In this document: positions 1 through 64,000 of the stretch, one piece after another | How positions within the stretch are numbered: position 1 is the stretch's first letter | Layout of the letters: every line of letters starts with the position of its first letter | Source: an uncultured Lachnospiraceae bacterium | Lineage (GTDB): Bacteria > Bacillota > Clostridia > Oscillospirales > CAG-272 | Length of the DNA stretch: 64,000 bases | NCBI GenBank assembly: GCA_964413365.1 | Contig: CAYPRM010000003.1 | Location: forward strand, 857-64,856 | Reading direction: 5' to 3' | Notes under the pieces: generated by a model | The model's database searches: none | Told to the model about the DNA's origin: nothing | The model's input: the letters and a program-made list of their open reading frames with translations, nothing else | Made by a program: the position numbers and the translations under genes

Positions 1-293
1 TGGATATGCTCAGAAACAATGCTCCCTCCGAGATAGCAGGCTTTAAGACTGTACAGCTCGGAGACTATCTCAAGGGCACGATCACCGACCTCACCGCGGG
101 CTCCTCTACCCAGACAGGACTTCCCTCCTCGAACGTTCTCTCATTTAAGCTCGAGTGCGGCGATGTCATTATCACACGCCCCTCGGGAACTGAGCCGAAG
201 ATAAAGTTCTACTATCTTCTCTCGGGCACGAACAAGAGCGAGATGGAAGAAAAGCTTGCAAAATACAAAAATTCAATAAGTAAATATTTATAA
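1..293 (+). CDS. alpha-D-phosphohexomutase family protein (phosphoglucomutase/phosphomannomutase), C-terminal fragment; 5' end outside window
   Basis: The frame is open from the window edge to the stop at 291-293. The tail ...ITRPSGTEPKIKFYY... matches the conserved domain-IV loop of PGM/PMM enzymes. Confidence 0.8.
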   Translation, partial: DMLRNNAPSEIAGFKTVQLGDYLKGTITDLTAGSSTQTGLPSSNVLSFKLECGDVIITRPSGTEPKIKFYYLLSGTNKSEMEEKLAKYKNSISKYL

Positions 294-297
294 TCAC

Positions 298-335
298 AAA
301 AATTCTCCGCAGATATGTCTGCGGAGAATTTTTAT
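298..335. terminator. bidirectional intrinsic terminator between convergent genes
   Basis: Perfect 13-bp stem aattctccgcaga (301-313) / tctgcggagaatt (318-330) with a 4-nt loop. An A-run lies upstream and a T-run downstream. Confidence 0.8.
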
Positions 336-892
336 ATGAATAATTTGGGGATCTGCCTTCCTGTCAGAGCATGCTCGAGCGTCTTATCGACCATATCAAA
401 GCTTGCAACAAGAGAGTGGGGCTTATTTATTGGATCGTCCTGCTCCATGGGTACAAAATAGATATTCTTGCGCGAAAGGAGCGTAGCGATATTTTTAAGA
501 TTTGCACTGAGGGCATCGTTGCTCGCAAGTGCTATAACAAGAGGGCTGTCATTTCGCAGATGTGCCTTTGCCGCCATGCAGACGGTAGTGTCGGTTATCG
601 CACAGGCGAGCTTTGCGAGCGTATTTCCCGTGCAGGGGCATATCAGCATAGCATCGAGCTTGATCCTCGGTCCGAGGGGTTCTGCGTCCGCGATGGTATG
701 GACTATTTCCCTGCCCGTTATATCCGATATTCTCTCCCTTATGTCAAAAGCTCTGCCAAAACGAGTGTCCATAGTGTAGGCATTTTCGCTCATTATCGGC
801 AAAATATCATAGCCAAGGTCTACGAGCCTCTCCATAACCTCAAGAGACCTTGAAATTGTACAAAAAGATCCTGTAATAGCAAATCCGAGCAC
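332..892 (-). CDS. dpaB: dipicolinate synthase subunit B (flavoprotein, SpoVFB-like)
   Basis: 186 aa. Motifs GFAITGSFCT, AEPLGP, CPCTGNTLAKLA and MAAKAHLRN align by eye with Bacillus SpoVFB. The gene lies directly downstream of dpaA. Confidence 0.9.
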   Translation of the reverse strand: MLGFAITGSFCTISRSLEVMERLVDLGYDILPIMSENAYTMDTRFGRAFDIRERISDITGREIVHTIADAEPLGPRIKLDAMLICPCTGNTLAKLACAITDTTVCMAAKAHLRNDSPLVIALASNDALSANLKNIATLLSRKNIYFVPMEQDDPINKPHSLVASFDMVDKTLEHALTGRQIPKLFI

Positions 893-895
893 GTC

Positions 896-1738
896 CTAAT
901 CCTCCCTTGATAGCATACTTGATACGGTTTGTGCCAAAATCTCCCCCGCACTTCTCGGAGCATATCTTCCGGGTATTCCAAGCTCGCGGCGGTAGTTCAA
1001 CGGATATTTTTTCAGCACATCCTCGCCGACGCCGTACGGTGCTGACGCGATATCCATTATGAGCGTCCTCGGCGAAATGGCGGATGCGACACTATCCGTT
1101 ATTATATTATACGGGACGGTATTGAAGATTATATCCTGTTTCCCGAGATGTGAAAAATATTTCTCCCCACCGATCCCTGACGCCTCCATGCCGAGCATCC
1201 TGCTCCACGATATATCCGCATCCCTGCGTGCAAAGACCGAGACACGAGCACCCGTGGAGCGAAGGAGATACGCGAGCATCTTCCCTATCCTGCCAAATCC
1301 GAGTATTCCAATCCTCGCACCCCAAAAGGATGAGTCGAGGCTCTGCTTAGCATAATATATCGCACCCTCCGCGGACAGCAGTGCATTCTGTATCTGAAAG
1401 GTCTCAATGTCATAATAATCTTCGTATCTCTTGCCGAGTGCATCAAGCTCCGACCTGAGGGCTTGAGGAAGCTTTCCGCCGAGCAGGAGGCACTCCGCTC
1501 CCGCAGACTCCGCTATATCGCGTATTTTTATCTTCTGATCAAAGGAAGGCATATTTATATGCATGTCGTCATTCGTGCACGGCAGAGGCAGTACTATTGC
1601 CGCAGCATCACGAACACGCGCACGCATATTCTCATCAAGCGTAAAGCACGTAAATGCCCGAGCATCACAGCCACATTCAACGAGATATTCACAGGCATAT
1701 TCCTGCCTTACATCTCCACCTAAAAGAAGTACGGACAT
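896..1738 (-). CDS. dpaA: dipicolinate synthase subunit A (SpoVFA-like, NAD(P)-binding)
   Basis: 280 aa with a Rossmann motif ILGFGRIGKMLAYLL. It is paired with dpaB across a 3-nt gap. The RBS aaggagg lies upstream of the ATG at 1738. Confidence 0.85.
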   Translation of the reverse strand: MSVLLLGGDVRQEYACEYLVECGCDARAFTCFTLDENMRARVRDAAAIVLPLPCTNDDMHINMPSFDQKIKIRDIAESAGAECLLLGGKLPQALRSELDALGKRYEDYYDIETFQIQNALLSAEGAIYYAKQSLDSSFWGARIGILGFGRIGKMLAYLLRSTGARVSVFARRDADISWSRMLGMEASGIGGEKYFSHLGKQDIIFNTVPYNIITDSVASAISPRTLIMDIASAPYGVGEDVLKKYPLNYRRELGIPGRYAPRSAGEILAQTVSSMLSRED

Positions 1739-1798
1739 ATTTCACCTCCTTGCTTTTTACAGTAATATTATATTACTCTCATTCAATTACTGTTACAC

Positions 1799-1829
1799 AA
1801 AAAAAGACCGCCCGAGGCGGTCTTTTTTT
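1799..1829. terminator. bidirectional intrinsic terminator
   Basis: Sequence aaaaaaAGACCGCCcgaGGCGGTCTttttttt: an 8-bp GC-rich stem flanked by an A-run and a T-run. It lies just downstream of the minus-strand gene ending at 1844. Confidence 0.8.
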
Positions 1830-1843
1830 GTATGTATGATAAA

Positions 1844-2446
1844 TCAGAATATCTTCGATATGACTGCCGCCATATCCTTGATATTTACGTCGGTGGTATT
1901 TATGCAGAGGTCGTAATTTGATTTATCCCCCCACTTATTCCCCGTATAGAAATCGTAATATCTCGCGCGGTTCTTATCTATGGAGATTATCTGCTTTCTT
2001 ATCTCCTTCTCGGTAAGGTGCTTTTGCGAATCGGTATTACGGGATATGCAACGCTTTACGCGGCTGTCCATATCCGCATAGACAAATATTCTATATGGCT
2101 TAAGATCCTGAAGAATAAAGTCCGCACAGCGACCAACGATAACACAGCTTGACTTCTGTGCGAGGGAGCGAATTATCTCACTTTGGGCAAGGTATATGGA
2201 CTGCTCCTGATGAAAATAGAAATTGTCCGTTATGAGCATGGTCTGACCTACGGTTATCGGATACAGGTGATGGGGCTTGCCCTCGAGAATCTCCTGCACA
2301 TACTCCTGCGACATAGAGGTCTTTTCTGCTATCGCGGCGATGATCTCCTTATCGTAATACTCGATATGAAGCTCCTCAGCAAGTCGCCTTCCAAGCTCTC
2401 TGCCACCGCTTCCAAATTCTCTGCCAATCGTTATTATTTTGTTCAT
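1844..2446 (-). CDS. cytidylate kinase-like family P-loop protein
   Basis: 200 aa. The N-terminal IITIGREFGSGGRELGRRLAEEL is typical of the cytidylate-kinase-like (AAA_28/Cytidylate_kin2) family. Confidence 0.7.
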   Translation of the reverse strand: MNKIITIGREFGSGGRELGRRLAEELHIEYYDKEIIAAIAEKTSMSQEYVQEILEGKPHHLYPITVGQTMLITDNFYFHQEQSIYLAQSEIIRSLAQKSSCVIVGRCADFILQDLKPYRIFVYADMDSRVKRCISRNTDSQKHLTEKEIRKQIISIDKNRARYYDFYTGNKWGDKSNYDLCINTTDVNIKDMAAVISKIF

Positions 2447-2573
2447 ATTTTCATCTCCGATCTTTAGAATTGCAATAATATTATATCACCTTTTTTTGGA
2501 TTTGTCAATAAAAACGATCACTTGCGAATAATATTATTTTGATCTTAAGTAATAAAAATGAGGTGATTTTACG

Positions 2574-3122
2574 ATGCAAAATAAAAGAAATATAGGAATA
2601 TGGGAGCTATGGGGCTTTGCAGTTGTATCCCTCTGCGGAACACTATTGCATTTTTGGTATGACCTTTCGGGATCTATGCTCGTTGCGGCGTTTTCGGGCG
2701 TGAACGAGTCCACGTGGGAGCACATGAAGCTTCTTTTCTGGCCGATGCTCGCCTTTGCGATCGTTCAGAGGCATTTTTTCCGCGAGGTCGATCACTTCTG
2801 GTATGCAAAGCTCTGTGGAGCACTGCTCGGTCTTGCCCTGATACCGATCATATTCTACACATATAACGGCGTGATAGGCAGATCTCCCGATTGGATAAAT
2901 ATCGCCATATTTTTCATATCTGCCGCCGTTGCCTATGCATACGAGGCTCGCCTCCTCCGATACGGGAGCACTCGGTGTATCCCCTCACGCATATCCCTCG
3001 GCATACTGCTCTGCATCGGCGCACTTTTTGTAATATTTACCTATATCACTCCCAACATCGGTATATTCAGAGATCCGATAAGTGGCGGATACGGCATAGC
3101 GGATGCAGTGCAAAAAATTTGA
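2574..3122 (+). CDS. multi-pass membrane protein (DUF6512-like)
   Basis: 182 aa with about 5 hydrophobic helices and the motif NESTWEHMKLLFWP. The RBS gaggtg lies upstream of the ATG. Confidence 0.55.
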   Translation: MQNKRNIGIWELWGFAVVSLCGTLLHFWYDLSGSMLVAAFSGVNESTWEHMKLLFWPMLAFAIVQRHFFREVDHFWYAKLCGALLGLALIPIIFYTYNGVIGRSPDWINIAIFFISAAVAYAYEARLLRYGSTRCIPSRISLGILLCIGALFVIFTYITPNIGIFRDPISGGYGIADAVQKI

Positions 3123-3130
3123 CAAAATCC

Positions 3131-3159
3131 TTGAAAACCCACAAAATGTATGATATAAT
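3131..3159 (+). promoter_or_regulatory. sigma-70-type promoter for the LytTR two-component operon
   Basis: TTGAAA (3131-3136), a 17-nt spacer, then TATAAT (3154-3159) preceded by an extended -10 TG at 3151-3152. It sits 31 nt upstream of the ATG at 3190. Confidence 0.6.
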
Positions 3160-3189
3160 ATCAATATCTACAAAAAGGGGGCGAGGCTG

Positions 3190-3888
3190 ATGAGGTATAA
3201 GATCGCGATCTGCGATGATTCCGATACGGACAGACGCTATGTTTTGAATATGGTCGAGAGCTGGGCTGAGTCTGCCGCGCACAATGTGGATGTGAACACC
3301 TTCCCCTCCGCCGAGAGTTTTCTCTTTCACTATGAGGAGGAGAGCGATTATGACATTCTGCTTCTCGACATCGAAATGGGAGAGATGGACGGCGTAACTA
3401 TGGCAAAGAGAATTCGACATGCCAACGACACCGTGCAGATCGTTTTCATCACGGGCTATTCAGACTACATTTCCGAGGGGTACGAGGTTGCGGCTCTCCA
3501 TTATCTTATGAAACCCGTCAAGGAAGAAAAGCTCCGATCGGTGCTTGACCGTGCGGCGGAAAAGCTTGCTAAAAACGAGAAGGTATTGAACTTTGAGATC
3601 GGTAGCGAGATGGTGCGTGTGCCGATTTATCAGATCCGTTACGCTGATGTTCTCGGCAACTACGTTACCGTTCACGCTCTCTCTGACGTTACTGCGAAAA
3701 TGACCTTGGGCGAGCTTGAAAAGCAGCTTGACGAGCGATTTTATCGCGTGGGGCGTTCCACGATCGTAAATCTTACGCAGATCAGCCGTGTAACAAAGAC
3801 AGAGATCAGGCTGAGCGACGGAGCAGTCATTCCCCTCCCACGGGGAGCGTATGACGGTGTGAACCGTGCGATAATAAATATGAGGTAG
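3190..3888 (+). CDS. LytTR/AlgR-family response regulator
   Basis: 232 aa. The receiver domain shows ICDDS...LLLDIEMGEMDG and the C-terminal part is a LytTR DNA-binding domain (FYRVGRSTIVNL). Confidence 0.9.
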   Translation: MRYKIAICDDSDTDRRYVLNMVESWAESAAHNVDVNTFPSAESFLFHYEEESDYDILLLDIEMGEMDGVTMAKRIRHANDTVQIVFITGYSDYISEGYEVAALHYLMKPVKEEKLRSVLDRAAEKLAKNEKVLNFEIGSEMVRVPIYQIRYADVLGNYVTVHALSDVTAKMTLGELEKQLDERFYRVGRSTIVNLTQISRVTKTEIRLSDGAVIPLPRGAYDGVNRAIINMR

Positions 3889-3893
3889 CAAAT

Positions 3894-4556
3894 ATGGGAT
3901 TGTTTTCTAAGAAAATAGACAAGCAGATCGCCTCCTATCAGCACGAGCTGATAGAAACGCATTACCGTGAGGTCGATAATATGTACCGTCAGATTCGCGG
4001 TTGGCGACACGACTACCGCAATCACATTCAGACGATGAAGGCTTATGCGGCTGTCGGCGACCTTGATGCCATTAAGAATTATCTCGACCTGCTCGATAAG
4101 GATCTGACCACCGTTGACACTGTTATCAAGACGGGCAATCCTATGACGGATGCCATTCTGAACTCCAAAATTTCAATTGCAAGATCAAAGGGTATTGATG
4201 TTGTGGCGGATGCGCATATTCCCGTCAAGCTAAAGACCTCGGAGATCGACCTGTGCTGTATAATCGGTAATCTCTTTGACAATGCCATTGAGGCGAGTGT
4301 CAAGCTACCCGAGGATCAGCGTGTGATCCGTGTGTATATGGATATGAAAAATACCCAGCTCTACATTTCCTTCACAAATCTTACTGCCGAGAAGAAAATG
4401 AGCAAGGTGGGCAATATATTCCGCACTACAAAGGGCGACGGGCACGGCTTTGGGCTTGTTCGCATAGATGCGATCGTGGAAAGGCTCGACGGATACATCA
4501 GTCGCAATAGCGAGGACGGGGCGTTCACAACTGAAATATTGCTTCCGCAGGTGTGA
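3894..4556 (+). CDS. AgrC/HPK10-type GHKL histidine kinase core lacking any transmembrane sensor region
   Basis: 220 aa. H-box WRHDYRNHIQT, N-box GNLFDNAIEAS, G-box KGDGHGFGL. I see no hydrophobic segment in the translation. The gene starts 5 nt after the regulator gene. Confidence 0.8.
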   Translation: MGLFSKKIDKQIASYQHELIETHYREVDNMYRQIRGWRHDYRNHIQTMKAYAAVGDLDAIKNYLDLLDKDLTTVDTVIKTGNPMTDAILNSKISIARSKGIDVVADAHIPVKLKTSEIDLCCIIGNLFDNAIEASVKLPEDQRVIRVYMDMKNTQLYISFTNLTAEKKMSKVGNIFRTTKGDGHGFGLVRIDAIVERLDGYISRNSEDGAFTTEILLPQV

Positions 4557-4589
4557 AAATTTGCAATTCATCACCCCAAAATGACGATT

Positions 4590-4620
4590 CGTCCCCGAAA
4601 TAACACGGGGACGATTTTTT
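4590..4620 (+). terminator. intrinsic terminator or attenuator between kinase and ABC genes
   Basis: Stem cgtccccg (4590-4597) / cggggacg (4606-4613) followed by atttttt (4614-4620). Confidence 0.6.
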
Positions 4621-4655
4621 ATGATATGATATAAACAGAAAGGAAGGTGGTTTTT

Positions 4656-6488
4656 ATGCGAAGCAAGAAATCTCCAAAATCAAAATACAATATGCTACAA
4701 AACTCGGCATATATGATAAGGCTCGCGTGGACCTCGGGCGAGAAAAAGGTCATAGTGCTCGGCCTGCTCTCGACACTCACAGCGGTCGGGCTTAATCTTA
4801 TAAATCTGTACGTCTCTCCGACGATACTCGGCGCTGTGGAAAATCACGCATCCGTCGGCGAGCTCTTGATAACTGTAGCTGTATTTGTCGGTGCGCTGAT
4901 GCTCATGTCCGCCGCCTCTGCATACGTGAACACAAACACCTTGTACGGCAGGATCAGTGTACGCAGTGAGCTGATCACCCTGCTCAACAAAAAGGCGACT
5001 ACGACCTCGTATGTCAATGTCCACGATAAGAAATTCAATGATCTTACCGACAAGGCGCAAAATACTGTCAATTCAAATCTTGCCGCTACGGAGGCCATCT
5101 GGACGACGCTTACTAATCTTACGACCAACATTATCGGATTTTTAATATACACAGTCATGATGTCGTCCTTAAATCCCCTGCTCCTTGCGGTCGTACTTAT
5201 CACGACTGTTATATCCTACTTTATAAGCAATCATCTTAACGGATGGTTTTACCGTCATCTTGAGGAGGATATTGAGCATGTAAGGCATCTGTTTTACCTT
5301 GACAGGCGCACGAGCATGCTTGATATTGCAAAGGACATCCGCATCTTCGGTCTGCGTCCGTGGATCGAGGAGCTTTATGCAAAGGGTATGAACGCATATC
5401 TTGCGTTCCACAAGAGGGGTGAGACCAACATACTTTGGGCGGGAATCGCCGATCTTCTGCTCACCTTCCTGCGAAATGCCATCGCGTATGCATATCTTTT
5501 GGGGCTCGTTATCGCAGGCGGAATGGGCGTATCGGAATTTCTACTCTATTTCAGCGCGATCGGAGGATTTACCGCTTGGGTATCGGGTATACTTGGCGGA
5601 TTTAACACTCTGCACATTCAATCCCTCGACATCTCCATCGTCCGTGAGTGCATAGAATACCCCGAGCCTTTCAAGTTTGATGACGGTGAGCACATTTCGG
5701 TAGAGGCAGACAGGTTCTATGAGATAAGACTTGAAAATGTTTCTTACCGCTATCCGACATCCGATACCGACACGCTCAAAAACGTAAATCTCACGCTCCA
5801 TCCCGGGGAAAAGTTAGCAGTTGTCGGACTCAACGGTGCAGGCAAAACAACGCTCATCAAGCTTATCTGCGGATTTATTGATCCCACAGAGGGACGCGTG
5901 CTTCTTGACGGAAGGGATATCAGAGATTACAACCGCAGGGATTATTATAATATGTTCTCTGCCGTATTCCAGGATTTCTCACTCCTTGCCGGAACGATCG
6001 CAACGAACGTGGCGCAGGACAGCGTTGGCATTGATATGGCACGTGTCAAGGAAAGCGTAGAGAAAGCAGGACTCAGGAAGAAGATCGAAGGCTTGAAGGA
6101 CGGCTACGAGACATGCCTAAACCGAGAGGTATACGAGGATGCTATCCTCCTTTCGGGCGGTGAGACGCAGCGACTCATGCTTGCCCGCGCACTTTACAAA
6201 AACGCGCCTTTCATTGTTCTCGACGAGCCAACGGCGGCACTTGATCCTATCGCAGAGTCGGAAATGTACCAAAAGTACAATGAAATGACAAGTGGCAAAT
6301 CCTCAATTTATATCTCCCACCGCCTCGCATCAACACGGTTCTGCGACCGCATCATTATGATCGCAAATGGCGGAATTGCCGAGGAAGGCACGCACGCAGA
6401 GCTTCTCACGCTTGGTGGAATGTATGCGGAGCTATTTGAGATACAGAGCAAATACTACAAGGAGAGTGATAATAATGAATCAGTCTAA
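4656..6488 (+). CDS. ABC exporter half-transporter (N-terminal 6-TM permease plus C-terminal ATPase)
   Basis: Walker A GLNGAGKTT, signature LSGGETQR, Walker B FIVLDEPTAALD. The track start at 4647 is a GTG. The ATG at 4656, 8 nt after aaggaagg, is preferred. Confidence 0.9.
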   Translation: MRSKKSPKSKYNMLQNSAYMIRLAWTSGEKKVIVLGLLSTLTAVGLNLINLYVSPTILGAVENHASVGELLITVAVFVGALMLMSAASAYVNTNTLYGRISVRSELITLLNKKATTTSYVNVHDKKFNDLTDKAQNTVNSNLAATEAIWTTLTNLTTNIIGFLIYTVMMSSLNPLLLAVVLITTVISYFISNHLNGWFYRHLEEDIEHVRHLFYLDRRTSMLDIAKDIRIFGLRPWIEELYAKGMNAYLAFHKRGETNILWAGIADLLLTFLRNAIAYAYLLGLVIAGGMGVSEFLLYFSAIGGFTAWVSGILGGFNTLHIQSLDISIVRECIEYPEPFKFDDGEHISVEADRFYEIRLENVSYRYPTSDTDTLKNVNLTLHPGEKLAVVGLNGAGKTTLIKLICGFIDPTEGRVLLDGRDIRDYNRRDYYNMFSAVFQDFSLLAGTIATNVAQDSVGIDMARVKESVEKAGLRKKIEGLKDGYETCLNREVYEDAILLSGGETQRLMLARALYKNAPFIVLDEPTAALDPIAESEMYQKYNEMTSGKSSIYISHRLASTRFCDRIIMIANGGIAEEGTHAELLTLGGMYAELFEIQSKYYKESDNNESV

Positions 6489-8349
6489 TGGCAAGATCTC
6501 CATAGCAAGAGCTATAAGAGCGAATTCGCGTGCTCTGAGGCTTCTTTTCAGGCATTACCCTCAGATGGTAGCATCCCACCTTATAAGCGTAGTATGGGGG
6601 GCGCTTACCCCCTATGTGGGCATATACTTCTCTGCCCTCATTATCGATGAGCTTACAGGTGCTCGGGACGTGGGGCGCATACAGCTGCTCGTCATGCTGA
6701 CGCTCGTCTCAGCCGCACTCATAGCCCTCGGCACGGCTCTCATAGAAAGATGGAAAAATACACAGAGCGTCGGCGACTGGATCAAGATCGAACACGTGAT
6801 ATCAGAAAAGATCCTTGACACGGACTATGTAAACCTCGACAGCACTCACACCTCGGAGATGCTCTCCACAATACGTCAGAATTTCAATGGCGGCGGTTGG
6901 GGACTCGGAAGAACTCTTGAATGTGTAGGATCTCTTCTCTCATCAATTTTCACCGTTTTCGGCGGTCTTGCGCTCACCGTATCGCTTTTCACAATAACAG
7001 TTCCGAGCGACGCAGGCACGCTGACATTTCTGAACAGTCCCCTCGTATCAATTTCCGTCATAGCGATCATGCTTGCGATCACCTTTATCGCTCCGATGCT
7101 AACTAACAAATCGGAGAGCTATTACGCAAAGCACGCCGACGATCACAATCTCAGCAACCGTCTGTTCGGCTTTTTTGGTTGGCTCGGATACAAGAAGAAT
7201 ATCGCGATGGACGTCAGAATGTACCGTCAGGACAGGATCTGCGACAGAAACAATCGCAACAAGGAGGATACATTTGGCTCAAATGGGCTTTTCGCTCACC
7301 TTGCACGCGGTGAGATGGGATTCTTTGCCGCGGCAGGTGCGGCGGTCTCAACAATCTTCACGGGCGTTGTATATGTTTTTGTGTGTCTTAAGGCGTTGGC
7401 AGGTGCGTTCGGTCTTGGCTCTGTAACACAGTACGTTGCCGCAATAACCAAGGTGTCCGGCGGAATGTCAAGCCTCGTTTCGGGCATCGGACTAATGTGC
7501 AACAACACACCATTCCTTGAGCTGACCTTTGAGTATCTTGATATCCCCGACAATATGTATCAAGGCTCGCTCACCGTTGAAAAGCGTAGTGACAGAAGCT
7601 ATCAAGTCGAGTTCCGCAACGTTTCCTTCAAGTACCCTGGCTGTGATAGCTATGCGCTCCGCAATGTCAATATGAAATTTGAGATCGGCAAGCGTATGGC
7701 AGTCGTCGGTATGAACGGAAGTGGCAAAACGACCTTTATCAAGCTGCTCTGCCGTCTGTACGACCCCACCGAGGGTGAGATCCTGCTAAACGGTATTGAT
7801 ATTCGCAAGTACAACTACCGTGAATATATGGACATATTCTCCGTGGTATTTCAGGATTTTCAGCTCCTTCATTTGAAGCTTGGCGAAAATGTGGGAGGAA
7901 GCTTGAACTACGACAAGGAGCGTGTTATTGACTGTCTTGAAAAGGCGGGCTTTGGTACAAGGCTTGCCGAAATGCCGAACGGGATTGACACATATCTCTA
8001 TGATGAATATGACAAGCACGGAATCAGCCTCTCGGGCGGCGAGGCGCAGAAGGTTGCGATCGCCCGTGCGCTCTACAAGGATGCTCCGTTCATCGTTCTC
8101 GATGAGCCGACCGCCGCGCTCGATCCCATCGCCGAGGCGGACATCTACTCGAAATTTGACCGCATCGCCGGTGACAAGACTGCGATATACATCTCCCACC
8201 GTCTATCGTCATGCAAATTCTGCGATATGATCGCGGTATTTGACGAGGGCTCGGTCATTCAGCTTGGAACGCATGAGGAGCTACTCAAAAACGATAGTGG
8301 AAAATACTTCGAGCTCTGGCATGCACAGGCGCAGTATTACACAGAATAA
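6475..8349 (+). CDS. ABC exporter half-transporter, likely heterodimer partner of the upstream gene
   Basis: Walker A GMNGSGKTT, signature LSGGEAQK, Walker B FIVLDEPTAALD. The ATG at 6475 overlaps the upstream stop by 14 nt. The track's longer 6367 start lies inside the upstream gene. Confidence 0.9.
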   Translation: MNQSNGKISIARAIRANSRALRLLFRHYPQMVASHLISVVWGALTPYVGIYFSALIIDELTGARDVGRIQLLVMLTLVSAALIALGTALIERWKNTQSVGDWIKIEHVISEKILDTDYVNLDSTHTSEMLSTIRQNFNGGGWGLGRTLECVGSLLSSIFTVFGGLALTVSLFTITVPSDAGTLTFLNSPLVSISVIAIMLAITFIAPMLTNKSESYYAKHADDHNLSNRLFGFFGWLGYKKNIAMDVRMYRQDRICDRNNRNKEDTFGSNGLFAHLARGEMGFFAAAGAAVSTIFTGVVYVFVCLKALAGAFGLGSVTQYVAAITKVSGGMSSLVSGIGLMCNNTPFLELTFEYLDIPDNMYQGSLTVEKRSDRSYQVEFRNVSFKYPGCDSYALRNVNMKFEIGKRMAVVGMNGSGKTTFIKLLCRLYDPTEGEILLNGIDIRKYNYREYMDIFSVVFQDFQLLHLKLGENVGGSLNYDKERVIDCLEKAGFGTRLAEMPNGIDTYLYDEYDKHGISLSGGEAQKVAIARALYKDAPFIVLDEPTAALDPIAEADIYSKFDRIAGDKTAIYISHRLSSCKFCDMIAVFDEGSVIQLGTHEELLKNDSGKYFELWHAQAQYYTE

Positions 8350-8359
8350 AAACAAAAAA

Positions 8360-8390
8360 ATATCGACAGCATCCGCTGTCGATATTTTTT
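8360..8390. terminator. bidirectional intrinsic terminator
   Basis: Stem atatcgacagc (8360-8370) / gctgtcgatat (8375-8385) with loop atcc. An A-run lies before it and a T-run after. It sits between convergent genes. Confidence 0.8.
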
Positions 8391-8706
8391 ATCTATTGTC
8401 GACCTCAAATAGCCATATACGCTTCTCAAATCCGCCACGCTCCTGCGCCTTATGTGAACGGACTGCCTCAAGCTCATCGAGCGTATAGCCCCTTGCAATA
8501 GCACTTGCACGCACGACCTCAAGCAAGTCTGCAAGCTCCTCTATGCTCCCGTCGGTAAGGTATTCATCAAGCTCCTCGCGAAGCTTTTCATCAAGCGCAC
8601 GTATATATTCCCCATCGTCAAGCGTTCCTATCTTGCAGGTGCTTCCCGTGCTTTCGATGATCTCGGGAATCCTATCACGCACGAGTTTTTCATATATTTT
8701 CTTCAT
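8389..8706 (-). CDS. MazG-like / phosphoribosyl-ATP pyrophosphohydrolase-like nucleotide pyrophosphohydrolase
   Basis: About 105 aa starting MKKIYEKLVRDRIPEII. It has an EELxEY...EELADLLEV acidic helix pair and a C-terminal KxxERGGF, typical of small all-alpha NTP pyrophosphohydrolases. The start was moved to the internal ATG at 8706. Confidence 0.55.
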   Translation of the reverse strand: MKKIYEKLVRDRIPEIIESTGSTCKIGTLDDGEYIRALDEKLREELDEYLTDGSIEELADLLEVVRASAIARGYTLDELEAVRSHKAQERGGFEKRIWLFEVDNR

Positions 8707-8732
8707 ATTCGCTCCATATTCCATTTTAAGCA

Positions 8733-8763
8733 AGATCCGCCGACACACAATATCGGCGGATCT
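8733..8763. other. GC-rich hairpin immediately downstream of pilB
   Basis: Stem agatccgccga (8733-8743) / tcggcggatct (8753-8763) with a 9-nt loop. The U-run is present only in the plus-strand sense, so terminator function for the minus-strand operon is uncertain. Confidence 0.4.
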
Positions 8764-8771
8764 ATTATTTT

Positions 8772-10436
8772 TTACTTATTTACGATATCAACAAGCTGGT
8801 CGTACTCCTCAAGGCTCGTAATGCCCTCAAGCACGCGCTCGCGTGTATGCGTAAGAACGGTAGTCATATCTCTTTCAACTATCGCCGCTACCTTTTCAGA
8901 GGTAAAGCTATCGGACATAATGATCTCCTTGATCTCATCGGTCAAGACCATTATCTCAAATACGCCTATACGTCCGAGGTATCCCGTGTTATTGCAATAC
9001 GGGCAACCGTGGGGCGCATATATCTCCATCGGCTCGTCGATATGAAGGATAGCCATTTCCTGCTGATCGGTTATCTTGGCAACCTTGCACTTCGGGCAGA
9101 GCTTACGCACAAGTCGCTGAGATATTGCACCGAGAAGCGAGTCCGCAACAAGGTATTTGGGAATTCCCATATTTATAAGTCTTGTTATAACTCCTGCGGC
9201 GTCGTTGGTGTGTATTGACGAGAGGACAAGGTGTCCTGTAATAGCGGCTCTCGTCGCTATCTGCGCCGTCTCCTCGTCACGTATCTCTCCGACCATTATG
9301 ATATTGGGGTCCTGACGCAGGAAGCTACGCAGTGCGGCAGCAAACGTAAGGTTAGCCTTAGTATTCACCTGCACCTGATTTACGCCCGTTATCTCGTTCT
9401 CAACGGGATCCTCGACGGTCATAATATTCGTATCATCCTTAGCGAGGTATCGCAGGAAGGTATAAAGCGTGGTCGACTTACCGCTTCCCGTAGGCCCTGT
9501 TAGTAGGATTATTCCGTGGGGACGGGTGATCATGCTCATTACGAGATCCTTCTGAAGATCGGAAAATCCGAGTGAGGATATATCGCTCGAGCTGAAGGAG
9601 CGGCTATAAATACGGATAACGATCTTCTCGCCGTGTATCGTCGGGATCGTGGAGACACGGAAGTCATACGTGCTGCCGTCGATCTCACGGCTGATCTTAC
9701 CGTCCTGAGGCACACGCCTCTCCGCAATATTGAGCTCCGCCATGATCTTATATCTCGCAAGTATTGCGGGATATCTCCTTGCGTCGTAGCGGTCTATCAT
9801 CTGAAGCTTTCCGTCGACACGGAAGCGTACAAAGACCTCCTTAGCAAAGGGCTCGATATGAATATCGCTCGCTCCCCTGCTGATCGCGTCAAAGAGTATG
9901 GTATCGCAGACCTTGATAACGGGTGCGTCATCACCTGCATTGATATCCACGTCGGTCTTATCGACGTCACTCTTTATATACTCATCCATGGCTTCGTCCT
10001 GCTGGATCTTATTATTGACGTAGTCAAGGATTTTCTTCATCTGCGTGGGGGGGCAGACGATGAATTCAAGCCTCTTGCCGCCGTAGACCAAAAGCTCGCG
10101 GAATTCCTCTATTCTAAAGGGGTTTGAACCGAGGATCGTCAGTGTATCATTTACAAGACTAAACGGCACGCCCTGATATTCAAGGAGAAGCTCACGGGGA
10201 TACTTCTTTACAAACTCAAGGTCGATCTCTGCAAGCTGGAAGAACCTATATTCATATCCAAGGTAGTCCGCAAGGATATGATACATGGTCTCCTCGTCAA
10301 ATTTGGAGTCCCTTATGAGCTCCGCATAAACGAGAGTTTCCGCAGAGTCCGCTCTTTCGCAATATTCATCAGCTACGCTCTGAGATATCAGGTCGTTTTC
10401 TGCGAGATATTGAGTAAACAGTTTATTAAATATCAT
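8772..10436 (-). CDS. pilB: type IV pilus / type II secretion assembly ATPase (GspE/PilB family)
   Basis: 554 aa. Walker A GPTGSGKST, Asp/His boxes (MVGEIRD, GHLVLSSIHT), and a C-terminal tetracysteine CPKC...CPYC. Confidence 0.92.
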   Translation of the reverse strand: MIFNKLFTQYLAENDLISQSVADEYCERADSAETLVYAELIRDSKFDEETMYHILADYLGYEYRFFQLAEIDLEFVKKYPRELLLEYQGVPFSLVNDTLTILGSNPFRIEEFRELLVYGGKRLEFIVCPPTQMKKILDYVNNKIQQDEAMDEYIKSDVDKTDVDINAGDDAPVIKVCDTILFDAISRGASDIHIEPFAKEVFVRFRVDGKLQMIDRYDARRYPAILARYKIMAELNIAERRVPQDGKISREIDGSTYDFRVSTIPTIHGEKIVIRIYSRSFSSSDISSLGFSDLQKDLVMSMITRPHGIILLTGPTGSGKSTTLYTFLRYLAKDDTNIMTVEDPVENEITGVNQVQVNTKANLTFAAALRSFLRQDPNIIMVGEIRDEETAQIATRAAITGHLVLSSIHTNDAAGVITRLINMGIPKYLVADSLLGAISQRLVRKLCPKCKVAKITDQQEMAILHIDEPMEIYAPHGCPYCNNTGYLGRIGVFEIMVLTDEIKEIIMSDSFTSEKVAAIVERDMTTVLTHTRERVLEGITSLEEYDQLVDIVNK

Positions 10437-10447
10437 ATCAGTTCTCC

Positions 10448-11653
10448 TTATACGGCGTTCATCATGGACATCATAGGAACAAGGACGGACAGTATTACGA
10501 GCATTACGACGCCTCCGAGAAGGACAATCGCCATGGGCTCAATAGCGGCTACCGCTTTTGCGATACTCGATTCGACCTGCTCGTCAAAGTAGTCGCTCGT
10601 TGACTCGAGGACCTCCTCAATATTTCCACTCTTTTCGCCGACATCTATCATCTGCGTAAGCATCGGTGGGAAAAGCCTTGTCGCCTCAATGGAGGCTGCT
10701 ATTCTCTTTCCGCGCTTTACCTCCTCAATGGTATAGTCAAACCTTCTCGTAAAGACCTCGTTGCCGAGCATCTTCTTCAGATTTTCAAGAACATCTATCA
10801 TATTCATACCGCTTCCGAGCAGTATGATGAATGCTCTTGAGAAGCGCGAGGTTATGAGGTTTCTCTGAACCGTAGAAAGTATCGGGATATGGAGCATGAG
10901 CACGTCCTTGACATACTTACCCTTATCAGTTCTGAAGAACATTACTATCAGGAACACGACGAGCACGGTGGCAGGCAGGAGAATGAAGAAATATTCCTGT
11001 AGCCAATTTGAAACGCCCATTACTATCCTCGTGATCTCGGGGACCTCACCGCCGAGCTCATTTATCGTGGACTCGAACTGCGGCAGGATGAAGAGACAGA
11101 GGAAGATAACGACGACGATGACCATACATACGAGCAGCATGGGATATACCATTGAGCTCGACGCTTTTTTCTTGATCTTACGGTCATTTTCGTAATAATC
11201 CGCCATATTTGTAAGCACCTTATCAAGCGAGCCCGAGGCCTCTCCGATAGCAACCATGCTGACGAAGAATTTTGTGAACACCTTCGGGTGCTTTGCAAAT
11301 GCATCCGAGAGGCTTATACCTGCCTCGACGTCGTTGTGTATCTCCTTCAGAACGTTTCTGAAGGGTACGCTGAATTTTTGGCGCTGAAGGTTATTGAGCG
11401 AATCTCCGATCGGTATTCCTGCCTTCAGCATTACGGAAAACTGACGGAAAAAGGTTATTACCTCTGTGAATTTGATCTTACTGCTGACAGCGAAAAATTC
11501 ATTCTCCTTCTCGTCCCTTATAAGGGAGTAGCTGAGCATGTGTATCTGATTCTGACGAGCCTCCGCCTTAAGGCTGATCTCATCGCTCGCCTGCCTTATA
11601 ACGGTCTGGCGCTGTCCCGAGGAGTTGATAACTTTACACTTGTAGTACGGCAT
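10448..11653 (-). CDS. pilC: type IV pilus platform protein (GspF/PilC family)
   Basis: About 401 aa with a duplicated T2SSF domain and 3 TM helices. The preferred start ATG at 11653 overlaps the pilD stop (TAATG) and follows gggagg. The track start at 11671 is also possible. Confidence 0.9.
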   Translation of the reverse strand: MPYYKCKVINSSGQRQTVIRQASDEISLKAEARQNQIHMLSYSLIRDEKENEFFAVSSKIKFTEVITFFRQFSVMLKAGIPIGDSLNNLQRQKFSVPFRNVLKEIHNDVEAGISLSDAFAKHPKVFTKFFVSMVAIGEASGSLDKVLTNMADYYENDRKIKKKASSSMVYPMLLVCMVIVVVIFLCLFILPQFESTINELGGEVPEITRIVMGVSNWLQEYFFILLPATVLVVFLIVMFFRTDKGKYVKDVLMLHIPILSTVQRNLITSRFSRAFIILLGSGMNMIDVLENLKKMLGNEVFTRRFDYTIEEVKRGKRIAASIEATRLFPPMLTQMIDVGEKSGNIEEVLESTSDYFDEQVESSIAKAVAAIEPMAIVLLGGVVMLVILSVLVPMMSMMNAV

Positions 11654-12456
11654 TAAAGCAATACCTCCCAATAAAATTTCATAAACGCCTCGCCGTATAT
11701 AGCCATAGTACCTATTCCGAGCAGGAGATACGGCCCGAAGGCTATCTCCGCATCGCGTCCCGACCTTGAAGCTCTTATCTTGATAACCTCAATGACAGAG
11801 CCGAGGAGAGTTGCAATAAGTATGGCAATAAGTAGCGGCATAGCGCCTATCATAAAGCCCCCGATACCCACGAGATAGACATCTCCCGAGCCGAGTGCAT
11901 CCTTTTTAAGTACAATTTTTGCTACGAGCTTGACCGCTCCGAAGAAGCCGAAGCCGAGCAATGCGCCGAATATATGATCCGAGATCGCAGCGTCAAATAC
12001 GAAAACGCGGTAAAGTGCAACAAATATCGCCAAGATTGCAAACAGGATCAATGTTACGTTATATATCTCGTGCGTCTCGTGGTCGATGCCTGCCATTACG
12101 ATAAAGAGGAACGTAAGGAGCATGAGCGCGACAAAGATCGGCAGAGTCTCAAAGGACGAGCCGTATTGCAGAAAGGCGCACATATATCCAAGTCCGCCGA
12201 ATATTTCTGTAAGGAGTGAGAAGACGCCGATGCTCGCTTTGCAGTAGCGGCACTTCCCTCCGAGTATGATCCACGAGAGGATCGGAATATTATCATACGC
12301 CTTTATGGGGTGCTTGCACTCGGGGCAATAGGAATCGGGCTTGACTATCGAGAGCCCCTTGGGCACGCGATAGGCTATGACTCCGCCAAAGCTTGCGAAT
12401 ACCGCACCAAATATAAAGGAAAACACGGAAAGCATTATTTTCATTTCTGTTAGCAT
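11653..12456 (-). CDS. pilD: prepilin peptidase (A24 aspartic protease)
   Basis: 267 aa. N-terminal zinc motif CPEC...CRYC, catalytic Asp motifs GSGDVYL and AFGPYLL, multi-TM. Confidence 0.9.
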   Translation of the reverse strand: MLTEMKIMLSVFSFIFGAVFASFGGVIAYRVPKGLSIVKPDSYCPECKHPIKAYDNIPILSWIILGGKCRYCKASIGVFSLLTEIFGGLGYMCAFLQYGSSFETLPIFVALMLLTFLFIVMAGIDHETHEIYNVTLILFAILAIFVALYRVFVFDAAISDHIFGALLGFGFFGAVKLVAKIVLKKDALGSGDVYLVGIGGFMIGAMPLLIAILIATLLGSVIEVIKIRASRSGRDAEIAFGPYLLLGIGTMAIYGEAFMKFYWEVLL

Positions 12457-12698
12457 ATTTCCTCCAAATGGAATAAATACTCATCGGCATTGCTCGTATT
12501 GGACTTTGAAGGGAAGCCGGGCTTGTTATCTCTATAACCCTTTTCTTCCGTCCCGTTGAGCCCCTGCGCATTCTCCATCGAGTGTATCATATAGCGAGTT
12601 ATTATCGTAAAGGTCGAAACTGCGGTCAACGTCATGACGACACAGAGTATCATAACGATCGCAAGAATATAGCCCTTTTGCTTGTTATTTTTCTTCAT
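12450..12698 (-). CDS. small N-terminally anchored pilus-operon protein (PilX/ComGG-like)
   Basis: 82 aa with a single N-terminal hydrophobic helix (GYILAIVMILCVVMTLTAV). It overlaps the pilD start by 7 nt. The assignment is positional only. Confidence 0.45.
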   Translation of the reverse strand: MKKNNKQKGYILAIVMILCVVMTLTAVSTFTIITRYMIHSMENAQGLNGTEEKGYRDNKPGFPSKSNTSNADEYLFHLEEIC

Positions 12699-12704
12699 TT
12701 GCTA

Positions 12705-13151
12705 TTACCCTCCTGTGGATGTGTACTCTGGAGATGTTCCGCAATTAAGATCTTTAATATATACCCTATCTTTAGCACTCGTCTCTACCGATTTAATGAT
12801 CAATTCATCATTTTTATTAATACAGTATATTACTCTATATGTGTAATTTGAGCTTCCTGAGGCAGGCTTGAATTCTGTATTCAAAAATATATGATAATCT
12901 TCACCATCTTTTTTAACACCCTCGCCTACTTCGTTACTTGCAAGATATTTTGTAGCCCAATCCTCTCCATACGCATCCCAATAATAGTTGATATCGTAGC
13001 AGACCATTTCGAGCCTGACATATTGCTCCTGACGGCGTGAGAGGTTTCTCATGCCTATATAGGTGGAGGTCAGCGCAAGCATTATCACCGCAAAGACGGC
13101 GACGGACACGAGGACCTCGACCAGAGTAAGTCCTTTTTTGGTTTTTTTCAT
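12705..13151 (-). CDS. minor pilin with prepilin-type N-terminal cleavage/methylation motif
   Basis: Leader MKKTKKG|LTLVEVLVSVAVF, with Gly at -1 and Glu at +5. The start was moved to the ATG at 13151 after aaggtg. The track start at 13196 adds 15 aa. Confidence 0.8.
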   Translation of the reverse strand: MKKTKKGLTLVEVLVSVAVFAVIMLALTSTYIGMRNLSRRQEQYVRLEMVCYDINYYWDAYGEDWATKYLASNEVGEGVKKDGEDYHIFLNTEFKPASGSSNYTYRVIYCINKNDELIIKSVETSAKDRVYIKDLNCGTSPEYTSTGG

Positions 13152-13220
13152 ATTCACCTTGACCTTATTCCTTCGCTTGTGCAAAGCTCCTTTCAATAGA
13201 TTTTCGACCTGCTTGACGCC

Positions 13221-14438
13221 TTACGCCTTCGGGACGAGTCCACGGTCGGTGGCGAGATCAGCAATGATCTCAAATGCGCCCTCATAGCGGAACTTGGTCG
13301 CTATTCTGTAAAGGCAGGGCGTATCCTCGAAGCCGTGGCGCTTCGTGAGCGCGCAGGGGTAACGGGAATCGACGTATTTATGGGGATCGGTAGCGAGATA
13401 GAGCATAACTCTTGAATTACGTATATCCATTCTCGCGTAGACCTCGGAATTGATGTGGAACACGGCGCACTGCTCGGAGATCTTGCACTTCATACCCGTA
13501 TAACCGAGAAGCACCTTGGATATAGCGTCATATCTCGTGCGGAGCAAGCCGTTTGCATCACCGTATCTCTTGGAGAAATTGGTGTCATCGTTGTCGTAAT
13601 TCTCCCAATCGACCTCAAGCTCATCATTCTTGTGCTGTACGGTCTCGCTCATAGCCTGCTTTGTCGTGTCGGGCTTGAGATCGACCACGGGCTCGGCTTC
13701 TCCAAGCTTGGTAAGACCGAGACGAAGATCCACGGGATCATCCGCACTTATTCCGTAGTGCGTTATCCTCTGGCGGTCAAACTCGAACTCGTGCTTCGAC
13801 GCTACGAGCAGAAATTTATTCATAATATCCCTATTGGATTCAAATTCAAAATCATAGCTTGTAATAAGATTTCCCCCCGACGAAAGGATCATAGTGCAGA
13901 CCTTGCGTCTTATGTGGAAGAAAACATAGTTTTCCTTGTGATCAAGCGTCTCGCAGAGGTACATACCGAATGGCTTTACACTCGATATCTCCGTGCCGAG
14001 CAGCTTTGCGATCGCAAGGAAGGTATCCACTATCGCCTTGGGCATAAAGTACGTGTTGTAGGTATAGCCAACCTCACGCTTGTAGGAATTAAATTCCGTA
14101 TAGAAATTGTCGTTATCCTTGTTCTTCATCTCCTTTTTATAGAGATTGTTTGCGTAGAACGAGAATTTTGCCGGGATAGAAATGCTGTTTCTGTACACTC
14201 CCTCGCATCTGAGAAGGAGGACTATCGAGGGCATAAAGAGGATCCCGAGAGGCTCAAGCTCATGCTTGATCCTATCGGCGATGGGTTCAACCTTGATAAA
14301 CGCCCCATCCTTTGTCGGATAATCCTCAAGCTCTATCATTATTTCCTTAGCCTCGGCTTTTTTCTTCGACGGGAAGAATATACGCAGATATCCACCGTCA
14401 AAATTGCAATATTCAAAAATACATTGATTCTGAGCCAT
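13221..14438 (-). CDS. hypothetical pilus-operon protein (405 aa) occupying the slot usually held by PilM
   Basis: Intact ORF with no signal peptide or TM segment visible, tightly packed between pilin genes. I recognised no motif with confidence. Confidence 0.5.
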   Translation of the reverse strand: MAQNQCIFEYCNFDGGYLRIFFPSKKKAEAKEIMIELEDYPTKDGAFIKVEPIADRIKHELEPLGILFMPSIVLLLRCEGVYRNSISIPAKFSFYANNLYKKEMKNKDNDNFYTEFNSYKREVGYTYNTYFMPKAIVDTFLAIAKLLGTEISSVKPFGMYLCETLDHKENYVFFHIRRKVCTMILSSGGNLITSYDFEFESNRDIMNKFLLVASKHEFEFDRQRITHYGISADDPVDLRLGLTKLGEAEPVVDLKPDTTKQAMSETVQHKNDELEVDWENYDNDDTNFSKRYGDANGLLRTRYDAISKVLLGYTGMKCKISEQCAVFHINSEVYARMDIRNSRVMLYLATDPHKYVDSRYPCALTKRHGFEDTPCLYRIATKFRYEGAFEIIADLATDRGLVPKA

Positions 14439-14458
14439 TAATTATTTCCTCCACTTGG

Positions 14459-14911
14459 CTATGGGGTGGTTGTTGTAGTTACGTACAGCCCCAAAATAAA
14501 ATCATAGATTGTGTTATTATCATATATTAATTCACAGCGAACAAATGTAACCTTGCGACCTGTTTCTTCGTTTGTTTCTGTTTTTTCATATATTCTAAAA
14601 CCATCCAAACCCGTGTCCTTGAACTCGGTATTACCTACGGTAAGAGTTTTTGTATTGCGAACAAAGTTCACATCAGTGGTATTGTCCTTGAATTTTTCAA
14701 TATAGGTTTTGTCATTTTTCTTGGAATCTAACAAGCTACGCAAAGCCATCTCTATCGACTGCGTTTGCGTGAGCTGCTCGGACTTGTCTATCAGGTTACC
14801 CGACGAAGTTCCTACGAACACGAACGCCGTGCCTATCATAGTCATAATGAGCGTGGTCAATGCGATAACGACCAGCACCTCTGTAAGCGTAAAGCCGCGT
14901 TTTTTTGACAT
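14459..14911 (-). CDS. minor pilin with prepilin-type N-terminal motif
   Basis: Leader MSKKRG|FTLTEVLVVIALTTL, with Gly at -1, Phe at +1 and Glu at +5. Confidence 0.85.
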   Translation of the reverse strand: MSKKRGFTLTEVLVVIALTTLIMTMIGTAFVFVGTSSGNLIDKSEQLTQTQSIEMALRSLLDSKKNDKTYIEKFKDNTTDVNFVRNTKTLTVGNTEFKDTGLDGFRIYEKTETNEETGRKVTFVRCELIYDNNTIYDFILGLYVTTTTTP

Positions 14912-15007
14912 AGGTCTGTCTCCTTTCTTTTGATTTTGGAGCTTGCATTAAAATGGCGAGGAGATGACGCTGTCATCACCTCGCCGTGATTTTACTTTGC
15001 TATGTAA

Positions 15008-15448
15008 TTATTTGTTGGAAAAGAATGTGTAAGTACCACCGTTCTTTGTGTTTGTATAAATGATCTTACCATCCTTAAGTTGGAATGCTCCAGCAGGGGT
15101 ATCAGATCCCAAAATAGCACTGTCAAGAGTGATTGAATCAACAGTCTTATTAGCGTCCGTAAGATCTATATAATCCGTACCAGACTTGGTTTTAATAACG
15201 ATACCATCAGTACCTTCAACAGCATAGTATTCAGTAGTGCCGTTGGCGAAAACTTTGCAGTAACCATTGAAAGAGATCTCATACTTGATCATCGACTCAT
15301 AGGGCTGAGCCTCCTGCATAGCAACAGAATTGTTAGCCTTGTCGATATAAGCTGTGTAACCAACTACGGATACGGTTGCGAGAATTGCAAGTATAGCAAT
15401 AACTACGAGCAATTCGACGAGCGTAAAGCCCTTTTGTGTGTGTTTCAT
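15008..15448 (-). CDS. pilA: major type IV pilin
   Basis: Leader MKHTQKG|FTLVELLVVIAILAILA. It is the first gene after a strong promoter. The track start at 15454 is a TTG, and the ATG at 15448 is preferred. Confidence 0.88.
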   Translation of the reverse strand: MKHTQKGFTLVELLVVIAILAILATVSVVGYTAYIDKANNSVAMQEAQPYESMIKYEISFNGYCKVFANGTTEYYAVEGTDGIVIKTKSGTDYIDLTDANKTVDSITLDSAILGSDTPAGAFQLKDGKIIYTNTKNGGTYTFFSNK

Positions 15449-15599
15449 TTTCAATTTTCTCCTTTTGAATAAAAAATTTATATAAGACCGTCGTTACGCA
15501 CCAACGGCATTATATCTATCACCCTTCCACGCTTACGCATCGCGAGGAATGGACACGGCAAACTCATTACGCATCTGAATTTCGCCGATTTACGAGGGT

Positions 15600-15628
15600 A
15601 TTATACCACTTTTACACACAAATGTCAA
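15600..15628 (-). promoter_or_regulatory. consensus sigma-70 promoter of the pilus operon
   Basis: On the minus strand: TTGACA (15628-15623), exactly 17 nt, then TATAAT (15605-15600). This predicts a leader of about 139 nt. Confidence 0.75.
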
Positions 15629-15926
15629 TAGTTTTTTCGCTTTTTATGCCCCAAGGGCGGTTTTGTGAGCGTCAAATGCCGAAAAAATAGCTCTTATATT
15701 ACATATTTTTACATACGCGATCCCACAAGCCCTCTTAAAGCCTTGATTTTTTCGGGGTTCGTTTTTTTGACCGATTTTTCGGACTTGATAAATTTTTTCA
15801 AATATTTTTGCAAAATACGCTCCATTTTGCGAAATTTTTGAGATTTTTTATATTTTTCTTCCCTCTCCCACCGCTATATCAAGACCTCGGGGCGGCCAAA
15901 ATATAGCCACCCCGTGATGTCAGGTC

Positions 15927-16334
15927 TTAAGTCTTTTTATCAAATTTTTCTCCGCACTTTACGCAGGTGAGGGTTATCTTACCCCTGCCCCGTGGCACTC
16001 TGAGCCACGTTTTGCACTTCGGGCAACGGTAAAATTTATGTGTTTTTCTCTGCTGCCATCTCGTCCTTGTCATTTTGACCGCTCCGAGATATCTCTTGTT
16101 CTCGTTCACTCTCTTATAGATGTTCTTTGAGAGTATTCTGAAAAAGGTATATACCATAAGTGCGGTGCATATACACCAGAAGACGAGCTTTACTATTCCG
16201 CTCGGGCAGAAGCCGTAGATAAGAAACGTTATTATATACGCTATGAATGAGAGCTTCGCGAGGTCGTCAAAGCCGTTTCTTCCGTAGAAGAAGCTGCGGA
16301 GCTTCCCCATCATGCGTGAGAAGAAATTACGCAT
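15927..16334 (-). CDS. membrane protein with C-terminal zinc-ribbon
   Basis: 135 aa with two TM helices, then CPKC...CVKC. It starts 19 nt downstream of the ABC gene and is probably co-transcribed. Confidence 0.6.
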   Translation of the reverse strand: MRNFFSRMMGKLRSFFYGRNGFDDLAKLSFIAYIITFLIYGFCPSGIVKLVFWCICTALMVYTFFRILSKNIYKRVNENKRYLGAVKMTRTRWQQRKTHKFYRCPKCKTWLRVPRGRGKITLTCVKCGEKFDKKT

Positions 16335-16353
16335 TACTATACCCCCAAGAAAA

Positions 16354-18999
16354 TTATTCCGTTCTGAGTGCTATTACGGGATCCTTGTTCGATGCGGTCT
16401 TTGACGGGAACAGTCCTGCGACGAAGGTGAGCGCCATGCTTATGCCGACAAGTATTACTGCAGGCAGAGGCTCGAGCACCGCCTTGAGCGCCGCAATGCC
16501 GGTGAGATTGTACAGAATGATATTGATTATGACTATCAATCCGAGCGAGCATATTATTCCTATCAGTCCCGCAACAAATCCGACGAACAGCGTCTCCGCA
16601 TTGAATACACGTCCGATATCCCTCTTGGATGCACCGATCGCACGAAGTATGCCTATCTCCTTTGTGCGCTCGAGCACCGAGATGTAGGTTATGATGCCTA
16701 TCATTATCGAGGATACCACGAGCGAGATCGCAACGAACGCGATGAGCACATAGGATATAGCATCAACTATGGTCGTTACAGAACTCATAAGGAGTGCGAC
16801 CGTGTCGGTGTAGGTTATCTGATCGTCCTCGTCCTTCTGCATATCATTATACTGTTGTATCAGCGCGGCGACCTTTTCCTTGGACTCAAAGTCCTTGGGA
16901 TATATGGAGATCATCGTAGGATCGTTCATATCTATATATCCGAGCTTCTTAAGGTTTCCGCTGTACGTGTTATCTGTAACTCTGTCCTTATTGATGTAGT
17001 TGAGTATCTGATTGATTATCGCACTCGCCTCCGTGGAGGGGTATTTCTCGAGAATATCCTTTACGAACGGGATATCGTCTATTGTGAGTCCGACGGAATC
17101 AAATCTGATGCCCGTGAACATATCGACCTCGTTATTCGCCATCTGCGCCTTAACGACGTCGCTCTTATTTCCGCGCGTGATAACGGTCTCGCGGAGGTCG
17201 GACATATAGCCTATCGTGCCTATATTAGCCATCGAGAGAGAGTCATCCGCAGGCTTGATTATGCCGACGATCTTCAACCCAAGTGCGCCTGCAAGACGGT
17301 CATTCAGGATCACCTTATCCGACTCGTTCGAGAAATCAAGCTCTCTTATCTTATCGTTTTCAAGCACGAAGTGATCGCTATCAAGGAGCACCTTGAACTC
17401 GAAGTCATATATCTCGTCGAAGGTGTAGCTCGTGGACTCGATAACGTAGGTGTTCTCCTTGCCCGTGATATACGCCTCCATAGCGTGCTTCAGGTATTCC
17501 TCAAGCTCTGCGGCATCACGTATTCCGAGAACATAGAGCGTATAGTCGGAGATCTGATTGTTCTCGTTGACGATAAGAACGATCTCGTTCTGATTCTCGG
17601 GATATCTTCCGTCGACGAGGGTGTAATCCTTGGATATAGTCTGCGCATTACCCGTAAGCTCCGTCCAGCCCGTTATGCTACCCATGCTGCCCATCATGGC
17701 ATTCATATTCTTGATCATCTCCATGGACGTTCCGCTCATTCCCATGTTCGAAACGAGGTCGGTCATGCCCTTGGAGCTATTCTTATATGTGCCGTCCTCC
17801 TGAAGAAGGTACATATTCATCTCAAGGGGATATGAATACTTGATATCCGAGCAGTATTTGTAGAAGTCGGGGGTGGATTCGATATATTTCTTGAATTTCG
17901 CGAGGTCGTTCTGACTTATCGATGTGGTCATGCTCGACATCATGGTTACCATTATATCGCTTGAGTAGATCTTATTGGGATCCTTGGGTGCGCCCGACGA
18001 ATTGGCATTTTGCATGAGCGTCGCCATCATTGAAGAGGCGTTGATTGTGCTCTGCTGTATCTGTATCGGGTAGGAGGACATAGTGCTCTCCTCGATGGAT
18101 TGGATATATGCATTTACGCCCGTGGATACGGCGAGTATCAGTGCAATTCCGATTATTCCTATCGAGCCTGCGAAGGAGGTAAGGAAGGTCCTTCCCTTCT
18201 TGGTCATGAGGTTATTGAAGGAGAGGGAGAGTGCGGTGAGGAAGGACATCGACGCCTTCTTCTTTTTGCCGTTCGATCTGCGGCTGTAATCCTGCATAAA
18301 GCCCCCGTCCTCTCTCCTGCCGTCGAATGGATCGGAGTCGTCGACGAGGTTGCCGTCACGGAGCTTGATTATTCTCGTGGAATACTGCTCCGCAAGCTCG
18401 GGATTGTGCGTTACCATGATAACGAGGCGATCCTTAGCTATTTCCTTGAGCAGGTCCATTACCTGCACGCTCGTATCGGAGTCAAGAGCGCCCGTCGGCT
18501 CATCCGCAAGGAGAATATCGGGGTTATTTATAAGTGCGCGCGCTATGGCAACTCTCTGCATCTGACCGCCCGAGAGCTGATTGGGACGCTTATGCATCTG
18601 CGTGCGAAGTCCGACCTTATCGAGTGCCTGAACTGCCCTCTTTCTTCTCTCGTTCGGAGATATACCGCTCAGCGTCAGCGCAAGCTCGACATTCGCAAGC
18701 ACCGTTTGGTGAGGAATGAGGTTATAGCTCTGGAATATGAAGCCTATGGAGTGGTTTCTGTATATATCCCAATCCGCATCCTTATAGTCCCTCGTGGAAA
18801 CGCCGTTTATGATGAGGTCGCCGCTCGTGTACTGATCAAGTCCTCCGATGATGTTAAGAAGCGTGGTCTTGCCGCAGCCCGACTGACCGAGTATCGACAC
18901 GAACTCACTCTCTCTGAACTTGATATTTATGCCCTTGAGTGCCTCAACGGCAGATTCGTCCTTTCCGTATGTTTTTTTAATGTTTATAAGCTCTAACAT
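16354..18999 (-). CDS. fused ABC transporter ATPase plus MacB/FtsX-type permease
   Basis: 881 aa. Walker A GQSGCGKTT, signature LSGGQMQR, Walker B ILLADEPTGALD. A large extracytoplasmic domain is followed by a C-terminal FtsX 4-TM module. Confidence 0.88.
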   Translation of the reverse strand: MLELINIKKTYGKDESAVEALKGINIKFRESEFVSILGQSGCGKTTLLNIIGGLDQYTSGDLIINGVSTRDYKDADWDIYRNHSIGFIFQSYNLIPHQTVLANVELALTLSGISPNERRKRAVQALDKVGLRTQMHKRPNQLSGGQMQRVAIARALINNPDILLADEPTGALDSDTSVQVMDLLKEIAKDRLVIMVTHNPELAEQYSTRIIKLRDGNLVDDSDPFDGRREDGGFMQDYSRRSNGKKKKASMSFLTALSLSFNNLMTKKGRTFLTSFAGSIGIIGIALILAVSTGVNAYIQSIEESTMSSYPIQIQQSTINASSMMATLMQNANSSGAPKDPNKIYSSDIMVTMMSSMTTSISQNDLAKFKKYIESTPDFYKYCSDIKYSYPLEMNMYLLQEDGTYKNSSKGMTDLVSNMGMSGTSMEMIKNMNAMMGSMGSITGWTELTGNAQTISKDYTLVDGRYPENQNEIVLIVNENNQISDYTLYVLGIRDAAELEEYLKHAMEAYITGKENTYVIESTSYTFDEIYDFEFKVLLDSDHFVLENDKIRELDFSNESDKVILNDRLAGALGLKIVGIIKPADDSLSMANIGTIGYMSDLRETVITRGNKSDVVKAQMANNEVDMFTGIRFDSVGLTIDDIPFVKDILEKYPSTEASAIINQILNYINKDRVTDNTYSGNLKKLGYIDMNDPTMISIYPKDFESKEKVAALIQQYNDMQKDEDDQITYTDTVALLMSSVTTIVDAISYVLIAFVAISLVVSSIMIGIITYISVLERTKEIGILRAIGASKRDIGRVFNAETLFVGFVAGLIGIICSLGLIVIINIILYNLTGIAALKAVLEPLPAVILVGISMALTFVAGLFPSKTASNKDPVIALRTE

Positions 19000-19142
19000 T
19001 TATACACCTGCTTTTCTTTAATAGTCTTTTTTCAAAAGATGAACTTATCTCAATGTAATGATACTAAACAAACCTTAAAAATTCCTTAAAATGTTCAAAT
19101 TGTTTAAAAAGAAATGTGAAAAATTGTGATAAGTAACGAAAA

Positions 19143-19194
19143 TTACAATATGTTGATTTTAGTACTTGACTAAACCACAATATGTAGTTATAAT
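19143..19194 (+). promoter_or_regulatory. nrdD promoter with two tandem NrdR-box-like sites
   Basis: Box 1 ttaCaAtATgTtGatt (19143-19158) and box 2 ccaCaAtATgTaGtta (19175-19190) share the core ACAATATGT and are 32 bp apart. TTGACT (19165-19170) and TATAAT (19189-19194) overlap box 2. Confidence 0.65.
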
Positions 19195-19250
19195 TATAGT
19201 GTCGAATTTTAAGGAAATTTCTTTCCGAAATATAAACAGGAGTACTATTT

Positions 19251-21428
19251 ATGAAGATAATCAAAAGAAACGGCTCCGAGGTAGTATTTGATGCAAGTAA
19301 GATAGTCGTCGCAATCACAAAGGCGAACGAGAGCGTCGTTCCGAGCGCACGAATGACCGAGGCTCAGATAAAGAGCATTGCCGAGGACGTCGAGATGGCG
19401 GCTCTTCACATGAACCGCTCGCTCAACGTCGAGGAGATTCAGGACATGGTCGAGAACCAGATAATGAATCAGCGTGCCTTTGACGTGGCAAGGCAGTACA
19501 TCACATACCGCTACAACAGAGCTCTCATCAGAAAATCAAACACCACGGACGAGCAGATTCTCAGCCTCATCGAGTGCAACAACGAGGAGGTAAAGCAAGA
19601 GAATTCAAACAAAAACCCGACCGTCAACAGCGTTCAGCGCGACTATATGGCAGGCGAGGTCAGCAAGGATATCACAAAGAGGATTCTTCTTCCCTCCGAT
19701 ATCGTTGAGGCTCACGAGAAGGGCATCATTCACTTCCACGACTCCGATTATTTCGCTCAGCACATGCACAACTGCGATCTCGTAAATCTCGAGGATATGC
19801 TCCAGAACGGAACGGTCATAAGCGGAACCATGATCGAGAAGCCGCACAGCTTTTCTACGGCGTGCAATATTGCAACGCAGATCATCGCACAGGTAGCGTC
19901 CTGCCAATACGGTGGTCAGAGCATCAGCCTTACGCACCTTGCTCCCTTCGTTGACATCAGCCGCAAGAAGATCCGCGCATATGTCGAGGAGGAGCTCAGG
20001 AGCATTAGCCCCGACGTCAGCGATGAGGACATCTCGCGCATTACAGAGGAGAGGCTTCGCGAGGAGATACGAAGTGGCGTTCAGACCATTCAGTATCAGG
20101 TCGTAACGCTCATGACAACGAACGGACAGGCTCCCTTCGTTACCGTATTTATGTATCTTGGCGAGGCTAAGAACGAGCGTGAGAAGCAGGACCTTGCTAT
20201 AATCATCGAGGAGACGCTCAAGCAGCGCTACCGCGGTGTTAAGAACGAGAAGGGTGTGTGGGTAACCCCTGCCTTCCCCAAGCTCATTTATGTGCTTGAG
20301 GAGGACAATATAGAGCCCGACAGCCCCTACTATTATCTCACCAAGCTTGCCGCTAAATGCACGGCAAAGCGCATGGTTCCCGATTACATTTCGGAAAAGA
20401 TAATGCTCAAGAACAAAGTCGACAAGAACGGAGAGGGGCATTGCTACACCTGCATGGGCTGTCGCAGCTTCCTCACCCCCTATGTTGACGAAAACGGTCA
20501 GCCCAAATACTACGGGCGCTTCAATCAGGGCGTTGTAACGGTCAATCTCGTCGATGTGGGACTTTCCGCTGGCGGAGATATTGAAAAATTCTGGGAGATA
20601 TTTGATGAACGCATGGAGCTCTGCCACAGAGCACTGCAATGCCGTCATGAGCGTCTCTCGGGAACGCTCTCCGACGCCGCACCCATACTCTGGCAGCACG
20701 GTGCCCTGCTCCGCCTGCCCAAGGGGGAGACGATAGACAAATATCTGCACGGCGGATATTCCACGCTCTCGCTCGGCTATGCAGGTCTGTGGGAGTGCGT
20801 GCTCTCGCTCAACGGCAAGAAGCTTACCGAACCGGAGGGTGAGGCTCTGGGGCTTGAAATAATGAGAAAGCTCAACGAATATACTGCGAAGTGGAAGGCT
20901 GAGGAGGATATCGACTATTCCCTTTACGGCACTCCGCTTGAGAGTACGACGTATAAGTTTGCAAAGTGTCTGCAGAAGCGTTTTGGAGTGATCGAGGGCA
21001 TAACCGACAAGTCCTACATAACAAACAGCTATCACATTCACGTTACCGAGGAGATCGACGCCTTCAGCAAGCTCGCACTTGAAGCAAAGTTCCAGGCTCT
21101 CTCACCCGGCGGTGCTATCTCGTATGTAGAGGTGCCGAATATGCAGAACAACATCGACGCGGTGCTCACAGTGATGAGATTTATTTACGACAACATAATG
21201 TATGCCGAGCTCAACACCAAGAGCGACTACTGTCAGGTCTGCGGCTACGACGGCGAGATAGAGATCGTTGAGGATGAGGACGGAAAGCTCGTTTGGAGAT
21301 GTCCAAACTGCGGTAACACTGACCAGACGAGAATGAACGTCGCGAGAAGGACCTGCGGATACATCGGCACGCAATATTGGAATCAAGGCAGAACGCAGGA
21401 GATAAAGGAGAGAGTCCTCCATCTTTGA
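19251..21428 (+). CDS. nrdD: anaerobic ribonucleoside-triphosphate reductase (class III)
   Basis: 725 aa with an N-terminal ATP-cone, a C-terminal zinc site CQVCGY...CPNCG, and the glycyl-radical motif RRTCGYIG. Confidence 0.95.
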   Translation: MKIIKRNGSEVVFDASKIVVAITKANESVVPSARMTEAQIKSIAEDVEMAALHMNRSLNVEEIQDMVENQIMNQRAFDVARQYITYRYNRALIRKSNTTDEQILSLIECNNEEVKQENSNKNPTVNSVQRDYMAGEVSKDITKRILLPSDIVEAHEKGIIHFHDSDYFAQHMHNCDLVNLEDMLQNGTVISGTMIEKPHSFSTACNIATQIIAQVASCQYGGQSISLTHLAPFVDISRKKIRAYVEEELRSISPDVSDEDISRITEERLREEIRSGVQTIQYQVVTLMTTNGQAPFVTVFMYLGEAKNEREKQDLAIIIEETLKQRYRGVKNEKGVWVTPAFPKLIYVLEEDNIEPDSPYYYLTKLAAKCTAKRMVPDYISEKIMLKNKVDKNGEGHCYTCMGCRSFLTPYVDENGQPKYYGRFNQGVVTVNLVDVGLSAGGDIEKFWEIFDERMELCHRALQCRHERLSGTLSDAAPILWQHGALLRLPKGETIDKYLHGGYSTLSLGYAGLWECVLSLNGKKLTEPEGEALGLEIMRKLNEYTAKWKAEEDIDYSLYGTPLESTTYKFAKCLQKRFGVIEGITDKSYITNSYHIHVTEEIDAFSKLALEAKFQALSPGGAISYVEVPNMQNNIDAVLTVMRFIYDNIMYAELNTKSDYCQVCGYDGEIEIVEDEDGKLVWRCPNCGNTDQTRMNVARRTCGYIGTQYWNQGRTQEIKERVLHL

Positions 21429-21461
21429 TATTGGGATGGGAGAGTTGATTATTAACATTCT

Positions 21462-22010
21462 ATGAACTACGCATTGATCAGAGAAAACGATATTGCAAAC
21501 GGTCCGGGTGTCAGAACGACGCTTTTCGTCAGCGGCTGCAGACACCACTGCCGATCATGCTTCAATCCCGAGGCGTGGGATTTCTCCTACGGCTCTCCAT
21601 TCGGGCAGGACGAGATCGACAGGATCATTTCCGCCTGCTCGCAGGAGCACATAAGCGGTCTTACCCTCCTTGGCGGTGAGCCGCTTGAGCCTGAAAACAG
21701 AGGTGCTCTTGCGGAGCTTCTCAGGCAATTTCGTCAAAATCTTCCCGAAAAGAGCGTTTGGTGCTACACGGGCTTTGTATTCGAGAGCGAGCTACTGCCT
21801 GCGATCCTTGACGGCGACCACACTCTTACTGAGCTTTTGCAAAACGTCGATGTGCTCGTTGACGGGCGGTTCGTTGAGGAGCTCAAAAGCTACGCACTGA
21901 TCTTTCGCGGCTCGTCAAATCAGAATATAATAGATATGAGAGCTTCCCTTGCCGAGGGCAGGCAGGTCCTGCTTGATGGCGTGTGGGAAAGGCGTGGAGG
22001 CGAGATATAA
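21462..22010 (+). CDS. nrdG: anaerobic RNR activating protein (radical SAM)
   Basis: 182 aa with the CX3CX2C cluster motif GCRHHCRSCFN. It lies immediately downstream of nrdD. Confidence 0.92.
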   Translation: MNYALIRENDIANGPGVRTTLFVSGCRHHCRSCFNPEAWDFSYGSPFGQDEIDRIISACSQEHISGLTLLGGEPLEPENRGALAELLRQFRQNLPEKSVWCYTGFVFESELLPAILDGDHTLTELLQNVDVLVDGRFVEELKSYALIFRGSSNQNIIDMRASLAEGRQVLLDGVWERRGGEI

Positions 22011-22012
22011 CT

Positions 22013-22693
22013 ATGGCTAAGACTGCTACTGAAAAGGTCAGAGAGCGTGTTTTCGAGCTACTCTCGAGCGATGCATCGGGACACGGCACGGATCACATTG
22101 AAAGAGTAGTGCGTCTCTCCCTGCGATTTGCTACGGCAGAGGGTGCAGACGTGGAGCTTACGGAGCTGATAGCACTTCTACACGATGTGGATGATTACAA
22201 GCTTTTTGGTGTGCAGGGCGCGGCGAGCCTTACGAACGCAAGAGCCATAATGCATGAGGCTGAAATTCCGACGGATATCAGGGAGCAGGTGCTTTCCCAA
22301 ATAGCTAAAATAGGCTACAACAAGCTTCTCAGCGGTATACGCCCCACCTCACTTGAGGGAATGATAGTTTCCGACGCGGATATGTGCGATGCACTCGGCG
22401 TCAACGGCGTTATCAGAGCGTACCGTTACAGCGTAAAGGACGGAAAGCCATTTTTCGACAGAATGCACTTCCCCGTTGAGGATATGACGCCCGAGGTCTA
22501 CAAAACGCACGACGCCGACAGCACGGTCTGCCATATCTTTGAGAAGATCTTGAAGCTTCGGGATCTGATGCTCACCGAGTCGGGCAGGCGCGAGGCATAT
22601 CCTCGGCACGAGATCGTCGTCGATATGCTAAGACACCTGTTTGACGAGGAAAATGCTCCCGACTGGCTTGAATATCTTGAAAATTACAACTAA
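22013..22693 (+). CDS. HD-domain phosphohydrolase
   Basis: Contains GTDHIERV...LLHDVDD (the HD motif). The start was moved to the ATG at 22013, just after the nrdG stop. The track start at 21983 overlaps nrdG. Confidence 0.8.
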   Translation: MAKTATEKVRERVFELLSSDASGHGTDHIERVVRLSLRFATAEGADVELTELIALLHDVDDYKLFGVQGAASLTNARAIMHEAEIPTDIREQVLSQIAKIGYNKLLSGIRPTSLEGMIVSDADMCDALGVNGVIRAYRYSVKDGKPFFDRMHFPVEDMTPEVYKTHDADSTVCHIFEKILKLRDLMLTESGRREAYPRHEIVVDMLRHLFDEENAPDWLEYLENYN

Positions 22694-22694
22694 G

Positions 22695-22733
22695 AAAAAA
22701 ACGTCACAAGGCGAAGCTGAGTGGCGTTTTTTA
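22695..22733 (+). terminator. intrinsic terminator
   Basis: Stem acgtcac (22701-22707) / gtggcgt (22721-27) with one G.U pair, an A-run before and tttttt after. Confidence 0.6.
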
Positions 22734-22937
22734 TGCGTCGACACCGACTTGTTCGAGTATATCTGAACTCTCCAATGACGTTTTGTCCGACAGATAACAT
22801 TATAATTATATCGAATCTTTTTTACTCCTTAAAATATCCATTGGATTTATCCCATATTTATACCAAAAGGCATTTTTAGCAGTTTCGTACAAATCGGGGT
22901 GAAAAATTTTGTGCACATTCCATCTCACAAAAAAATA

Positions 22938-22966
22938 TTGACACCTCGTCTGCTCAGTGGTATAAT
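22938..22966 (+). promoter_or_regulatory. consensus sigma-70 promoter of the aldo/keto reductase gene
   Basis: TTGACA (22938-22943), 17 nt, then TATAAT (22961-22966). Confidence 0.7.
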
Positions 22967-23010
22967 CATTATATTAGAAATCCGCTGATCGGCGGAGATC
23001 GGAGGCAAAT

Positions 23011-23898
23011 ATGGAATATTTCACACTAAACAACGACGTCAAAATGCCCGTTATCGGCTACGGCGTCTATCAGGTAACAAAGGATGAGTGCGAGAGATGC
23101 GTTCTCGACGCGCTGAGTGTCGGCTACCGAATGATCGACACAGCCCAGAGTTATTTTAACGAGGAGGAGGTCGGTCTTGCCATCGAAAAGAGCGGAATTC
23201 CGCGTGAGGAGATCTTCCTTACGACAAAGGTGTGGATCGAGCACTACGGCTACGACGAGTGCCGCGCGTCCGTCCTCGAATCAATGCGAAAGCTCCGCAC
23301 GGACTACCTTGATCTTTGCCTGCTACATCAGCCATTTTCGGATGTTTACGGAGCGTACCGCGCGCTTGAGGATCTCATGCAGGAGGGCAAACTGCGCGCC
23401 ATCGGAATATCAAATTTCTACCCCGACAGAATGGTGGATATTGCTTCCTTTGCGCGTGTCGTGCCTGCGGTCAATCAGATCGAGCTTCACCCACACAATC
23501 AGCAGTCCGAGGCTCTGGAATGGCACAAAAAATACGGTGTTCAGCCCGAGGCATGGGCTCCGCTCGGCGAGGGGCGAGGCGGTCTGCTCCAAGATCCTTC
23601 CCTGCTCTCCATCGGCAAGAAATACGGCAAAACTCCTGCGCAGGTCATTCTTCGCTGGCATATACAGCGTGGCGTCGCGGTCATTCCGAAGTCCACGCAC
23701 ATTGAGAGAATGAGGGAAAATCTCGATATTCTCGATTTCTCGCTTGCCCCCGAGGATATGGACGCCATCGCACGCCTCGAAAGGGGCAAGTCCTCCTTCT
23801 TCTCGCATAGAGAGCCTGCCATGGTCGAATGGTTCTGCAAAATGGTGGAGGAAAGAAAGAAAAATAACGACTGCACCAAGGAAAAGAAAAACTGGTAA
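23011..23898 (+). CDS. aldo/keto reductase (2,5-diketo-D-gluconate reductase-like)
   Basis: 295 aa. AKR motifs include GYRMIDTAQSY, LLHQP, GISNF and IPKSTHIERMREN. Confidence 0.9.
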   Translation: MEYFTLNNDVKMPVIGYGVYQVTKDECERCVLDALSVGYRMIDTAQSYFNEEEVGLAIEKSGIPREEIFLTTKVWIEHYGYDECRASVLESMRKLRTDYLDLCLLHQPFSDVYGAYRALEDLMQEGKLRAIGISNFYPDRMVDIASFARVVPAVNQIELHPHNQQSEALEWHKKYGVQPEAWAPLGEGRGGLLQDPSLLSIGKKYGKTPAQVILRWHIQRGVAVIPKSTHIERMRENLDILDFSLAPEDMDAIARLERGKSSFFSHREPAMVEWFCKMVEERKKNNDCTKEKKNW

Positions 23899-23907
23899 AA
23901 TATTGCT

Positions 23908-23944
23908 CATGTGCCGCTAAATGTCGGCACGTGGGCATTTTTTT
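23908..23944 (+). terminator. intrinsic terminator
   Basis: Stem catgtgccg (23908-23916) / cggcacgtg (23925-23933) followed by a T-run at 23938-23944. Confidence 0.7.
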
Positions 23945-23955
23945 ACAAAAACTCC

Positions 23956-23984
23956 TTTACAAATCGCAAAAAGCGTGGTATAAT
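23956..23984 (+). promoter_or_regulatory. sigma-70-type promoter driving the structured RNA and LRR gene
   Basis: TTTACA (23956-23961), 17 nt, then TATAAT (23979-23984). Confidence 0.65.
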
Positions 23985-23989
23985 TACAG

Positions 23990-24207
23990 TGCCAAACCAA
24001 CTGAATACTGATGCAAGGGCTATTTTTCTCTTTTTCAAGGGGAAAACCACCCTTTTATCGCCATACCCATATAAATTTGTAAAAATGCAAATTCCATCTG
24101 GTGTGGCATAGAGAGACTCTTGCACTTCAGTTGGTTTGGCGACTATCGGAGTTTGCGTTTTTGTGCGGTTACTTCGGTAGCCGCACTTTTATTATATTTA
24201 TTTTTTT
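23990..24207 (+). ncRNA. unclassified structured RNA (candidate cis-regulatory leader or small RNA) ending in a UUCG-loop terminator
   Basis: - A perfect 15-bp closing helix pairs gccaaaccaactgaa (23991-24005) with ttcagttggtttggc (24126-24140).
- Nested helices: tgcaag/cttgca (24012-17 / 24119-24), tctct/agaga, aaggg/ccctt, gccatacc/ggtgtggc and aatttg/caaatt.
- A terminator follows: gtgcggttac-ttcg-gtagccgcac (24163-24186) plus a T-run. Then come the RBS aggagg (24208-13) and the ATG at 24221. Confidence 0.4.
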
Positions 24208-24220
24208 AGGAGGTCATTTT

Positions 24221-25558
24221 ATGTATGACAATGTTGGAAGTAAACTAAAAACATTAGCACAAATAAGTGCAATTTGCGGAATTGTAGGCTCGGTAATATG
24301 CGGTTTTATAAGCGGCAATTTTTTGCTTGGGCTGCTAATCATCGTGGTAGGATCGCTGGTCAGTTGGCTATCATCACTTACGCTCTACGCCTTTGGTGAG
24401 ATGCACGAGTATCTTGGAGCTATATGTGGGCATTGTAAAAACGCTACAAAGGTAGTTAGAGATAATAACAAATCATCGGCAAACACAACAAGTTTCAATG
24501 CCAAAACGAGTACAGGAAATAAAGATTCCAAAAATTATAGTGATCAAACTAAAATAACCATTTCAAGCGGCTTAACGGCTATAGGATCTGGTGCCTTCGC
24601 TCATCGCACATCACTGACGAGCGTAACTATTCCCAACAGCGTAACGAGTATAGGTAACGATGCGTTCTATAATTGCAAATCGCTGGAGGATGTTTATTAT
24701 CAAGGGACTCTTGAAGATTGGTGTAAGATCAAATTTGATAACTACGGCTCCAATCCGTGTTATAATGGAGCGAATCTGTATATCAGCGGTGAACTTCTCA
24801 CAAATGTGGTTGTTCCAAATAGCGTAACGAGTATAGGCAAATTTACGTTCTCTGGCTGCACCTCGTTGATGAGCGTAACTATCCCCGACAGCGTAACGAG
24901 TATAGGCTATGGGACGTTCTATAATTGCACCTCGCTGACGAGCGTAACTCTCCCTGACAGCGTAACGAGTATAAGCAGTTCTGCGTTCTATAAGTGCACC
25001 TCGCTGACGAGCGTAACTATCGGTGATAGCGTAACGAGCATAGGCGAAGATGCGTTCCGTAGTTGCACCTCGCTGACGAGCGCAACTGTACCCGACAGCG
25101 TAACGAGCATAGGCAATAGTGTGTTCTCTGGTTGTACCTCTTTGGAATACAACGAGTACGATAATGCATATTATCTCGGCAACAGCAGTAACCCTTATGT
25201 GGTTTTGGTGAAAGCTAAAAGTACTGATATAACGAGCTGCGATATTAACTCAAATACAAAATTTATTCACAGCTCTGCGTTCTATAATTGCACATCGCTG
25301 ACGAGCGTAACTATCCCCGAGAGCGTAACAAGTATAGACGATGAGACGTTCCATGGTTGTACCTCGCTATCGAGCGTAACTATCCCCGACAGCATAACGA
25401 GTATAGGCCAATTTGCGTTTTATGATTGCACCTCACTGACGGAGATACACTATAACGGTACAAAAGTGCAGTGGAATTCTATTAGCAAAGACTCTTATTG
25501 GAATAGCAACACTGGAAAGTACACAGTTTACTGCACTGACGGAGAGATCGCGAAATAA
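24221..25558 (+). CDS. BspA-type leucine-rich-repeat surface protein with N-terminal membrane anchor
   Basis: About 445 aa from the ATG at 24221, preceded by aggagg. Two N-terminal TM helices are followed by roughly 12 repeats of the 22-23-aa unit SVTSIGxxAFxxCTSLTSVTIPD. The track start at 24101 lies inside the upstream RNA structure. Confidence 0.85.
   Translation: MYDNVGSKLKTLAQISAICGIVGSVICGFISGNFLLGLLIIVVGSLVSWLSSLTLYAFGEMHEYLGAICGHCKNATKVVRDNNKSSANTTSFNAKTSTGNKDSKNYSDQTKITISSGLTAIGSGAFAHRTSLTSVTIPNSVTSIGNDAFYNCKSLEDVYYQGTLEDWCKIKFDNYGSNPCYNGANLYISGELLTNVVVPNSVTSIGKFTFSGCTSLMSVTIPDSVTSIGYGTFYNCTSLTSVTLPDSVTSISSSAFYKCTSLTSVTIGDSVTSIGEDAFRSCTSLTSATVPDSVTSIGNSVFSGCTSLEYNEYDNAYYLGNSSNPYVVLVKAKSTDITSCDINSNTKFIHSSAFYNCTSLTSVTIPESVTSIDDETFHGCTSLSSVTIPDSITSIGQFAFYDCTSLTEIHYNGTKVQWNSISKDSYWNSNTGKYTVYCTDGEIAK
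24560..25460 (+). repeat. tandem coding repeats of about 66-69 bp (LRR units)
   Basis: The near-identical DNA stretch cacctcgctgacgagcgtaactatccccgacagcgtaacgagtataggc recurs many times in frame. Confidence 0.85.
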
Positions 25559-25597
25559 AAGCATTAGTTTACTTTACTTCACAATTCAATACTATCA

Positions 25598-25642
25598 ACA
25601 AATCAAAATACCCGAGGCGTTGCCTCGGGTATTTTGATTTGT
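25598..25642. terminator. bidirectional intrinsic terminator between convergent operons
   Basis: Long perfect palindrome acaaatcaaaatacccgaggc-gt-tgcctcgggtattttgatttgt. Confidence 0.85.
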
Positions 25643-25650
25643 ATTTGATT

Positions 25651-26499
25651 TCAATCCACATCTATGTCTGTGCCCTCATGGTAGAGGCCTTTTTTATAGA
25701 TCTGCGGGAAGTTATCCTTATTTATGAATCTATCGAACACGTTATGCGCGTGGAGGGTAAAGAGCAATATGCCGTAGGCAAAGCCGACGAGTGCCATAAA
25801 GATCATTACGATGAGGTAGATCCAATAGACGCTATTAAAGGTAAGCAACAGAAGGATGGGAGCGAGGGTTGCGAGAAGGATCAAGGTAGTACGCGGCAGG
25901 GACATCCAAACAAGGAAGAAGCTATTCTTCACTATTTTGAACATTCCATCGCTATAAACCGCTATACTGCAATACTGGAACATCAGAAGCATTACCGCGA
26001 CTGCGACGAGGAATGCCTGCAATATGACGACGATCCAATATGCCGAGCCGAGCTTAACATTGAGGTTCAAGGTATTGACTGTATAGCTGAGTGCGCCAAC
26101 GAACACCGAAAACAGGACGCCTGCGCAGATACTCTGCGGTGCGTTTTGCTTAATGCCGCGGCAAAAGTCCTTGAAAAAATGCAGTTCCTCACGCCAGACG
26201 AGGCGGCGCACGACATAGAACGCGCCCGACGCACCGACGGAAAGTATTGCAAAGGCAGGTATGAGCCAGATGTACATTCTCGTTTGAATAGTGTACAGCT
26301 CGAGCATTGCCGCATTTCCGAGGTCGCCGAGCATATATATCTCAAGCATTGACCAGAGGAAAACGAGTATTGCCGGGATCGCAAAGACCAGCATGGCAAG
26401 GCTCACCTTCAGCAATGTGGGGTATTCATTTCTAAACGCTCCGATAAAGACGTCCCTTCGGTCAAACGGTCTGTCATTTTTCAAATTACTTTCCTTCAT
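25651..26499 (-). CDS. YesL-like (DUF624) integral membrane protein
   Basis: About 282 aa from the ATG at 26499, after agaggga, with about 6 TM helices. This family is typically associated with sugar ABC operons in Firmicutes. Confidence 0.6.
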   Translation of the reverse strand: MKESNLKNDRPFDRRDVFIGAFRNEYPTLLKVSLAMLVFAIPAILVFLWSMLEIYMLGDLGNAAMLELYTIQTRMYIWLIPAFAILSVGASGAFYVVRRLVWREELHFFKDFCRGIKQNAPQSICAGVLFSVFVGALSYTVNTLNLNVKLGSAYWIVVILQAFLVAVAVMLLMFQYCSIAVYSDGMFKIVKNSFFLVWMSLPRTTLILLATLAPILLLLTFNSVYWIYLIVMIFMALVGFAYGILLFTLHAHNVFDRFINKDNFPQIYKKGLYHEGTDIDVD

Positions 26500-26515
26500 A
26501 CTTCCCTCTTTATTT

Positions 26516-26551
26516 AACTCAATTGCAGTGCTTACGCACTGCAATTGAGTT
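26516..26551 (-). other. perfect 15-bp intercistronic hairpin just upstream of the yesL-like RBS
   Basis: Arms aactcaattgcagtg (26516-26530) / cactgcaattgagtt (26537-26551) with a 6-nt loop. No U-run follows on the minus-strand transcript. Confidence 0.5.
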
Positions 26552-26561
26552 TATTTATAGA

Positions 26562-28256
26562 TTATTCAGCTGCGCCGAGCGTTACGCCTGTGATCGTTGC
26601 GCGGTAACCTACGTTACATGCGATAACGATGGTAACGTCCTCGCCGACACACTCGGTGAGGTCATAGCTCATAGCGAATACCTGATTATTCTCTGCGACG
26701 TCGACCTTCGTCCAATCCGTCTGCTTGAGTACGTTTCCTGCGCTATCAAGGACGATAACGGATACCCAAGGATAGAAGAGATGGTTGGGATCTGCTGCCG
26801 CGGGATCCTTGCAGTTGTCAAGGTTCGTTATGGTTGCGGAGATATCGAGCTTGCAATTCTCGCTCGTGATATCCGTAGTCATATACATATAGGAGTTTAC
26901 GCCCTGAGGATCTTCAGGATCGAAATCCTCTGCCTTCCACGGATCTGCGCCGTTGAGCTGTATTCCCTCATTTACGGTGCCTACGCCTCCGCTGATCGAC
27001 CACTTTTCCTTAAGTGCTGCAGCGTCGAAGATTCTATCGGTGATCTTGGTATGGAGCATGATGCTCGTAAGACCGTCAACTCCGTTTACCTCAAGGTACT
27101 TGGGCTCGTTGCCGCCAAATTCAATTCTGTCAAGGCAGCAGTGGTAGCCCGTCTTTGTTCCGAGAATGAACACAACGGTCTGTCCGTTATACGCGGAGAG
27201 GTCGAAGGTTACAGGCATGAAGCCCTCGGTCGTAATCTGCTTGAAGGTATCAACTTCGGTGATGAGGTTGCCCTGCTCGTCGATGAGGTAGATACCGAGC
27301 TCTGCAAGCTTCGAGCCCGAGAAGTCGCCTGCGGATTCACCTGCGTGATCTGCACCGCCGTTCTGACCGAAGAAGATTCTTGCATAAGCCGTAAGGAACT
27401 GATGGTTCTCGTCGATCTTGACCTTGCCGTATATGAACGCTACCATATTGGAGTTATCACTCTTTGTATCGGCGTTGATGCAAAGTCCCTCGCTGTGCGC
27501 CTCTACCTTAGAGGTGCCTGCAAGTCCGTCGGGGCTGCGTCCGAGGTTGCCAAGCTGGGTATTATTGAGAACAAGCTGACTTGCAGGGAGAACGGTGAGT
27601 GCCTCGAGCTGGCTGGGCTTTATACCAGGCATCTCGGGGAGGTCGTTCTGAACGAGCTGGAAGTTCACGGTCGCAATGCCGTTCGTGCCGAAGGAGCGTA
27701 CCGTTACGGTCTTTCTGCTCTGACCGTAGCCCTCAATATTAGCGGAGATCGTCTTTGTTCCGTGCATAGGAACGTTGGGAATCTCGTAGTCGCCGTTTGC
27801 GTCGGTTACTACCTGTACATTGCCAAGGGAGATCACTACGCCCTCAAGCTTCTTCGAGGTCAAGCCGTCAACGCTGACGTTGCCCTTGATCGTGCCGACG
27901 CCGTCAGCCATAACTATGGTGAGCGTGCAGATGCCGTTCTCATCAAAGCTATCCGCTGTAACTACAGCCTCGGTGTTAGCATATCCCTTGAGGATCGCTG
28001 TGAGTGTGAGTCCGTTGCCGTCCACGTCATTAAGAGTGAACTTGCCGTTCTCATCGGTCTCTACAAAATCCTCTTCCTCGCCGTAGTACACCTCTACCGA
28101 CTCCAAGGGCTCGCCCTCGGAGTCAGTTACAAGGCCTTTTATCACGTACGTATCAGGTCCTTCCGGTGTGGGTGTGGGGCTCGGGCATGCTGTGAGAACA
28201 GATGCACAGAGCACCATGGCGATGATCAATATTAATGTTCTTTTGATGTTTCTCAT
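26562..28256 (-). CDS. lipoprotein with N-terminal carboxypeptidase-regulatory-like (Ig-like beta-sandwich) repeats, function unknown
   Basis: 564 aa. The signal peptide carries lipobox LTAC. Repeated segments such as IKGLVTDSEGEPLESVEV, LKGYANTE and IKGNVSVDG...VISLG are typical of CarboxypepD_reg-like folds. Confidence 0.6.
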   Translation of the reverse strand: MRNIKRTLILIIAMVLCASVLTACPSPTPTPEGPDTYVIKGLVTDSEGEPLESVEVYYGEEEDFVETDENGKFTLNDVDGNGLTLTAILKGYANTEAVVTADSFDENGICTLTIVMADGVGTIKGNVSVDGLTSKKLEGVVISLGNVQVVTDANGDYEIPNVPMHGTKTISANIEGYGQSRKTVTVRSFGTNGIATVNFQLVQNDLPEMPGIKPSQLEALTVLPASQLVLNNTQLGNLGRSPDGLAGTSKVEAHSEGLCINADTKSDNSNMVAFIYGKVKIDENHQFLTAYARIFFGQNGGADHAGESAGDFSGSKLAELGIYLIDEQGNLITEVDTFKQITTEGFMPVTFDLSAYNGQTVVFILGTKTGYHCCLDRIEFGGNEPKYLEVNGVDGLTSIMLHTKITDRIFDAAALKEKWSISGGVGTVNEGIQLNGADPWKAEDFDPEDPQGVNSYMYMTTDITSENCKLDISATITNLDNCKDPAAADPNHLFYPWVSVIVLDSAGNVLKQTDWTKVDVAENNQVFAMSYDLTECVGEDVTIVIACNVGYRATITGVTLGAAE

Positions 28257-28268
28257 TGTTTCCTCCTA

Positions 28269-31200
28269 TTATTCGATTACGTTTGTACCGAATGCCTTGA
28301 ATTCAGAGATACCGAACCAATCGTTCTTAGAGGTGCCGATGTTCTTTATCTTGACAGAGGTCGTTCTGATAGCCTCATCAAGTACAAGTGTCTGCGCCTG
28401 ATTGGTCTCCTTAAGATCGCTCCACCTTATGACCGTACCGTCGGAGAACTCAAGCTCAAGCTCGGTAAGATAAGCGTCGTGCGGGAAATCTGCACGGATG
28501 AAGAGCTCGAAGTAATAAAGCTCTACTTCTCTGCCGAAGTCTATCTTGAGCCACTTATCCTCTACGCTCGCACTCTTATCAGGTCCCCAGCTCTGGTTGG
28601 GGAAGTTTCCGTGTCCACGGTTCGTGATAAAGCCGTCGAATGCGTTCGAGGGGAAGAAGTTTCCGTATCCGTCATTCTCCCATGCGCTTCCTGCAGTTAT
28701 TCTGCAATCTGCACTGCCGTACTCGGCATCATAGGGATTGAGAGCGACGTTATAGGTCGCATGGAGATCCTCCTCGCTCGGAAGGAACGCGGTAATCGTG
28801 GGATGCGTATAAACGTAAGCATTGCTTCCTACTGTAAGGTTAGGAAGGATATTCTCTGCGTATTCGGGTACGGTATAGGTGAATACGCCGTCGGGGCAAT
28901 ACTGAAGTGAAAGCTCCATCTTAGGATTGAGATTGAACCAGATGTACTCATATCCCTTAGGAAGCGTTACAACGACCGTATCACCGGGTTCGATCTTCTT
29001 ATCGAGGTAAAGGATCGCAAGATGTCTGCTCTCAACGGAGCCTATATAGTTACCGTTCTTATCGAAGTACTCTATGAGCACCTTCTTCTTAGTGAGCTGA
29101 CCTGCGATATTAGCCTTATTGAGCTCGTCGATCTTGGTATAGTAATCGCGCATATTCTGACGTCTCTCAGCCTCGCCCATCTCAAGCGAGCCCCAGTTCT
29201 CGGACGCCTCATTATATGTTCCTCTGAAGGGTACGCCAAGGTCTATCCATGCGGCGATGCGGTAGATGTCCTCTTTAGTGATGGCACCGGAGGAAAGAAG
29301 TCCCTGGTGGTCATTCATGAGCATCTCGATAATGCCGCTCTGTGTTGAGCCGTGTGCGTATGCGGGAATGGTCGTAGGATCGCTCATTCCGCCTATCCAG
29401 TCGGTGATATCATTTGTGGGAGTTCCGCAATAGAAGTTGCCCTTAAGGAACGAGCCTGTAAGCACGAGGTAGGAGAGATAATAATCCACCTTATCACGGC
29501 TTGCAACTCTGATCTCATCCGTAAGTGCCACGGGCGAGGTAACAGCAGGATCTACCGTATTATTGCATGTAAGCTCGACGTACATATACGATCCGCCCAT
29601 TGCATTGAGTGCGCGTGCGGTGATAGTATTTGTACCCTCATGGAGGAGTGCCTTCTGAGCCTCGGTAAGCTCAAAGTAGGTCGTACCTGTGATGTATGTT
29701 CCGCCTGCATTTACGGAGTCGATCCTTGTGCCATTAAGGAAGAGCTGAGGATCCTCGTCGTACTGCCACTTAATGAAGAATCTGCCGTTAAGCTGATCTG
29801 CGGTGAGCTCGAACTTCTGAGTCATATAGAAGCAAGCGTTGGAATCAGCACCCCATGTAATGGAGCTTCCCGAGTCGCTTCCGAATGGCTGTCTTGCCGT
29901 CGACCACGAGGGATCGAAGTCGGCACTCGTCCAGTTAATGCTCTCGCTCTTATTGGTTACGAGATATTTCCACGATGCGCTCGTTACGGTAGTTCCGATA
30001 TTCTCGGAGATGCCCTGACTTCCGAGGCGGTCGTTAGCTATCTCAACATTATTATGACACGATACGCAGCTTCTGTCAAGTATGGGCTGTATTTCAGCCG
30101 CATAGCTGAAGCCCTTATAATCCGTATAAGGATCATAATCCTCGTAATCCTCGGTAGTCATCCAAAGATCCTTCTGAAGCTTTTGAACGCCCTTCTTCAT
30201 AGCCATGGTAATACTACCTACGCTATTGGGAACGTTATTCTTATTCTCGTGACAGCCCACGCAGGAGAAGGTCTCACCGGGCATGAGCGTCGACCAGCTT
30301 CTCATCGACTGAATGAGCAAGCCATCCTCGTCAAGGAGCTGGAAGTATACGGGAATGTCGGACGGGCAGCTGAACATTACAGAGCCGTCCTCCTCAACGG
30401 GAACGATACCAAGCACCTGCTTTACGTCCCACGTGGAGTTTGCAGTACCTACGGGCGTTGAGGGGTCGGAGGTTCCGAAGCCGTCGGGATATGCAGAGCT
30501 ATTACCTGCGGAGACTGCTCCGACAGCATAAGGTCTGTAATCAATAGCAACGACTCTGAGGTACTTAACTGTTCCGAATTCGACATCCTTCATAGTGTCG
30601 CCCTCGTATACGTTTGCAACGTAGTATGTACCTACATTGGTTGCGTAATTGACCATACTCGGTCTTACGAATGCGCGCTTTGTACGGATGGGAACTATCT
30701 GCGAGCAGGAGATCGCGCTGCCGTTAGTATTTGCTACGCAGACTATCTCGCCCGTCTTGGAATTATAGTAGTAGAGGTTGAATTTTGTTTCCTGCTTTGC
30801 ACTTGCCCACGAATCGGCTCTTGCAAAGAACATTTCATTTTCGTTGATGGCAACGGGATATTTATATATCCTACCGACCTGACCGAGAGTATCGAAGCTC
30901 TCGCCTGACTCTGCCGCCTCAAACACGTAGTCAACGGGCGACTGACCGTCGCGCTCGATCGCCGTATCAATTATAGCAAGCTTACCGCCCTGTGTTACAT
31001 GGTGTCCGGAGACGATGGTAAGGTACTTGCTCGATGAGCCAGGGATCGCAACGGTGTGCATTACCGTTGTGGGGTTATTGGTATTATTACCGAAAACAGC
31101 CGTCTGTCCTGTGCCGTCGGAGTTCATTGAGAAGAGCGCCTGCACGAACATCTGTGTTCTGTCGTTATAGTCCCAACGTGTATAGAGAACTCTGCCGTCC

Positions 31201-31934
31201 TCTGTAACTGTGGGGTATGTGGTATGAACCTGATCGTAGCCGACACGAATGATATTCGAGCCGTCTGCGTTGCAGATGTAGAGGTTGGAAACGGGTGTTT
31301 TCCAGCAGTCAACGATCTGAACCGCTCTCGAGGACGAGAACACGATCTGACCGTTTGCGAGCCACTTAGGCTCCGTATCGCTTATGCCCTGTCCGAAGGT
31401 GATCTGCTCAAGATACTCCGTTTCAAGGTCATAGGTGTAAAGATGGTAGTCATCCTGCTTATTCTGCTTCCAGCTGAAAACGACCGTCTTGCCGTCTGCA
31501 GAAACATCGGGATCTCTCACGACGCCGTTAGGAGAGTCGATGATGACCTCCTCCTCGCTCTGAAGGTTGCCCTCAAGGTCGTAGGAGAGCTTCAGCTTAA
31601 GGAGCTGAGAGCCCGGCCAGAACACGCCCTCGTTGCCCTCGCCGCCGTTGATGCCTGCGAGGTCGTCGGTAAGTCCCTCTGTATATGCGTAGAAGGATCC
31701 TGCCATGGGCTTATGGCGAGTGATGATATACTCGGATGCGTATCCGTCGATAACGTCTGCGAGCGAGCCGTAATACTGAGTTCCGCCGATGGTCTGAGTA
31801 TTGAGACCTGTGGCGTTGGCATTCACTACGGAATCGGTATAGCCGTCCACGGTATTGCACGCTGAGAGTACAAGACAAAGAAGCAAGAGAGCTGAGATGG
31901 CAATGATGCCTGCTTTTTTATTCATTTTCTTCAT
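28269..31934 (-). CDS. 1221-aa lipoprotein: TolB/PD40-like propeller (hydrazine-synthase-alpha-like) region, two CXXCH haem-c motifs, C-terminal discoidin (F5/8 type C) domain
   Basis: - Lipobox LSAC.
- Propeller-like strings: DVSADGKTVVFS, LANGQIVFSS, NADGSNIIRV, TEDGRVLYTRWDYNDR.
- CVGCH is encoded at 30249-30263.
- CVSCH is encoded at 30054-30068, in the context AAEIQPILDRSCVSCHNN, which resembles the Planctomycete cytochrome-C-type motif.
- The C-terminus NAFDG...WLKIDFGREVELYYFELF is discoidin-like. Confidence 0.7.
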   Translation of the reverse strand: MKKMNKKAGIIAISALLLLCLVLSACNTVDGYTDSVVNANATGLNTQTIGGTQYYGSLADVIDGYASEYIITRHKPMAGSFYAYTEGLTDDLAGINGGEGNEGVFWPGSQLLKLKLSYDLEGNLQSEEEVIIDSPNGVVRDPDVSADGKTVVFSWKQNKQDDYHLYTYDLETEYLEQITFGQGISDTEPKWLANGQIVFSSSRAVQIVDCWKTPVSNLYICNADGSNIIRVGYDQVHTTYPTVTEDGRVLYTRWDYNDRTQMFVQALFSMNSDGTGQTAVFGNNTNNPTTVMHTVAIPGSSSKYLTIVSGHHVTQGGKLAIIDTAIERDGQSPVDYVFEAAESGESFDTLGQVGRIYKYPVAINENEMFFARADSWASAKQETKFNLYYYNSKTGEIVCVANTNGSAISCSQIVPIRTKRAFVRPSMVNYATNVGTYYVANVYEGDTMKDVEFGTVKYLRVVAIDYRPYAVGAVSAGNSSAYPDGFGTSDPSTPVGTANSTWDVKQVLGIVPVEEDGSVMFSCPSDIPVYFQLLDEDGLLIQSMRSWSTLMPGETFSCVGCHENKNNVPNSVGSITMAMKKGVQKLQKDLWMTTEDYEDYDPYTDYKGFSYAAEIQPILDRSCVSCHNNVEIANDRLGSQGISENIGTTVTSASWKYLVTNKSESINWTSADFDPSWSTARQPFGSDSGSSITWGADSNACFYMTQKFELTADQLNGRFFIKWQYDEDPQLFLNGTRIDSVNAGGTYITGTTYFELTEAQKALLHEGTNTITARALNAMGGSYMYVELTCNNTVDPAVTSPVALTDEIRVASRDKVDYYLSYLVLTGSFLKGNFYCGTPTNDITDWIGGMSDPTTIPAYAHGSTQSGIIEMLMNDHQGLLSSGAITKEDIYRIAAWIDLGVPFRGTYNEASENWGSLEMGEAERRQNMRDYYTKIDELNKANIAGQLTKKKVLIEYFDKNGNYIGSVESRHLAILYLDKKIEPGDTVVVTLPKGYEYIWFNLNPKMELSLQYCPDGVFTYTVPEYAENILPNLTVGSNAYVYTHPTITAFLPSEEDLHATYNVALNPYDAEYGSADCRITAGSAWENDGYGNFFPSNAFDGFITNRGHGNFPNQSWGPDKSASVEDKWLKIDFGREVELYYFELFIRADFPHDAYLTELELEFSDGTVIRWSDLKETNQAQTLVLDEAIRTTSVKIKNIGTSKNDWFGISEFKAFGTNVIE

Positions 31935-31945
31935 AGCCTGCCTCC

Positions 31946-34397
31946 TTATTTATAGTACACGCGAAGGGGTGTAGCCAAGCTCTCGGTAGTATTGTCAGCA
32001 TTGACGATAACTATCTCGTAGTAGCTTCCCTTTGCGAGGTCGTCGGGTATATCCAGATCGCACTCAAACACTGCGTAGTCGCCCTTTTCCATATTGGTAA
32101 GGACTGCAGCGACGGTTTGAGATATCTGAATTCCGTACTGATTATAAAGCTTTACTGTTACGTAAGCGTTCTTATCGGTATCCCACTGCTTACGAACCGT
32201 GATCTTATTCATTGTTCTTCCAGGAACGAGGAGAGTTACAGCGAGGTCATTTGTTCCGTCATTTCTGTCGAAGAACACCTGCTCTACTCCATAATATTCG
32301 CCCTCGGAGCCGATGGAAAGAATATAATTCGAGAGATCCTTTACCTGATCGGGTGTGATCTCATGTCCTGCGGACTGGACGAAGAAGCGAACTGCCTCCT
32401 CCATGGTAGCACAGCTGCCGTTGAAGGTATAGGGTGCTGTTCTCCAGATCTCAACGAGCGTGGGGGTATCGAAGCTTCTTGACTCCCATGTATCGTCGAG
32501 GTCGAGCGATGCGGAATCGTGCATCTGCATATCAGTGTAGTTAGGACCTGTATGGCAGGATGCGCAATTAAACTGTGCGAAGAGCTCCTTACCGCGCTGT
32601 GCGGATTCCGTCAATGTGCCGTCTCTGTTGAGATAAGGGCTCTGCGTGGGTGTGAGAGATCTAAGGTAGGAGTCGATGCAATCAAGGAGCTCCTCCTCCA
32701 TCGTATTGAACTGAATGAACTGCATACCCTTACGTACTGCGATCTCAGCGGTTTCACGCGCACCGGTTATCATTTCCGGAGGTGTTCTGTGGGAGTACAG
32801 CATCGACTTTGCCTGCTTGGGGTTTCCAAGTCCGTCGTTGAGGTTATCCCAGTTAAAGCCGTCGGCTCTTGCATCGGGATGGCAGCTTGCGCAGGATTCC
32901 CACGACTGATAGCAGTAATTGCCGTCATACCAGAGTATCTCGCCGATCCTCTCGGGAGTGGGTGCACCCTGACTTCCGATCATATAGAGCTCCGTCTCGC
33001 GGTCGCCGTATTCATCGGTATCAAGTGCAATTTTTGTTATCGTACCGTCAAAGTACTGTGTGAGGTATGCATACTGCATGTCGTACTCATCAGCGAGGAC
33101 TACCTCACGACTGATAGCAGTAATTGCCGTCATACCAGAGTATCTCGCCGATCCTCTCGGGAGTGGGTGCACCCTGACTTCCGATCATATAGAGCTCCGT
33201 CTCGCGGTCGCCGTATTCATCGGTATCAAGTGCAATTTTTGTTATCGTACCGTCAAAGTACTGTGTGAGGTATGCATACTGCATGTCGTACTCATCAGCG
33301 AGGACTACCTCACGGACGCCGTTACCGCCAACATTTATCCTCTCGCAGAAATCTGCGGAGAATTCCACGCGGTCGACTACCTGACTTATGCCGTAGCCGA
33401 AGCTTCCGTTCTCAACGCTCTGAAGCTTTGCGAGCATTGCGGTCTCGTCGATAACGGATATCTGTCCGAGTCCGCTTATAGCGCAAACTATCTTAGCGTT
33501 CTTACCGCTTCCTATAACGTCAATTCCCCATGGGTTGGATGCACCGTATTCAACGTTGTCGAGCAGAACGCCTGCCCAAACTCTCTCGGATACTGCGTCA
33601 ACCACGGTGATTCCGTTGGTGTTGATCCAGCCGCGGTCAAGCTGGGATGTGGGGTACGTATATCTTGCGAAAAGATTGGAGATATAGATATATCTGCCGT
33701 CCGAGGAGACAGCGATATCCTTGACTCCGCCCGTACCGTTGATGAGCTCGATCCTGTTATCAACCTTATTTACCTCAGGATCGATGATGAAAAGATCCGC
33801 AGATACGCTATCGCCCGTGGCCTTTCCACTCGGAAGATGACATGCCACAAAGATCTTCCCCTGCGTAGCCGCTATTGCAATGGGCTCTCTGCCAAGACTG
33901 AGATCTATAGTCGCTACCGTAGAGGAGAGATCCTCTGTAAGTACCGTTATAGAATTGGAAAATCTATTTACGACATAGATATTTCCGTTCAGCACCAAAG
34001 CATCAGTGGGTGTATGACCGACCTCTGCCTTGGAAATGAGTGCAAGAGAGCTGTCAAAGCGATATATCTCGCCTGCAAGCTCGCCAACGAGCGCGTAGAT
34101 GTTATCGCCGTTTACGTAAACTGCGTTAACAGGCTGCCCGAAGGAATAGGATCTGAGGACTGTACCCTCTGCATTGAGCTTATAAAGCTTATTGCCCGTA
34201 GCGTCGGAGACGAACATTGATTCTCCCTTGAGCGCGATGCCCGAGGGTGATATGTATTCCTCTGAGGTATGGAACACATTTACAGACTCAAAGTCCGGCT
34301 TCTCCTTAACGCACGATGTGATGACCAATGCGGACACCAGCACGAGCAGCAAGCATGAAATGCTCAAGAGAAGGTTTTTCTTGATTGTTTTTTTCAT
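31946..34397 (-). pseudogene. lipoprotein with YVTN-type beta-propeller plus di-haem cytochrome c peroxidase (CCP/MauG)-like domain, interrupted by a 205-bp tandem duplication
   Basis: - The N-terminal ORF (34397 down to the stop at 33105) has lipobox ITSC and propeller repeats.
- The C-terminal ORF (to 31946) carries CASCH twice (32879-32893 and 32552-32566), plus FDTPTLVEIWRTAPY, which is CCP-like.
- Both ORFs contain the same 68-aa segment EVVLADEYD...NYCYQS.
- Deleting one 205-bp copy gives one 2289-nt (762-codon) frame. Confidence 0.8.
32901..33310. repeat. perfect 2 x 205-bp direct tandem duplication
   Basis: Copy 1 (32901-33105) and copy 2 (33106-33310) are identical by eye and bounded by the 4-nt microhomology cacg. 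205 is not a multiple of 3. A TGA is created exactly at the junction (cagtcgTGAggt). Confidence 0.9.
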
Positions 34398-34416
34398 AAA
34401 CACCTCCATAAAATAT

Positions 34417-35178
34417 TCATGAATAAGAGTGCAATGCATCCTCTACTGCATTTACACCTACAAACGTGATCAAAAGGCTCACAAACGCCAATATCAGTAT
34501 CGGCGCGATAGCCCGCTTGAAGGACTTGTGCTTCCTTACGTGGAAATATATCGCGTAGAGGCAGGCGGTGATGAGCGCCCAATTCTCCTTGGGGTCCCAC
34601 GACCAATAATTACCCCAGCACTCATTTGCCCAGATAGCACCGAGGAACATTCCTGCGACCATGAACGGAAATGCCGTGATAACGGTCGCGTATATGGACT
34701 TCTCGGTCTCGAGCCTTGCTTCCCCGTCCTTCTTTTGGAAAAGCATTATCACCGTCTGCACGAATGCAACGGCACAGAGTGAATAAGAAAGCATATAGCA
34801 CAGTATGTGCGGAATAAAGAACACCGACTGCAGAGCAGGTGCGCGATGCCATATCATCGTATTGAACATCGCAAACGATCCGATCATACAGATGCTCGCG
34901 CAGAGCGTGAAGTATGCGAATTCTATTTTTGCCCCTCTGACGAAGTGGATCAGCAGATACGCAAGCGGGAAGCAGATGCTGACGAAGGCGAGCACCTGAT
35001 ACATACTGATAAAGGGCACGTATCCGTTATAGATCCAGTTCGCCGCCACTACCACGCCGCAGAGCGTAAAGCCGAGCGTGGTGAGGTATCTTGCATATTT
35101 GCTTTTTTTCACAAGGAGCAGAGTCGCACCGAGCAGAATCAGCGCGGCAAGTATCATAACGATTCTCAGCCAAGTCAT
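34417..35178 (-). CDS. ccsA: cytochrome c biogenesis protein CcsA/ResC (System II haem handling, WWD domain)
   Basis: 253 aa, multi-TM. Tryptophan-rich signature WANECWGNYWSWDPKENWAL, flanking conserved histidines (PALQSVFFIPHI and AIYFHV). Confidence 0.85.
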   Translation of the reverse strand: MTWLRIVMILAALILLGATLLLVKKSKYARYLTTLGFTLCGVVVAANWIYNGYVPFISMYQVLAFVSICFPLAYLLIHFVRGAKIEFAYFTLCASICMIGSFAMFNTMIWHRAPALQSVFFIPHILCYMLSYSLCAVAFVQTVIMLFQKKDGEARLETEKSIYATVITAFPFMVAGMFLGAIWANECWGNYWSWDPKENWALITACLYAIYFHVRKHKSFKRAIAPILILAFVSLLITFVGVNAVEDALHSYS

Positions 35179-35179
35179 A

Positions 35180-36106
35180 TCATCTGCCCTCCCTTTGCTT
35201 TTTATCAGTCGCAGGTACGGTATCGTTCTTTTCCCTTTCCCTGCGCTCCACTATCGGGTAAATGATGCATTGATAGAACGTTCCGAGCATGACAGCCACA
35301 AGTCCTGCGGTTGCGAGGGGCTCGCCGATATCGTTCTTGAACATAAGGGTTACGCGCGAGCTCATCTCGCTATATCCCATAAGGTAGATCTTAAATCCGT
35401 TTTTATATAAGGGAGCGTTGACGCGGAGCTCCTTTGTCTCCATGCTTCCGTTGCTATTATCTATAAATGTCATCTTAGCAACGTACTCCTTCACGGGCAA
35501 TCTTACTGACGCTATGACACCGTCCGCAAGCGTAACGGTCTCCTTGATAGTATCTATCGTTTTTCCGTCGAGAAGATCGTCAAGCCCGATCGCTCCATAA
35601 TCCTCAAAGTCATAATACCAATCGCCGTTAGCCGCTCTCTGCAGCTGTATATCCATCATTACGGCGACAGGTCCGTCATCGGTCATTTTATAGACATCGT
35701 AGACGGGATCGTAATATTTTATCTGAAATTCGTCAAGTCCAAAAGCAAATCCGAGATCGACGGTATTCCCGTCCGCATCCTCAAGATATTTATATGCCTT
35801 GGTATTATCGACCGGGACGGCAACCGTAAGCGACTGCCCAGTCAGGGTGAAAAGCAGGCTTCCGAGCAGGAACAGTACAAATCCGAGGTGGAGTATATAC
35901 GAGCCGAGCCTCTTCAGTCTGAATTTTTGCCCAAATGCGGCAATTATAAGTAGAATAACGAAAATAGTCAAGACGACCGCCATTATTATATTTGCGCCCG
36001 TAAATTCAAGAGGCCATTTCCAACCGAAAAGCTGTGCTGTCGACAGGAAGACAAAGGGCACGAGTATTATCGCAAATGCGATCATCAATGGTTTAATAAA
36101 TTTCAT
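35180..36106 (-). CDS. ccsB: ResB/CcsB-like cytochrome c biogenesis protein (short form)
   Basis: 308 aa. N-terminal TM helices carry LGSYILHLGFVLFLLG (the conserved His-x-Gly). An extracytoplasmic domain follows, then FKIYLMGYS and a final TM. The gap to ccsA is 1 nt. Confidence 0.7.
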   Translation of the reverse strand: MKFIKPLMIAFAIILVPFVFLSTAQLFGWKWPLEFTGANIIMAVVLTIFVILLIIAAFGQKFRLKRLGSYILHLGFVLFLLGSLLFTLTGQSLTVAVPVDNTKAYKYLEDADGNTVDLGFAFGLDEFQIKYYDPVYDVYKMTDDGPVAVMMDIQLQRAANGDWYYDFEDYGAIGLDDLLDGKTIDTIKETVTLADGVIASVRLPVKEYVAKMTFIDNSNGSMETKELRVNAPLYKNGFKIYLMGYSEMSSRVTLMFKNDIGEPLATAGLVAVMLGTFYQCIIYPIVERREREKNDTVPATDKKQREGR

Positions 36107-36130
36107 TTTATCCTCTCTTTAGGAGTCCCC

Positions 36131-36156
36131 AAGGGACACCCCGAGGGGTGTCCCTT
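36131..36156 (-). other. GC-rich hairpin between the 1673-aa gene and ccsB
   Basis: aagggacaccc (36131-36141) pairs with gggtgtccctt (36146-36156). There is no U-run on the minus-strand transcript. It may be a processing or stability element, or a partial terminator. Confidence 0.45.
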
Positions 36157-36175
36157 TTCAGGGGAATATGGTTTA

Positions 36176-39100
36176 TCAGTTGTAGTAAACCTGGAAGTCG
36201 GAAAGTGTAAGATCTATATTCTCGAACGTGAAGCGGATCTCGGTGTTGGAGCTATACCATCTGATATAGTCGCAGTCCTTGGAAGCGATAACGCTACCGT
36301 CAGCCGCATATACGGTGAATGTGATATAGAACTTGCCCTCGCCGTCACGATGGAGCTTAAGTCCGAACTTAGTTGCCTCTTCGAAGATGTGGTCGTAGGG
36401 CTCGCCCTCTGCATCGGTATTGTTGATGTCGAACCACTGACCGTTGCTATCAAAGCCTATCTGCGCTCTGTCGCCGCGGTTCTCTCTCTGATAACCGAAT
36501 ACAGGTCTTACATCATCACCAAAGAGGTTGATGCACATTACTCTGAAATCGCCGCCGGGAGTTCCCTCGTACTTGGAATTGAACACGAGCTCGAATTCCT
36601 GAACGCGGAGACCGTCGATAACGAGCTGATCCTTCTGTCCCCAGCCTGCGCCGTCGTCTATGCTTACCGTTCCGTCCTCATTGAGAACGACTCTATCCGT
36701 ATAGGACTTAAGTGCTACGGATCCTGCATTGAAGTCCTGATACTGATATGTAACGGTGTCGTCGCCGACCTTGAAGCTGAGCTTGACATTGGTATACTTA
36801 CCTGCCTCAAGAGCAAGTGTTGCACCGTCAACGGTCTTAGCCTCGCCGTTAAGCACGAAGCTCCACTGAACGTCAGTAGCCTCTACGCCGTCTGCGAATA
36901 CTGCTGTGAACTTATCAACGCCTGCGTAATTTGTGTAGCCCTTATCAAGGATATCTACGGAAACTGCAACGTCTCTTTCAATAAGTGCGTCAACTGCATC
37001 AACGATAGCCTTTGCAGCTGCGTCGTAATCGACTGTCGTAGTGTTGTCGCTCATAAGAGCGTAGCCTGCTCTGTAAGCCTTCAGGAACTCTACGGAGTTG
37101 ACATAATCAGCGGGGTTAATGCTTGCATACTTAACGAGTGCTGCGGAAAGAGCTGCTTTGGACTTGACGCTACCAGCAAGGTATGTGGTCGTGCCCTCAA
37201 GGAGCTCGTAGCGAACGTTAGCAACGTCAATACCTACGTTCTCGATGTTGATACCGACGATGAAGCCATTGCCCATTTTGCCTGCCCATTCGTTGCGATT
37301 GAACTCGATCCACTCACCGTTTACGGAGTCATAAAGTGCGTATACGAGCTGAAGCTGTTCATTTGCATTTCTATAGCAGGTAAGCTTTACTGTGAAGGTG
37401 TCGCCGACCTCAAGAAGGCCTGCCGCACCAGTCATAGCGGTTGCAACGTCCTCGAAGCCGCCGTCGCTCGACTGCTTCTTACCTGTGCCGTCCCAGTTGG
37501 TCTCAAGTCTTACAGGATTTTCATGCAAGCAGATGCAGCCGTATCCAACGTATGCCCAGTCACTGCCGAAACTGGGGCTGAGTGTATCTGCGTTGAGAAG
37601 GTGGATGGTAGCAACGTTTGCACCGCCGCCATTCTGTCTGTAAGTGATATCCATGGTTACGGAGAAGGATCCGTTAAATACGAGGTCATCGTAAAGGACC
37701 TTTCTGCCTTCCCAGTCGCCCCAGCCGATTCCTGTTACGGAGCTGAAGCCACCGTTAGTGTTATCAACGGTTACTCTATCGGGCATACCACTCTTGATAT
37801 CAGCGACTATGAAGCTTACATCGCTGAGTGTGAAGGTAACGGTCTCGGACTCGAAGCCCTCGCCGCCCTTCTGAAGGGTAACGCTTATTGTGTACTTCTT
37901 GCCGTGCTCGGGAGTGAAGCTGTATGTTGCATCAGTACCAACATTCACGCCGTTTACCTTCCATGTGTAGGTAAGGTTCTTAGTCTTGCTGGATACTGTG
38001 AGGTCATACTTAGCACTCGTGCCCGTGATATATCCGTTGCCGGATACAAGTCCCTTCCAATCTATCTCGGAGAGACCTATCTTATAATCTGCGGAGCCGA
38101 GAGCCTCTGTAAGAGCTGCTGTGTAAATGCTATTAGCCGCATACTCGTCGCTGCCGTTAAGGGTATTGACGATCTCTGCGATAGCGTCGAAGTTGTAGAG
38201 GTCATCCTTCTTAAGGGTGAGACCTGTGATGCTGTATGTGATGGTATCGCCATCAACAACAGCCTTAGTAACGTCTACGTAGTTCTCAGGCTTGAACTGT
38301 GCGATAGCGGTTGCAAGGTTTGCAAGAGCCGTATCAATAGCTGCCTTCTCTGCATCTACGTCATTAAGTACCGTATTAGCGGCATTGACCTTTTCCTCGA
38401 GGTTAGCAACAACTTCCTCGATGTAGTCGGTCTTGGTGAGCTTGCCTGCTGCTTCTACTGCTGTACGAAGGTCTGCCTTGCAGTTGACCTTAGCATCAGC
38501 ATTGAGGCGGAAGCCCTCAATGTCGAAGTGTGCCCACTCGGACTGGATACCGATAACAACGGGACCTGTGTAATCGGAGGATACGCGATTTCCGCTATCC
38601 TGTGTTCCGTCATTGGTAAGGAGTATATTGCCGTTCTCGTCTACGAGATATGCGGTGATATAGGATCTACCATCAATGATCTCGCGCTTTACGACGAAGG
38701 AACTCTTAGTACCGACGGATGTTGTTCCCTCGGGAAGGTCCTTATACGCCTTCTGCTCAAGGCAGGATACCTCAAGCTTGTTGTTCTGAGAGGTAATAGC
38801 TACCCAGTCGTTGATAACATCGCCGTTCGACTTATTGAAGAAGAGTGCGAAAACGTTAACGCCGTTCTGGTTATTGAAGGTAAGGTCGAAGGAGAGTGTG
38901 AAGTTACCAGAGATCGTAAGATCGCTAATTGTAGCCTTCTTACCCTTCATATCGTCCCAACCGTAGTCACCTGTAACGCTGATGCCATCGTCATTGATAG
39001 CAACGCCGGGCTTATTAGATACCCAACCTGCATTTACGAAGGTAACGGTGTATTCCTTCTCTACGGAATACTCGCCCTTTGCTGCGGTGCAGCTGATAAC

Positions 39101-41197
39101 GTACTTACCGAACTGTGTGGGAGCGAATGTGTATGTAGCCTCGGTGGAAACATCCTTGTCGTTGACCTTCCAGCTGAAGGTTGCGCCATCAGCGCTCGTT
39201 GCGGTCATAGCGAAGCTCGGAAGCTTATTTACGAGGTACTGTACATTGTTCTCGGGAGCACCTGTTATATCAAGGGTTACCTTAGAGATGAGCTTAGCTA
39301 TGATCGTCTGAGCCTTGGGAGCATAAACAGATGTGAGAGTGATAGTGGTATCTGCATTGAGAGTATCAAGCTCTGCGATAACGTCAGCGATATTCTCAAA
39401 GTTGGATGCAAGATACTGCTTGCCGCCGTAGCTGATATTGCCACCTGTGGTGTCAGCCTTAGCGATCTCTGCAGGAACGAGTGCGTTCGTAGCAGAAACG
39501 ATATTAGCAACTGCCTCATTAAGAGCAGCCTGTGTTGTAGCGGTGGATGCAGCCGTCTTTGCGTTAGCAAGTGCGAGCCAGCTATCTGCCGTGTAGTCGC
39601 TCTCTACAAGAGAGATGGACATAGCAAGTGCTCTGTTGAGAGCGGTCTTGCTGATCGCCTTATCATTGATGCCTACTGCGAGATTGCTTACTGTGAAGTG
39701 AGCGTTCTCAGCCTGAATGCCAAGGTGAACGTCGCCGACGTAATCCTTGCTCATGTCCTGAGCATCGTTTACAGCGAGAACATTGCCGTAGTCATCAAGA
39801 AGGTATGCCTTAAGATAAGACTTACCCTCAACTATCGTGCGTGTTGCCATAAAGTGCATCGTGCTTCCGATAGCGACGGTGTTGGCAGGCATATCTACTG
39901 TGGGCTTTTCCTCAAGGCTTCCGCCAACTGCGACCTCGAGCTTATTATCCTGCTCGCGAATAGCTACCCAGTTAAGGATATTCTCTCCGTTACTGTTGTT
40001 AAAGAAGAGTGCCATTACGTTAGGATCGGTATTTGCCTGTGTGAATACAAGGTCAAAGTATACCGTGAAATCACCGGAGAGAACGAGGTCGGGAAGAGTT
40101 ACCTTCTTGCCCTCTTCATCGCCCCAGCCAAGAGCGCCGGAAACGACAACGTCATTATCCTCTACCTTTATGGTATCCTCGAATTTCTTGTTTACAAAGT
40201 AGTCGGATTCGATGAAGGAAACTGTCCAGATCTGAACATTAGAATTGTCACCCTTGCTTACTGTGCACTTGATCACATATTCCTTGAATTCTTCAGGTGT
40301 GAAGGTGTACTCAGCAGTCGTAGCGACCTCTGTGCCGTCAAGAGTCCACGAGAAGGTTACACCGTCCTCGGATTCTGCCTTGAGCACGTAAGAGCCGAGG
40401 CTCTCAACTACCATCATCGCATTGTTCTTGAGCTCGCTCTTTACAGCAAGCCTAAGCTTTGCGTTGAGCTTTGCAAGTATGATATCGAGCTTAGGTGTAT
40501 ACTGAGACTTGAGTGTAACTTCAGCATCAGCATTCAGCGTCTTGAGCTCTGCTACAATATCAGCAAAGTTGTGATAATCGGATGCCTTATAGACGGTCTC
40601 GTTCCATGTGAAGGAGAGCTCGTCTGCAGCGATCTCAACCTTTCTAAGGGAGGAGACCAGCTGTGCGATCGCATCGTTGATAGCGGTGACCGCTCCGTTA
40701 ACGTCCTCCTCGGACGCACCGGACGTATTCAAAACCGTTCTACCCGCTTCAACTGCAGCATCGAGCTTATTCCACGATACCGACGTGTAGTCGCCCCTTA
40801 CAAGCGCTGCCGCTGTATTAAGAGCATTGGAGAGAGCTGTTTTGTCAACGCTGGGAACGATATAGTTAATGGTTACAGTCTTTACTGTATCCGTCTTACC
40901 CTCAGCACTTGCTGTTATGGTAAGGGTATATGTTCCCTCTTCCGTGGCGGTGAATTTCTGGGTTTCGCTGTCGTATGTACCGCCACTTACCGTAACTTCT
41001 ACTGTTCCGTTAGTGGTATAGGTCAACGTATAGCTCTGACCGATCTCCAAATACGCCACTTCATTACTTGTTATTGTCAATTCCGTGGGGTCGGGTTCTA
41101 CTGGCAAATCTGGCTTGAACAGATTTTTGATAAAGGTACATGAATTCAATGTCAGAAGCACTACCAATATCAACGCCAATAATTTGAGTTGTTTCAT
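36176..41197 (-). CDS. 1673-aa modular surface lipoprotein with four super-repeats of about 380-400 aa (helical FIVAR-like + Ig-like + beta-sandwich GWGD module)
   Basis: - Lipobox LNSC.
- Four helical segments, e.g. DKTALSNALNTAAALVRGDYTSVSW and SKTALNRALAMSISLVESDYTADSW.
- Four Ig-like segments, e.g. TFSWTLDGTEV..YTFTPEEFKEYVIKC and TFSWKVNDKDV..YTFAPTQFGKYVISC.
- Four beta-sandwich starts: GWGDEEGKKVTLPDLVLSGDFTVYFDL, GWDDMKGKKATISDLTISGNFTLSFDL, GWGDWEGRKVLYDDLVFNGSFSVTMDI and GWGQKDQLVIDGLRVQEFELVF. Confidence 0.75.
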   Translation of the reverse strand: MKQLKLLALILVVLLTLNSCTFIKNLFKPDLPVEPDPTELTITSNEVAYLEIGQSYTLTYTTNGTVEVTVSGGTYDSETQKFTATEEGTYTLTITASAEGKTDTVKTVTINYIVPSVDKTALSNALNTAAALVRGDYTSVSWNKLDAAVEAGRTVLNTSGASEEDVNGAVTAINDAIAQLVSSLRKVEIAADELSFTWNETVYKASDYHNFADIVAELKTLNADAEVTLKSQYTPKLDIILAKLNAKLRLAVKSELKNNAMMVVESLGSYVLKAESEDGVTFSWTLDGTEVATTAEYTFTPEEFKEYVIKCTVSKGDNSNVQIWTVSFIESDYFVNKKFEDTIKVEDNDVVVSGALGWGDEEGKKVTLPDLVLSGDFTVYFDLVFTQANTDPNVMALFFNNSNGENILNWVAIREQDNKLEVAVGGSLEEKPTVDMPANTVAIGSTMHFMATRTIVEGKSYLKAYLLDDYGNVLAVNDAQDMSKDYVGDVHLGIQAENAHFTVSNLAVGINDKAISKTALNRALAMSISLVESDYTADSWLALANAKTAASTATTQAALNEAVANIVSATNALVPAEIAKADTTGGNISYGGKQYLASNFENIADVIAELDTLNADTTITLTSVYAPKAQTIIAKLISKVTLDITGAPENNVQYLVNKLPSFAMTATSADGATFSWKVNDKDVSTEATYTFAPTQFGKYVISCTAAKGEYSVEKEYTVTFVNAGWVSNKPGVAINDDGISVTGDYGWDDMKGKKATISDLTISGNFTLSFDLTFNNQNGVNVFALFFNKSNGDVINDWVAITSQNNKLEVSCLEQKAYKDLPEGTTSVGTKSSFVVKREIIDGRSYITAYLVDENGNILLTNDGTQDSGNRVSSDYTGPVVIGIQSEWAHFDIEGFRLNADAKVNCKADLRTAVEAAGKLTKTDYIEEVVANLEEKVNAANTVLNDVDAEKAAIDTALANLATAIAQFKPENYVDVTKAVVDGDTITYSITGLTLKKDDLYNFDAIAEIVNTLNGSDEYAANSIYTAALTEALGSADYKIGLSEIDWKGLVSGNGYITGTSAKYDLTVSSKTKNLTYTWKVNGVNVGTDATYSFTPEHGKKYTISVTLQKGGEGFESETVTFTLSDVSFIVADIKSGMPDRVTVDNTNGGFSSVTGIGWGDWEGRKVLYDDLVFNGSFSVTMDITYRQNGGGANVATIHLLNADTLSPSFGSDWAYVGYGCICLHENPVRLETNWDGTGKKQSSDGGFEDVATAMTGAAGLLEVGDTFTVKLTCYRNANEQLQLVYALYDSVNGEWIEFNRNEWAGKMGNGFIVGINIENVGIDVANVRYELLEGTTTYLAGSVKSKAALSAALVKYASINPADYVNSVEFLKAYRAGYALMSDNTTTVDYDAAAKAIVDAVDALIERDVAVSVDILDKGYTNYAGVDKFTAVFADGVEATDVQWSFVLNGEAKTVDGATLALEAGKYTNVKLSFKVGDDTVTYQYQDFNAGSVALKSYTDRVVLNEDGTVSIDDGAGWGQKDQLVIDGLRVQEFELVFNSKYEGTPGGDFRVMCINLFGDDVRPVFGYQRENRGDRAQIGFDSNGQWFDINNTDAEGEPYDHIFEEATKFGLKLHRDGEGKFYITFTVYAADGSVIASKDCDYIRWYSSNTEIRFTFENIDLTLSDFQVYYN

Positions 41198-41250
41198 GTC
41201 GCATCTCCTTTTAATAATAGTTTTTTATTTCAATTACGTCTTTACCGTAA

Positions 41251-42456
41251 TTAAAAACCTGATAATGAGCTGAATTGCTCTGTAAGGAGCATTGCATCAG
41301 CGTTGGTAACGTGATCCATAAGAACACGCTTACCGTAAGAATTACGATCCGAGGTCCAACCGACGATTCCCGTGGTGGGTATGAAGCCACCGCGCTCGTA
41401 GCTCTCATAATCGTGCTCCAAGACTCGCTTGACGTCCACAAGGTATTGAGCCGCCGTTGCATCCACCTTATAGAGGTCGAAGAAGCCCTTGAACATGATG
41501 AGGTTGAACCAGCTGAAGGTCGTGCCGCCGTCACTTCCAGGGTAGACGACATACCCCTCGCCGATGGTCGTATCGCCAAAATACCGCTTACAGTTCTCCG
41601 CCGTCCTCCTTGCCTCCTCGAGGTAATGATCCTCTCCCGTAACTGCGTAGAGGTACGCGCCGCCGCTTATCATCGCGCCACTGTTATAGCTGTATTTCTT
41701 TTTATCAATGCTTCCGTCGGCAACGGCTCTTCCGCCGTGCCAGACGTCCCTTTCGTCCTCATAGACCGTGCCTATAAGGTCGTAATAAAGGTCGTCCTCG
41801 GGATCTCTCAGCGAGTTATAGCAGAAGCTATATATGCCCCTTGCCCAGCTGAGGAATTTTTCCTCGCCCGTTATCTGATGCATCATAACGGCGAGCTTTA
41901 TGAACGGAGCGTTACTGCAGGCATGGCGTGTGATATACGCCTGTCCCCAATATATACCGCCGAGCTGCGGATCGTTTCCGACGGTGTAGATATATTCGGT
42001 AAGCTCGCGTGCGATATCGAGATATTTCTGCTCGCCGTAGAGCATATAGGCATTTGCCATCTCGATGGCTGCCCATATCTGATCGTCGAACACGGAAAGC
42101 TCTCCTCTCTCGCCGAGCACGTCCGCACAGCCTCTCTCATTTCCTCTCGGAACTGCGTAGACGCTGAAGCGGCGCTTTTCTCCGTCCTTACCTGCGTGGT
42201 TATCATCTCGGTATCCCCTGTAATATTCCATAGCGTCTATCACCCTGTCGACAAGGTCCTTATATGCGCCGTGGTTTACGGCAGACATACGCACCGCCAT
42301 CGCAAGGAGGGACGTCATGCTCCAAAAATCCGTAATATCCGAGGGCTTACCGCTCTCATCAAGAACGTTATACACCACAAGACCGAGGTCTGCGGTATCC
42401 TTGACGTATGAATCAAGAACGGTCTGCGCCATTACGGTTCCCTTTTGAATACCCAT
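41251..42456 (-). CDS. glycoside hydrolase family 76-like (endo-alpha-1,6-mannanase type), no signal peptide
   Basis: About 401 aa from the ATG at 42456, after aggagg. It has the twin-Asp motif VFDDQIWAA, GGIYWGQ, ACSNAPFI and YYDLI. It is a paralogue of the upstream gene. Confidence 0.75.
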   Translation of the reverse strand: MGIQKGTVMAQTVLDSYVKDTADLGLVVYNVLDESGKPSDITDFWSMTSLLAMAVRMSAVNHGAYKDLVDRVIDAMEYYRGYRDDNHAGKDGEKRRFSVYAVPRGNERGCADVLGERGELSVFDDQIWAAIEMANAYMLYGEQKYLDIARELTEYIYTVGNDPQLGGIYWGQAYITRHACSNAPFIKLAVMMHQITGEEKFLSWARGIYSFCYNSLRDPEDDLYYDLIGTVYEDERDVWHGGRAVADGSIDKKKYSYNSGAMISGGAYLYAVTGEDHYLEEARRTAENCKRYFGDTTIGEGYVVYPGSDGGTTFSWFNLIMFKGFFDLYKVDATAAQYLVDVKRVLEHDYESYERGGFIPTTGIVGWTSDRNSYGKRVLMDHVTNADAMLLTEQFSSLSGF

Positions 42457-42502
42457 TGGAAACACCTCCTTTTTAGATATTAGATTATTGGTGATTGGTC
42501 GA

Positions 42503-43795
42503 TCACTTTTCAAGCTCTGCCTTAGCCGCCTGATACTGAGCCAGAAGAAGGTAGGTCTCAGCGTGGGAGGTATGGTCAAGCAGATTCTTGCAATCGCTCT
42601 TTATCCAACCGTTTTCCCATCCTGCAAGCCATGACACGGGGATGTATCCGTCCCTGCCGTAATGCTCGTATGCATAGTCGATGGACTTCTGCACGTCATC
42701 AAGATATACGGTCTGTGTGGGATCTGCAAGGAAGAGGTCGTAGTAGCCGATGTACATTACAAGGTTGAACCACGTTGTGGTAGCAGTGGGGTACATTACG
42801 TATCCCTCTACGAAATCGTGATATCCGAAATATTCCCTGCAGCTCTCGGCGGTAGCTCTTGCGTGGTCGAGATAGGTCTCGTCGCCCGTTACGTTATACA
42901 TTGCAACGCCTGCGCTGATCATAGCGCCGCTATTGTAGGTGTATTTCGTTTTATCGAAGCTATCGTTTGCAACGGGAACGCCGTTCTCGTCAAAGATAGT
43001 GCCGACGAGGTCGTAGTAAAGGTTATCGGAGGGATCGCGAAGTGTATTATACATAAAGTCGTACACGTTCGTTGCCCATGTGAAGAATTCGGTGCGTCCT
43101 GTCTCTCTGTAAAGATCGATGAGCACCTTGATGAAGGGTGCGTTACTGCAGGAGTGGCGCGAGGTGTAATCCTGTCCCCAAGTTATACCGCCGACGTTCT
43201 CCATAAATCCTACGAGGTAAACATACTCCGCAAGCTCGATGGAGGTATCGAGATACTCCTTATCGCCATAGAGCTTATAAGCGTTATAGTACTCACGTGC
43301 AATCCAGATCTGGTCATCGAACACGGAAAGAGTACCAAAAGCATTAGCCTTGAATTTGCCCCTCGTGGAGCGGTTGACTGCAAAGACGGTGAACTCACGT
43401 CCCTCACCGCCGACTCCAACGGTATTGTCGCTACGGACGCCACGGTAGTAGTCAAATGCGGAGAAGATATTCTCCATCTCGGTCTGATATCTGTTATCAG
43501 TCAGCTCGTTGCAGCGGAGCATCATACTTACAAGTCCTGTATATCTCCAGCAGTCCGACCAGTCGGACTCATTCTCAAGCTGAGGAAGGTTACGGTGCGC
43601 GTACTCGAGCTCCTCGTCAAAGAAGTCATTATAGAGCACCTTTGCCATATATTCTCCGCGGAGAAGGTTACGCTCCGCAAGGGAATTTACGTTGAAGCCC
43701 TCGCCGTTTGCGATCTCCTCGGGGGTGCAGGCGAAAAGCATCAGCGAGCCTGCCATCATTGCCAAAACCAGAACGAATGATATTATTTTTTTCAT
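42503..43795 (-). CDS. glycoside hydrolase family 76-like lipoprotein
   Basis: About 430 aa from the ATG at 43795, after agagagg. Lipobox LFAC, VFDDQIWIA, GGITWGQ, SCSNAPFI. Confidence 0.75.
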   Translation of the reverse strand: MKKIISFVLVLAMMAGSLMLFACTPEEIANGEGFNVNSLAERNLLRGEYMAKVLYNDFFDEELEYAHRNLPQLENESDWSDCWRYTGLVSMMLRCNELTDNRYQTEMENIFSAFDYYRGVRSDNTVGVGGEGREFTVFAVNRSTRGKFKANAFGTLSVFDDQIWIAREYYNAYKLYGDKEYLDTSIELAEYVYLVGFMENVGGITWGQDYTSRHSCSNAPFIKVLIDLYRETGRTEFFTWATNVYDFMYNTLRDPSDNLYYDLVGTIFDENGVPVANDSFDKTKYTYNSGAMISAGVAMYNVTGDETYLDHARATAESCREYFGYHDFVEGYVMYPTATTTWFNLVMYIGYYDLFLADPTQTVYLDDVQKSIDYAYEHYGRDGYIPVSWLAGWENGWIKSDCKNLLDHTSHAETYLLLAQYQAAKAELEK

Positions 43796-43819
43796 ATTCA
43801 GTACCTCTCTTTTCAGCAA

Positions 43820-45271
43820 TTAAACGATGACACGGAAAAGCTTCCAGAAGAGATCGGAGATCCACTTAGTGATCCAGCTCTGAAGCTTATAGAAGAATGT
43901 GGGGTTATTGGGCTCCTGGCTTCCCTTTTCATCAATGATGTCCTGGAAGGTCTTGCCCTTGATAAAGCGAGTAAGCTGAGGAACGTTCTCGATGGAGTAG
44001 ATCGTACCCTCCGAGAAGTCCTGATAGTAATATGTAAGTCCGTCGACCTCTGCCGTCTTCTGGTCTCCGAGAGGATAACCGAGTTTTTCGGCATTTCCGA
44101 GTCCCTGCGCCGATTCATCGACTATGTTAAGGATCTCGCCGTAGATCATATAGACCTTCATATCGTCGGGATTGAGCATGAGCATCATATTGGTTCTGCC
44201 CCAAGCATTACCTGTGCCCTCACTTCCGACATACGCCTGCTTAAGATACATACTATCCCAATAGAGTATTCCCTCATGGTCGGGAATGCCGGGAATGAAG
44301 CCCTTATCAATAAGATCATAATACTTATCGTGGAACTTCTGCTGTACCTGCTCGACGGTAAGTCCCTTTCCACCGTAGAATGGGCTAGCCTCGATCGCGG
44401 GCTGAGTTATCTCGGTGCGAGTGAGCTCATCGAAATCCATCTCGAGCGCCTCAAATTTGCCACTCTCTTCATTATATCTGACGCCTGCGCGGACGAGGAG
44501 GTCGCCGTTCTCAGGCATAAAGAGGAGTCCCTGTGCAAATGCCTGCGCAGTTCCCTTCATACCCTCAAGCTCATAATCGAACGGATCGGATATGGGCTCC
44601 ATAAGGCTTCCTGCCTTAGCCTCCTTATAGAAGTTGAAGAATTCGCCCGAGATCATAAACGCCTCGTCCTTAAGGAACGAATACGCTATGGTCGTAACGT
44701 GAACTCTGGGGCTCTCGAAGCCGTATTCGCTATCTCCGTCATAGAAGTCGAGCTTTATGACAGATCCGTCCCAGACGCTGAGCATATCAGTGGGAATACC
44801 GCAGTTATAGCCCTTTTCGCAGAGTCTTGCGTACTCTGCGTATATTTTCTGCAATGCGTAATTTGCATCGTATGCAACGCTTGTGCCGTATTTATTATTG
44901 AGCTTGCTCCAGACAGCCTGAACGTCATATCCTGCTTGTCTGTTGATTATGAAGCTCTCCATATCGACAAAGTGCTTGCGACCGTTGGAGTCGATATTCA
45001 TACCGCCCACGTCGCGCTTATTGGAATAGCGTCCGTCAGCCGTTTTTTCGGCGTAAACGTAGCCATACTCGTAATTCTGGCAAACGGTCTTGCCGTCCGC
45101 AAGAGTTATGAGCTCACCCACAACACTTCCGTATTCCTCTCTATAGGGAGTGAGTGCCGCGACCGCCTCGCCCTCTGCAAATGCAGGGAGTGCGGACATC
45201 GGAACGATCATCCACGTAAGGAGGACCAGCAGTGCCGTAAGTCTTTTTGTCATTTTTTGTACCTTACTCAT
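43820..45271 (-). CDS. secreted protein of unknown function with C-terminal hydrophobic tail
   Basis: 483 aa. The signal peptide ends ALPAFA|EGE and the C-terminus reads WITKWISDLFWKLFRVIV. It lies between the permease and GH76 genes. Confidence 0.5.
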   Translation of the reverse strand: MSKVQKMTKRLTALLVLLTWMIVPMSALPAFAEGEAVAALTPYREEYGSVVGELITLADGKTVCQNYEYGYVYAEKTADGRYSNKRDVGGMNIDSNGRKHFVDMESFIINRQAGYDVQAVWSKLNNKYGTSVAYDANYALQKIYAEYARLCEKGYNCGIPTDMLSVWDGSVIKLDFYDGDSEYGFESPRVHVTTIAYSFLKDEAFMISGEFFNFYKEAKAGSLMEPISDPFDYELEGMKGTAQAFAQGLLFMPENGDLLVRAGVRYNEESGKFEALEMDFDELTRTEITQPAIEASPFYGGKGLTVEQVQQKFHDKYYDLIDKGFIPGIPDHEGILYWDSMYLKQAYVGSEGTGNAWGRTNMMLMLNPDDMKVYMIYGEILNIVDESAQGLGNAEKLGYPLGDQKTAEVDGLTYYYQDFSEGTIYSIENVPQLTRFIKGKTFQDIIDEKGSQEPNNPTFFYKLQSWITKWISDLFWKLFRVIV

Positions 45272-45274
45272 TAA

Positions 45275-46201
45275 TTACTCCTTTATACCTGCGAAGGTTA
45301 CTGTATTCATAAAATACTTCTGAAGGAATGCAAATATCAGGAGGGACGGGAGCATTATGATCAGAGATCCTGCCATGATAGCGCCGTAGTCCGTTTCATA
45401 TATTTGCTGATACTGACCTAAGATGAGGGACAGCACCGAGACATCGCCCGATATCAAGACCACGCTCGGCCACAGATACGAGTTCCAATACGAGTTGAAC
45501 GTAATGATGCCAAGGGTGATAAGTCCCGAGGATACCTGCGGAAGATAGATCTGCCAGAATATTCTGAACTCGCTCGCTCCGTCCACTCTTGCCGCCTCAC
45601 CGAGTGCTGCGGGCACGCCGTGGAAGAACTGTCTCATAAAGAATATACCGTAAACGCCTATCGCACCGGGCAGGATGACTGCAAGCACAGTTCCTATAAA
45701 GCCCGAGCCGCCATTTCCCAATATATCGTTTCCACCTACGAGGGGAAACTTAGCCAGCACGTAATACTGAGGAAGCAGGGTTACTATACTCGGTATCATA
45801 AGGGAAAGTATCATTATTCTGAAGATTATCTTTCTGCCCCTGAACCTGAGCTTTGAGAATGAATATCCTGCCATGCTTCCAAAGAAAAGGTTGGTAAACA
45901 TACCCACAGCAGTGATTATTATCGTATTTCCGAGTGCGGAAAAGAAATTATCCTGCTTTGAGAAGAATTCCGTAAAGTTATCAAAGGTTATCTCATTGGG
46001 AACGAAGGAGATCGGTATTCTCATAGACTCCATCAGAGGTCTGATGGCTGTGATTATCGACCAATAGAACGGCAGCAGCATTATGACTGCAAATGCCGCC
46101 ATCAGCAGATATATGAGCACCCTTCTCACGATCCCTGCGACCTGCATTGAGAGAGGAAGCGTCGATTTTTTCTTAGTTATATTCATACTCTTCCCTCTCA
46201 A
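45275..46201 (-). CDS. carbohydrate ABC transporter permease (MalG/BPD type)
   Basis: 308 aa with 6 TM helices and the EAA-type loop EAARVDGASEFRIFWQIYLP. Its start overlaps the upstream stop (ATGA). Confidence 0.9.
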   Translation of the reverse strand: MRGKSMNITKKKSTLPLSMQVAGIVRRVLIYLLMAAFAVIMLLPFYWSIITAIRPLMESMRIPISFVPNEITFDNFTEFFSKQDNFFSALGNTIIITAVGMFTNLFFGSMAGYSFSKLRFRGRKIIFRIMILSLMIPSIVTLLPQYYVLAKFPLVGGNDILGNGGSGFIGTVLAVILPGAIGVYGIFFMRQFFHGVPAALGEAARVDGASEFRIFWQIYLPQVSSGLITLGIITFNSYWNSYLWPSVVLISGDVSVLSLILGQYQQIYETDYGAIMAGSLIIMLPSLLIFAFLQKYFMNTVTFAGIKE

Positions 46202-47109
46202 TCATTATTGTCGTTTATTTTGTCCTGAATGTGGTTATTGATCGAGGTTATGATCATTATAACTACGAAGAGGACGACCGCCATTGCGTTGGCAAGTCCG
46301 CTTCTGTTACTGTCAAACGACATGAAGTAGATCTGGAATACGGGTGTAGCCGTTCCCGAGCCGCCTCCTGTCATTATCTTTACCTGATCATAAAGCTGGA
46401 ATGCGCCGATCATACTCATCATGACCACGAAGAACGTCGCCTGACCGATCTGCGGCAGGGTTATGTTCTTAAACAGGTGCCATTTGTTTGCACCGTCGAC
46501 CTTAGCAGCCTCGATTATATCGGGAGAAACGCCCTGAAGCGCGGCAAGATAGATTATCATATTGCCGCCTATCGCGCCCCACACATTGACTATCGCGATG
46601 CACGCCATCGCAACTCCCTCCGTGCCGAGCCAATCGAGCGGTGCGCCGCCGAACCACGAGAGTACCTGATTCATAAGTCCGTAGTCAGCCGCATTGAAGA
46701 TGAACTGGAACACGAAGGATGCCGCAACGCCGCTGGTAACAGAGGGGAGATAGTACATTATTCTGAACATCTTAGCCCCTCTGATCTTCTGATTTACCAG
46801 CACCGCAAAAAGCAAGGATATCACTACCACGAGCGGAACATACAGTGCCACGTAGTAGAGCACGTTTCCGAACGATTCTCTAAACGTTGACAGTCCCTTA
46901 GCGGTAAAGATCTCTATGTAGTTCTCAAATCCTACCCACTCGATCTTGCTCAAATTCCTCTGGCTGTAATCGCAGAAGGAAAAGTATATAGCCATCAATA
47001 CAGGAAGTAAAACAAACAGGCAGAAAAATATTAATGCCGGAGTTATGAAGAGATACGCGGTCCGCTCCTGCTTGCGCTGTACCTCAGTCAGCTTTTTTCT
47101 CTTTCGCAT
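46198..47109 (-). CDS. carbohydrate ABC transporter permease (MalF type)
   Basis: 303 aa with the EAA loop EAAKVDGANKWHLFKNITLP. Confidence 0.9.
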   Translation of the reverse strand: MRKRKKLTEVQRKQERTAYLFITPALIFFCLFVLLPVLMAIYFSFCDYSQRNLSKIEWVGFENYIEIFTAKGLSTFRESFGNVLYYVALYVPLVVVISLLFAVLVNQKIRGAKMFRIMYYLPSVTSGVAASFVFQFIFNAADYGLMNQVLSWFGGAPLDWLGTEGVAMACIAIVNVWGAIGGNMIIYLAALQGVSPDIIEAAKVDGANKWHLFKNITLPQIGQATFFVVMMSMIGAFQLYDQVKIMTGGGSGTATPVFQIYFMSFDSNRSGLANAMAVVLFVVIMIITSINNHIQDKINDNND

Positions 47110-47131
47110 TGTTTTATCCTCCTAAATGCTC

Positions 47132-48505
47132 TTATTTTTTATAAACCTCAAGAAGGTTATCCGTCTGCTCCTCGATGGTAGCAAGGATGCTCTGTCTTCT
47201 ATCAGAGTCGTTAGCGCCCTTGCAGAAGCTTGCAACGTAGCTGTTGAAAACGTTGACCTGAACGTCCTTCCAACCGGGTACGCTGGGACGTGTTGTATAG
47301 GTATCTGCGTAAGGAACTGTATCCTTAAGCACCTTATTATTCGTGATTATGGGGTTAGTATGTGTCGACTTAAGTGCGGGAACCGTGCTGCTTATTTCAG
47401 ACCACTTGAGCATATTCTCTTCATTGTATACCCAGTCCTGAATGAAATCCCAGCAACGCTCTACCTTTGCTTCCCAAGCCTCGTCCATATTCTTCTCGTA
47501 TATGGGCTTCGGAATAGCAAGACCGTATCCGCCGAGCACGCCTCTGTTAGCGCCACCCTCACCGGGGTACTTGGGCTGGGGCATATATCTTACGTTAACA
47601 TTGCTTGCATATTTCTGAAGGTAAGAGATGAAGTATGTGGGGCGGTAGTACATAGCGAGCTGTCCCTGAACGAACGCCATCTCGCTGACGTAGCCCTCTG
47701 TGTAGGTGTTATTATAGAGCTTATGGAAGTAATCAAGAAGATCCTCGCCCTTTTTATTGTTGACGGAGGTATTGCCCTGAGCGTCGAAGAAGTCGCCACC
47801 GGTGGAAACGTAGTTGTGATAGAAGAACTCGTTGACATCCTTGCCGTCAAAGCCGCTCTTTACCTCAACATTCGTTCCTGCTACCTGATACTTAAGTCCC
47901 TTAAGCTTTGTAGCGGTATCAAGCAGGTCATCCCATGTCCAGTCAAGTCTGTCGGAGCCGTCATCGTTCCAGAAGCAGGTGATGGGAGCGTCGGGATTCT
48001 GCTCGTTGTATGCGTTAACGATATCCATATTGACGTATACGCCCCACATATCGAGGTCGAGGGGCAAGCCGTACTGTATACCGAGGTAGTTCATCTCGTT
48101 ATACGCGGTGGAGTTGAACTTGGATGCGTCGATGCCGTCCCTTGCGATGTACTCGTCAAGAGGAAGAAGGACCTCATCGTATGCGTATGAGGGGGTGTTG
48201 AAGCGGTCCCAGATCATAAGGTCAGGACCTGTGTTGGTGTTCATTGCACCCGCGAAGGTCTGCTCAAAGTCGGTGATGATCTTGAGCTCGATCGTAAGTC
48301 CCTGATCGTTGTTCTTGTTGTACCACTCGATGAACGCCTTGAGGTTCTCAGCGTCCGTACCAGTCCACTGACCGCCTGCCCAGAGGAGGATGGTGTTCTC
48401 GTCCCTACCGTTATTGGGAGAGGGGCATCCGCTCAGAACGAGCGTCATTGAAAGGCACATAGCCACGATGGCTACCAAGCTAATGATTTTCTTAAACATT
48501 TTCAT
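47132..48505 (-). CDS. extracellular sugar-binding lipoprotein of ABC importer (family 1 SBP)
   Basis: 457 aa with lipobox LSGC and typical SBP_bac_1 composition. It is the first gene of the transporter triplet. Confidence 0.85.
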   Translation of the reverse strand: MKMFKKIISLVAIVAMCLSMTLVLSGCPSPNNGRDENTILLWAGGQWTGTDAENLKAFIEWYNKNNDQGLTIELKIITDFEQTFAGAMNTNTGPDLMIWDRFNTPSYAYDEVLLPLDEYIARDGIDASKFNSTAYNEMNYLGIQYGLPLDLDMWGVYVNMDIVNAYNEQNPDAPITCFWNDDGSDRLDWTWDDLLDTATKLKGLKYQVAGTNVEVKSGFDGKDVNEFFYHNYVSTGGDFFDAQGNTSVNNKKGEDLLDYFHKLYNNTYTEGYVSEMAFVQGQLAMYYRPTYFISYLQKYASNVNVRYMPQPKYPGEGGANRGVLGGYGLAIPKPIYEKNMDEAWEAKVERCWDFIQDWVYNEENMLKWSEISSTVPALKSTHTNPIITNNKVLKDTVPYADTYTTRPSVPGWKDVQVNVFNSYVASFCKGANDSDRRQSILATIEEQTDNLLEVYKK

Positions 48506-48534
48506 AATCTCCTTTTATATTTTTATTGAAAATA

Positions 48535-49794
48535 TTATTGGTCTGTGATCACAAGATCCATAATGAATATTGCGTAAAGCGTATTCGCCCATGCGAACCA
48601 TTCGCGCGTGAATTCATAGGGATCGTTTACATTGAAGCCCTCGTGCATAAGGAGGGTATCTGCGGTGGTTGCTTTAAGCGTACGGCGTATTCGGTCTATC
48701 TCATCTCTGTCGAGAGAGGTGAGTGCCTGAATTATCAGAGCGATATGCCACACATAATCCGCAGGGGTATGTGGGCTGCCGACGCCGCTTGCGTATTCAC
48801 CGCTGTAATAGAAGGGGTTTTGCTTACTGAGGACTGCCCTGCGTGTTCTGAGATATATCGGATCGTCCTTCTCACAATAATCGAGATAAGGAAGCGACAT
48901 AAGGCTCGGAACGTTCGCGTCGTCCATAAAGCTGACTCCGCCGAGTCCGTCGACCTCATATGCGTACACATCACCGTCATCGGTATGGATGATACCGTAT
49001 TTCGCGATACCGTCGTCGATCTCCGAGGTCAGCTTCAGCGCGATATCCTTCAGGGGATCGTCGATGCCTGCTGTGACGATATTCTGAATGAGTGTCTTAA
49101 GCGTTACCGAGGCGAACATATTTGCAGGCACGAGATAGTGGTATTTGCACCTATCGTCGCTCGGTCTGAACGCCGACCAGACCATGCCCGTATATGCTGT
49201 TTTTGCACCCCTACCTCCGTTCTCGAGTGTATCGTGGGCAAATTCACCAACACGAGCAAACGAGTATGTAGAGCGCTCGTCGTGATGCTGCTCCGTTATC
49301 ATGGTGTCGAGCATGACTCCGTATGCACGGAAGAAGAGCTCGTCAAAGACGCCTGCATCCTGCGTATAGCGGTAATACTTATTTATCAGCCAGAGAGGAT
49401 ATATGAGCGAGTCGAGCTCGTACTTCCTTTCCCAGACATGATCGTTATTGACCGTTATATCCTTGTGCCCCATGCCGTTTGCCGTTTTATTGAAGGCGTT
49501 TGCATAAGGATCTATCAGAATGCATTTGAGCTGTCTTGTTATCAGGGAGCGAATGAGCGCTCGTACGTCGGGATCCTCGCCTGCAAGTCTGACGTAGTGG
49601 CTGACCTGCACGCTGCTGTCGCGAAGCCACATTGCGGGGATATCTCCCGTTTTGATGAATGCATCGCCTCCGTCGTCCTCGACCGTGGTCTCGAGCGTGC
49701 TCAAGTAGCATCTCCTGAACATCTCTCTTTCGATGGGATCATGCAGAAGTCCTGCCATCCTATCGACGTAGCTGTAAAGCTTTTCGTATTTCAC
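48535..49794 (-). CDS. glycoside hydrolase family 125 (metal-independent exo-alpha-1,6-mannosidase type)
   Basis: 419 aa with FIKTGDIPAMWLRDSSVQ and an (alpha/alpha)6-type sequence. No signal peptide. The GTG start lies 12 nt after aggagg, so the start is uncertain. Confidence 0.8.
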   Translation of the reverse strand: MKYEKLYSYVDRMAGLLHDPIEREMFRRCYLSTLETTVEDDGGDAFIKTGDIPAMWLRDSSVQVSHYVRLAGEDPDVRALIRSLITRQLKCILIDPYANAFNKTANGMGHKDITVNNDHVWERKYELDSLIYPLWLINKYYRYTQDAGVFDELFFRAYGVMLDTMITEQHHDERSTYSFARVGEFAHDTLENGGRGAKTAYTGMVWSAFRPSDDRCKYHYLVPANMFASVTLKTLIQNIVTAGIDDPLKDIALKLTSEIDDGIAKYGIIHTDDGDVYAYEVDGLGGVSFMDDANVPSLMSLPYLDYCEKDDPIYLRTRRAVLSKQNPFYYSGEYASGVGSPHTPADYVWHIALIIQALTSLDRDEIDRIRRTLKATTADTLLMHEGFNVNDPYEFTREWFAWANTLYAIFIMDLVITDQ

Positions 49795-49838
49795 CTGTGA
49801 ACATCTCCTCCTGTTCTATACTATATGGTAAGGCTCTT

Positions 49839-49958
49839 AAAACCGTTTTTCTGCCGATGAAAACACATCACATCGGAGCATTGGAGTCTGCTCATTCACC
49901 GCCATTTTGCGGCTTATCGGTGCGGCTTCGTGTTTTTTCGACGGAAAACCGTTTTTCC
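49839..49958. promoter_or_regulatory. two copies of a candidate LacI-family operator motif upstream of the GH125 operon
   Basis: AAAACCGTTTTTCTGCC (49839-49855) and GGAAAACCGTTTTTCC (49943-49958). The second is a 14/16 palindrome centred on CG. Confidence 0.5.
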
Positions 49959-50043
49959 AAAAGCCAATAATAATAGCATTTGCTCCGCTATGGGGTAATG
50001 CCATTATTTGTTTTTCAATTAGATCAGATCATTTCGGCATCGG

Positions 50044-51078
50044 TCATTCTGCCGTCTGCCACTTATTGTTCTTTACGGAATATCCGACGACTATCTCACT
50101 CTCGACGAGGGCACATTGCGGTGTCTTTATGTCATTAAGTTGATCGACGAGCATCTCCACCGCAGTTTTACCGAGCAAGGTATAATCCTGTCTTGCGTAG
50201 CTGAGGGGCGGATCGAACGTTCCGTTATCAAGTGCGCGTCCGAGCGAGAACACCGAGACGTCATATCCGATTCTAAGATCCTTTTCCGCCGAGATACTAT
50301 ATATCTGCTGTGCCACGATATCATCGCAGGTGATGAACACCGAGTCCTTATCTATTATCGAGCGTATATAAGCGTCATTATTTGGATCGACGAATATCCT
50401 GCGCGATATCACGCGGTCATTCATATTGATACCGTTCTCCATGCAGGCCTCGTAGAAGCCTCTGTATCTATCCTGAGAGATGGTCATCTCCCCTTCACTA
50501 TTTATAAGGTAGATATTTTTAAGTTTTGTAAGCTCGATCAGCTTGAGGGCGGTATTTTTAGTCAAGGTCATATTGTCGACGTCGACGTAATTGATCTTCT
50601 CTGCATTTTCAGGTCTGCCGAGCACGACAAAGTTGATATGCTGTGAGTCGATCTGGGAGATACGCTCATCGTGAAGACAGGGGCTCATCATTATCGCGCC
50701 GTCGATCGGTGCGCAACCCCTTCGGAGTGTATCAAGAAGCGTTTCCCTATCGGAGTTATAATAAATAAGTAAGGAATATCCGTGCATGGACGCCTCCTTT
50801 ACGCAGGAGACGATGAGATTTTTATATATCTTCTTATTGATATCGTCACTGCTCTCAAGAAGCAGGGCGAGTATATTTGATTTTTTACTTGAAAGCGTTG
50901 ATGCGTAAAAATTGGGATGGTAATCGAGCTCCTCGCAAGCGCGGAGCACCTTTTCTCTCAACTCGTCGCTCACGAACTTCTTGCCCGTAAGAACGTTTGA
51001 GACCGTTGACTTAGCGACGCCTGCGCGGGCTGCCACGTCAACGATATTCACAGCATCCTTCAATCTCGTATCCTTCAT
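50044..51078 (-). CDS. LacI-family transcriptional regulator
   Basis: 344 aa. The N-terminal HTH reads NIVDVAARAGVAKSTVSNVLTG, followed by a periplasmic-binding-protein-like sugar-binding domain. Confidence 0.9.
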   Translation of the reverse strand: MKDTRLKDAVNIVDVAARAGVAKSTVSNVLTGKKFVSDELREKVLRACEELDYHPNFYASTLSSKKSNILALLLESSDDINKKIYKNLIVSCVKEASMHGYSLLIYYNSDRETLLDTLRRGCAPIDGAIMMSPCLHDERISQIDSQHINFVVLGRPENAEKINYVDVDNMTLTKNTALKLIELTKLKNIYLINSEGEMTISQDRYRGFYEACMENGINMNDRVISRRIFVDPNNDAYIRSIIDKDSVFITCDDIVAQQIYSISAEKDLRIGYDVSVFSLGRALDNGTFDPPLSYARQDYTLLGKTAVEMLVDQLNDIKTPQCALVESEIVVGYSVKNNKWQTAE

Positions 51079-51093
51079 TTTATTCTATCTATC

Positions 51094-52569
51094 CTATCTG
51101 TTTTTTATTACGTTCTTTTTATAAAGCTCTATCAGCTCATCCGCATAGACAAGCTCTATATGGTCGCCGAGCCTTGAAACGAGGTAGTCAACAGCGGCGA
51201 CAGGAACGCTCCACGGATGTATATTGATAACGGAATAGCCACTCGCATCATTTGGAGAGGGGGTGAGTGCATTTATTCTTTCGACAAATGCGTCCATCCA
51301 TTCCTTCGTGATCTTACGGGGATCTCCGCTATGGTGCCAATAGGAATATCTGACGGATATAAAGGGCTTGCCGCACGCCTCGAACACCATTCCCGCTCCG
51401 CTCTCGTAGTGGTCGGGATCAAGCTCCCAGACGCCGCCTCTGATGCCGTCAAATCTTGCGTAATACGAGAGCCTCTTTTCGACATTCTGTGCGTCCTGCA
51501 CAAGGCTTATATCATCAAGCATACACACAACATCAAGATCGGAGTCTGCCATAGCCTCGGCGGTCTGCCTTGTAAATTCATCCAGATGCTCCATCGGATA
51601 TGCGAGCAGATTTGCGTACCCTATTCCCGAGACGCCCGTGATGAAGTAGTCCATCTTGCGCGTATCGAATATCCTCTTTGCCACGGTCGGCGAGAGCCTT
51701 GCAAGGGACGGCGAGAGCGTCCAAGTCATTTTATAATCAGAGTTGCTTCTCTGCCTCTGTCCGAAGGCGCTCGTGGTGGTGAAATCCCTCTCGAGCCATT
51801 GAATATTATCGCCGTCGCTCACGACAAGAGCAACATAGTGCTTGCCCTCGCGTATCTCGCTCCTTTTTATGCTCTGTCTTACTGTGCAGGAGCACTGACC
51901 GAGATAGCTGTGATTTGAAGACCAATCCATCGGTATAACATAGTCGCCGTAGGTCGATATATCCTTGACGAACAATATCTCGTCGTCAGTCCAGCCGTAC
52001 ACGGGTATATTTTTATCAAGACAGCTCAAGATGTGCCGTCTAAGCTCCCTGCCCTCATCGGTCTGATCGGTATAGACGCACGCCCAGCGGTTACATATTG
52101 AAAAATCCCTGAGCACGAGGTGGAAATTGCCCTCGCGCACCACCTGATGCACAAGAGCCGTGTGTGAGAGACGGTGTTCCACCGCATCAAAGACGATACG
52201 CTGACGCTCCGACGCGCTCCCGCGGACCTCTGCAAGATCACAGACGGTCTTGATGCCGAGCTTGTTCACTCTGTCAATAAGACTTCTCGGAACGCCGAGC
52301 AGATCATAAGCGGCGGAGATGGTTGCCGCCATATTTATGGAAATGTCGTTGCAGTCGAGATCGTAGCAGACTGCGCCGTCAAATTCCTTCATATTTATAT
52401 AAATAAGCTCCCAGAGATCTATGGGTGCGAATTCCTCGTCGAGATAATCCATATAATTATCTACATCCACGTATACCTTAACGCCCCTCCTGTTCAGAAT
52501 ACCCTGAACGAAAGGAGCAAGAGCTCTCTCATCCTCACTCATTGAGGACCAGTTGAGCAAATTGACCAT
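51094..52569 (-). CDS. GxGYxYP-family putative glycoside hydrolase (tentative)
   Basis: 491 aa with no signal peptide. The N-terminal APFVQGILNRRGVKVYV and the later ITGVSGIGYANLLAYP resemble that family. I cannot verify this without an HMM search. Confidence 0.4.
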   Translation of the reverse strand: MVNLLNWSSMSEDERALAPFVQGILNRRGVKVYVDVDNYMDYLDEEFAPIDLWELIYINMKEFDGAVCYDLDCNDISINMAATISAAYDLLGVPRSLIDRVNKLGIKTVCDLAEVRGSASERQRIVFDAVEHRLSHTALVHQVVREGNFHLVLRDFSICNRWACVYTDQTDEGRELRRHILSCLDKNIPVYGWTDDEILFVKDISTYGDYVIPMDWSSNHSYLGQCSCTVRQSIKRSEIREGKHYVALVVSDGDNIQWLERDFTTTSAFGQRQRSNSDYKMTWTLSPSLARLSPTVAKRIFDTRKMDYFITGVSGIGYANLLAYPMEHLDEFTRQTAEAMADSDLDVVCMLDDISLVQDAQNVEKRLSYYARFDGIRGGVWELDPDHYESGAGMVFEACGKPFISVRYSYWHHSGDPRKITKEWMDAFVERINALTPSPNDASGYSVINIHPWSVPVAAVDYLVSRLGDHIELVYADELIELYKKNVIKNR

Positions 52570-52618
52570 AAAGCCTCCAGCAGAAAGACAAGTTTTTTAT
52601 ATATTATATACCTTTATT

Positions 52619-52642
52619 CACAAAAACGCAATAGTTTTTGTG
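52619..52642. promoter_or_regulatory. perfect 9-6-9 inverted repeat in the divergent control region
   Basis: cacaaaaac-gcaata-gtttttgtg. A weaker relative, gcacaaaaatacaattattttttt, occurs about 55 bp downstream. Confidence 0.4.
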
Positions 52643-52656
52643 CGACTTTCTCATAA

Positions 52657-52673
52657 AAAACCATTTTTCTGCC
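52657..52673. promoter_or_regulatory. third copy of the candidate operator motif
   Basis: AAAACCATTTTTCTGCC differs at one position from the 17-mer at 49839-49855. Confidence 0.45.
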
Positions 52674-52774
52674 TTTTGCACAAAAATACAATTATTTTTT
52701 TGTTAGAAATGATAATTCGAGTCTTGGTGATCAAAAAAATTTGAAAGAAAGTTGCAAAAAATGATAAAAAACTA

Positions 52775-52826
52775 TTTACAAATCGAAATGTTTGTGCTAA
52801 AATGTAATAAAAAAAACGGTTTTTTC
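52775..52826 (+). promoter_or_regulatory. GH38 promoter followed by fourth operator-like site
   Basis: TTTACA (52775-80), 17 nt, then TAAAAT (52798-52803). AAAAAACGGTTTTTTC (52811-52826) follows, which is the reverse complement of AAAACCGTTTTT. It is positioned between the -10 and the RBS. Confidence 0.55.
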
Positions 52827-52842
52827 ATAAAGGAGATTAACC

Positions 52843-55680
52843 ATGGAAAAAAGAATCGTACATTTGATTTCAGGAACGCACTGGGACCGTGAATGGCGTC
52901 ACACCGCCGAGCAGAGCAAGCTCCGTCTCGCCGATCTCATGGACAACATTATCGACATTCTTGAAAACAAGCCCAACTATCAATGCTTCTGCGTTGACGG
53001 AGGCACGATAGTTCTCGAGGACTACTTCACGATCCGCCCCGAAAACAGAGATCGCGTAAGGAAGCTCATCGAGGACAAGAAGATGATCATCGTAAACTGG
53101 TACACCCTTCCCGAGACCAACACCGTTGCTCCCGAGGCCCTCATTCGTAACCTCATCGTAGGACACAGAATGGCTAAGGATTTCGGAGGCGGAATGAAGT
53201 CGGGATACACTGCTACCTCTTACGGTCAGCCCTCTCAGCTTCCTCAGCTCTACCGTGGCTTCGGTATTGAGAATGCTATATTCTACCGCGGCACGAACAA
53301 GCATGTTCTCACTCCCCTTTTCGACTGGGAGGGTGCGGACGGAAGCACACTCACCACGCTGCGAACCTTTGACGAGGTAACGCGCACAAACTGGTTCTTC
53401 TACGTTCACGGACCCGCAGTTCTCGGAAAGGGACAGAAGGACCTTACATACACCTACAATCCCAAGCAGCTTCCTGCTCACATGGCTGACCTCAAGTCCT
53501 ACGAGAAGGCGTTCACGCTCCTTCATGAGGATTTTGACTACATCCATGATGAGAAGGTCCTCAAGAAATCCCTTGATGATCTTCTTGAACAGGCAGAGCC
53601 CTACAAGATCGGCAATGACATCCTCGCTCTCAACATGGAGGACAACGACGAGCCTTACAGATATCTGCCCGAGCTCGTTGACGATATGAACGCGGTATAT
53701 CCCGACGTTGAGATCGTTCAGGAGAGCATGGATGACTATATGGCTAAGATCTCTGCAAACAAGGATTACAAGAGAGCAAAGCATCACGGTGAGCTTCGCT
53801 ACACAACGATGGAGCATAACAATTTCAATGCCCTTCTCGGTGCTACTCACTCCTCGAGAATAAAGATCAAGCTCTACAACGATGACGTTGAGAACAATCT
53901 TATCAATCTCGCAGAGCCCCTCGCATCCTATGCGGACATCTACGGCAAGAGATATCCCACCACGAACATAAACAGAGCGTGGGAGGCACTTCTCAAGAAT
54001 CACGCTCACGACAGCATCTGCGGTGCGGCAGTCGACCGCGCTCACGAGGATATGATGTACAACTTCTCGATCGCAAAGACGGTCGCTGAGGAGTGCACGA
54101 ACAGAAGTGTTATCAGCCTCTCCGGCAAGATAGACACGCTCACGAGCTTCAAGCCCAACGATTACAGTCTCACTCTCTTTAACACGCTTCCCTATGCAAG
54201 GGACGAGGTCATTGAGGTCGTAGTCGATACCCCCAGATACAAGACTCAGATGGGCGACATCGGTCTTGGTGGCTCGAGCCAGCTTGACGATTTCTACGAT
54301 ATCGTGGACGAGGATGGCAACAAGCTTGAGTACGTTGAGATTTCTAAGGACGATATCTCCATCGGCGTTGAGCGTGAGCTTGACACCAAGGCTATAAAGT
54401 TCGATGCAAAGCGTCGCCATATTCTTGTTAAGGTCTCCGTTCCTCAGAGCGGATACAGAACGATCGCGGTAAGAATGCGCGAGGCTGAATACGCCTTCCA
54501 TCCTGAGATCATGGACAACAGAAAGCTCATCGCTCGCGAGGGCGGTACTCTCGAGAACGAGTATCTCAAGGTAACAGTTCTTCCCAACGGAACATTCAAT
54601 ATGCTCGACAAGACCACGGGCAGAGTTATGACTAACATGCACTACTTCACCGACAGCGGCGAGGTAGGAAGTGCGCATATCTCCAATATTCCCCGTAGAA
54701 ATACTATATACACATCTCATGGCGCAGTGGCAAACATCACGATGCTCGAGAGTAACACTCTCCGCGGCAGCTTCAGGATCGACCTTAAGATGGTCCTTCC
54801 CGCAGCAGCTACTATCGACGGTCATGACAGAACGCGCGAGATGAAGGAGCTTCCCATATCTACAACTCTTACTCTTGAGAAGGGCTGCAAGTATCTTAAG
54901 ATACACACCAAGCTCACGAATGAGATCAGGGATCACAAGCTCACCGTTCACTTCCCCTCCGGCATCTCGGGTGCAGACCTTGTTGACGCGGAGAGCGCAT
55001 GGGATGTTGCAACACGCACGATCAAATGGCGCGATCACAAGGACAATGCAGAGGCATTCCCTGCATTCCAGCCCATGCAGAACTTCGTTGACGTCTCCGA
55101 CGGCAAGGACGGTCTCGCTATAATGACCAAGGGACTTCGTGAGTACGAGATCTGCGATGACGAGGAAAGAACGGTTAAGATCACACTCATACGCACTCAG
55201 CGCGCTTACATGACGGCTAACAACAATATGACCGTTGAGGAGCTTGACAAGTACACAGGTCAGCACAGCTTCGGCACGCTCGAGTACGAGTACGCAGTAT
55301 ATCCTCACGAGGGCAAGTGGAACGAGGCGGACGTTATCAATCACGCATACGCCTTCAAGGTTCCCGTAAAGGCAGTTCAGGGCGTTCCCCACAGTGGAGA
55401 GCTTCCTGCAAGCGCAAGCTTCTTCACTGTAAATCAGGAGAAGAAGGTGCTTATTTCCGCACTTAAGCAGGCAGAGGACGGTGACGGCAAGATCCTCAGA
55501 GTTTGGAACACCACGGGTGACGATCTCCTCCTTAACATCGGCACAATACTTCCCGTAGTATCCGTCGAGAGAGTAAAGCTTGACGAATCCGATCCTCAGC
55601 CTGTTGAATTCGCAAACGGCGAGTTCTCCATCGACCTTCGTCCTCACAAAATTGAAACATTCAGGATCAGAACGAAATGA
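52843..55680 (+). CDS. glycoside hydrolase family 38 alpha-mannosidase
   Basis: 945 aa. N-terminal metal-site motif ISGTHWDREWRH, and HAHDSICG in the central region. No signal peptide. Confidence 0.88.
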   Translation: MEKRIVHLISGTHWDREWRHTAEQSKLRLADLMDNIIDILENKPNYQCFCVDGGTIVLEDYFTIRPENRDRVRKLIEDKKMIIVNWYTLPETNTVAPEALIRNLIVGHRMAKDFGGGMKSGYTATSYGQPSQLPQLYRGFGIENAIFYRGTNKHVLTPLFDWEGADGSTLTTLRTFDEVTRTNWFFYVHGPAVLGKGQKDLTYTYNPKQLPAHMADLKSYEKAFTLLHEDFDYIHDEKVLKKSLDDLLEQAEPYKIGNDILALNMEDNDEPYRYLPELVDDMNAVYPDVEIVQESMDDYMAKISANKDYKRAKHHGELRYTTMEHNNFNALLGATHSSRIKIKLYNDDVENNLINLAEPLASYADIYGKRYPTTNINRAWEALLKNHAHDSICGAAVDRAHEDMMYNFSIAKTVAEECTNRSVISLSGKIDTLTSFKPNDYSLTLFNTLPYARDEVIEVVVDTPRYKTQMGDIGLGGSSQLDDFYDIVDEDGNKLEYVEISKDDISIGVERELDTKAIKFDAKRRHILVKVSVPQSGYRTIAVRMREAEYAFHPEIMDNRKLIAREGGTLENEYLKVTVLPNGTFNMLDKTTGRVMTNMHYFTDSGEVGSAHISNIPRRNTIYTSHGAVANITMLESNTLRGSFRIDLKMVLPAAATIDGHDRTREMKELPISTTLTLEKGCKYLKIHTKLTNEIRDHKLTVHFPSGISGADLVDAESAWDVATRTIKWRDHKDNAEAFPAFQPMQNFVDVSDGKDGLAIMTKGLREYEICDDEERTVKITLIRTQRAYMTANNNMTVEELDKYTGQHSFGTLEYEYAVYPHEGKWNEADVINHAYAFKVPVKAVQGVPHSGELPASASFFTVNQEKKVLISALKQAEDGDGKILRVWNTTGDDLLLNIGTILPVVSVERVKLDESDPQPVEFANGEFSIDLRPHKIETFRIRTK

Positions 55681-56660
55681 GCAAATTTATCATACCCAAT
55701 TTAGGCTGCTTCGACGAGACCTGCGGTCTCAAGAATATCAAAAAATGCAGCGACGGTATATTCTCCGAGGGAGTAAACGGTGTAAAAGCCGTTTACTCGA
55801 CGGGAGACGGCAAGGTGGAATTCATCTGCTTTGAGGATTCCACTCTCTGCTACGTACTCTCCGCCATGGGCTATACCGCATATTATCCCCTCCGCAAGAC
55901 CGAGCTGAAGAAGCCCGTCAAGGCGGTGCTTATGGATCTTGACGGAACGAGCGTAAGAAGCGAGGAATTCTGGATATGGATAATTCAGAAGACGATCTCT
56001 TCCCTTACCGAGAATCCCGATTTCTGCTTTGAGGAGGCGGACCTTCCCCACGTTTCGGGACATTCCGTTTCCGAGCATCTTCAGTACTGCATAAACAAGT
56101 ACTGCCCCGATAAAAAGCTTGAGGACGCCCGTGATCTCTACTTCCAGCATACTCATTACGAGATGAATGAAATAATGGAGGGCAGAGGCAAGGAAGGTGC
56201 GTTCACTCCCTCGCCCGGACTCAAGAAATTCCTTTACAGGCTCAAGGAGAACGGCATCAAGATCGGTCTCGTTACGAGCGGTCTTTATGAGAAGGCATGG
56301 CCCGAGATACTGTCTGCGTTCAACACGCTCGAAATGGGAGATCCCAAGGAGTTCTATGACGCATCCATTTCCGCAGGCTTCCCTCTCCGCAAGGGCTCCG
56401 TCGGTACTCTCGGCGAGCTTTCCCCGAAGCCCCATCCGTGGCTCTATGCTGAGACCTGCTCGGTAGGCCTTGGTATCCCAATCGAGGACAGCGCGTATGT
56501 CGTCGGTATTGAGGACAGCGGTGCGGGCGTTTGCAGTATTCGACTTGCAGGCTACAATACCATAGGCTTTGCAGGCGGAAACATCGAGAGCAGTGGCACA
56601 AAGGCACTTTGCGACCACTATGCTGACACCTTCGATGAGATCTGGGAATACATAAAATAA
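55677..56660 (+). CDS. HAD-superfamily hydrolase/phosphatase (beta-phosphoglucomutase-like subfamily) with an N-terminal extension of about 75 aa
   Basis: 327 aa. HAD motif I is VLMDLDGTSV, the later motifs are VTSG and IEDSGAG. Its ATG overlaps the GH38 stop (ATGA). Confidence 0.75.
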   Translation: MSKFIIPNLGCFDETCGLKNIKKCSDGIFSEGVNGVKAVYSTGDGKVEFICFEDSTLCYVLSAMGYTAYYPLRKTELKKPVKAVLMDLDGTSVRSEEFWIWIIQKTISSLTENPDFCFEEADLPHVSGHSVSEHLQYCINKYCPDKKLEDARDLYFQHTHYEMNEIMEGRGKEGAFTPSPGLKKFLYRLKENGIKIGLVTSGLYEKAWPEILSAFNTLEMGDPKEFYDASISAGFPLRKGSVGTLGELSPKPHPWLYAETCSVGLGIPIEDSAYVVGIEDSGAGVCSIRLAGYNTIGFAGGNIESSGTKALCDHYADTFDEIWEYIK

Positions 56661-56666
56661 CCATAA

Positions 56667-56705
56667 CAAAAAATCCCTTCCACGGCTGTGGAAGGGATTT
56701 TTTGA
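56667..56705. terminator. bidirectional intrinsic terminator
   Basis: Stem aaatcccttccac (56671-83) / gtggaagggattt (56688-700) with loop ggct, flanked by an A-run and a T-run. Confidence 0.85.
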
Positions 56706-56715
56706 TTTTTGTAGA

Positions 56716-58632
56716 TTATTTTTTATATTTGAGCGTTCCGTCATCAAGAAGCCTTATAAAGAGTCCTCCCTGCACCGTTCTGTTTCTGAATCCTATATGA
56801 TATCCCGAAACGGTATCATACCAGTCGGACATCGGTATCCTGTCGGGCGTGCGGTCATAAAAGTCCCAAAGTGGGGCTATCATCCTCTCAAAATCCTCCT
56901 CACGCGGAGCAAGAGATGCCGTCCAAACGAGCCAGTCGGACTTTGTCTGATCGCATCGTGAATCGAGCGGAAGTCCGTACTCGTTCATATTTGCAAGAGA
57001 ATGTGCCGTCTCGCTCTCATATATCTCGCTCGGGAAGAGCTCCGTTCCCCAGAGCTTGTCCCAGATCATATTATATTTCATAGAGCGACTGCCATCAATA
57101 TCAAAGGCGAGCCTGTACGAACCATCAGCGTTCGCGGCACGCTCCACCCACGAGCGAGCCATATCCCTCGCTGCAGACGCATAGCTATCCGCCTCTTCAT
57201 CCTCTCCGAGCATATCGCATATTATCGACATGCCCATAACGCCCATTATCGCCTTGAGCGAAAGGTTGCAGTTATGTGCAAGATGCCCTGCAAAATCGTC
57301 CGTGCAGAGCTGATCCTCAGGATCGTTGCCGTATCTCATAAGATATCTTGCCCAGCCCTTAAGGACGTCAAGATGCTCACGCGCAAATTCCGCATTTCCA
57401 TCTGCGAGGGCAATATTTGCCTCCGTTATGATCATATTTCCACTCTCCTCAACGGGCATCTGATCCTCATATTTAAAGCATCCGTGCTCGCCGTCGTAGC
57501 CGTATACCTGTCCGAGAAGGAGAGGATACTGACCGACGTCATGAGGAGCAAAATCATACGGCCACTTGCCCGAGCCCACGTATTTATATATAGGTCTGAG
57601 CATAGCCTTAAGAAGCTCGGGGGAATATTTTATAAACAATGGAGATGAGGGGTACATAACGTCGACCGTTGCCGCACATCCGTTGGAAAAGCACTCCTTG
57701 GATACGAGGACGGGCTGACCGTCTTCGTCTACGACCAGCTTGTGAGCCGCAAGGACCTGCCTGTAAGCGAGTGAGAGGAGCTCTGCGTATTCTTCGCCGC
57801 CCAGTGCCTGAGCCTCGCGAGAGAGAGAATTTGCAAAGCCGTCGCACCTTTCACGCACGCTCTCATATTCACGAGCCGCCTCACTTATCGCCTCCTCGAT
57901 ACTCTTCCTCGAGAGATGCCAATATGCTCTCAGGGGAGTACCGAAATAATTTATAGAATCAATATCATCGTAGGCAAAGAGGAAGAGCTTTTCCTCTCCG
58001 TCCTCTGCGCTCACTGTGAGCGCAGGACATTCACCGCCCGAATGCATCAGATATTCGTCAGCACTTCCCTCACCTGCCGCGCAGAGATAGAAATATCCCC
58101 AGTCGATCCTCGTGTCATCTCCGCTCTTGTTCAAAGGCTCCTGCACGGAATTCCCGATTCTGAAGCCGCAGATGCCGTCTATATCAGTCTCCTCAAAGGT
58201 AACAGGCGACTGATGATGCCTGTCAAGGCAGATCCACTTTTCCGCAGCAACGCGAACCGATATCTCTTTTACAGACTCATCTACCTTCTCCACTCTCACG
58301 CTCATATATGAAACAGGTCTTGAGAGCGTGTAGAGATCGTCGGGAAGCAGGGGCGAGGTAAAGCGCACCGAGAGCCTAACGAGGCTGTTCTCAAAGGTAT
58401 AGTAGGTTGAAAGAGCGTCCGCATCCCTTGATGTCTGCTTTATCTTTTTCGAATCCCTCTCGTAGCCGAGGAAATTGTAGGCAACGCCGTCCACTATGAC
58501 TGCACCACGTATAGAATGTGGTGTCCCTGTCCAGTGGAGGGTGTGGGAATAGTTGAGTTCATCGCTGGCAGACCATACCGAAAAATAGGGATCGACCGTA
58601 ATAAGCGGTGTTGCAGGGGGACGTAGTTTCAT
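56716..58632 (-). CDS. DUF4965/DUF5127/DUF1793 glutaminase-A-like protein (putative glycoside hydrolase)
   Basis: 638 aa. The N-terminus MKLRPPATPLITVDPYFSVWS is characteristic of this family, followed by an (alpha/alpha)6-like C-terminal half. Confidence 0.6.
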   Translation of the reverse strand: MKLRPPATPLITVDPYFSVWSASDELNYSHTLHWTGTPHSIRGAVIVDGVAYNFLGYERDSKKIKQTSRDADALSTYYTFENSLVRLSVRFTSPLLPDDLYTLSRPVSYMSVRVEKVDESVKEISVRVAAEKWICLDRHHQSPVTFEETDIDGICGFRIGNSVQEPLNKSGDDTRIDWGYFYLCAAGEGSADEYLMHSGGECPALTVSAEDGEEKLFLFAYDDIDSINYFGTPLRAYWHLSRKSIEEAISEAAREYESVRERCDGFANSLSREAQALGGEEYAELLSLAYRQVLAAHKLVVDEDGQPVLVSKECFSNGCAATVDVMYPSSPLFIKYSPELLKAMLRPIYKYVGSGKWPYDFAPHDVGQYPLLLGQVYGYDGEHGCFKYEDQMPVEESGNMIITEANIALADGNAEFAREHLDVLKGWARYLMRYGNDPEDQLCTDDFAGHLAHNCNLSLKAIMGVMGMSIICDMLGEDEEADSYASAARDMARSWVERAANADGSYRLAFDIDGSRSMKYNMIWDKLWGTELFPSEIYESETAHSLANMNEYGLPLDSRCDQTKSDWLVWTASLAPREEDFERMIAPLWDFYDRTPDRIPMSDWYDTVSGYHIGFRNRTVQGGLFIRLLDDGTLKYKK

Positions 58633-58645
58633 GTGTTCTCCTCTC

Positions 58646-60241
58646 TCACTTGCCGATAACTGCTATCTCGGAAAGTGAATAGATATATTCTGTATTGATC
58701 GTTATCTTGATCTTAGACACGGTGATCTCCTCGTAAAGAGTTGCACTTATGGCGTTTCCTACCGCCATGTATTCCCTTCTCGTGTCTATATATTTGCCGT
58801 CGAGCCTTATATCGGTGATATAGCTGCCGTCGTCAAATTCTATCTTCTCCACCCCTCTGAGCAGAGATGAATAATCGCTTCCGCAGTAGAACATTATAGC
58901 CTTCACCTGCCTCGGCGAATCAAAGGTTATCGTGATAGTGGTCTTGCCGCTGTCAAAATAAACATCCGTCTTTTCGGCGTTTTTGAAATATACGCCGATA
59001 CCGCCGTCAGTCAGCAGTTTTCTCTGATCCGCATCAATGGCGGTGCAGGAGAGCTTCGCGTCGGAGGCGATATTCTTATATCCCGAGATGACCTCGGGCT
59101 TCGGCTGAGGAGTTACGGTCGAGCCGTTTATGTACATCGAGCCGTCCTTCCTAAATCCGTAGGTGTCCAAGCAGAACGTTCTGACGTTTCCTGCATCCTT
59201 GATATTATAATGCTTGTGATATACTACGTAGCTCTGTGAACCGATATTTATGAACATATGATGTCCCGTTCCCGAAACGTAGTCCCACTCCTTTGACTGA
59301 TCCTTCAGTTTCTCGCTACCGAGGAGCATGCTGTCCTCAGGCTTGTAGAATCCGCTGAGAGGGCTGTTGGAAACAGCATAGCCAACGCCGTAATATTTTG
59401 ACGTGTAGCTGTTCGCAGAATATGTGAGATAATATTTTCCATCATGCTTTACCATAAAGGGGCCCTCGTTCCAGTTACCCTGTACTGCCTCCCACTCGCG
59501 GCGCTCGTCAGATGTCATATCGGCGTATCCCACGCGTGTGAGCTGGACTGCCTCGCAGCCCTCCTTGATAGTGTAAGGATTCTCAAGCTCAACGCCCCAT
59601 ATCGTGCTGACGCCGCCAACCTGATCCTTTGCAAAATAGTAATAGAGTGAGCCGTCGTCGTCTACAAAGACGCTACCGTCTATCGTAGGAAATTCAAAAA
59701 TAAATCTCGCCTGCGAGGGTGTGTTATCCTCGTCAATATAGTTCGTAAAGGGGCCTCTCGGTGAGTCAGCCACCGCAACGCTGCAATGCAGAGGAGCGGA
59801 GCCGTCGGATGCGGCAGAGTAATAAAGCCAGTATCTGCCGTTTATCTTGTGCATCTCGGGCGCCCAGAGCCTACTGTGACACCAGTCCTCGTTAGTCGGC
59901 TCAAAGCAAGTGCCGCCGAGCTCCCATTCCGTAAGATCGCTCGATATGTAATAGTCAAATCTCGAGCCTCCCGTTGTTCCGTAAAGATAGAAAAGCCCTT
60001 CCTCCTCCTCGTAATAGAGGTAGGGGTCGCCAAGTATCGGAGCGCTGCCGAAATTGGCAACAGCATTCTGATAATAAAGAGAATTTATACCGTTTGCATC
60101 GTATCCGAGCTCGCTCGGGGTGGTAGGTGCGGGATCGTCAACGTCCGTGGGATCATCGAAGCATGCGCCGAGTGTGAGCACTGAACTGAGCGCAAATGCA
60201 AGAGTAAATATTTTTGCTACCGTTTTGAAATATTTTTTCAT
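58646..60241 (-). CDS. glycoside hydrolase family 43-like lipoprotein with C-terminal beta-sandwich domain
   Basis: 531 aa. Lipobox LGAC and five-bladed-propeller motifs (GDPYLYY, LWAPEMHKINGRYWLYYSA, TIDGSVFVDDDG, NEGPFMVKHDGKYYLTYS). Confidence 0.75.
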   Translation of the reverse strand: MKKYFKTVAKIFTLAFALSSVLTLGACFDDPTDVDDPAPTTPSELGYDANGINSLYYQNAVANFGSAPILGDPYLYYEEEEGLFYLYGTTGGSRFDYYISSDLTEWELGGTCFEPTNEDWCHSRLWAPEMHKINGRYWLYYSAASDGSAPLHCSVAVADSPRGPFTNYIDEDNTPSQARFIFEFPTIDGSVFVDDDGSLYYYFAKDQVGGVSTIWGVELENPYTIKEGCEAVQLTRVGYADMTSDERREWEAVQGNWNEGPFMVKHDGKYYLTYSANSYTSKYYGVGYAVSNSPLSGFYKPEDSMLLGSEKLKDQSKEWDYVSGTGHHMFINIGSQSYVVYHKHYNIKDAGNVRTFCLDTYGFRKDGSMYINGSTVTPQPKPEVISGYKNIASDAKLSCTAIDADQRKLLTDGGIGVYFKNAEKTDVYFDSGKTTITITFDSPRQVKAIMFYCGSDYSSLLRGVEKIEFDDGSYITDIRLDGKYIDTRREYMAVGNAISATLYEEITVSKIKITINTEYIYSLSEIAVIGK

Positions 60242-60325
60242 ACCTGAGCCTCCATGCTTTTTGCTTTTTATTTTTTATTTTGTTTGTTTTATTATTTATT
60301 CTCTGCCTTGTATAGCAGAAGATGG

Positions 60326-62182
60326 TCAGTCCATAAGGAGCGCCGCCGCACCGAGAAGTCCTGCACTGTTTTCAAGGCTCGCTATGCGGATCGGAACGCG
60401 CGGTCCCTTATCTCCGCCGTAAAGCTCCGCGTCAAACTGCTTCTGAAGCGGCACTATAAGTCTATCTCCCTGAGCACAGACGCCTCCGCCGAGCAGAATG
60501 ACCTCGGGGCGGAATATATTTGCGTAATTTACAAGTGCGGATGCAAGGTAGCCTATATAGTTGTCAATGACCTCTCTCGCATATACGTCGGTATCATAGT
60601 AATCAAAGGGAGTTTTGCCGTTTACAGCGTCCACAGCGCCTATCTCCCACATCTTGCAGTCGGGGTGAGCAAGCATGGCACGTCTTGTGTCACGTATGAG
60701 CGCGGTAGCCGAGGAATATGCCTCGACGCATCCGCGTCTGCCACAGGTGCAAGGCTCTCCACCGCGTGTGATGACGGTATGACCAAGCTCTGCGCCTGCG
60801 CCCTTATTTCCCTCCATGAGCACGCCGTCAATGACGACTCCGCCGCCGACACCCGTGCCGAGGGTTACCATTACTGCGCTGTTACATCCCTTTGCCGCTC
60901 CGAATTTTACCTCACCGAGTGCGGCGACGTTTGCATCGTTTGCAACCTTGACCTTAACTCCGCCGAGCAAGCGTGAGACCTCGTCGGTGATCATAAAATC
61001 GCTCCAACCGAGGTTATTTGAATATATAACGTTACCGCTACCGCTGTCTATCATTCCGGGGCATCCTATGCCTACGCCCTCGACGTCGGAAGCGGAGAGG
61101 TTGCATCTCTCAAGCAAAATCTTTGCAAGGCGTGCGATATTTCCTGCGACGACGCCAGCTCCGCCCTCGGACTCTGTTGGGATCTTATCGGAGACGATGA
61201 TCTCGCCCCTATCGTCGACGATGCCGCCCTTGATGAACGTACCGCCGAGGTCTATTCCTATGTAATATTTACGTACTGTGGTCATAATTCCGAAAAATTC
61301 TCCTTCCATATCGGTATTGTTATCCCCTGCCGAAATGAAAACGCTATCTCCGCGGTGTATCTCAACTCCGTCGATGCTTCCCTCGCCTCCAAGGCAGGTA
61401 AAGCATTTGAAGCTTCTTCTGTCGGGCTCGAGTATTCTCCTACCGCTGACCTCTACGAGCGTGGCAGTGAAAAATCTGCTGATCCCCTTAAGAATACCCT
61501 CTCTTGTTTTGACATCGAGCGACCTCGGAATGAGCCTCTCAGTATTCGTAACATCGAGAGCCTTTTCAACGTGGAGCTCCCTCTCCTTGCCGTCAGCACC
61601 CCTTCTGCCGTAGTCATAAACGCGGTAGGTGATATTGCTGTTCTGTTGTATCTCGCAGATAAGACAGCCCTCGCAGATTGCGTGTATCGTGCCTGCGGGG
61701 ATAAAGTAGCACTCGCCTGCGTGCACGGGGATAAATTGCAGGCGATCGGTCAGAGTGTGCGTCCTTATCGCGTCCTCAAGCTCCGCTCGTGTAATGCTCT
61801 CCTTAAAGCCGAGATATATCCCTGCGCCCTCCTCGGCGTCAACGATATACCACATCTCGGTCTTGCCGAGGCTGTTCTCATGCTTCAAGGCGTACTCATC
61901 ATTCGGGTGCACCTGCACGGATAACTTGGCATTTGCGTCAATGAGCTTGACGAGCACAGGAAAGAACGGAAATCCCTTGCAGTTCTCTCCGAGATCCGCC
62001 TCCGTTACCGCGTCGGGGAGCGGCGTTCCGTCGGCAAGGCGGCTCACTCCGTCCTTGTGGAAGGAAAGCTCCCACGTCTCCGCCAAGGGATCTGCGTCGG
62101 TCTGCTTTCCGTAATATTTCTTCAATCTGTCTCCGCCCCAGATTATGCTCTTGCAGGCAGGATAAAGCTTTACTGTATTCAT
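60326..62182 (-). CDS. fusion protein: class I mannose-6-phosphate isomerase (N-terminal) plus ROK-family sugar kinase (C-terminal)
   Basis: About 618 aa from the ATG at 62182, after ggagg. The PMI part shows KSIIWGG, LSVQVHPND and YDYGRR. The ROK part shows IGIDLGGTFIKGG, GCPG and a CxCGxxGC zinc motif (CTCGRRGC). Confidence 0.85.
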   Translation of the reverse strand: MNTVKLYPACKSIIWGGDRLKKYYGKQTDADPLAETWELSFHKDGVSRLADGTPLPDAVTEADLGENCKGFPFFPVLVKLIDANAKLSVQVHPNDEYALKHENSLGKTEMWYIVDAEEGAGIYLGFKESITRAELEDAIRTHTLTDRLQFIPVHAGECYFIPAGTIHAICEGCLICEIQQNSNITYRVYDYGRRGADGKERELHVEKALDVTNTERLIPRSLDVKTREGILKGISRFFTATLVEVSGRRILEPDRRSFKCFTCLGGEGSIDGVEIHRGDSVFISAGDNNTDMEGEFFGIMTTVRKYYIGIDLGGTFIKGGIVDDRGEIIVSDKIPTESEGGAGVVAGNIARLAKILLERCNLSASDVEGVGIGCPGMIDSGSGNVIYSNNLGWSDFMITDEVSRLLGGVKVKVANDANVAALGEVKFGAAKGCNSAVMVTLGTGVGGGVVIDGVLMEGNKGAGAELGHTVITRGGEPCTCGRRGCVEAYSSATALIRDTRRAMLAHPDCKMWEIGAVDAVNGKTPFDYYDTDVYAREVIDNYIGYLASALVNYANIFRPEVILLGGGVCAQGDRLIVPLQKQFDAELYGGDKGPRVPIRIASLENSAGLLGAAALLMD

Positions 62183-62649
62183 AAAAATTTCCTCCATTCG
62201 TAGGTCTGATATAATTATATCACAAACCTTGATTTTTTCAAGAGATATTTAGAAAAAACGCTTCGTTTGTGGCTGTTTTCTTGCGTTTTCTTCGTTTTTT
62301 TCTTTGTTTTTTCGATGCTTGCCTTGACTTATTCAAATTCCCCCCCATCGTCGCCTATCATGACGGTGATCTTGTCGGTGATATTCCTCCTTGCAAAGCG
62401 TAAAAAATACCAATATTGAGTTGGTAAGGATCAATATATACCCCTATTTCCACGGAGAATTTTCGTGGAGATGGGGTGTCTTTATTTTTCGACGAATGTT
62501 TACATTTTATATCATTAAAATGGAAAATGTTAAAAATAGAACCATATTTTTCTAAAAATCGTTGTTTTTCGAGGATAAAAACAAATAATCCTCGACACGC
62601 CTTCTGTGATATGATAATAGTACCGATCAAAAACAAAGGAGGAACAGAT

Positions 62650-62904
62650 ATGGATTTTACATTGATCGAACAGCAGGAGAGGGGCGCTAACTGCTACAAG
62701 CTTATGCGCGCCACATTTTACCGCTCTCACTACGTGATAATAGTGCAGAGCAAGCACGATTTTGCGTGTGCATCGTTTCAGTCGGAGCGTGCGGAGGCAC
62801 TTGAGCTATTCCGCATGATCTCGGAGAGCGATACCGAGCCGTACACGCTCGCAGACATAATTTCCGACCGTGAAAAGTCGCGGGAGCTGTCAAAAATCAT
62901 GTAG
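62650..62904 (+). CDS. hypothetical protein (84 aa)
   Basis: The ATG at 62650 lies 7 nt after aaaggagg. I recognised no motif. The track's longer 62476 start lacks an RBS. Confidence 0.4.
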   Translation: MDFTLIEQQERGANCYKLMRATFYRSHYVIIVQSKHDFACASFQSERAEALELFRMISESDTEPYTLADIISDREKSRELSKIM

Positions 62905-63007
62905 GGATATCAAATTTGCTCGGAAAATATAAAATTATCCTATTGACTTTGTGGCAAATTGCTGATATAATCACTCTTGGAACATAATTCATAGCTCGGA
63001 GGAAACC

Positions 63008-64000
63008 ATGAGTAGAATATATATAAACGACGGCTGGCTCTTTGCTCCACAGTTCAAGGAGGGGTATCTTAACGGCGAGGTTGACGGGGATATGACGCAT
63101 GTCAGACTTCCCCACACCGTAAAGGAGCTTCCCTACAACTATTTTTCTGAAGAGGAATATCAGACTCTTTCCACCTATGTAAGGGTGATAAATGTCCCTG
63201 ACGAGTGGAAGGGCAAGCGCATCATACTCACCTTTGAGGGTGCGGCGCATTTTGCGGAGGTCTTTCTCAACGGTCATAGGATCGGCGAGCATCGCTCGGG
63301 CTACACCGCATTCAGCATCGAGCTGACGGAGCATCTCAATATCGGTGAGAGCAATATCCTTACTGTAAGGCTCGATTCCCGTGAGACGCTCAACCAGCCT
63401 CCCTTCGGTAACGTCATAGACTATATGACCTACGGAGGAATTTACAGAGATGTATATCTCGATATCAAGGAGAGCGTATATATTTCCGATGTATTCGTAA
63501 AGCCCGAGGTTACGGGCAAGATCGCAAGTGATGTAACCCTCAGCGGTGCTATTCCCGAGGGACTTGTCATACAGCAGACGGCGACCTTTGAGGACGAGGA
63601 GACTCTCGTGGTCAAGAAGGGCGTATATTCAAATACCGTTTCCCTTCACGGCTTCGTGAAGAACGTAAAGCTCTGGACACTGACGTCCCCGAGACTCTAC
63701 GAGGTAGTAACCGAGATATATCTCGATGAGAGGCTCATTGACTCGCACAGAGTCCGCGTCGGCTTCAGGAGTGCGCAGTTCAAAGAGGACGGCTTCTACC
63801 TCAACGGAAGAAAGACGAGGATCCGCGGACTCAATCGCCATCAGAGCTACCCCTACGTGGGCTATGCTATGCCTCAGTCGATGCAGGAGCTCGATGCGGA
63901 CATACTTAAGCATGAGCTCGGACTAAATGCCGTGAGAACGTCGCACTATCCGCAGTCCCAATACTTCATCGACCGCTGTGATGAGATCGGACTTCTCGTA
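63008..64000 (+). CDS. glycoside hydrolase family 2 (beta-galactosidase/beta-mannosidase/beta-glucuronidase family), N-terminal 331 codons; 3' end outside window
   Basis: This gene is not in the supplied track because it has no stop in the window. The ATG at 63008 follows ggagg. My own translation reads MSRIYINDGWLF...ILTFEGAAHFAEVFLNGHRIGEHRSGYTAF...NAVRTSHYPQSQYFIDRCDEIGLLV, with no stop through 64000. Confidence 0.85.
   Translation, partial: MSRIYINDGWLFAPQFKEGYLNGEVDGDMTHVRLPHTVKELPYNYFSEEEYQTLSTYVRVINVPDEWKGKRIILTFEGAAHFAEVFLNGHRIGEHRSGYTAFSIELTEHLNIGESNILTVRLDSRETLNQPPFGNVIDYMTYGGIYRDVYLDIKESVYISDVFVKPEVTGKIASDVTLSGAIPEGLVIQQTATFEDEETLVVKKGVYSNTVSLHGFVKNVKLWTLTSPRLYEVVTEIYLDERLIDSHRVRVGFRSAQFKEDGFYLNGRKTRIRGLNRHQSYPYVGYAMPQSMQELDADILKHELGLNAVRTSHYPQSQYFIDRCDEIGLLV

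Follow-up and report, generated by a model that had tools for sequence, protein, structure and literature searches.

Three hairpins sharing one invariant loop in the leader of a clostridial type IV pilin gene, probably a regulatory RNA

Elements in which the hairpins of a leader offer a regulator the same loop motif several times are already known. In the arrays recognized by CsrA/RsmA, several short 5'-UTR hairpins carry one identical loop motif on stems that are free to vary, and the multivalent binding of a small oligomeric protein controls both translation and stability. The targets of the ANTAR regulators (EutV, AmiR, NasR type) are tandem small leader hairpins with conserved loop positions, read by a dimeric RNA-binding regulator. 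They consist of two hexaloop hairpins, with A at position 1 and G at position 4, the second of which competes with a terminator. In the IRE arrays, such as the five IREs of the transferrin-receptor 3' UTR, an identical loop is placed on unrelated covarying stems at irregular spacing, each hairpin being an independent site for the same protein. Recognition of a hairpin-loop sequence by a protein that represses translation is also the principle of several phage operators (MS2 and PP7 coat protein, and T4 DNA polymerase, whose loop is 8 nt long), which are single hairpins containing or abutting the start site.

The leader described here precedes pilA, a major pilin gene of an uncultured member of the Clostridia, in a 64,000-nt stretch of DNA (the window, meaning the whole stretch that was analysed). 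Within about 145 nt of the minus strand, it contains three hairpins with the loops GAUGCGUAA, GAUGCGUAA and GUGCGUAA, which share the motif RUGCGUAA. The IRE arrays are its best architectural analogue, although the IREs, which are eukaryotic and bound by IRP, have a CAGUGN loop and a C bulge and show no sequence relationship to it. An analogy with CsrA was drawn in the initial annotation of this DNA; it holds for the architecture, but not for the loops, since GGA is missing from all three of them in each of the seven leader versions compared below. They are therefore not CsrA sites, and none of them overlaps the SD. Compared with the ANTAR targets, the pilA leader has three hairpins with loops of 9, 9 and 8 nt, which are not hexaloops and thus not ANTAR targets, and there is no overlapping terminator, no call having been made on the sense strand at the leader (14900-16000). 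Unlike the phage operators, the pilA leader carries three hairpins, which lie 50-130 nt upstream of the start codon, and it belongs to a cellular gene.

Leaders of clostridial major pilin mRNAs are already known as a level of control. A c-di-GMP-II riboswitch lies upstream of C. difficile pilA1. The type IV pilus genes of C. perfringens are reportedly under marked post-transcriptional control (PMC6958937), and processing by RNase Y was proposed to stabilise the pilA2 mRNA of this species (Obana et al. 2017, as cited in PMC6958937). The leader studied here belongs to the same kind of mRNA and would act at the same level, but it has no sequence similarity to the leaders of C. difficile pilA1 and C. 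perfringens pilA2, for which three identical loops have not been described. Searching the whole window with the Rfam 15 covariance models gave no match at the gathering thresholds, and none of the riboswitch families, including c-di-GMP-I/II, was matched. Two candidates below threshold, caiA (25.6 bits vs a threshold of 55.5) and cow-rumen-4 (21.2 bits vs 48.5), were not reproduced on the most distant version of the leader (L133). Operators of the thrS type, which mimic a tRNA anticodon arm, have a 7-nt consensus loop with the U33 equivalent directly 5' of the anticodon-like triplet. This candidate was also rejected: the pilA loops are 8-9 nt long, a G and not a U stands before CGU, and position 37 is U if the triplet is taken as GCG. 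Nothing relevant was found in the literature on the loop sequence or on RNA motifs of pilin leaders, and neither this motif nor its occurrence in triplicate, nor its link with a major pilin gene, seems to have been described before.

The locus is a complete type IV pilus operon headed by the major pilin gene. The pilA product (MKHTQKGFTLVELLVVIAILA...) bears the prepilin N-methylation motif, and the gene is followed on its 3' side by two more prepilin-like genes (minor pilins) and by genes for a 405-aa protein, an A24 prepilin peptidase, a T2SSF protein and a T2SSE ATPase. The pilA promoter (TTGACA at 15628-15623, TATAAT at 15605-15600, with a 17-nt spacer) matches the consensus at 12 of 12 positions, as had been noted initially, and is the sole such match found by a promoter scan of the region. 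All seven leader versions, including L133, keep both hexamers and the spacer length, with a promoter identity to the window of 79-97%. From the promoter position, transcription is predicted to start at about 15593. The 5' UTR, first estimated at about 139 nt, is more likely to be of about 145 nt, because the ATG at 15448 is a likelier start codon than the TTG at 15454, which is TTA in L004 and missing in L133. A second promoter at the TATAAT found in the base of hairpin 3 looks unlikely, since this hexamer reads TATAAG in L133 and has no -35 element. The A/U-rich SD tract does not vary among six versions, varies very little in L133, and shows no covariation; a weak AU hairpin around the SD is possible according to the RNAalifold prediction. 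The SD itself (AAGGAG) contains GGA, as most SDs do, and is sited in this tract, outside the three hairpins.

Table 1. Positions of the pilA leader elements and of neighbouring features in the window
Feature	Position	Strand	Description
pilA promoter	15600..15628	minus	sigma-70-type TTGACA-17-TATAAT, TG extended -10
Hairpin 1	15557..15586	minus	GGCG-AAAUUCA[GAUGCGUAA]UGAGUUU-GCC; loop 15567-15575
Hairpin 2	15525..15549	minus	UUCCUCGC[GAUGCGUAA]GCGUGGAA, one U-U mismatch; loop 15533-15541
Hairpin 3	15480..15515	minus	AUAUAA-U-GCCGUUG[GUGCGUAA]CGACGGU-C-UUAUAU; loop 15494-15501
SD tract	15449..15479	minus	A/U-rich, nearly invariant; GGAG at 15459-15462
pilA	15008..15448	minus	type IV major prepilin, 146 aa (MKHTQKGFTLVELLVVIAILA...); Pfam N_methyl E = 3.5e-10
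Intergenic hairpin	14955-14985	minus	13-bp hairpin GCGAGGUGAUGAC-N3-GUCAUCUCCUCGC between pilA and second pilin gene
405-aa operon protein	13221-14438	minus	no Pfam domain
Gene directly upstream	15927-16334	minus	135-aa predicted membrane protein, C-terminal CxxC...CxxC zinc ribbon (RCPKCKTWLRVPRGRGKITLTCVKCGEKF)
Regulatory pair	3190-4556	plus	LytTR-family response regulator + GHKL histidine kinase (Agr-like pair)

The MFE fold of the window leader consists of exactly the three motif hairpins (Table 1). The copies of TGCGTAA on the minus strand are located at 15573-15567, 15539-15533 and 15500-15494, thus 34 and 39 nt apart, which reproduces the positions and spacings of the initial annotation. 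The three hairpins that it described are also recovered, with one correction: hairpin 2 is better redrawn as in Table 1, its loop then being the same 9-mer as that of hairpin 1. The core of hairpin 1 (15560-15582) is extended by an outer GGCG/GCC stem, and that of hairpin 3 (15487-15508) by the AUAUAA/UUAUAU pairing. When the leader was shuffled 20,000 times with its dinucleotides preserved, some 7-mer was present three times in 96 of the shuffles, and in none of them did all three copies fall in loops on stems of at least 5 bp.

Syntenic loci were reached through homologues of the pilin and of the 405-aa operon protein. They provide seven distinct versions of the leader, spanning at least four lineages: those of the window (= L002), L001, L008, L004 (= L005, L006), L007, L003 (= L097) and L133. 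L001, L002, L004 and L008 belong to the species of the window (flanking genes with 93-100% nucleotide identity), L003 and L007 to other species (76-81%), and L133 is the most distant, with a 405-aa protein 69% identical. The promoter and all three hairpins are kept in all seven. Besides the genome of the window, the assemblies GCA_964581025.1 and GCA_965353095.1 carry the leader, and one MAG with it is labelled Lachnospiraceae; the NrdD encoded in the window has its nearest named relatives in 'Clostridia bacterium' MAGs. The same three hairpins are obtained by MFE folding of each leader, and RNAalifold on the full leaders independently agrees. Covariation was analysed on an ungapped alignment of the three hairpins (A4), comprising 31 base pairs and 217 pair cells. 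Standard pairs fill 93.5% of these cells; after a shift of the 3' partners by 1-3 columns, the figure falls to about 40-46%. In 500 column shuffles, not one of the five measures used was attained. Changes on both sides are seen in 13 of the 31 base pairs, among seven sequences from a narrow clade; since several of these versions share ancestry or recombination, the independent covariation events are fewer than the cell counts suggest.

The contrast between loops and stems is sharp. Over all pairs of versions, the loops are 99% identical vs 65% for the stem arms, and between the window and L133, 25 of 26 loop positions are alike but only 24 of 50 arm positions. Three of the seven inner pairs of hairpin 1 are changed on both sides, and its stem in L133 (GGUCAGUUC/GGAGUGACC) is unrelated in sequence. 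Hairpin 2 shows both-sided changes in 7 of 11 pairs, its stems being UUUUCCGU/GCGGAAAA in L003, UUUCCCGU/GCGGGAGG in L004 and GCUCUGU/GCAGGGU in L133. In hairpin 3, three of the seven inner pairs are changed on both sides, and the outer AU stem is without any variation. Covariation in relatives was the check that the initial annotation had itself put forward for its hairpins; the three stems do covary and the loops are invariant, so that the proposal has passed its own conservation test. The sole variable loop position is occupied by G or A (at the first loop base of hairpin 3, L133 has A and the six other versions have G). As a consequence, AUG or GUG is followed in every loop by CGU and AA.

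The covariation also tells which strand is folded. G-U cells are far more numerous than A-C cells (30 vs 3), and 93.5% of the cells are paired on the pilA-sense strand vs 81% on the antisense strand, so that the folded strand is the pilA-sense one. The distance between motifs varies across lineages, from 34 to 37 nt between the first and the second (34, 35 or 37) and from 36 to 42 nt between the second and the third (36, 37, 39 or 42). The identity to the window, given in turn for the upstream intergenic DNA, the promoter, the leader, the first 90 nt of pilA and the rest of the gene, is 0.61, 0.90, 0.88, 0.98 and 0.71 in L003, 0.55, 0.90, 0.85, 0.98 and 0.65 in L007, and 0.52, 0.79, 0.72, 0.87 and 0.60 in L133. 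In other species, the leader (72-88%) is thus conserved far above the neighbouring upstream intergenic DNA (52-61%), and within pilA the first 90 nt stand at 87-98% across lineages, the remainder at 60-71%.

The link between the leader and pilA is further delineated by three operon orthologues, L134, L135 and L137 (405-aa protein 56-61% identical), which keep the TTGACA-17-TATAAT promoter and the rest of the operon. At this locus, pilA and the three-hairpin leader are both missing in the three of them. The three hairpins and pilA have therefore been gained or lost together, as one module. In these pilA-less loci (L134 3420-3555, L135 3430-3565, L137 3470-3590), the consensus promoter feeds the second pilin gene.

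On these grounds, namely invariant loops, covarying stems, G-U pairs on the sense strand and variable spacing, we argue for an RNA element and not a DNA operator. A loop kept invariant three times over, on stems constrained only to pair, is the mark of a site present in several copies and recognised by a trans-acting factor. The leader is probably an undescribed regulatory RNA providing a triple docking site for a regulator. The reading that we prefer, with a probability of roughly one half, is that of a cis-regulatory leader of pilA whose loops would bind an oligomeric RNA-binding protein controlling translation or mRNA stability. The strong constitutive-type promoter would deliver a 5' UTR of about 145 nt, in which the nascent sense RNA is expected to fold into three independent hairpins, each displaying a single-stranded R-U-G-C-G-U-A-A loop. 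Each of these loops would be one copy of a single recognition site, read by a sequence-specific trans-acting factor. We infer that this factor exists and is most likely an oligomeric RNA-binding protein, which could gain avidity from three sites 34-42 nt apart. Flexible spacing is tolerable for sites displayed on RNA, but not for phased DNA sites. Occupancy of the sites would then set the amount of pilin, upwards or downwards, through the access of ribosomes to the A/U-rich SD region just past hairpin 3, or, by an alternative route, through an altered lifetime of the pilA mRNA. Since the loops look like the opening codons of an ORF (AUG/GUG, CGU, AA), the factor could normally be one that recognises initiation regions. 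The invariant loops could equally serve RNA-RNA pairing, RNase recognition or a tertiary fold.

Among the alternatives, the least unlikely one takes the hairpins as a passive or processing-linked stabiliser of the very abundant pilin mRNA, protecting it against decay from the 5' end or providing a processing site for RNase Y or RNase III, the loop sequence being kept for folding or RNase recognition. Hairpins at the 5' end are established mRNA stabilisers in Firmicutes, and the extended hairpin 1 begins about 8 nt from the predicted 5' end (15593). The RNase Y proposal for C. perfringens pilA2, as relayed in PMC6958937, is in line with such a role. However, pure stability needs stems, not an invariant 8-9-nt loop three times over, and here the loops are 99% conserved, with stems that drift. 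To our knowledge, RUGCGUAA does not belong to the known families of extra-stable loops either. We consider this explanation unlikely.

The loops could also pair with another RNA, either in trans, with an sRNA or a tRNA carrying UUACGCA(U), or in cis, through a kissing interaction with the UUACGC of the prepilin G-F-T-L motif. This hexamer encodes part of the G-F-T-L cleavage motif both at the start of pilA (F-T-L codons UUUACGCUC) and in the next pilin gene, and the GCGUAA of the loops is complementary to it at 15426 and at 14892, respectively, as is also the case in L003, L007 and L133. The composition of the loops, a start codon (AUG/GUG) followed by CGU and AA, fits with pairing as well, the variable R retaining a start-codon-like triplet. 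Nevertheless, this complementarity extends over only 6 nt and was spotted post hoc. UUACGC at G-F-T-L is explained by coding, since it is also found in leader-less loci (L135). There is no complementary non-coding sequence within the window, and the loops, at spacings of 34-42 nt, are without a consistent mutual reading frame. Pairing with another RNA seems thus quite unlikely.

Control at the level of transcription elongation may take two forms. Hairpin 3 and the U-rich tract could form a factor-dependent attenuator, or an antitermination factor could be loaded by the loops, as with nut/boxB or EAR, and so control how much transcription passes the conserved hairpin that lies between pilA and the assembly genes further downstream. 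Hairpin 3 is indeed GC-rich and followed by CUUAUAUAAAUUUUUU, and the invariant 13-bp intergenic hairpin splits pilA from the next gene; the ratio of pilin to machinery has to be fixed at some step. The initial annotation had taken hairpin 3 with its U-tract as an expression platform. The U-rich tract is real, but an intrinsic terminator needs a U-run 0-2 nt past the GC-rich stem; here, the stem ends at 15487 and the U6 run lies at about 15476. Because of this 10-nt displacement, the sense-strand scan does not report hairpin 3 as an intrinsic terminator, and the platform reading finds no support there. No alternative antiterminator pairing is present in the MFE or consensus folds, and this downstream hairpin operates in L134, L135 and L137 with no such leader ahead of it. 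Elongation control is, in our view, improbable.

A transcription factor bound as a roadblock to the DNA repeats was the other option of the initial annotation. Three direct repeats TGCGTAA/TTACGCA do lie within +20 to +100 of a strong promoter, and a LytTR response regulator with its kinase is encoded about 4-5 kb beyond the end of the operon. This operator (or iteron array) is nevertheless disfavoured to the point of being very improbable. The shared core is only 8-9 nt long, each copy being flanked by a different, covarying inverted repeat; in DNA, or in the antisense strand, the 30 G-U pairs would not match; and the spacing shifts by 3-6 bp between lineages. A true DNA-type repeat, that of L148 (see below), conserves its whole unit of about 22 bp including the flanks. 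Known LytTR sites consist of 9-bp repeats 12-13 bp apart, a layout that does not fit the arrangement of the leader. Finally, a leader peptide or upstream ORF started at a loop AUG/GUG and regulating pilA via translation is scarcely credible and was rejected: in the window, the AUG of hairpin 1 opens a 13-codon frame ending at the UAA of motif 2 and that of hairpin 2 stays in frame through motif 3 to a UAA, but no loop AUG is preceded by an SD, the spacings are mostly not multiples of three, and the frames are not conserved between versions, the first one stopping after 4 codons in L133.

The element has been seen only in a narrow clade of uncultured Clostridia, and only upstream of pilA. In the 64-kb window, a single-hairpin covariance model (R1) retrieved only the three leader hairpins, at 32.8 bits for hairpin 1, 30.8 for hairpin 2 and 13.8 for the remaining one, the next best hit scoring 11.8 bits; on about 75 kb of related DNA, it again retrieved leader hairpins only. 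The window and this related DNA thus give no hint of a regulon. The heptamer occurs 21 times in the window, vs 7.6 expected, but this excess is gone with a maximal-order Markov model based on its own 6-mers (18.4 expected), and the reading as an enriched word of the DUS/USS kind was discarded. The 18 copies outside the leader lie in coding sequence or in one terminator hairpin. Two stray TGCGTAA hairpins, at 50792-50811 and 26525-26542 (minus), score 11.3 and 9.1 bits, which is the background level. One of the two, CGUCUCC[UGCGUAA]AGGAGGCG, is inside a LacI-type regulator gene, and the other is a 16-bp, terminator-like hairpin with GUAA as its tetraloop; both are probably due to chance.

Wider scans gave a similar picture. 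Among the matches listed by a three-motif pattern scan of genome contigs, which were mostly 7-mer microsatellites, the sole true one was L003 (= L097). A metagenome scan anchored on the protein found no relative, and one with the leader pattern found three chance matches without hairpins. The leaders of the distant pilin loci L009-L012 are unrelated. One of them (L010 3860-3975) has two tandem units of about 50 nt, each bearing a hairpin GCCCC-CAAA-GGGGC. The viral-contig, phage and plasmid collections held no related sequence, their pattern matches being coding sequences or tandem repeats, plus one iteron array. The latter (L148 680-830, IMGVR_UViG_638275880_000009) contains four direct repeats AGATAGA(T/C)GCGTAATGGTCTAT in AT-rich non-coding DNA and looks iteron-like. 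Its repeats share the heptamer but are otherwise unrelated to the pilin leader, and they are conserved as whole units, flanks included.

In piliated bacteria, major pilin transcripts rank with the most abundant ones, and the post-transcriptional setting of pilin levels in Gram-positive anaerobes is poorly understood. More tentatively than the cis-regulatory reading itself, and at somewhat less than even odds, the RUGCGUAA loop can be proposed as the operator of an undescribed post-transcriptional regulator for major-pilin synthesis in these bacteria. If true, this would be a new pairing of an RNA motif with an RNA-binding protein, or with an RNA partner, read three times per mRNA, and a compact new case, in bacteria, of hairpin loops recognised multivalently in a way that falls under neither the CsrA nor the ANTAR paradigm. 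The invariant loops on covarying stems offer a tractable handle: the loop is usable as bait for the regulator, and loop and stem mutants of the leader come with clear predictions. What limits the value of the element is that its distribution is narrow, with four lineages of uncultured Clostridia seen to carry it, and that no host is in culture.

Several minor features of the pilus locus deserve mention. The core of the intergenic hairpin is identical in 14 of 14 pilus loci (L001, L002-L008, L097, L133-L137), and in the pilA-less ones the promoter runs directly into this hairpin. Its 5' arm is strongly SD-like (GAGGUGAU) and is paired to an anti-SD-like arm. This hairpin may be a partial terminator, an attenuator or a stabiliser, setting the ratio of pilin to assembly machinery.

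The gene directly upstream of the leader codes for a membrane protein whose zinc ribbon recalls the small RNA-binding zinc ribbons of the Com type; its ORF happens to begin with ATGCGTAAT. This gene also adjoins the operon in leader-less loci, so that no link to the leader emerges. No linked recombinase or RNA-binding gene was found near the pilus locus. The LytTR/GHKL pair is listed in Table 1.

The 405-aa operon protein has homologues down to 42% identity. Proteins of a distinct group, about 248 aa long, match only about 60% of its length, which suggests that the remainder is an extra domain in this clade. Within the species (window, L001, L002, L004 and L008, compared over 14459-15448), the major pilins are only 57-74% identical as proteins. 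Of the three strains compared, two have a second pilin that is only 65-66% identical, and in the third, L002, it is 94% identical. The leader of L004 is of a divergent, L007-like type (83% identity), and the DNA just upstream of it is 96% identical. These observations suggest that the leader-pilA-pilin2 cassette is exchanged by recombination within the species.

Follow-up and report, generated by a model that had tools for sequence, protein, structure and literature searches.

The window, by which we mean the whole stretch of 64,000 nucleotides from an uncultured Lachnospiraceae bacterium that was analyzed, carries at positions 23956-24220 a highly structured segment between a promoter and the gene for a surface protein with BspA-like LRR repeats. 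This locus raises the question of whether the segment is a functional RNA, to which class such an RNA would belong, and what it does for the gene behind it. A sequence-only reading had described it as an RNA of about 200 nt that could be a riboswitch, an attenuator or an independent 6S-like RNA. Our analysis demonstrates that a structured RNA of ~205 nt is real and previously unclassified, and the segment is best explained as a self-contained transcription unit that represents a new RNA family. As to its function, we tentatively favor, at a confidence somewhat short of probable, a cis-acting leader or attenuator RNA of mobile-element cargo genes in which an antiterminator formed by the linker and the terminator apex would control read-through, presumably in response to a signal.

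The element in the window

The element opens with a sigma-70 promoter on the + strand (23956-23984), composed of TTTACA (23956-23961), a 17-nt spacer and TATAAT (23979-23984). The promoter has 11 of 12 consensus matches as well as an extended -10 TG at 23976-23977. From this sequence transcription is predicted to start at ~23990-23992, which would place the 5' end of the RNA inside the closing helix P1. In the predicted fold the 5' strand of P1 (23990-24005) pairs with its 3' strand (24126-24141); the 15-nt arms 23991-24005 and 24126-24140 are 100% complementary and enclose 120 nt, and a U.G pair between 23990 and 24141 lengthens the helix. Both this promoter and the perfect 15-bp closing helix had been located correctly by the sequence-only reading, and the nested interior helices that it had drawn are all present in the MFE fold. 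P2 pairs tgcaaggg (24012-24019) with ctcttgca (24117-24124) and is continued by a window-specific ucucu/agaga extension (~24026-24032 with 24110-24116), so that its 5' strand spans 24012-24032 and its 3' strand, agagaga...cucuugca, spans 24110-24124. A P3 hairpin (24037-24058) follows, in which aaggg (24037-24041) and ccctt (24050-24054) enclose eight nucleotides ahead of a conserved U-rich junction, UUUUAU. The long P4 hairpin (24060-24107) is built on the base gccauacc/gguguggc (24060-24067 with 24100-24107), contains internal loops, and ends in the apex AAUUUG-UAAAAAUG-CAAAUUCC, where aatttg pairs with caaatt (~24074-24080 with 24087-24093).

Downstream of the core lies the linker ACUAUCGGAGUUUGCGUUUUU (24142-24162), followed by an intrinsic terminator hairpin of 10 bp with a UUCG loop (24163-24186) that begins 22 nt past the closing helix and contains one G.U pair that marks the + strand. 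A U-rich tract (24187-24207) leads directly to an RBS, AGGAGG at 24208-24213, and to the ATG at 24221-24223, which leaves too little space between the terminator and the start codon for a separate promoter. The gene behind it (24221-25558, + strand) encodes a protein of 445 aa that combines a two-helix membrane domain at its N-terminus with BspA-type LRR repeats (LRR_5 match, 1e-76). The terminator, its distance from the closing helix, the RBS behind the U-rich tract and the nature of the downstream gene agree with what had been proposed from the letters of this region.

The description of the RNA as highly structured is borne out by its folding energy. The MFE of 23990-24141 is -83.1 kcal/mol as compared to -50.8 +/- 4.0 kcal/mol in 200 dinucleotide shuffles (z = -8.08), none of which was as stable as the window sequence. 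The impression that the domain fits no known class also holds against the Rfam 15 covariance models. The whole window gave no match at gathering thresholds, the best sub-threshold match on 23850-24300 is a terminator-driven one to the L20 leader (22 bits versus 58.7), and a search of the region at E <= 10 did not assign a family. Among 14 homologous loci there was likewise no match on the element, with only tRNAs and a T-box found elsewhere.

The RNA family and its cargo genes

Gut and rumen metagenomes together with phage contigs yield at least 44 distinct members of the family, and a covariance model made from other members alone recovers the window at 45.1 bits with E ~1e-5 (7.6e-6; 1.2e-5). 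Covariation in homologues, which the sequence-only reading had named as its decisive test, is found in every helix with the sole exception of the ucucu/agaga extension. Across the family core 95.3% of cells pair, while slid controls reach 38-47%, and compensatory (double) changes occur in 30 of 39 core pairs, a result obtained in 0 of 500 shuffles; the covarying structured domain expected of a riboswitch is consequently present. P1 is 99% paired with compensatory changes in 9 of 11 pairs, and it is 16-20 bp long and very stable in the family, with a sequence that is not conserved. Compensatory changes are present in all eight pairs of P2 and in all ten pairs at the base of P4. By sequence, the P3 region GGG...CCCUUUU is nearly invariant and the P4 apex is the most conserved part of the core, also in those members that were recovered without the apex as bait. 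Selection acts on one strand. The sense strand folds more stably than the antisense strand in 39 of 41 family sequences (mean -58.1 versus -48.7 kcal/mol, p = 5e-8), and conserved U.G pairs are numerous on it.

The order of parts seen in the window (promoter, three-way-junction core, linker, UUCG-capped terminator, RBS) is conserved across family members, as the earlier proposal of a promoter-domain-terminator-RBS layout would have it. Nearly all of 33 distinct members have a TTGAnA-17-TGnTATA(C/A)T promoter at a fixed distance from P1, with the -10 hexamer at the modal offset in 26 of the 33 distinct upstream regions and the extended -10 promoter ending ~6 nt short of the closing helix. The linker CGGAGUUUGCGUUUU hardly varies across 29 distinct 3' modules, and the terminator is 98% paired with covariation (0/500 shuffles match the observed score). 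This 3' module is the most sequence-conserved part of the family. For example, it shows 87% identity to a phage over 53 nt where the P1 sequences are unrelated. One locus, L143, holds a second, divergent 3' module.

Approximately 45 of 54 loci have a co-oriented ORF with an RBS some 5-35 nt past the U-tract and no promoter between. The genes downstream of the homologues are mobile-element cargo of mixed function. At least six unrelated cargo types occur, which include EcoRI-type, Dam-type and type-I-like methylases (three families), a GmrSD/HNH nuclease, BspA LRR proteins, lipoproteins, small membrane proteins and an HTH protein. These gene sets are not functionally coherent, and such heterogeneity argues against a metabolite signal that is tied to gene function. 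For the cargo protein in the window, the N-terminal 65 aa are homologous to cargo behind the RNAs of L128, L142 and L224 and the LRR part is homologous to the cargo of L127; an exact look-up of the window LRR protein found it not on record. A regulator specific for methylases was rejected, as the RNA is missing at 80 phage loci whose EcoRI-type methylases are 41-60% identical; a first single-sequence search on the methylase idea also gave no matches.

Family loci lie in small islands, down to 2.6 kb between host genes, or beside serine recombinases. Members adjoin a tRNA or host genes on one side, or directly follow serine recombinase genes. In related Clostridia, 80 loci that hold an orthologue of the upstream aldo-keto reductase have no copy of the element, and a flavoprotein gene there comes directly after the reductase. 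The element, which is single-copy in the window, and its LRR gene are therefore a lineage-specific insertion. The plasmid collection gave no match, and a two-arm P1 pattern was not found in viral contigs. Three Logan contigs from the same species match the window exactly, two of them ending at 24155 and one at 24076. A recombination junction at 24155 is a less likely reason than shared k-mers, since the near-invariant linker makes the next k-mers common to other family members.

Proposed control of read-through and competing readings

The 3' module contains a candidate antiterminator. Linker positions 24143-24152 (CUAUCGGAGU, the proposed 5' strand) are complementary to the terminator apex at 24171-24180 (ACUUCGGUAG, the proposed 3' strand), and pairing between linker and apex reaches 89% in the family versus 22-65% when slid. 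Compensatory changes are seen as A-U to G-C in the L109/L111 lineage and as U-A to C-G in the divergent 3' module of L143; this covariation is weak (2-3 pairs, 3-9 cells) because the linker and the terminator apex are almost invariant. A truncated window transcript folds into the antiterminator helix, and in the isolated 3' segment of the window an extended antiterminator (-22.1 kcal/mol) is more stable than the terminator (-17.5 kcal/mol). The extended form borrows the last bases of P1 and competes with its last 3 bp. In ~8 of 37 members the antiterminator is already present in the full-length MFE fold. The equilibrium ensemble of the window favors the terminator with ~98% probability, and therefore any switching would be kinetic or factor-driven.

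According to the leader or attenuator reading, transcription from the strong sigma-70 promoter would begin at the first nucleotides of the 16-bp closing helix, and the transcript would fold into a three-way junction of P1-P2, the P3 hairpin and the long P4 hairpin with its conserved apex. The near-invariant linker, the strong intrinsic terminator and the RBS of the cargo gene would then follow at once, such that only polymerases passing the terminator would express the cargo gene, which in the window is the LRR surface protein. Read-through would depend on an alternative helix between CUAUCGGAGU and ACUUCGGUAG that arises ahead of transcription of the 3' half of the terminator, and the balance between antiterminator and terminator may be tipped by the structured core itself or by a factor that binds the core. 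The earlier proposal of a riboswitch or attenuator is upheld as to its layout and the covariation of its paired regions, and its attenuator form gains a candidate antiterminator. A metabolite riboswitch is somewhat disfavored by the heterogeneous cargo, the stable closing helix of 16-20 bp and the methylase loci that lack the RNA. Against the leader or attenuator reading, P1 is too long and stable for a classical riboswitch P1, and the strong conservation of the 3' module could instead mean a protein site or a trans-acting seed. A core-linker pairing of AAUUCC (24090-24095) with GGAGUU was set aside as an idea only, being lost in L109/L111, and a leader peptide was rejected as the small ORF GUG-CGG-UUA-CUU-CGG-UAG within the terminator is not conserved.

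A bolder form of the leader or attenuator reading, which we consider doubtful, would make the three-way-junction core a sensor, and the RNA a new kind of switch, riboswitch-like or protein-responsive, that moves along with mobile DNA. Such a switch would gate restriction-modification, methylase and surface-protein cargo in gut Clostridia on a signal of host or element state, and its output would run through a portable module of linker and terminator, which is also used by at least one other leader of unrelated kind (the second module at L143).

It is unlikely that the RNA is an independent trans-acting sRNA of ~205 nt that ends at the terminator, with the single-stranded linker CGGAGUUUGCGUUUUU or the apex loop as its seed or protein site and with the cargo dependent on leaky read-through. 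Its own strong promoter and strong terminator would suit such an sRNA, as would the preference for termination at equilibrium and the degree to which the 3' module is conserved, which one would expect of a seed or protein site more than of an expression platform. However, the sRNA reading does not readily explain why so many loci have an RBS-bearing ORF of unrelated cargo just past the U-tract, unless read-through is the point, and the single copy in the window also counts against it.

Less likely again is a processive antitermination RNA, either factor-independent or factor-assisted, in the manner of HK022 put, the Bacillus EAR element, Tn916 canT and pLS20 conAn2. In that case the folded RNA would stay with polymerase and resist adjacent and later terminators, so that only transcripts from its own promoter would reach the cargo while read-through from the host or a recombinase gene is blocked. 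A promoter-proximal structured RNA followed by terminators of the same operon is indeed the layout that is found, and the arrangement of promoter, RNA, terminator and genes at the edge of an element parallels Tn916 canT (PMC11658703). The positions of members beside tRNA or host genes, or directly behind serine recombinase genes, fit this reading, and a contact with polymerase or a protein would account well for the invariant nucleotides of the apex loop and the junction. On the other hand, there is no similarity to Rfam antitermination RNAs, and the complementarity of linker and terminator apex is left unexplained. Additionally, an upstream terminator already insulates several members (for example the AKR terminator at 23904-23937 in the window), and an extra terminator is therefore not needed for insulation.

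A constitutive portable expression cassette, in which the RNA is a 5' stabilizer whose terminal helix blocks RNase J or pyrophosphohydrolase and a leaky terminator sets a low, context-independent level with no signal, is quite improbable. P1 does begin at the predicted +1 across members, the cargo genes are many and unrelated on islands as small as 2.6 kb, and in the otherwise identical phages of L109 and L111 the cargo has been swapped behind the same RNA. However, a simple 5' hairpin would be enough for stabilization, and the conserved 150-nt three-way junction, the invariant loop and junction nucleotides and the linker indicate a more specific interaction.

Very little likelihood is left for an invertible DNA switch for phase variation, as in C. 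difficile cwpV and flgB, in which the P1 arms would be recombinase repeats and the 120-bp interior would flip to turn the gene on or off. The perfect 15-bp inverted repeats 120 bp apart bring such a switch to mind, as do surface proteins and methylases, which are classic phase-variable genes. Two contigs of separate assemblies, L085 and L203, carry the entire core inverted relative to the promoter, linker and terminator, as evidenced by nhmmer hits on both strands, a covariance model hit of 44 bits on the opposite strand, and reverse-complement alignments that score ~2x the forward ones. A large serine recombinase gene lies directly upstream at L085, and small and large serine recombinases are close to several members. 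Nevertheless, this is one inverted lineage of ~44, and the others, several of them sampled in 2-9 independent assemblies, keep a single orientation. The compensatory changes in P2 and P4 and the sense G.U bias imply selection on the single-stranded fold of one strand, for which recombination sites alone are insufficient. Furthermore, P1 is not conserved in sequence as a recombinase site would be, and tblastn with three queries detected no serine recombinase homologue in the 64-kb window.

The suggestion of a rod-like, 6S-like RNA, which would imitate an open promoter and so sequester the RNA polymerase holoenzyme, was prompted by the ~200 nt size and long closing helix. It is not supported and already contradicted, with next to no probability left to it. 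The 6S models give no match even at E <= 10, and both the MFE and the consensus structures are three-way junctions that lack a central bubble. Furthermore, 6S is a core gene, whereas the present RNA shows no synteny in 80 related genomes and is joined to a cargo ORF on mobile DNA.

Should the leader or attenuator reading be right, the family would be a regulatory RNA that is widespread but not yet catalogued, and that is specific to the mobile elements and phages of Clostridia from gut and rumen. A portable promoter-terminator-fused unit would then control genes of host-phage conflict (methylases, the GmrSD/HNH nuclease) as well as cell-surface genes (BspA-type LRR proteins, lipoproteins), so that defense and surface genes gained by horizontal transfer would be subject to an additional, RNA-based level of control in a group of organisms with few characterized regulators. 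The family is defined well enough for deposition, with an alignment, a consensus structure and more than 40 sequences, and the RNA, at ~205 nt, is compact enough to be tested directly in biochemical assays. In addition, the conserved module of linker and terminator may serve as an engineering part for Clostridia.

Comparison with known systems

Several known elements were compared and rejected. The sequence GCCAAAC/GTTTGGC is one position off the integron attC motif RYYYAAC/GTTRRRY and other members have GTCACAC/GTGTGAC; moreover, the element lies upstream of genes with its own promoter and its sense strand is selected, while in attC the bottom strand folds downstream of promoterless cassettes. 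A retron msr-msd has no counterpart here, as there is no reverse transcriptase and a terminator intervenes, and a TnpB/IscB guide RNA is rejected as there is neither a nuclease gene nor a variable guide. CUGAAUA is not the CUGAUGA of a hammerhead. A Frpo-type single-strand promoter was dropped because here it is the coding rather than the template strand that folds, and Y RNA and tracrRNA were considered and dropped as well.

The element resembles 6S RNA in length and in its long terminal helix. It differs in having a three-way junction rather than a rod with a central bubble, in not being a core gene, and in its cis-linked ORF. With cwpV-type switches of C. difficile it shares inverted repeats around a segment of 120-200 bp that connects a promoter to a surface-protein gene, and one lineage (L085/L203) carries the segment flipped. 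In contrast to those switches, its interior helices covary, its orientation is uniform within the sampled lineages, its repeat sequence is not conserved and tblastn detected no serine recombinase homologue in the window.

The EGeRS1 sequences of pLS20-family plasmids are conserved structured sequences upstream of variable establishment and anti-restriction operons, and they block read-through from upstream (PMC8708921). The likeness is that of one conserved structured module set just ahead of the RBS in a variety of accessory or anti-restriction operons of a mobile element (PMC8708921). However, EGeRS1 is a GC-rich sequence of 420-750 bp that has no constitutive sigma-A promoter and may act in the form of single-stranded DNA, whereas the present element is ~205 nt with a canonical promoter and terminator and with selection on the sense (RNA) strand. 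Another comparison is with canT of Tn916, a cis-acting, orientation-specific RNA that overrides an insulating terminator (PMC11658703). Both are structured, orientation-specific RNAs of mobile elements located between a promoter and a guarding terminator near the element edge (PMC11658703). They differ in that canT is ~450 nt and at the opposite end of its element from its terminator, whereas here the terminator is fused to the RNA via a conserved linker. A further difference is that conAn requires a protein partner. No similarity to antitermination RNAs in Rfam was found by sequence or model, and canT and conAn2 were compared by description.

The attenuating leaders and riboswitches of Firmicutes share several features with the present element, which are a promoter-proximal, conserved and covarying structured domain, an intrinsic terminator immediately ahead of the RBS, a stretch before this terminator whose sequence can pair with a portion of the terminator, and an extended antiterminator that shares bases with the 3' end of P1. 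The element departs from them in having no Rfam class, in a P1 of 16-20 bp that starts at +1, in an expression platform that is more conserved in sequence than the helices of the 'aptamer', and in downstream genes that are unrelated mobile cargo rather than members of one pathway.

A structured RNA upstream of the LRR gene and its relatives

The sequence-only reading placed a highly structured, unclassified RNA between a strong promoter and the LRR gene, and all of the features that it listed for 23956-24223 are present in the window. A promoter scan finds the sigma-70 type promoter TTTACA-17-TATAAT with an upstream TG (23956-23984, + strand, 11 of 12 consensus positions), and a repeat finder returns the arms of the closing helix P1 (23991-24005 with 24126-24140, + strand) as 15 nt that are 100% complementary and 120 nt apart. 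The promoter/terminator scan locates a UUCG-capped 10-bp terminator (24163-24186, + strand), after which the RBS AGGAGG (24208-24213, + strand) precedes the ATG at 24221 of an ORF encoding a 445-aa BspA-type LRR protein with an N-terminal membrane domain. The space between the U-tract and this ORF is too small for a promoter. Folding of 23985-24215 (+ strand) gives an MFE of -83.1 kcal/mol versus -50.8 +/- 4.0 for 200 dinucleotide shuffles (z = -8.1, 0 of 200 as stable), and each interior helix previously picked out by eye is recovered in the MFE structure.

The RNA had also been said to belong to no recognizable class, and no known family was matched: Rfam 15 gave zero matches to the whole window at gathering thresholds and zero matches on the element in 14 homologous loci, while a search of 23850-24300 at E <= 10 returned the L20 leader alone (22 bits, driven by the terminator). 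Full-text literature searches found no description of the element.

The aldo-keto reductase upstream of the element has orthologues in MAGs of Oscillospiraceae, Lachnospiraceae and other Clostridia (64-82% identity), but a copy of the RNA is absent from all 80 of the closest such loci. In the nearest relatives inspected (L004-L015) a flavoprotein-like gene lies directly after the reductase gene, so that the element plus the LRR gene is a 1.7-kb lineage-specific insertion, in which tblastn detects no serine recombinase homologue. At 23899-25650 the window has a terminator (23904-23937) first, then the RNA and then the LRR gene, in place of the direct flavoprotein neighbour seen in L004-L015. 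The first lead to relatives came from blastn, in which the linker-terminator region matched the human-gut phage MT835503 (87% over 53 nt), whose locus has the same architecture and a closing helix that is wholly different in sequence yet still complementary. More members came from pattern scans of viral contigs using the conserved linker and P4 apex, and from an apex-motif scan of metagenome contigs that sets a lower bound among the matches listed; nhmmer on the fetched loci then gave at least 37 unique full-length members. As the apex was the bait in the metagenome scan its invariance there is partly built in; the same apex is present in MT835503, L085 and L090, which were recruited through the 3' module alone. 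The Logan contigs L001, L002 and L003, assembled from different samples, match the window exactly but break off within the element or just past it (at 24076 or 24155), likely because near-invariant linker k-mers are common to other family copies in those metagenomes.

A three-way junction is the common fold of every one of the 37 full-length members folded individually, and the RNAalifold consensus for a subgroup of 13 sequences contains P1, P2 and P3, the two parts of P4 and the terminator. A core covariance model built from this subgroup with the window sequence left out (R1) gives 50 matches on the fetched loci, at least 44 of them distinct, and recovers the window at 23988-24143 (45.1 bits, E = 7.6e-6), with no second match in the window or its 80 syntenic loci. 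The paired regions are conserved and covary in homologues, with standard pairs in 95.3% of 1610 cells and both-sided changes at 30 of 39 pairs; fitting an alignment to a model biases these values toward the structure, but the margin is large nonetheless, since 0 of 500 column shuffles reach them and sliding the partners by 1-3 columns lowers pairing to 38-47%. Compensatory P1 variants are visible by eye (GCCAAAC/GUUUGGC, GUCACAC/GUGUGAC, GCGAAAC/GUUUCGC, GCUACAC/GUGUAGC, GGCGUAC/GUACGCC). These sequences form a genuine, conserved, uncatalogued family of structured RNA; the copy in the window (23990-24195) is divergent but otherwise typical of it.

Cargo genes and mobile context

A co-oriented ORF with an RBS follows ~5-35 nt past the U-tract in ~45 of 54 loci. 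In at least 9 loci this cargo is an EcoRI-type adenine methylase with a GmrSD_N + HNH protein encoded behind it. Other loci encode D12 methylases of the Dam class, an N6_Mtase fused to a specificity protein, lipoproteins, a membrane protein with a zinc ribbon, and BspA LRR proteins (the window and L127). A family of small two-helix membrane proteins also occurs as cargo, and its N-terminal part shows homology to residues 1-65 of the window LRR protein. Two phage contigs that are otherwise 99.8-100% identical, L109 and L111, carry different cargo behind the same RNA, and 80 phage loci with EcoRI-type methylases (41-60% identical) have no RNA. The RNA thus goes with a group of mobile elements and not with a gene family. 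L109 (8419-9309) and L111 (5972-13839) diverge just past the element terminator and rejoin ~0.9 kb and ~7.9 kb later, respectively, differing already in the linker; the L111 stretch contains, in the opposite orientation, a gene for a polyvalent protein of 2687 aa. This site is a hot spot for cargo replacement or deletion at the element.

In L085, L128 and L175 the element is preceded, at a distance of 94-289 nt, by the end of a large serine recombinase gene (Resolvase + Recombinase + Zn ribbon + DUF4368), and one of the same type lies ~2 kb upstream in L159. The cassette forms a 2.6-kb island among host genes in L199 (mrp / RNA-methylase-nuclease / dnaG-rpoD) and adjoins tRNA genes in L084 (91-162) and L146 (624-904, - strand), 170-240 nt upstream of the element promoter, which would fit a cassette marking the border of an element that has integrated at a tRNA locus, or tRNA genes carried by a phage. 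A T-box leader ~450 nt upstream of the L196 member (13290-13560, - strand, 122 bits) shows a bacterial chromosome context. In L220 (384-1466), L143 and L178 a WYL + WCX regulator gene, of a type linked to defence islands, is divergent 43-115 nt upstream of the element promoter, with a 195-aa resolvase/invertase-type serine recombinase nearby; the regulator is a candidate protein partner or promoter regulator.

Coding strand and the 3' module

The promoter-to-terminator strand has many conserved U.G and G.U pairs (one apex pair is U.G in 43 of 44 sequences), and in 39 of 41 sequences the sense core folds more stably than the reverse complement does (mean -58.1 versus -48.7 kcal/mol; Wilcoxon p = 5e-8). 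A promoter of the form TTGAnA-17-TGnTATA(C/A)T stands at a fixed distance in almost all of 33 distinct upstream regions, and a covarying intrinsic terminator lies downstream of the core in all members. Together these observations point to a transcribed RNA and not a DNA-level site. Across the family the -10 hexamer ends ~6 nt upstream of the first P1 pair, placing the predicted transcript 5' end inside P1.

Sequence conservation is highest in the linker GCGAC-N3-CGGAGUUUGCGUUUU and the terminator GUGCG...ACUUCGGU...CGCAC-U7. In the window, linker positions 24143-24152 (CUAUCGGAGU) are complementary to the terminator upper stem and loop at 24171-24180 (ACUUCGGUAG), and this candidate antiterminator is 89% paired over 29 distinct modules as opposed to 22-65% when slid. 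Its covariation is limited because both sides are nearly invariant (A-U to G-C in L109/L111 and G.U to G-C in L237/L149; 3-9 cells in total); a divergent module copy in L143 keeps the pairing with a U-A to C-G change. The window terminator alone has -17.5 kcal/mol and the 10-bp antiterminator -10.7 kcal/mol, while the isolated 3' segment prefers an extended antiterminator (-22.1 kcal/mol) that takes in GCG from the very end of the P1 3' strand. A window transcript ending before the 3' half of the terminator is computed to fold into the antiterminator, the terminator has ~98% probability in the full-length equilibrium ensemble, and the full-length MFE already includes the antiterminator in ~8 of 37 members. 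From these folds we infer a design that would be compatible with attenuation under kinetic control or dependent on a factor.

The sequence AAUUCC (24090-24095), invariant in the 3' half of the P4 apex, is also complementary to linker GGAGUU (24148-24153). In L172 (GGAAUU) this pairing is improved and the antiterminator weakened, with the opposite in L109/L111, and a three-way competition is possible. A second linker-terminator module in L143 (600-860, - strand), 2.9 kb downstream of the first and before a lipoprotein gene, has a non-homologous leader with closing helix UGCGGCACAGC/GUUGUGUCGCA (z = -4.9), which suggests that the 3' module is portable and serves more than one leader type. A methylase-linked subgroup (L084:545-560, L146, L149, L185, L237, L170) has a conserved motif (A)AACGGUGCGAC between U-tract and methylase RBS that contains a repeat of the terminator's 5'-strand GUGCG and, once polymerase has read through, might base-pair with CGCAC. 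Outside any family member, the apex sequence TTTGTAAAAAATGCAAATTCC occurs in the phage contig L107 (9890-9990) immediately 5' of a TTGACA-17-TATATT promoter flanked by the palindromes GTGCAAAAATAATGCAC / GTGCAAGTTAATTGCAC, which may reflect chance or a common protein-binding site.

Regulatory readings and known analogues

A cis-acting leader controlling read-through best explains the element, because promoter, RNA, terminator and RBS are repeatedly and tightly fused to unrelated ORFs. We tentatively favour an attenuator in which the linker would pair with the terminator apex as an antiterminator and the core would act as sensor or binding platform, a predicted function. Of the riboswitch or attenuator layout originally proposed, the attenuator is plausible and has gained a concrete candidate antiterminator. 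A trans-acting small RNA, with the conserved linker as seed or protein site, is unlikely; processive antitermination of the put/canT kind is somewhat less likely, and a constitutive 5' stabiliser or expression cassette is slightly less probable again.

Very improbable is an invertible DNA switch (phase variation), which is kept alive by one lineage. In L085 (IMG/VR; 3640-3900, - strand) and L203 (a different metagenome; 853-1060) the whole ~150-nt core is on the opposite strand while promoter, linker and terminator are as usual, as inversion between the P1 arms would give, and in L085 a gene for a large serine recombinase of 529 aa (3953-5542) immediately precedes the element. The nhmmer hits to the 3' module and to the core fall on opposite strands, R1 matches the inverted core on the opposite strand (44 bits), and its reverse complement aligns about twice as well as the forward sequence to every other member. 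However, this is one flipped lineage in ~44, orientation is constant within every repeatedly sampled lineage, the interior helices covary on one strand, and tblastn with three serine recombinase queries found no homologue in the 64-kb window. The lineage may have become fixed after a hairpin-mediated inversion, or may represent the switched-off state. The 6S-like RNA once offered as an alternative is rejected, its probability being negligible.

Returning to the cis-acting leader, several systems of analogous function are known from Gram-positive mobile elements. Although none of them matches the present element, canT in Tn916 (PMC11658703), EGeRS1 in pLS20 (PMC8708921), Aca-bound 5'-UTR motifs (PMC13551039) and conAn are its functional analogues.

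Follow-up and report, generated by a model that had tools for sequence, protein, structure and literature searches.

Does the exact 205-bp repeat that cuts one gene of this locus in two represent a recent mutation, an error of assembly, or a genetic switch? The original prediction had listed all three, having read the repeat as a perfect tandem duplication bounded by the microhomology CACG. The whole stretch of DNA that we analyzed, 64 kb in length and here called the window, comes from an uncultured gut-type Oscillospiraceae bacterium. By direct string comparison, positions 32901-33105 were 100% identical to 33106-33310, head to tail and with no spacer. Tandem Repeats Finder reported a single array at 32901-33314 (period 205, 2.0 copies, 100% matches, zero indels), and the duplication was thus as predicted. 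The run of identity at period 205 was 209 nt long, which is the 205-nt unit plus the 4-nt microhomology (CGTG on the coding strand). This is the sole long perfect repeat within the window, and a 205-nt perfect match cannot have arisen by chance. The elements of the repeat are as follows.

32901..33105, minus strand (plus-strand coordinates): copy 1 of the 205-bp unit, the downstream copy in gene sense, which the 3' fragment reads in frame as EVVLADEY...NYCYQS
33106..33310, minus strand: copy 2 of the unit, the upstream copy in gene sense, 100% identical to copy 1 and in frame with the 5' fragment
33311..33314, no strand assigned: third occurrence of the CACG microhomology, the other two lying at 32901-32904 and 33106-33109

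In the two-copy allele, the junction joins ...GAGGACTACCTCACG to ACTGATAGCAGTAAT... Because 205 = 3 x 68 + 1, the second copy shifts the reading frame and a TGA arises at the junction, leaving two fragments.

33105..33107, minus strand: junction-created TGA stop (...CAG TCG TG/A, the slash marking the junction), which ends the open reading frame (ORF) at 33105..34439
33105..34409, minus strand: 5' fragment, 434 aa from MEVFMKK, with the mechanical ORF extending to 34439; identical to NCBI protein P0129
31946..33133, minus strand: 3' fragment, 395 aa as annotated (NCBI P0126), with the mechanical ORF starting from a GTG at 33172
32879..32893, minus strand: first heme-binding motif, CASCH
32552..32566, minus strand: second heme-binding motif, CASCH

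The 5' fragment comprises a signal peptide of the lipoprotein type (lipobox ITSC), a seven-bladed propeller resembling the beta subunit of hydrazine synthase (HZS), and the first helix of the heme domain. It holds no heme motif, and the exported lipoprotein now stops before the first CxxCH. The 3' fragment runs from an out-of-frame leader through the last propeller blade and an HZS-gamma-like di-heme domain to a C-terminal beta-sandwich, and it lacks a signal peptide and any obvious ribosome-binding site. Its ORF (31946..33172) opens with an out-of-frame reading of the upstream copy (MHPLPRGSARYSGMTAITAISR), and the 68-aa segment EVVLADEY...NYCYQS is common to both ORFs. When one copy was deleted, a 2289-nt ORF of 762 codons was restored, in which QS is followed by WESCASCH; counted from the start called in its relatives, the restored protein has 752 aa. 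The CxxCH motifs of the restored ORF are at codons 448 and 557 (residues 438 and 547 in the 752-aa numbering), and 7 nt intervene between the duplication boundary and the first heme Cys codon (32893-32891). The frameshift with its junction stop, the segment shared by the two ORFs with the out-of-frame start of the second, the restoration of one gene, and the parting of the export signal from the heme domain close to the first heme motif had all been described in the original prediction, and each of these held. In a deposited NCBI record, a 71,567-bp contig carries the split gene as separate 434-aa and 395-aa proteins. No record was returned by exact-protein look-ups of the 5' fragment (430-aa and 434-aa forms), of the 3' fragment (395 aa), or of the neighboring alpha-like protein in its 1221-aa form.

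Sequence and fold comparisons identify the broken gene as a predicted fused HZS beta-gamma-like lipoprotein, a distant relative of HZS. Its earlier label, propeller/di-heme peroxidase, was only partly right: the heme domain belongs with the CCP/MauG-like proteins, but both halves match HZS beta and gamma best (sequence matches to 5c2v_B and 5c2v_C). For the CCP_MauG family (PF03150), the whole protein scored 28.9 bits against a cut-off of 25.6, yet no single stretch passes. CCP structures were matched weakly by the heme domain (E 2.6e-6 to 1e-2), and its phmmer match to chain C of 5c2v had an E value of 6e-13. An AF2 model (pTM 0.84) showed a seven-bladed propeller fused to a di-heme domain with two CxxCH motifs. 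In a fold search against the PDB, the propeller matched 5c2v_B best (TM-score 0.81); the fold matches below it were mostly generic beta-propellers and carry no independent information on the heme domain. The beta alignment runs as far as query residue 389 and the gamma alignment begins at 415, while the duplicated segment covers residues 364-431 (748-aa numbering).

Judged by family scores and conserved residues, the gene does not qualify as a true hydrazine synthase. The scores for NF052342, NF052341, and NF052340 were 65.2, 60.1, and 36 bits against cut-offs of 1250, 625, and 560, respectively, and a further hydrazine-synthase NCBIfam score was also far under its cut-off (57 versus 800 bits). 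The subunit set and fold are shared with the anammox hydrazine synthase of Kuenenia stuttgartiensis (5c2v), but two of its residues are not kept. With the numbering offset set from the residues named in PMC12758564, gammaCys165 (5c2v_C chain index 126), which forms the third covalent link to heme gamma-I, pairs with Val in the phmmer alignment, and gammaHis144 (chain index 105) falls in a 10-residue insertion absent from the query.

All three neighboring genes are intact.

34417..35178, minus strand: ccsA-like gene for cytochrome c assembly (PF01578), immediately upstream of the broken gene
35180..36106, minus strand: resB/ccsB-like gene (PF05140), which together with ccsA makes up System II cytochrome c maturation
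28269..31934, minus strand: HZS-alpha-like lipoprotein gene, downstream of the broken gene

The alpha-like protein combines an HZS_alpha middle domain (PF18582, E 5e-33) with an F5/8 type C domain at its C-terminus and bears CxxCH motifs at residues 558 and 623; its gene carries its own AAGGAGG ribosome-binding site. The single PDB match of this protein is 5c2v_A, with an alignment spanning the middle domain and both heme motifs. Each of the three parts here thus has its best or sole PDB match in 5c2v (chains B, C, and A). The adjacency of the beta-gamma-like and alpha-like genes is kept in contigs L013, L015, L016, and L017, and the locus in L014 stops about 150 nt into the alpha-like gene. 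An intact version of the same cluster was found in five other species. The cluster of resB-ccsA, beta-gamma-like, and alpha-like genes is conserved across related Oscillospiraceae.

Co-localized pairs of HZS alpha-like and fused beta-gamma-like genes have been described in Planctomycetota, Desulfobacterota, and a few other lineages (Hagglund et al. 2025, PMC12758564). These non-anammox homologues have the same propeller/di-heme fusion with two C-terminal CxxCH motifs and an adjoining gene with the HZS_alpha middle domain, and they likewise are without the conserved catalytic hallmarks of true hydrazine synthase. The locus studied here differs from them in its host, an uncultured member of the Oscillospiraceae (Bacillota), in that both proteins are lipoproteins, in the resB-ccsA pair of its own that stands ahead of the cluster, and in the C-terminal F5/8 type C domain of the alpha-like protein. 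The alpha gene comes first in clades I-III of that study (PMC12758564), whereas the order here is beta-gamma and then alpha, like that in anammox bacteria.

In the Brocadiaceae, beta and gamma are encoded separately (PMC12758564), and the break could be read as a functional split by which the fused gene gave rise to distinct beta-like and gamma-like genes of the kind found in Kuenenia-type anammox bacteria. The 68-aa segment that was duplicated straddles the beta/gamma joint, and each fragment therefore retains complete boundary elements. However, the 3' fragment, with neither a signal peptide nor a recognizable ribosome-binding site, would not be exported for heme attachment. The two-copy state was moreover present in one assembly only, and the zero divergence between copies leaves no time for selection on a split. 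We regard such a split as extremely improbable. Programmed frameshifting was considered and rejected, given that the 3' fragment lacks both a signal peptide and a ribosome-binding site.

We compared the locus with orthologous genes in related genomes, as had been proposed for checking the duplication, and found only intact one-copy genes. The restored protein is identical, residue for residue, to an intact 752-aa protein (P0121) found on three public contigs. Intact 752-aa versions are encoded by 18 contigs of the 90% identity cluster, which has 8 intact sequence variants, and neither this nor any other duplication occurs in any of them; these are Logan contigs, and short-read graph assemblies would break at a duplication instead of reporting it. 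The 120 listed of 617 homologues (E <= 1e-10) are all in one piece, at about 714 to 834 aa. Two Logan contigs from sample SRR17221322, L012 (8,033 nt) and L008 (4,115 nt), match the one-copy window exactly from end to end, covering 12.1 kb, and L012 passes unbroken through the unit with one copy. With the same strain assembled in the one-copy state, the junction is therefore absent or rare in SRR17221322. It was also absent from every fetched contig other than the source assembly. An exact scan with a 27-mer from inside the unit gave zero matches in GTDB representative genomes and zero in JGI metagenomes, and these collections therefore supply no further conspecific alleles.

Between the restored ORF and the L003 gene there are only 3 differences, all of them synonymous. 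The dN/dS ratio was 0.09 against L004 and 0.13 against L001, and at about 0.1 it indicates that the gene is functional in the lineage and under purifying selection. Two sets of contig ends near the unit were considered as traces of the duplication and rejected. Logan contigs from three samples stop at window positions 33613-33617, about 300 nt upstream of the unit and inside the family-invariant QLDRGWINTN codons, where the break is probably a graph branch with related species. The end of L007 lies 10 nt past the unit, which is not the branch point expected of the junction. Taken together, the one-copy allele is ancestral and the sole state in all other conspecific and related contigs, while the two-copy state is private to one assembly and has no age attached to it. 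With one copy everywhere else, the identical strain included, the choice is between an ordinary, very recent mutation and an assembly error, with no demonstrated switch. Two of the three explanations first listed, the recent event and the artefact, were thus kept.

We lean, with limited confidence, towards a young, unfixed, microhomology-mediated duplication that yields a null (loss-of-function) allele. During replication, the nascent strand would have jumped template between two CGTG tetranucleotides 205 nt apart, by RecA-independent slippage, also called illegitimate recombination, and would thereby have duplicated the coding sequence for the final propeller blade and for the first heme-domain helix. 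CGTG flanks the unit on both sides in the one-copy allele of all six aligned relatives (L012, L003, L004, L007, L001, and L002). Of blunt 205-nt duplications placed at random in this sequence, only 1.7% would be expected to show a microhomology of at least 4 nt (p ~0.017), which favors a polymerase template switch over blunt mis-joining of overlapping contigs. The locus resembles the class of microhomology-mediated tandem duplications and frameshift pseudogenes in its perfect head-to-tail copies and in having CGTG at both ends of the ancestral unit. With slippage pseudogenes it shares a unit that is not a multiple of three, giving a frameshift and a premature stop, and the possibility of exact reversion; judged on its sequence, nothing would set the duplication apart from that class. 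The intact resB, ccsA, and alpha-like genes, with no secondary decay visible, are consistent with a very recent event.

As to the consequence, ResB and CcsA attach heme only after Sec export, so the 3' fragment would be unable to become a holo-cytochrome and the allele would be null for the beta-gamma subunit. The alpha-like protein, with its own ribosome-binding site, would probably still be produced, but partnerless. Should one unit be lost, whether by homologous recombination or by slippage, the wild-type gene would be recreated exactly, a general property of such duplications.

The same data could mean that the organism has only the one-copy gene and that the second copy was introduced in assembly, scaffolding, or gap closing, or by a graph loop over-traversed from a few chimeric reads. 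We hold this to be possible, though on the doubtful side of even. The independent assembly with the identical strain is exactly the one-copy sequence over its 12.1 kb, all other conspecific contigs have one copy, the two copies show zero divergence, and purifying selection on the gene is otherwise strong. In GTDB, the nearest relatives are metagenome-assembled genomes from SPAdes-style co-assembly, with NODE_ contig names; a repeat-resolving metagenome co-assembly is therefore a possible source, and in one of this type a minor junction edge could force the path twice through a loop. De Bruijn assemblers, however, never output junction k-mers that are missing from the reads. An artefact would also have to produce by chance the 4-nt microhomology at the junction, and 205 nt would correspond to no usual k-mer or overlap size. 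The window contains zero N and no second such duplication in its 64 kb, and the repeat lies far from the contig ends. Wherever they could be compared, the window and the short-read contigs were identical base for base, and the consensus quality is therefore high.

The third explanation takes the duplication as the OFF state of a reversible switch, a phase variation by tandem duplication acting on a surface HZS-like cytochrome complex. The duplication is perfect and lies within an ORF, its exact loss restores the gene, and the one-copy and two-copy alleles stand on an otherwise identical strain background. The product is a predicted surface-exposed lipoprotein, judging from its lipobox, and genes for surface-exposed lipoproteins are a class that is frequently phase-variable. 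A precedent is cap3A of the type 3 capsule in Streptococcus pneumoniae, where tandem duplications turn the gene off and precise excision turns it on (Waite et al. 2001, via PMC11163986). The likeness is that a perfect in-ORF duplication switches off a cell-surface function and its loss restores it. In that account, many independent duplications recur in the one gene and reversion was measured, whereas the present case is one occurrence in one assembly, with no recurrence in the 18 related contigs with their 8 intact variants and none among the 120 listed of 617 homologues. The only promoting feature is the 4-nt microhomology, which as such is unremarkable, and reversibility is generic to all tandem duplications and no evidence of function. 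Nothing points to the locus having evolved the duplication as a switch, which has no specific support, and we consider it very improbable. It seems just as improbable that both alleles coexist in one strain population, as a bet-hedging duplication-and-collapse switch of a surface-anchored tetraheme complex. An HZS-like tetraheme complex has not so far been described in Bacillota.

For annotation, the deposited 434-aa and 395-aa proteins are halves of one 752-aa gene and call for a flag of gene disruption or possible misassembly. If the very recent duplication is real, it is a natural null allele of a conserved cluster under purifying selection in an uncultured anaerobic member of the Oscillospiraceae, and would allow mutant and wild type to be compared in an identical strain background. 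Of greater interest than the duplication is the broken gene. c-type cytochromes are unusual among gut Clostridia, and a full set of HZS-like subunits with its own heme-attachment genes extends the non-anammox HZS homologues to Bacillota.

Tandem Repeats Finder returned one array at 32901-33314 (period 205, 2.0 copies, 100% matches, 0 indels), and direct string comparison showed that 32901-33105 and 33106-33310 are identical. Identity at period 205 extends over 209 nt, the length of the unit together with a 4-nt microhomology, CACG (CGTG on the coding strand). We found no other long perfect repeat within the 64-kb window. A BspA-type leucine-rich-repeat protein gene at 24101-25558, plus strand (PF13306, E 7e-76), holds diverged 69-bp (23-codon) tandems at 24821-25441 that match at 74 to 79% within arrays; these are ordinary repeat-protein architecture. 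The duplication interrupts a gene for a hydrazine synthase (HZS) beta-gamma-like heme protein, and the relevant features are as follows.

28269-36106, minus strand: operon of resB, ccsA, HZS beta-gamma-like and HZS alpha-like genes (uncultured Oscillospiraceae)
33105-34439, minus strand: 5' ORF of the broken gene, closed by a TGA stop formed at the junction (TCG TG/A, the slash marking the junction)
31946-33172, minus strand: 3' ORF of the broken gene, whose first codons read the upstream copy out of frame
28269-31934, minus strand: alpha-like gene, with a Pfam HZS_alpha middle domain (E 5e-33)

The junction stop, the out-of-frame N terminus of the second ORF and the 68-aa segment common to both ORFs (EVVLADEY...NYCYQS) had all been predicted, as had the single gene obtained on removing one unit, a 2289-nt ORF of 762 codons. 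All of these sequence statements were correct. In the single-gene ORF, the CASCH motifs fall at codons 448 and 557. From the start called in all relatives, the true start is likely MEVFMKK at 34409, giving a protein of 752 aa. The duplicated segment is residues 367 to 434 of that protein and comprises the four strands of the last propeller blade plus the first heme-domain helix, i.e., the beta/gamma joint. The deposited record annotates the halves (window 31946-34409) as separate proteins of 395 aa (P0126) and 434 aa (P0129) and not as one disrupted gene; the P0126 model starts at an out-of-frame ATG within the upstream repeat copy.

A search with the restored protein gave 617 homologues (E <= 1e-10). 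The best 120 of the 617 are one-piece proteins of about 714 to 834 aa, most aligning over 92 to 100% of the query (range, 87 to 100%), and the top match, P0001, is 752 aa long and 94% identical. We used three proteins as entry points to fetch contigs, namely P0001, the alpha-like protein and the identical CcsA; eight of the loci obtained cover the duplication site, with nucleotide identities to the window of 98.3 to 99.6% (L003 to L007), about 94% (L001 and L002) and 100% (L012). All eight have exactly one copy of the unit with CGTG flanking both ends. Seven continue across it into both flanks, and L007 stops 10 nt beyond it. The restored 752-aa protein is on record residue for residue (P0121, three Logan contigs). 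The 90% cluster contains eight intact 752-aa sequence variants from 18 Logan contigs and exactly two fragments (434 and 395 aa), which are the window's own two ORFs and both come from one 71,567-bp NCBI contig. Thus, the split gene occurs in one deposited record only.

The window with one copy removed contains two contigs of sample SRR17221322, L012 (8,033 nt) and L008 (4,115 nt), as exact substrings. The two share a 28-nt overlap, and over 12.1 kb their sole difference from the window is the extra 205 nt. Further contigs from this sample and from SRR17221344 match the window at 100% identity, which implies that the same strain is in those samples. No repeat resolution was applied in the k-mer graph assembly that yielded L012, and a well-covered junction should make such a graph branch at the unit ends. 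Since L012 passes straight through the unit, the junction would appear to be absent or rare in SRR17221322. Logan contigs from three samples break alike at window 33613-33642 (ends of L008, L009 and L011 and start of L012), in codons of the family-invariant motif QLDRGWINTN. This break is unrelated to the duplication and is probably a graph branch from related species sharing the 31-mer.

An identical strain assembled with one copy and a junction without a second witness among all sequences compared both point to an assembly artefact or a minority variant. Related genomes in GTDB are co-assemblies in the SPAdes style (NODE_ contig names), and in an assembly of that kind even a thinly covered junction edge would make the path run round the loop twice. 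We regard an artefact as possible, if somewhat doubtful. In favor of a biological origin, or at least of one made by a polymerase, microhomology of at least 4 nt arose in only 1.7% of random blunt 205-nt duplications simulated on this sequence, which disfavors plain end-to-end joining of overlapping contigs. In addition, the window is N-free, the site is not close to a contig end and 205 nt is an unusual length for a k-mer or an overlap. A de Bruijn assembler, moreover, emits no junction k-mer that is absent from the reads. We lean slightly toward a genuine junction, carried by some or all of the sequenced population.

In the ancestral one-copy sequence, the unit has a CGTG on either side, and a nascent strand switching template between these two sites would give exactly the observed product. 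Slippage or illegitimate recombination is the well-known basis for such events, and the duplication is ordinary as a phenomenon, one more example of a familiar class of mutation. If recombination or slippage between the perfect copies removed one unit, the wild type would be restored exactly. Such loss underlies pneumococcal cap3A phase variation (Waite et al. 2001, cited in PMC11163986). Exact reversion is generic to tandem duplications, and we saw no recurrence here that would hint at its use; an evolved on/off switch is very unlikely.

The propeller and the lipobox-bearing (ITSC) signal peptide remain in the 5' fragment, which ends 4 codons ahead of the first CxxCH, and the 3' fragment retains both heme motifs. 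We found no signal peptide or recognizable Shine-Dalgarno sequence for the 3' fragment. System II (ResB/CcsA) attaches heme outside the membrane to Sec-exported apoproteins. Because the heme part lacks a signal peptide, the heme domain would be unable to mature and the two-copy allele would be null. That the two halves represent a functional split of one gene into two is extremely improbable. Little translational polarity is expected on the alpha-like gene, since an AAGGAGG site of its own precedes the ATG by 7 nt.

Compared with L003, the restored gene shows three synonymous and no nonsynonymous changes, and dN/dS is 0.09 against L004 and 0.13 against L001. In the window, resB, ccsA and the gene downstream of the lesion are all intact. 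Five further species-level genomes, uncultured Oscillospiraceae, Christensenellaceae and Eubacteriales MAGs (L013 to L017), have the same syntenic cluster with an intact beta-gamma-like gene, in the order FIVAR/PKD protein, resB, ccsA, beta-gamma-like, alpha-like and CarboxypepD_reg protein. Synteny is full across window 26562-41197 in the four closer species, as far as L014 and L015 reach, and the distant L017 retains only ccsA, beta-gamma-like and alpha-like. These patterns show that the gene is otherwise functional in the lineage, so the lesion has no detectable age. Taken together, only one assembly shows the two-copy state, which is ageless and stems either from an assembly error or from a new null mutation that has not become fixed. 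These two of the three explanations first proposed survive, while the programmed switch found no support.

Two further features adjoin or overlap this cluster.

36350-41143, plus strand: 1597-codon stop-free ORF antisense to the 1673-aa FIVAR/PKD gene (36176-41197, minus strand), most likely a by-product of that gene's composition and internal repeats (90 nt, 71% identical, at 38769 and 39933)
41251-62197: large glycan-utilization cluster that looks like an alpha-mannan degradation locus, with two tandem GH76 paralogues (41251-43819), an ABC sugar transporter, GH125, GH38 alpha-mannosidase, GH43, a LacI regulator and a mannose-6-phosphate isomerase/ROK gene

Apart from cytochrome c domains, Pfam gave the beta-gamma-like protein just a weak match to CCP_MauG. 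Its top PDB sequence matches were the gamma (5c2v_C; E 6e-13, query 415-552) and beta (5c2v_B; E 4.5e-9, query 200-389) chains of anammox HZS, with classical di-heme peroxidases scoring more weakly. An AlphaFold model of the 94%-identical stand-in P0001 (32-sequence alignment, pTM 0.84) had 5c2v_B as its best PDB fold match (target-normalized TM-score 0.81, rmsd 3.9 A). The alpha-like protein has a lipoprotein signal, two CxxCH motifs and a C-terminal F5/8 type C domain; its sole PDB sequence match is the alpha chain, 5c2v_A, with both heme motifs aligned. Among the MAGs with a complete alpha-like gene (L013, L015 and L016), its product is more conserved (84 to 86% aa identity) than the beta-gamma-like protein (about 77%). 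For each of the three HZS-like subunits, 5c2v is the best or sole PDB match, and key catalytic residues are not conserved.

We rejected a true hydrazine synthase. Family cut-offs were missed by an order of magnitude (best NCBIfam match, the beta-gamma fusion model, E 3e-18, 65 bits versus a cut-off of 1250). By the numbering of PMC12758564, gammaCys165, the third covalent heme link, pairs with Val, and gammaHis144 lies within a 10-residue insertion missing here. The pair fits the co-localized alpha-like and fused beta-gamma-like homologues recently described in non-anammox bacteria (PMC12758564). The host here is a member of the Bacillota, which extends the class to that phylum, and the cluster has its own resB-ccsA genes; the gene order is anammox-like. 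Our literature search found no description of these homologues in gut Clostridia. In gut Clostridia, it is unusual for c-type cytochromes to come with dedicated System II maturation genes. More noteworthy than the duplication is this conserved hydrazine-synthase-like cytochrome cluster in uncultured Oscillospiraceae.
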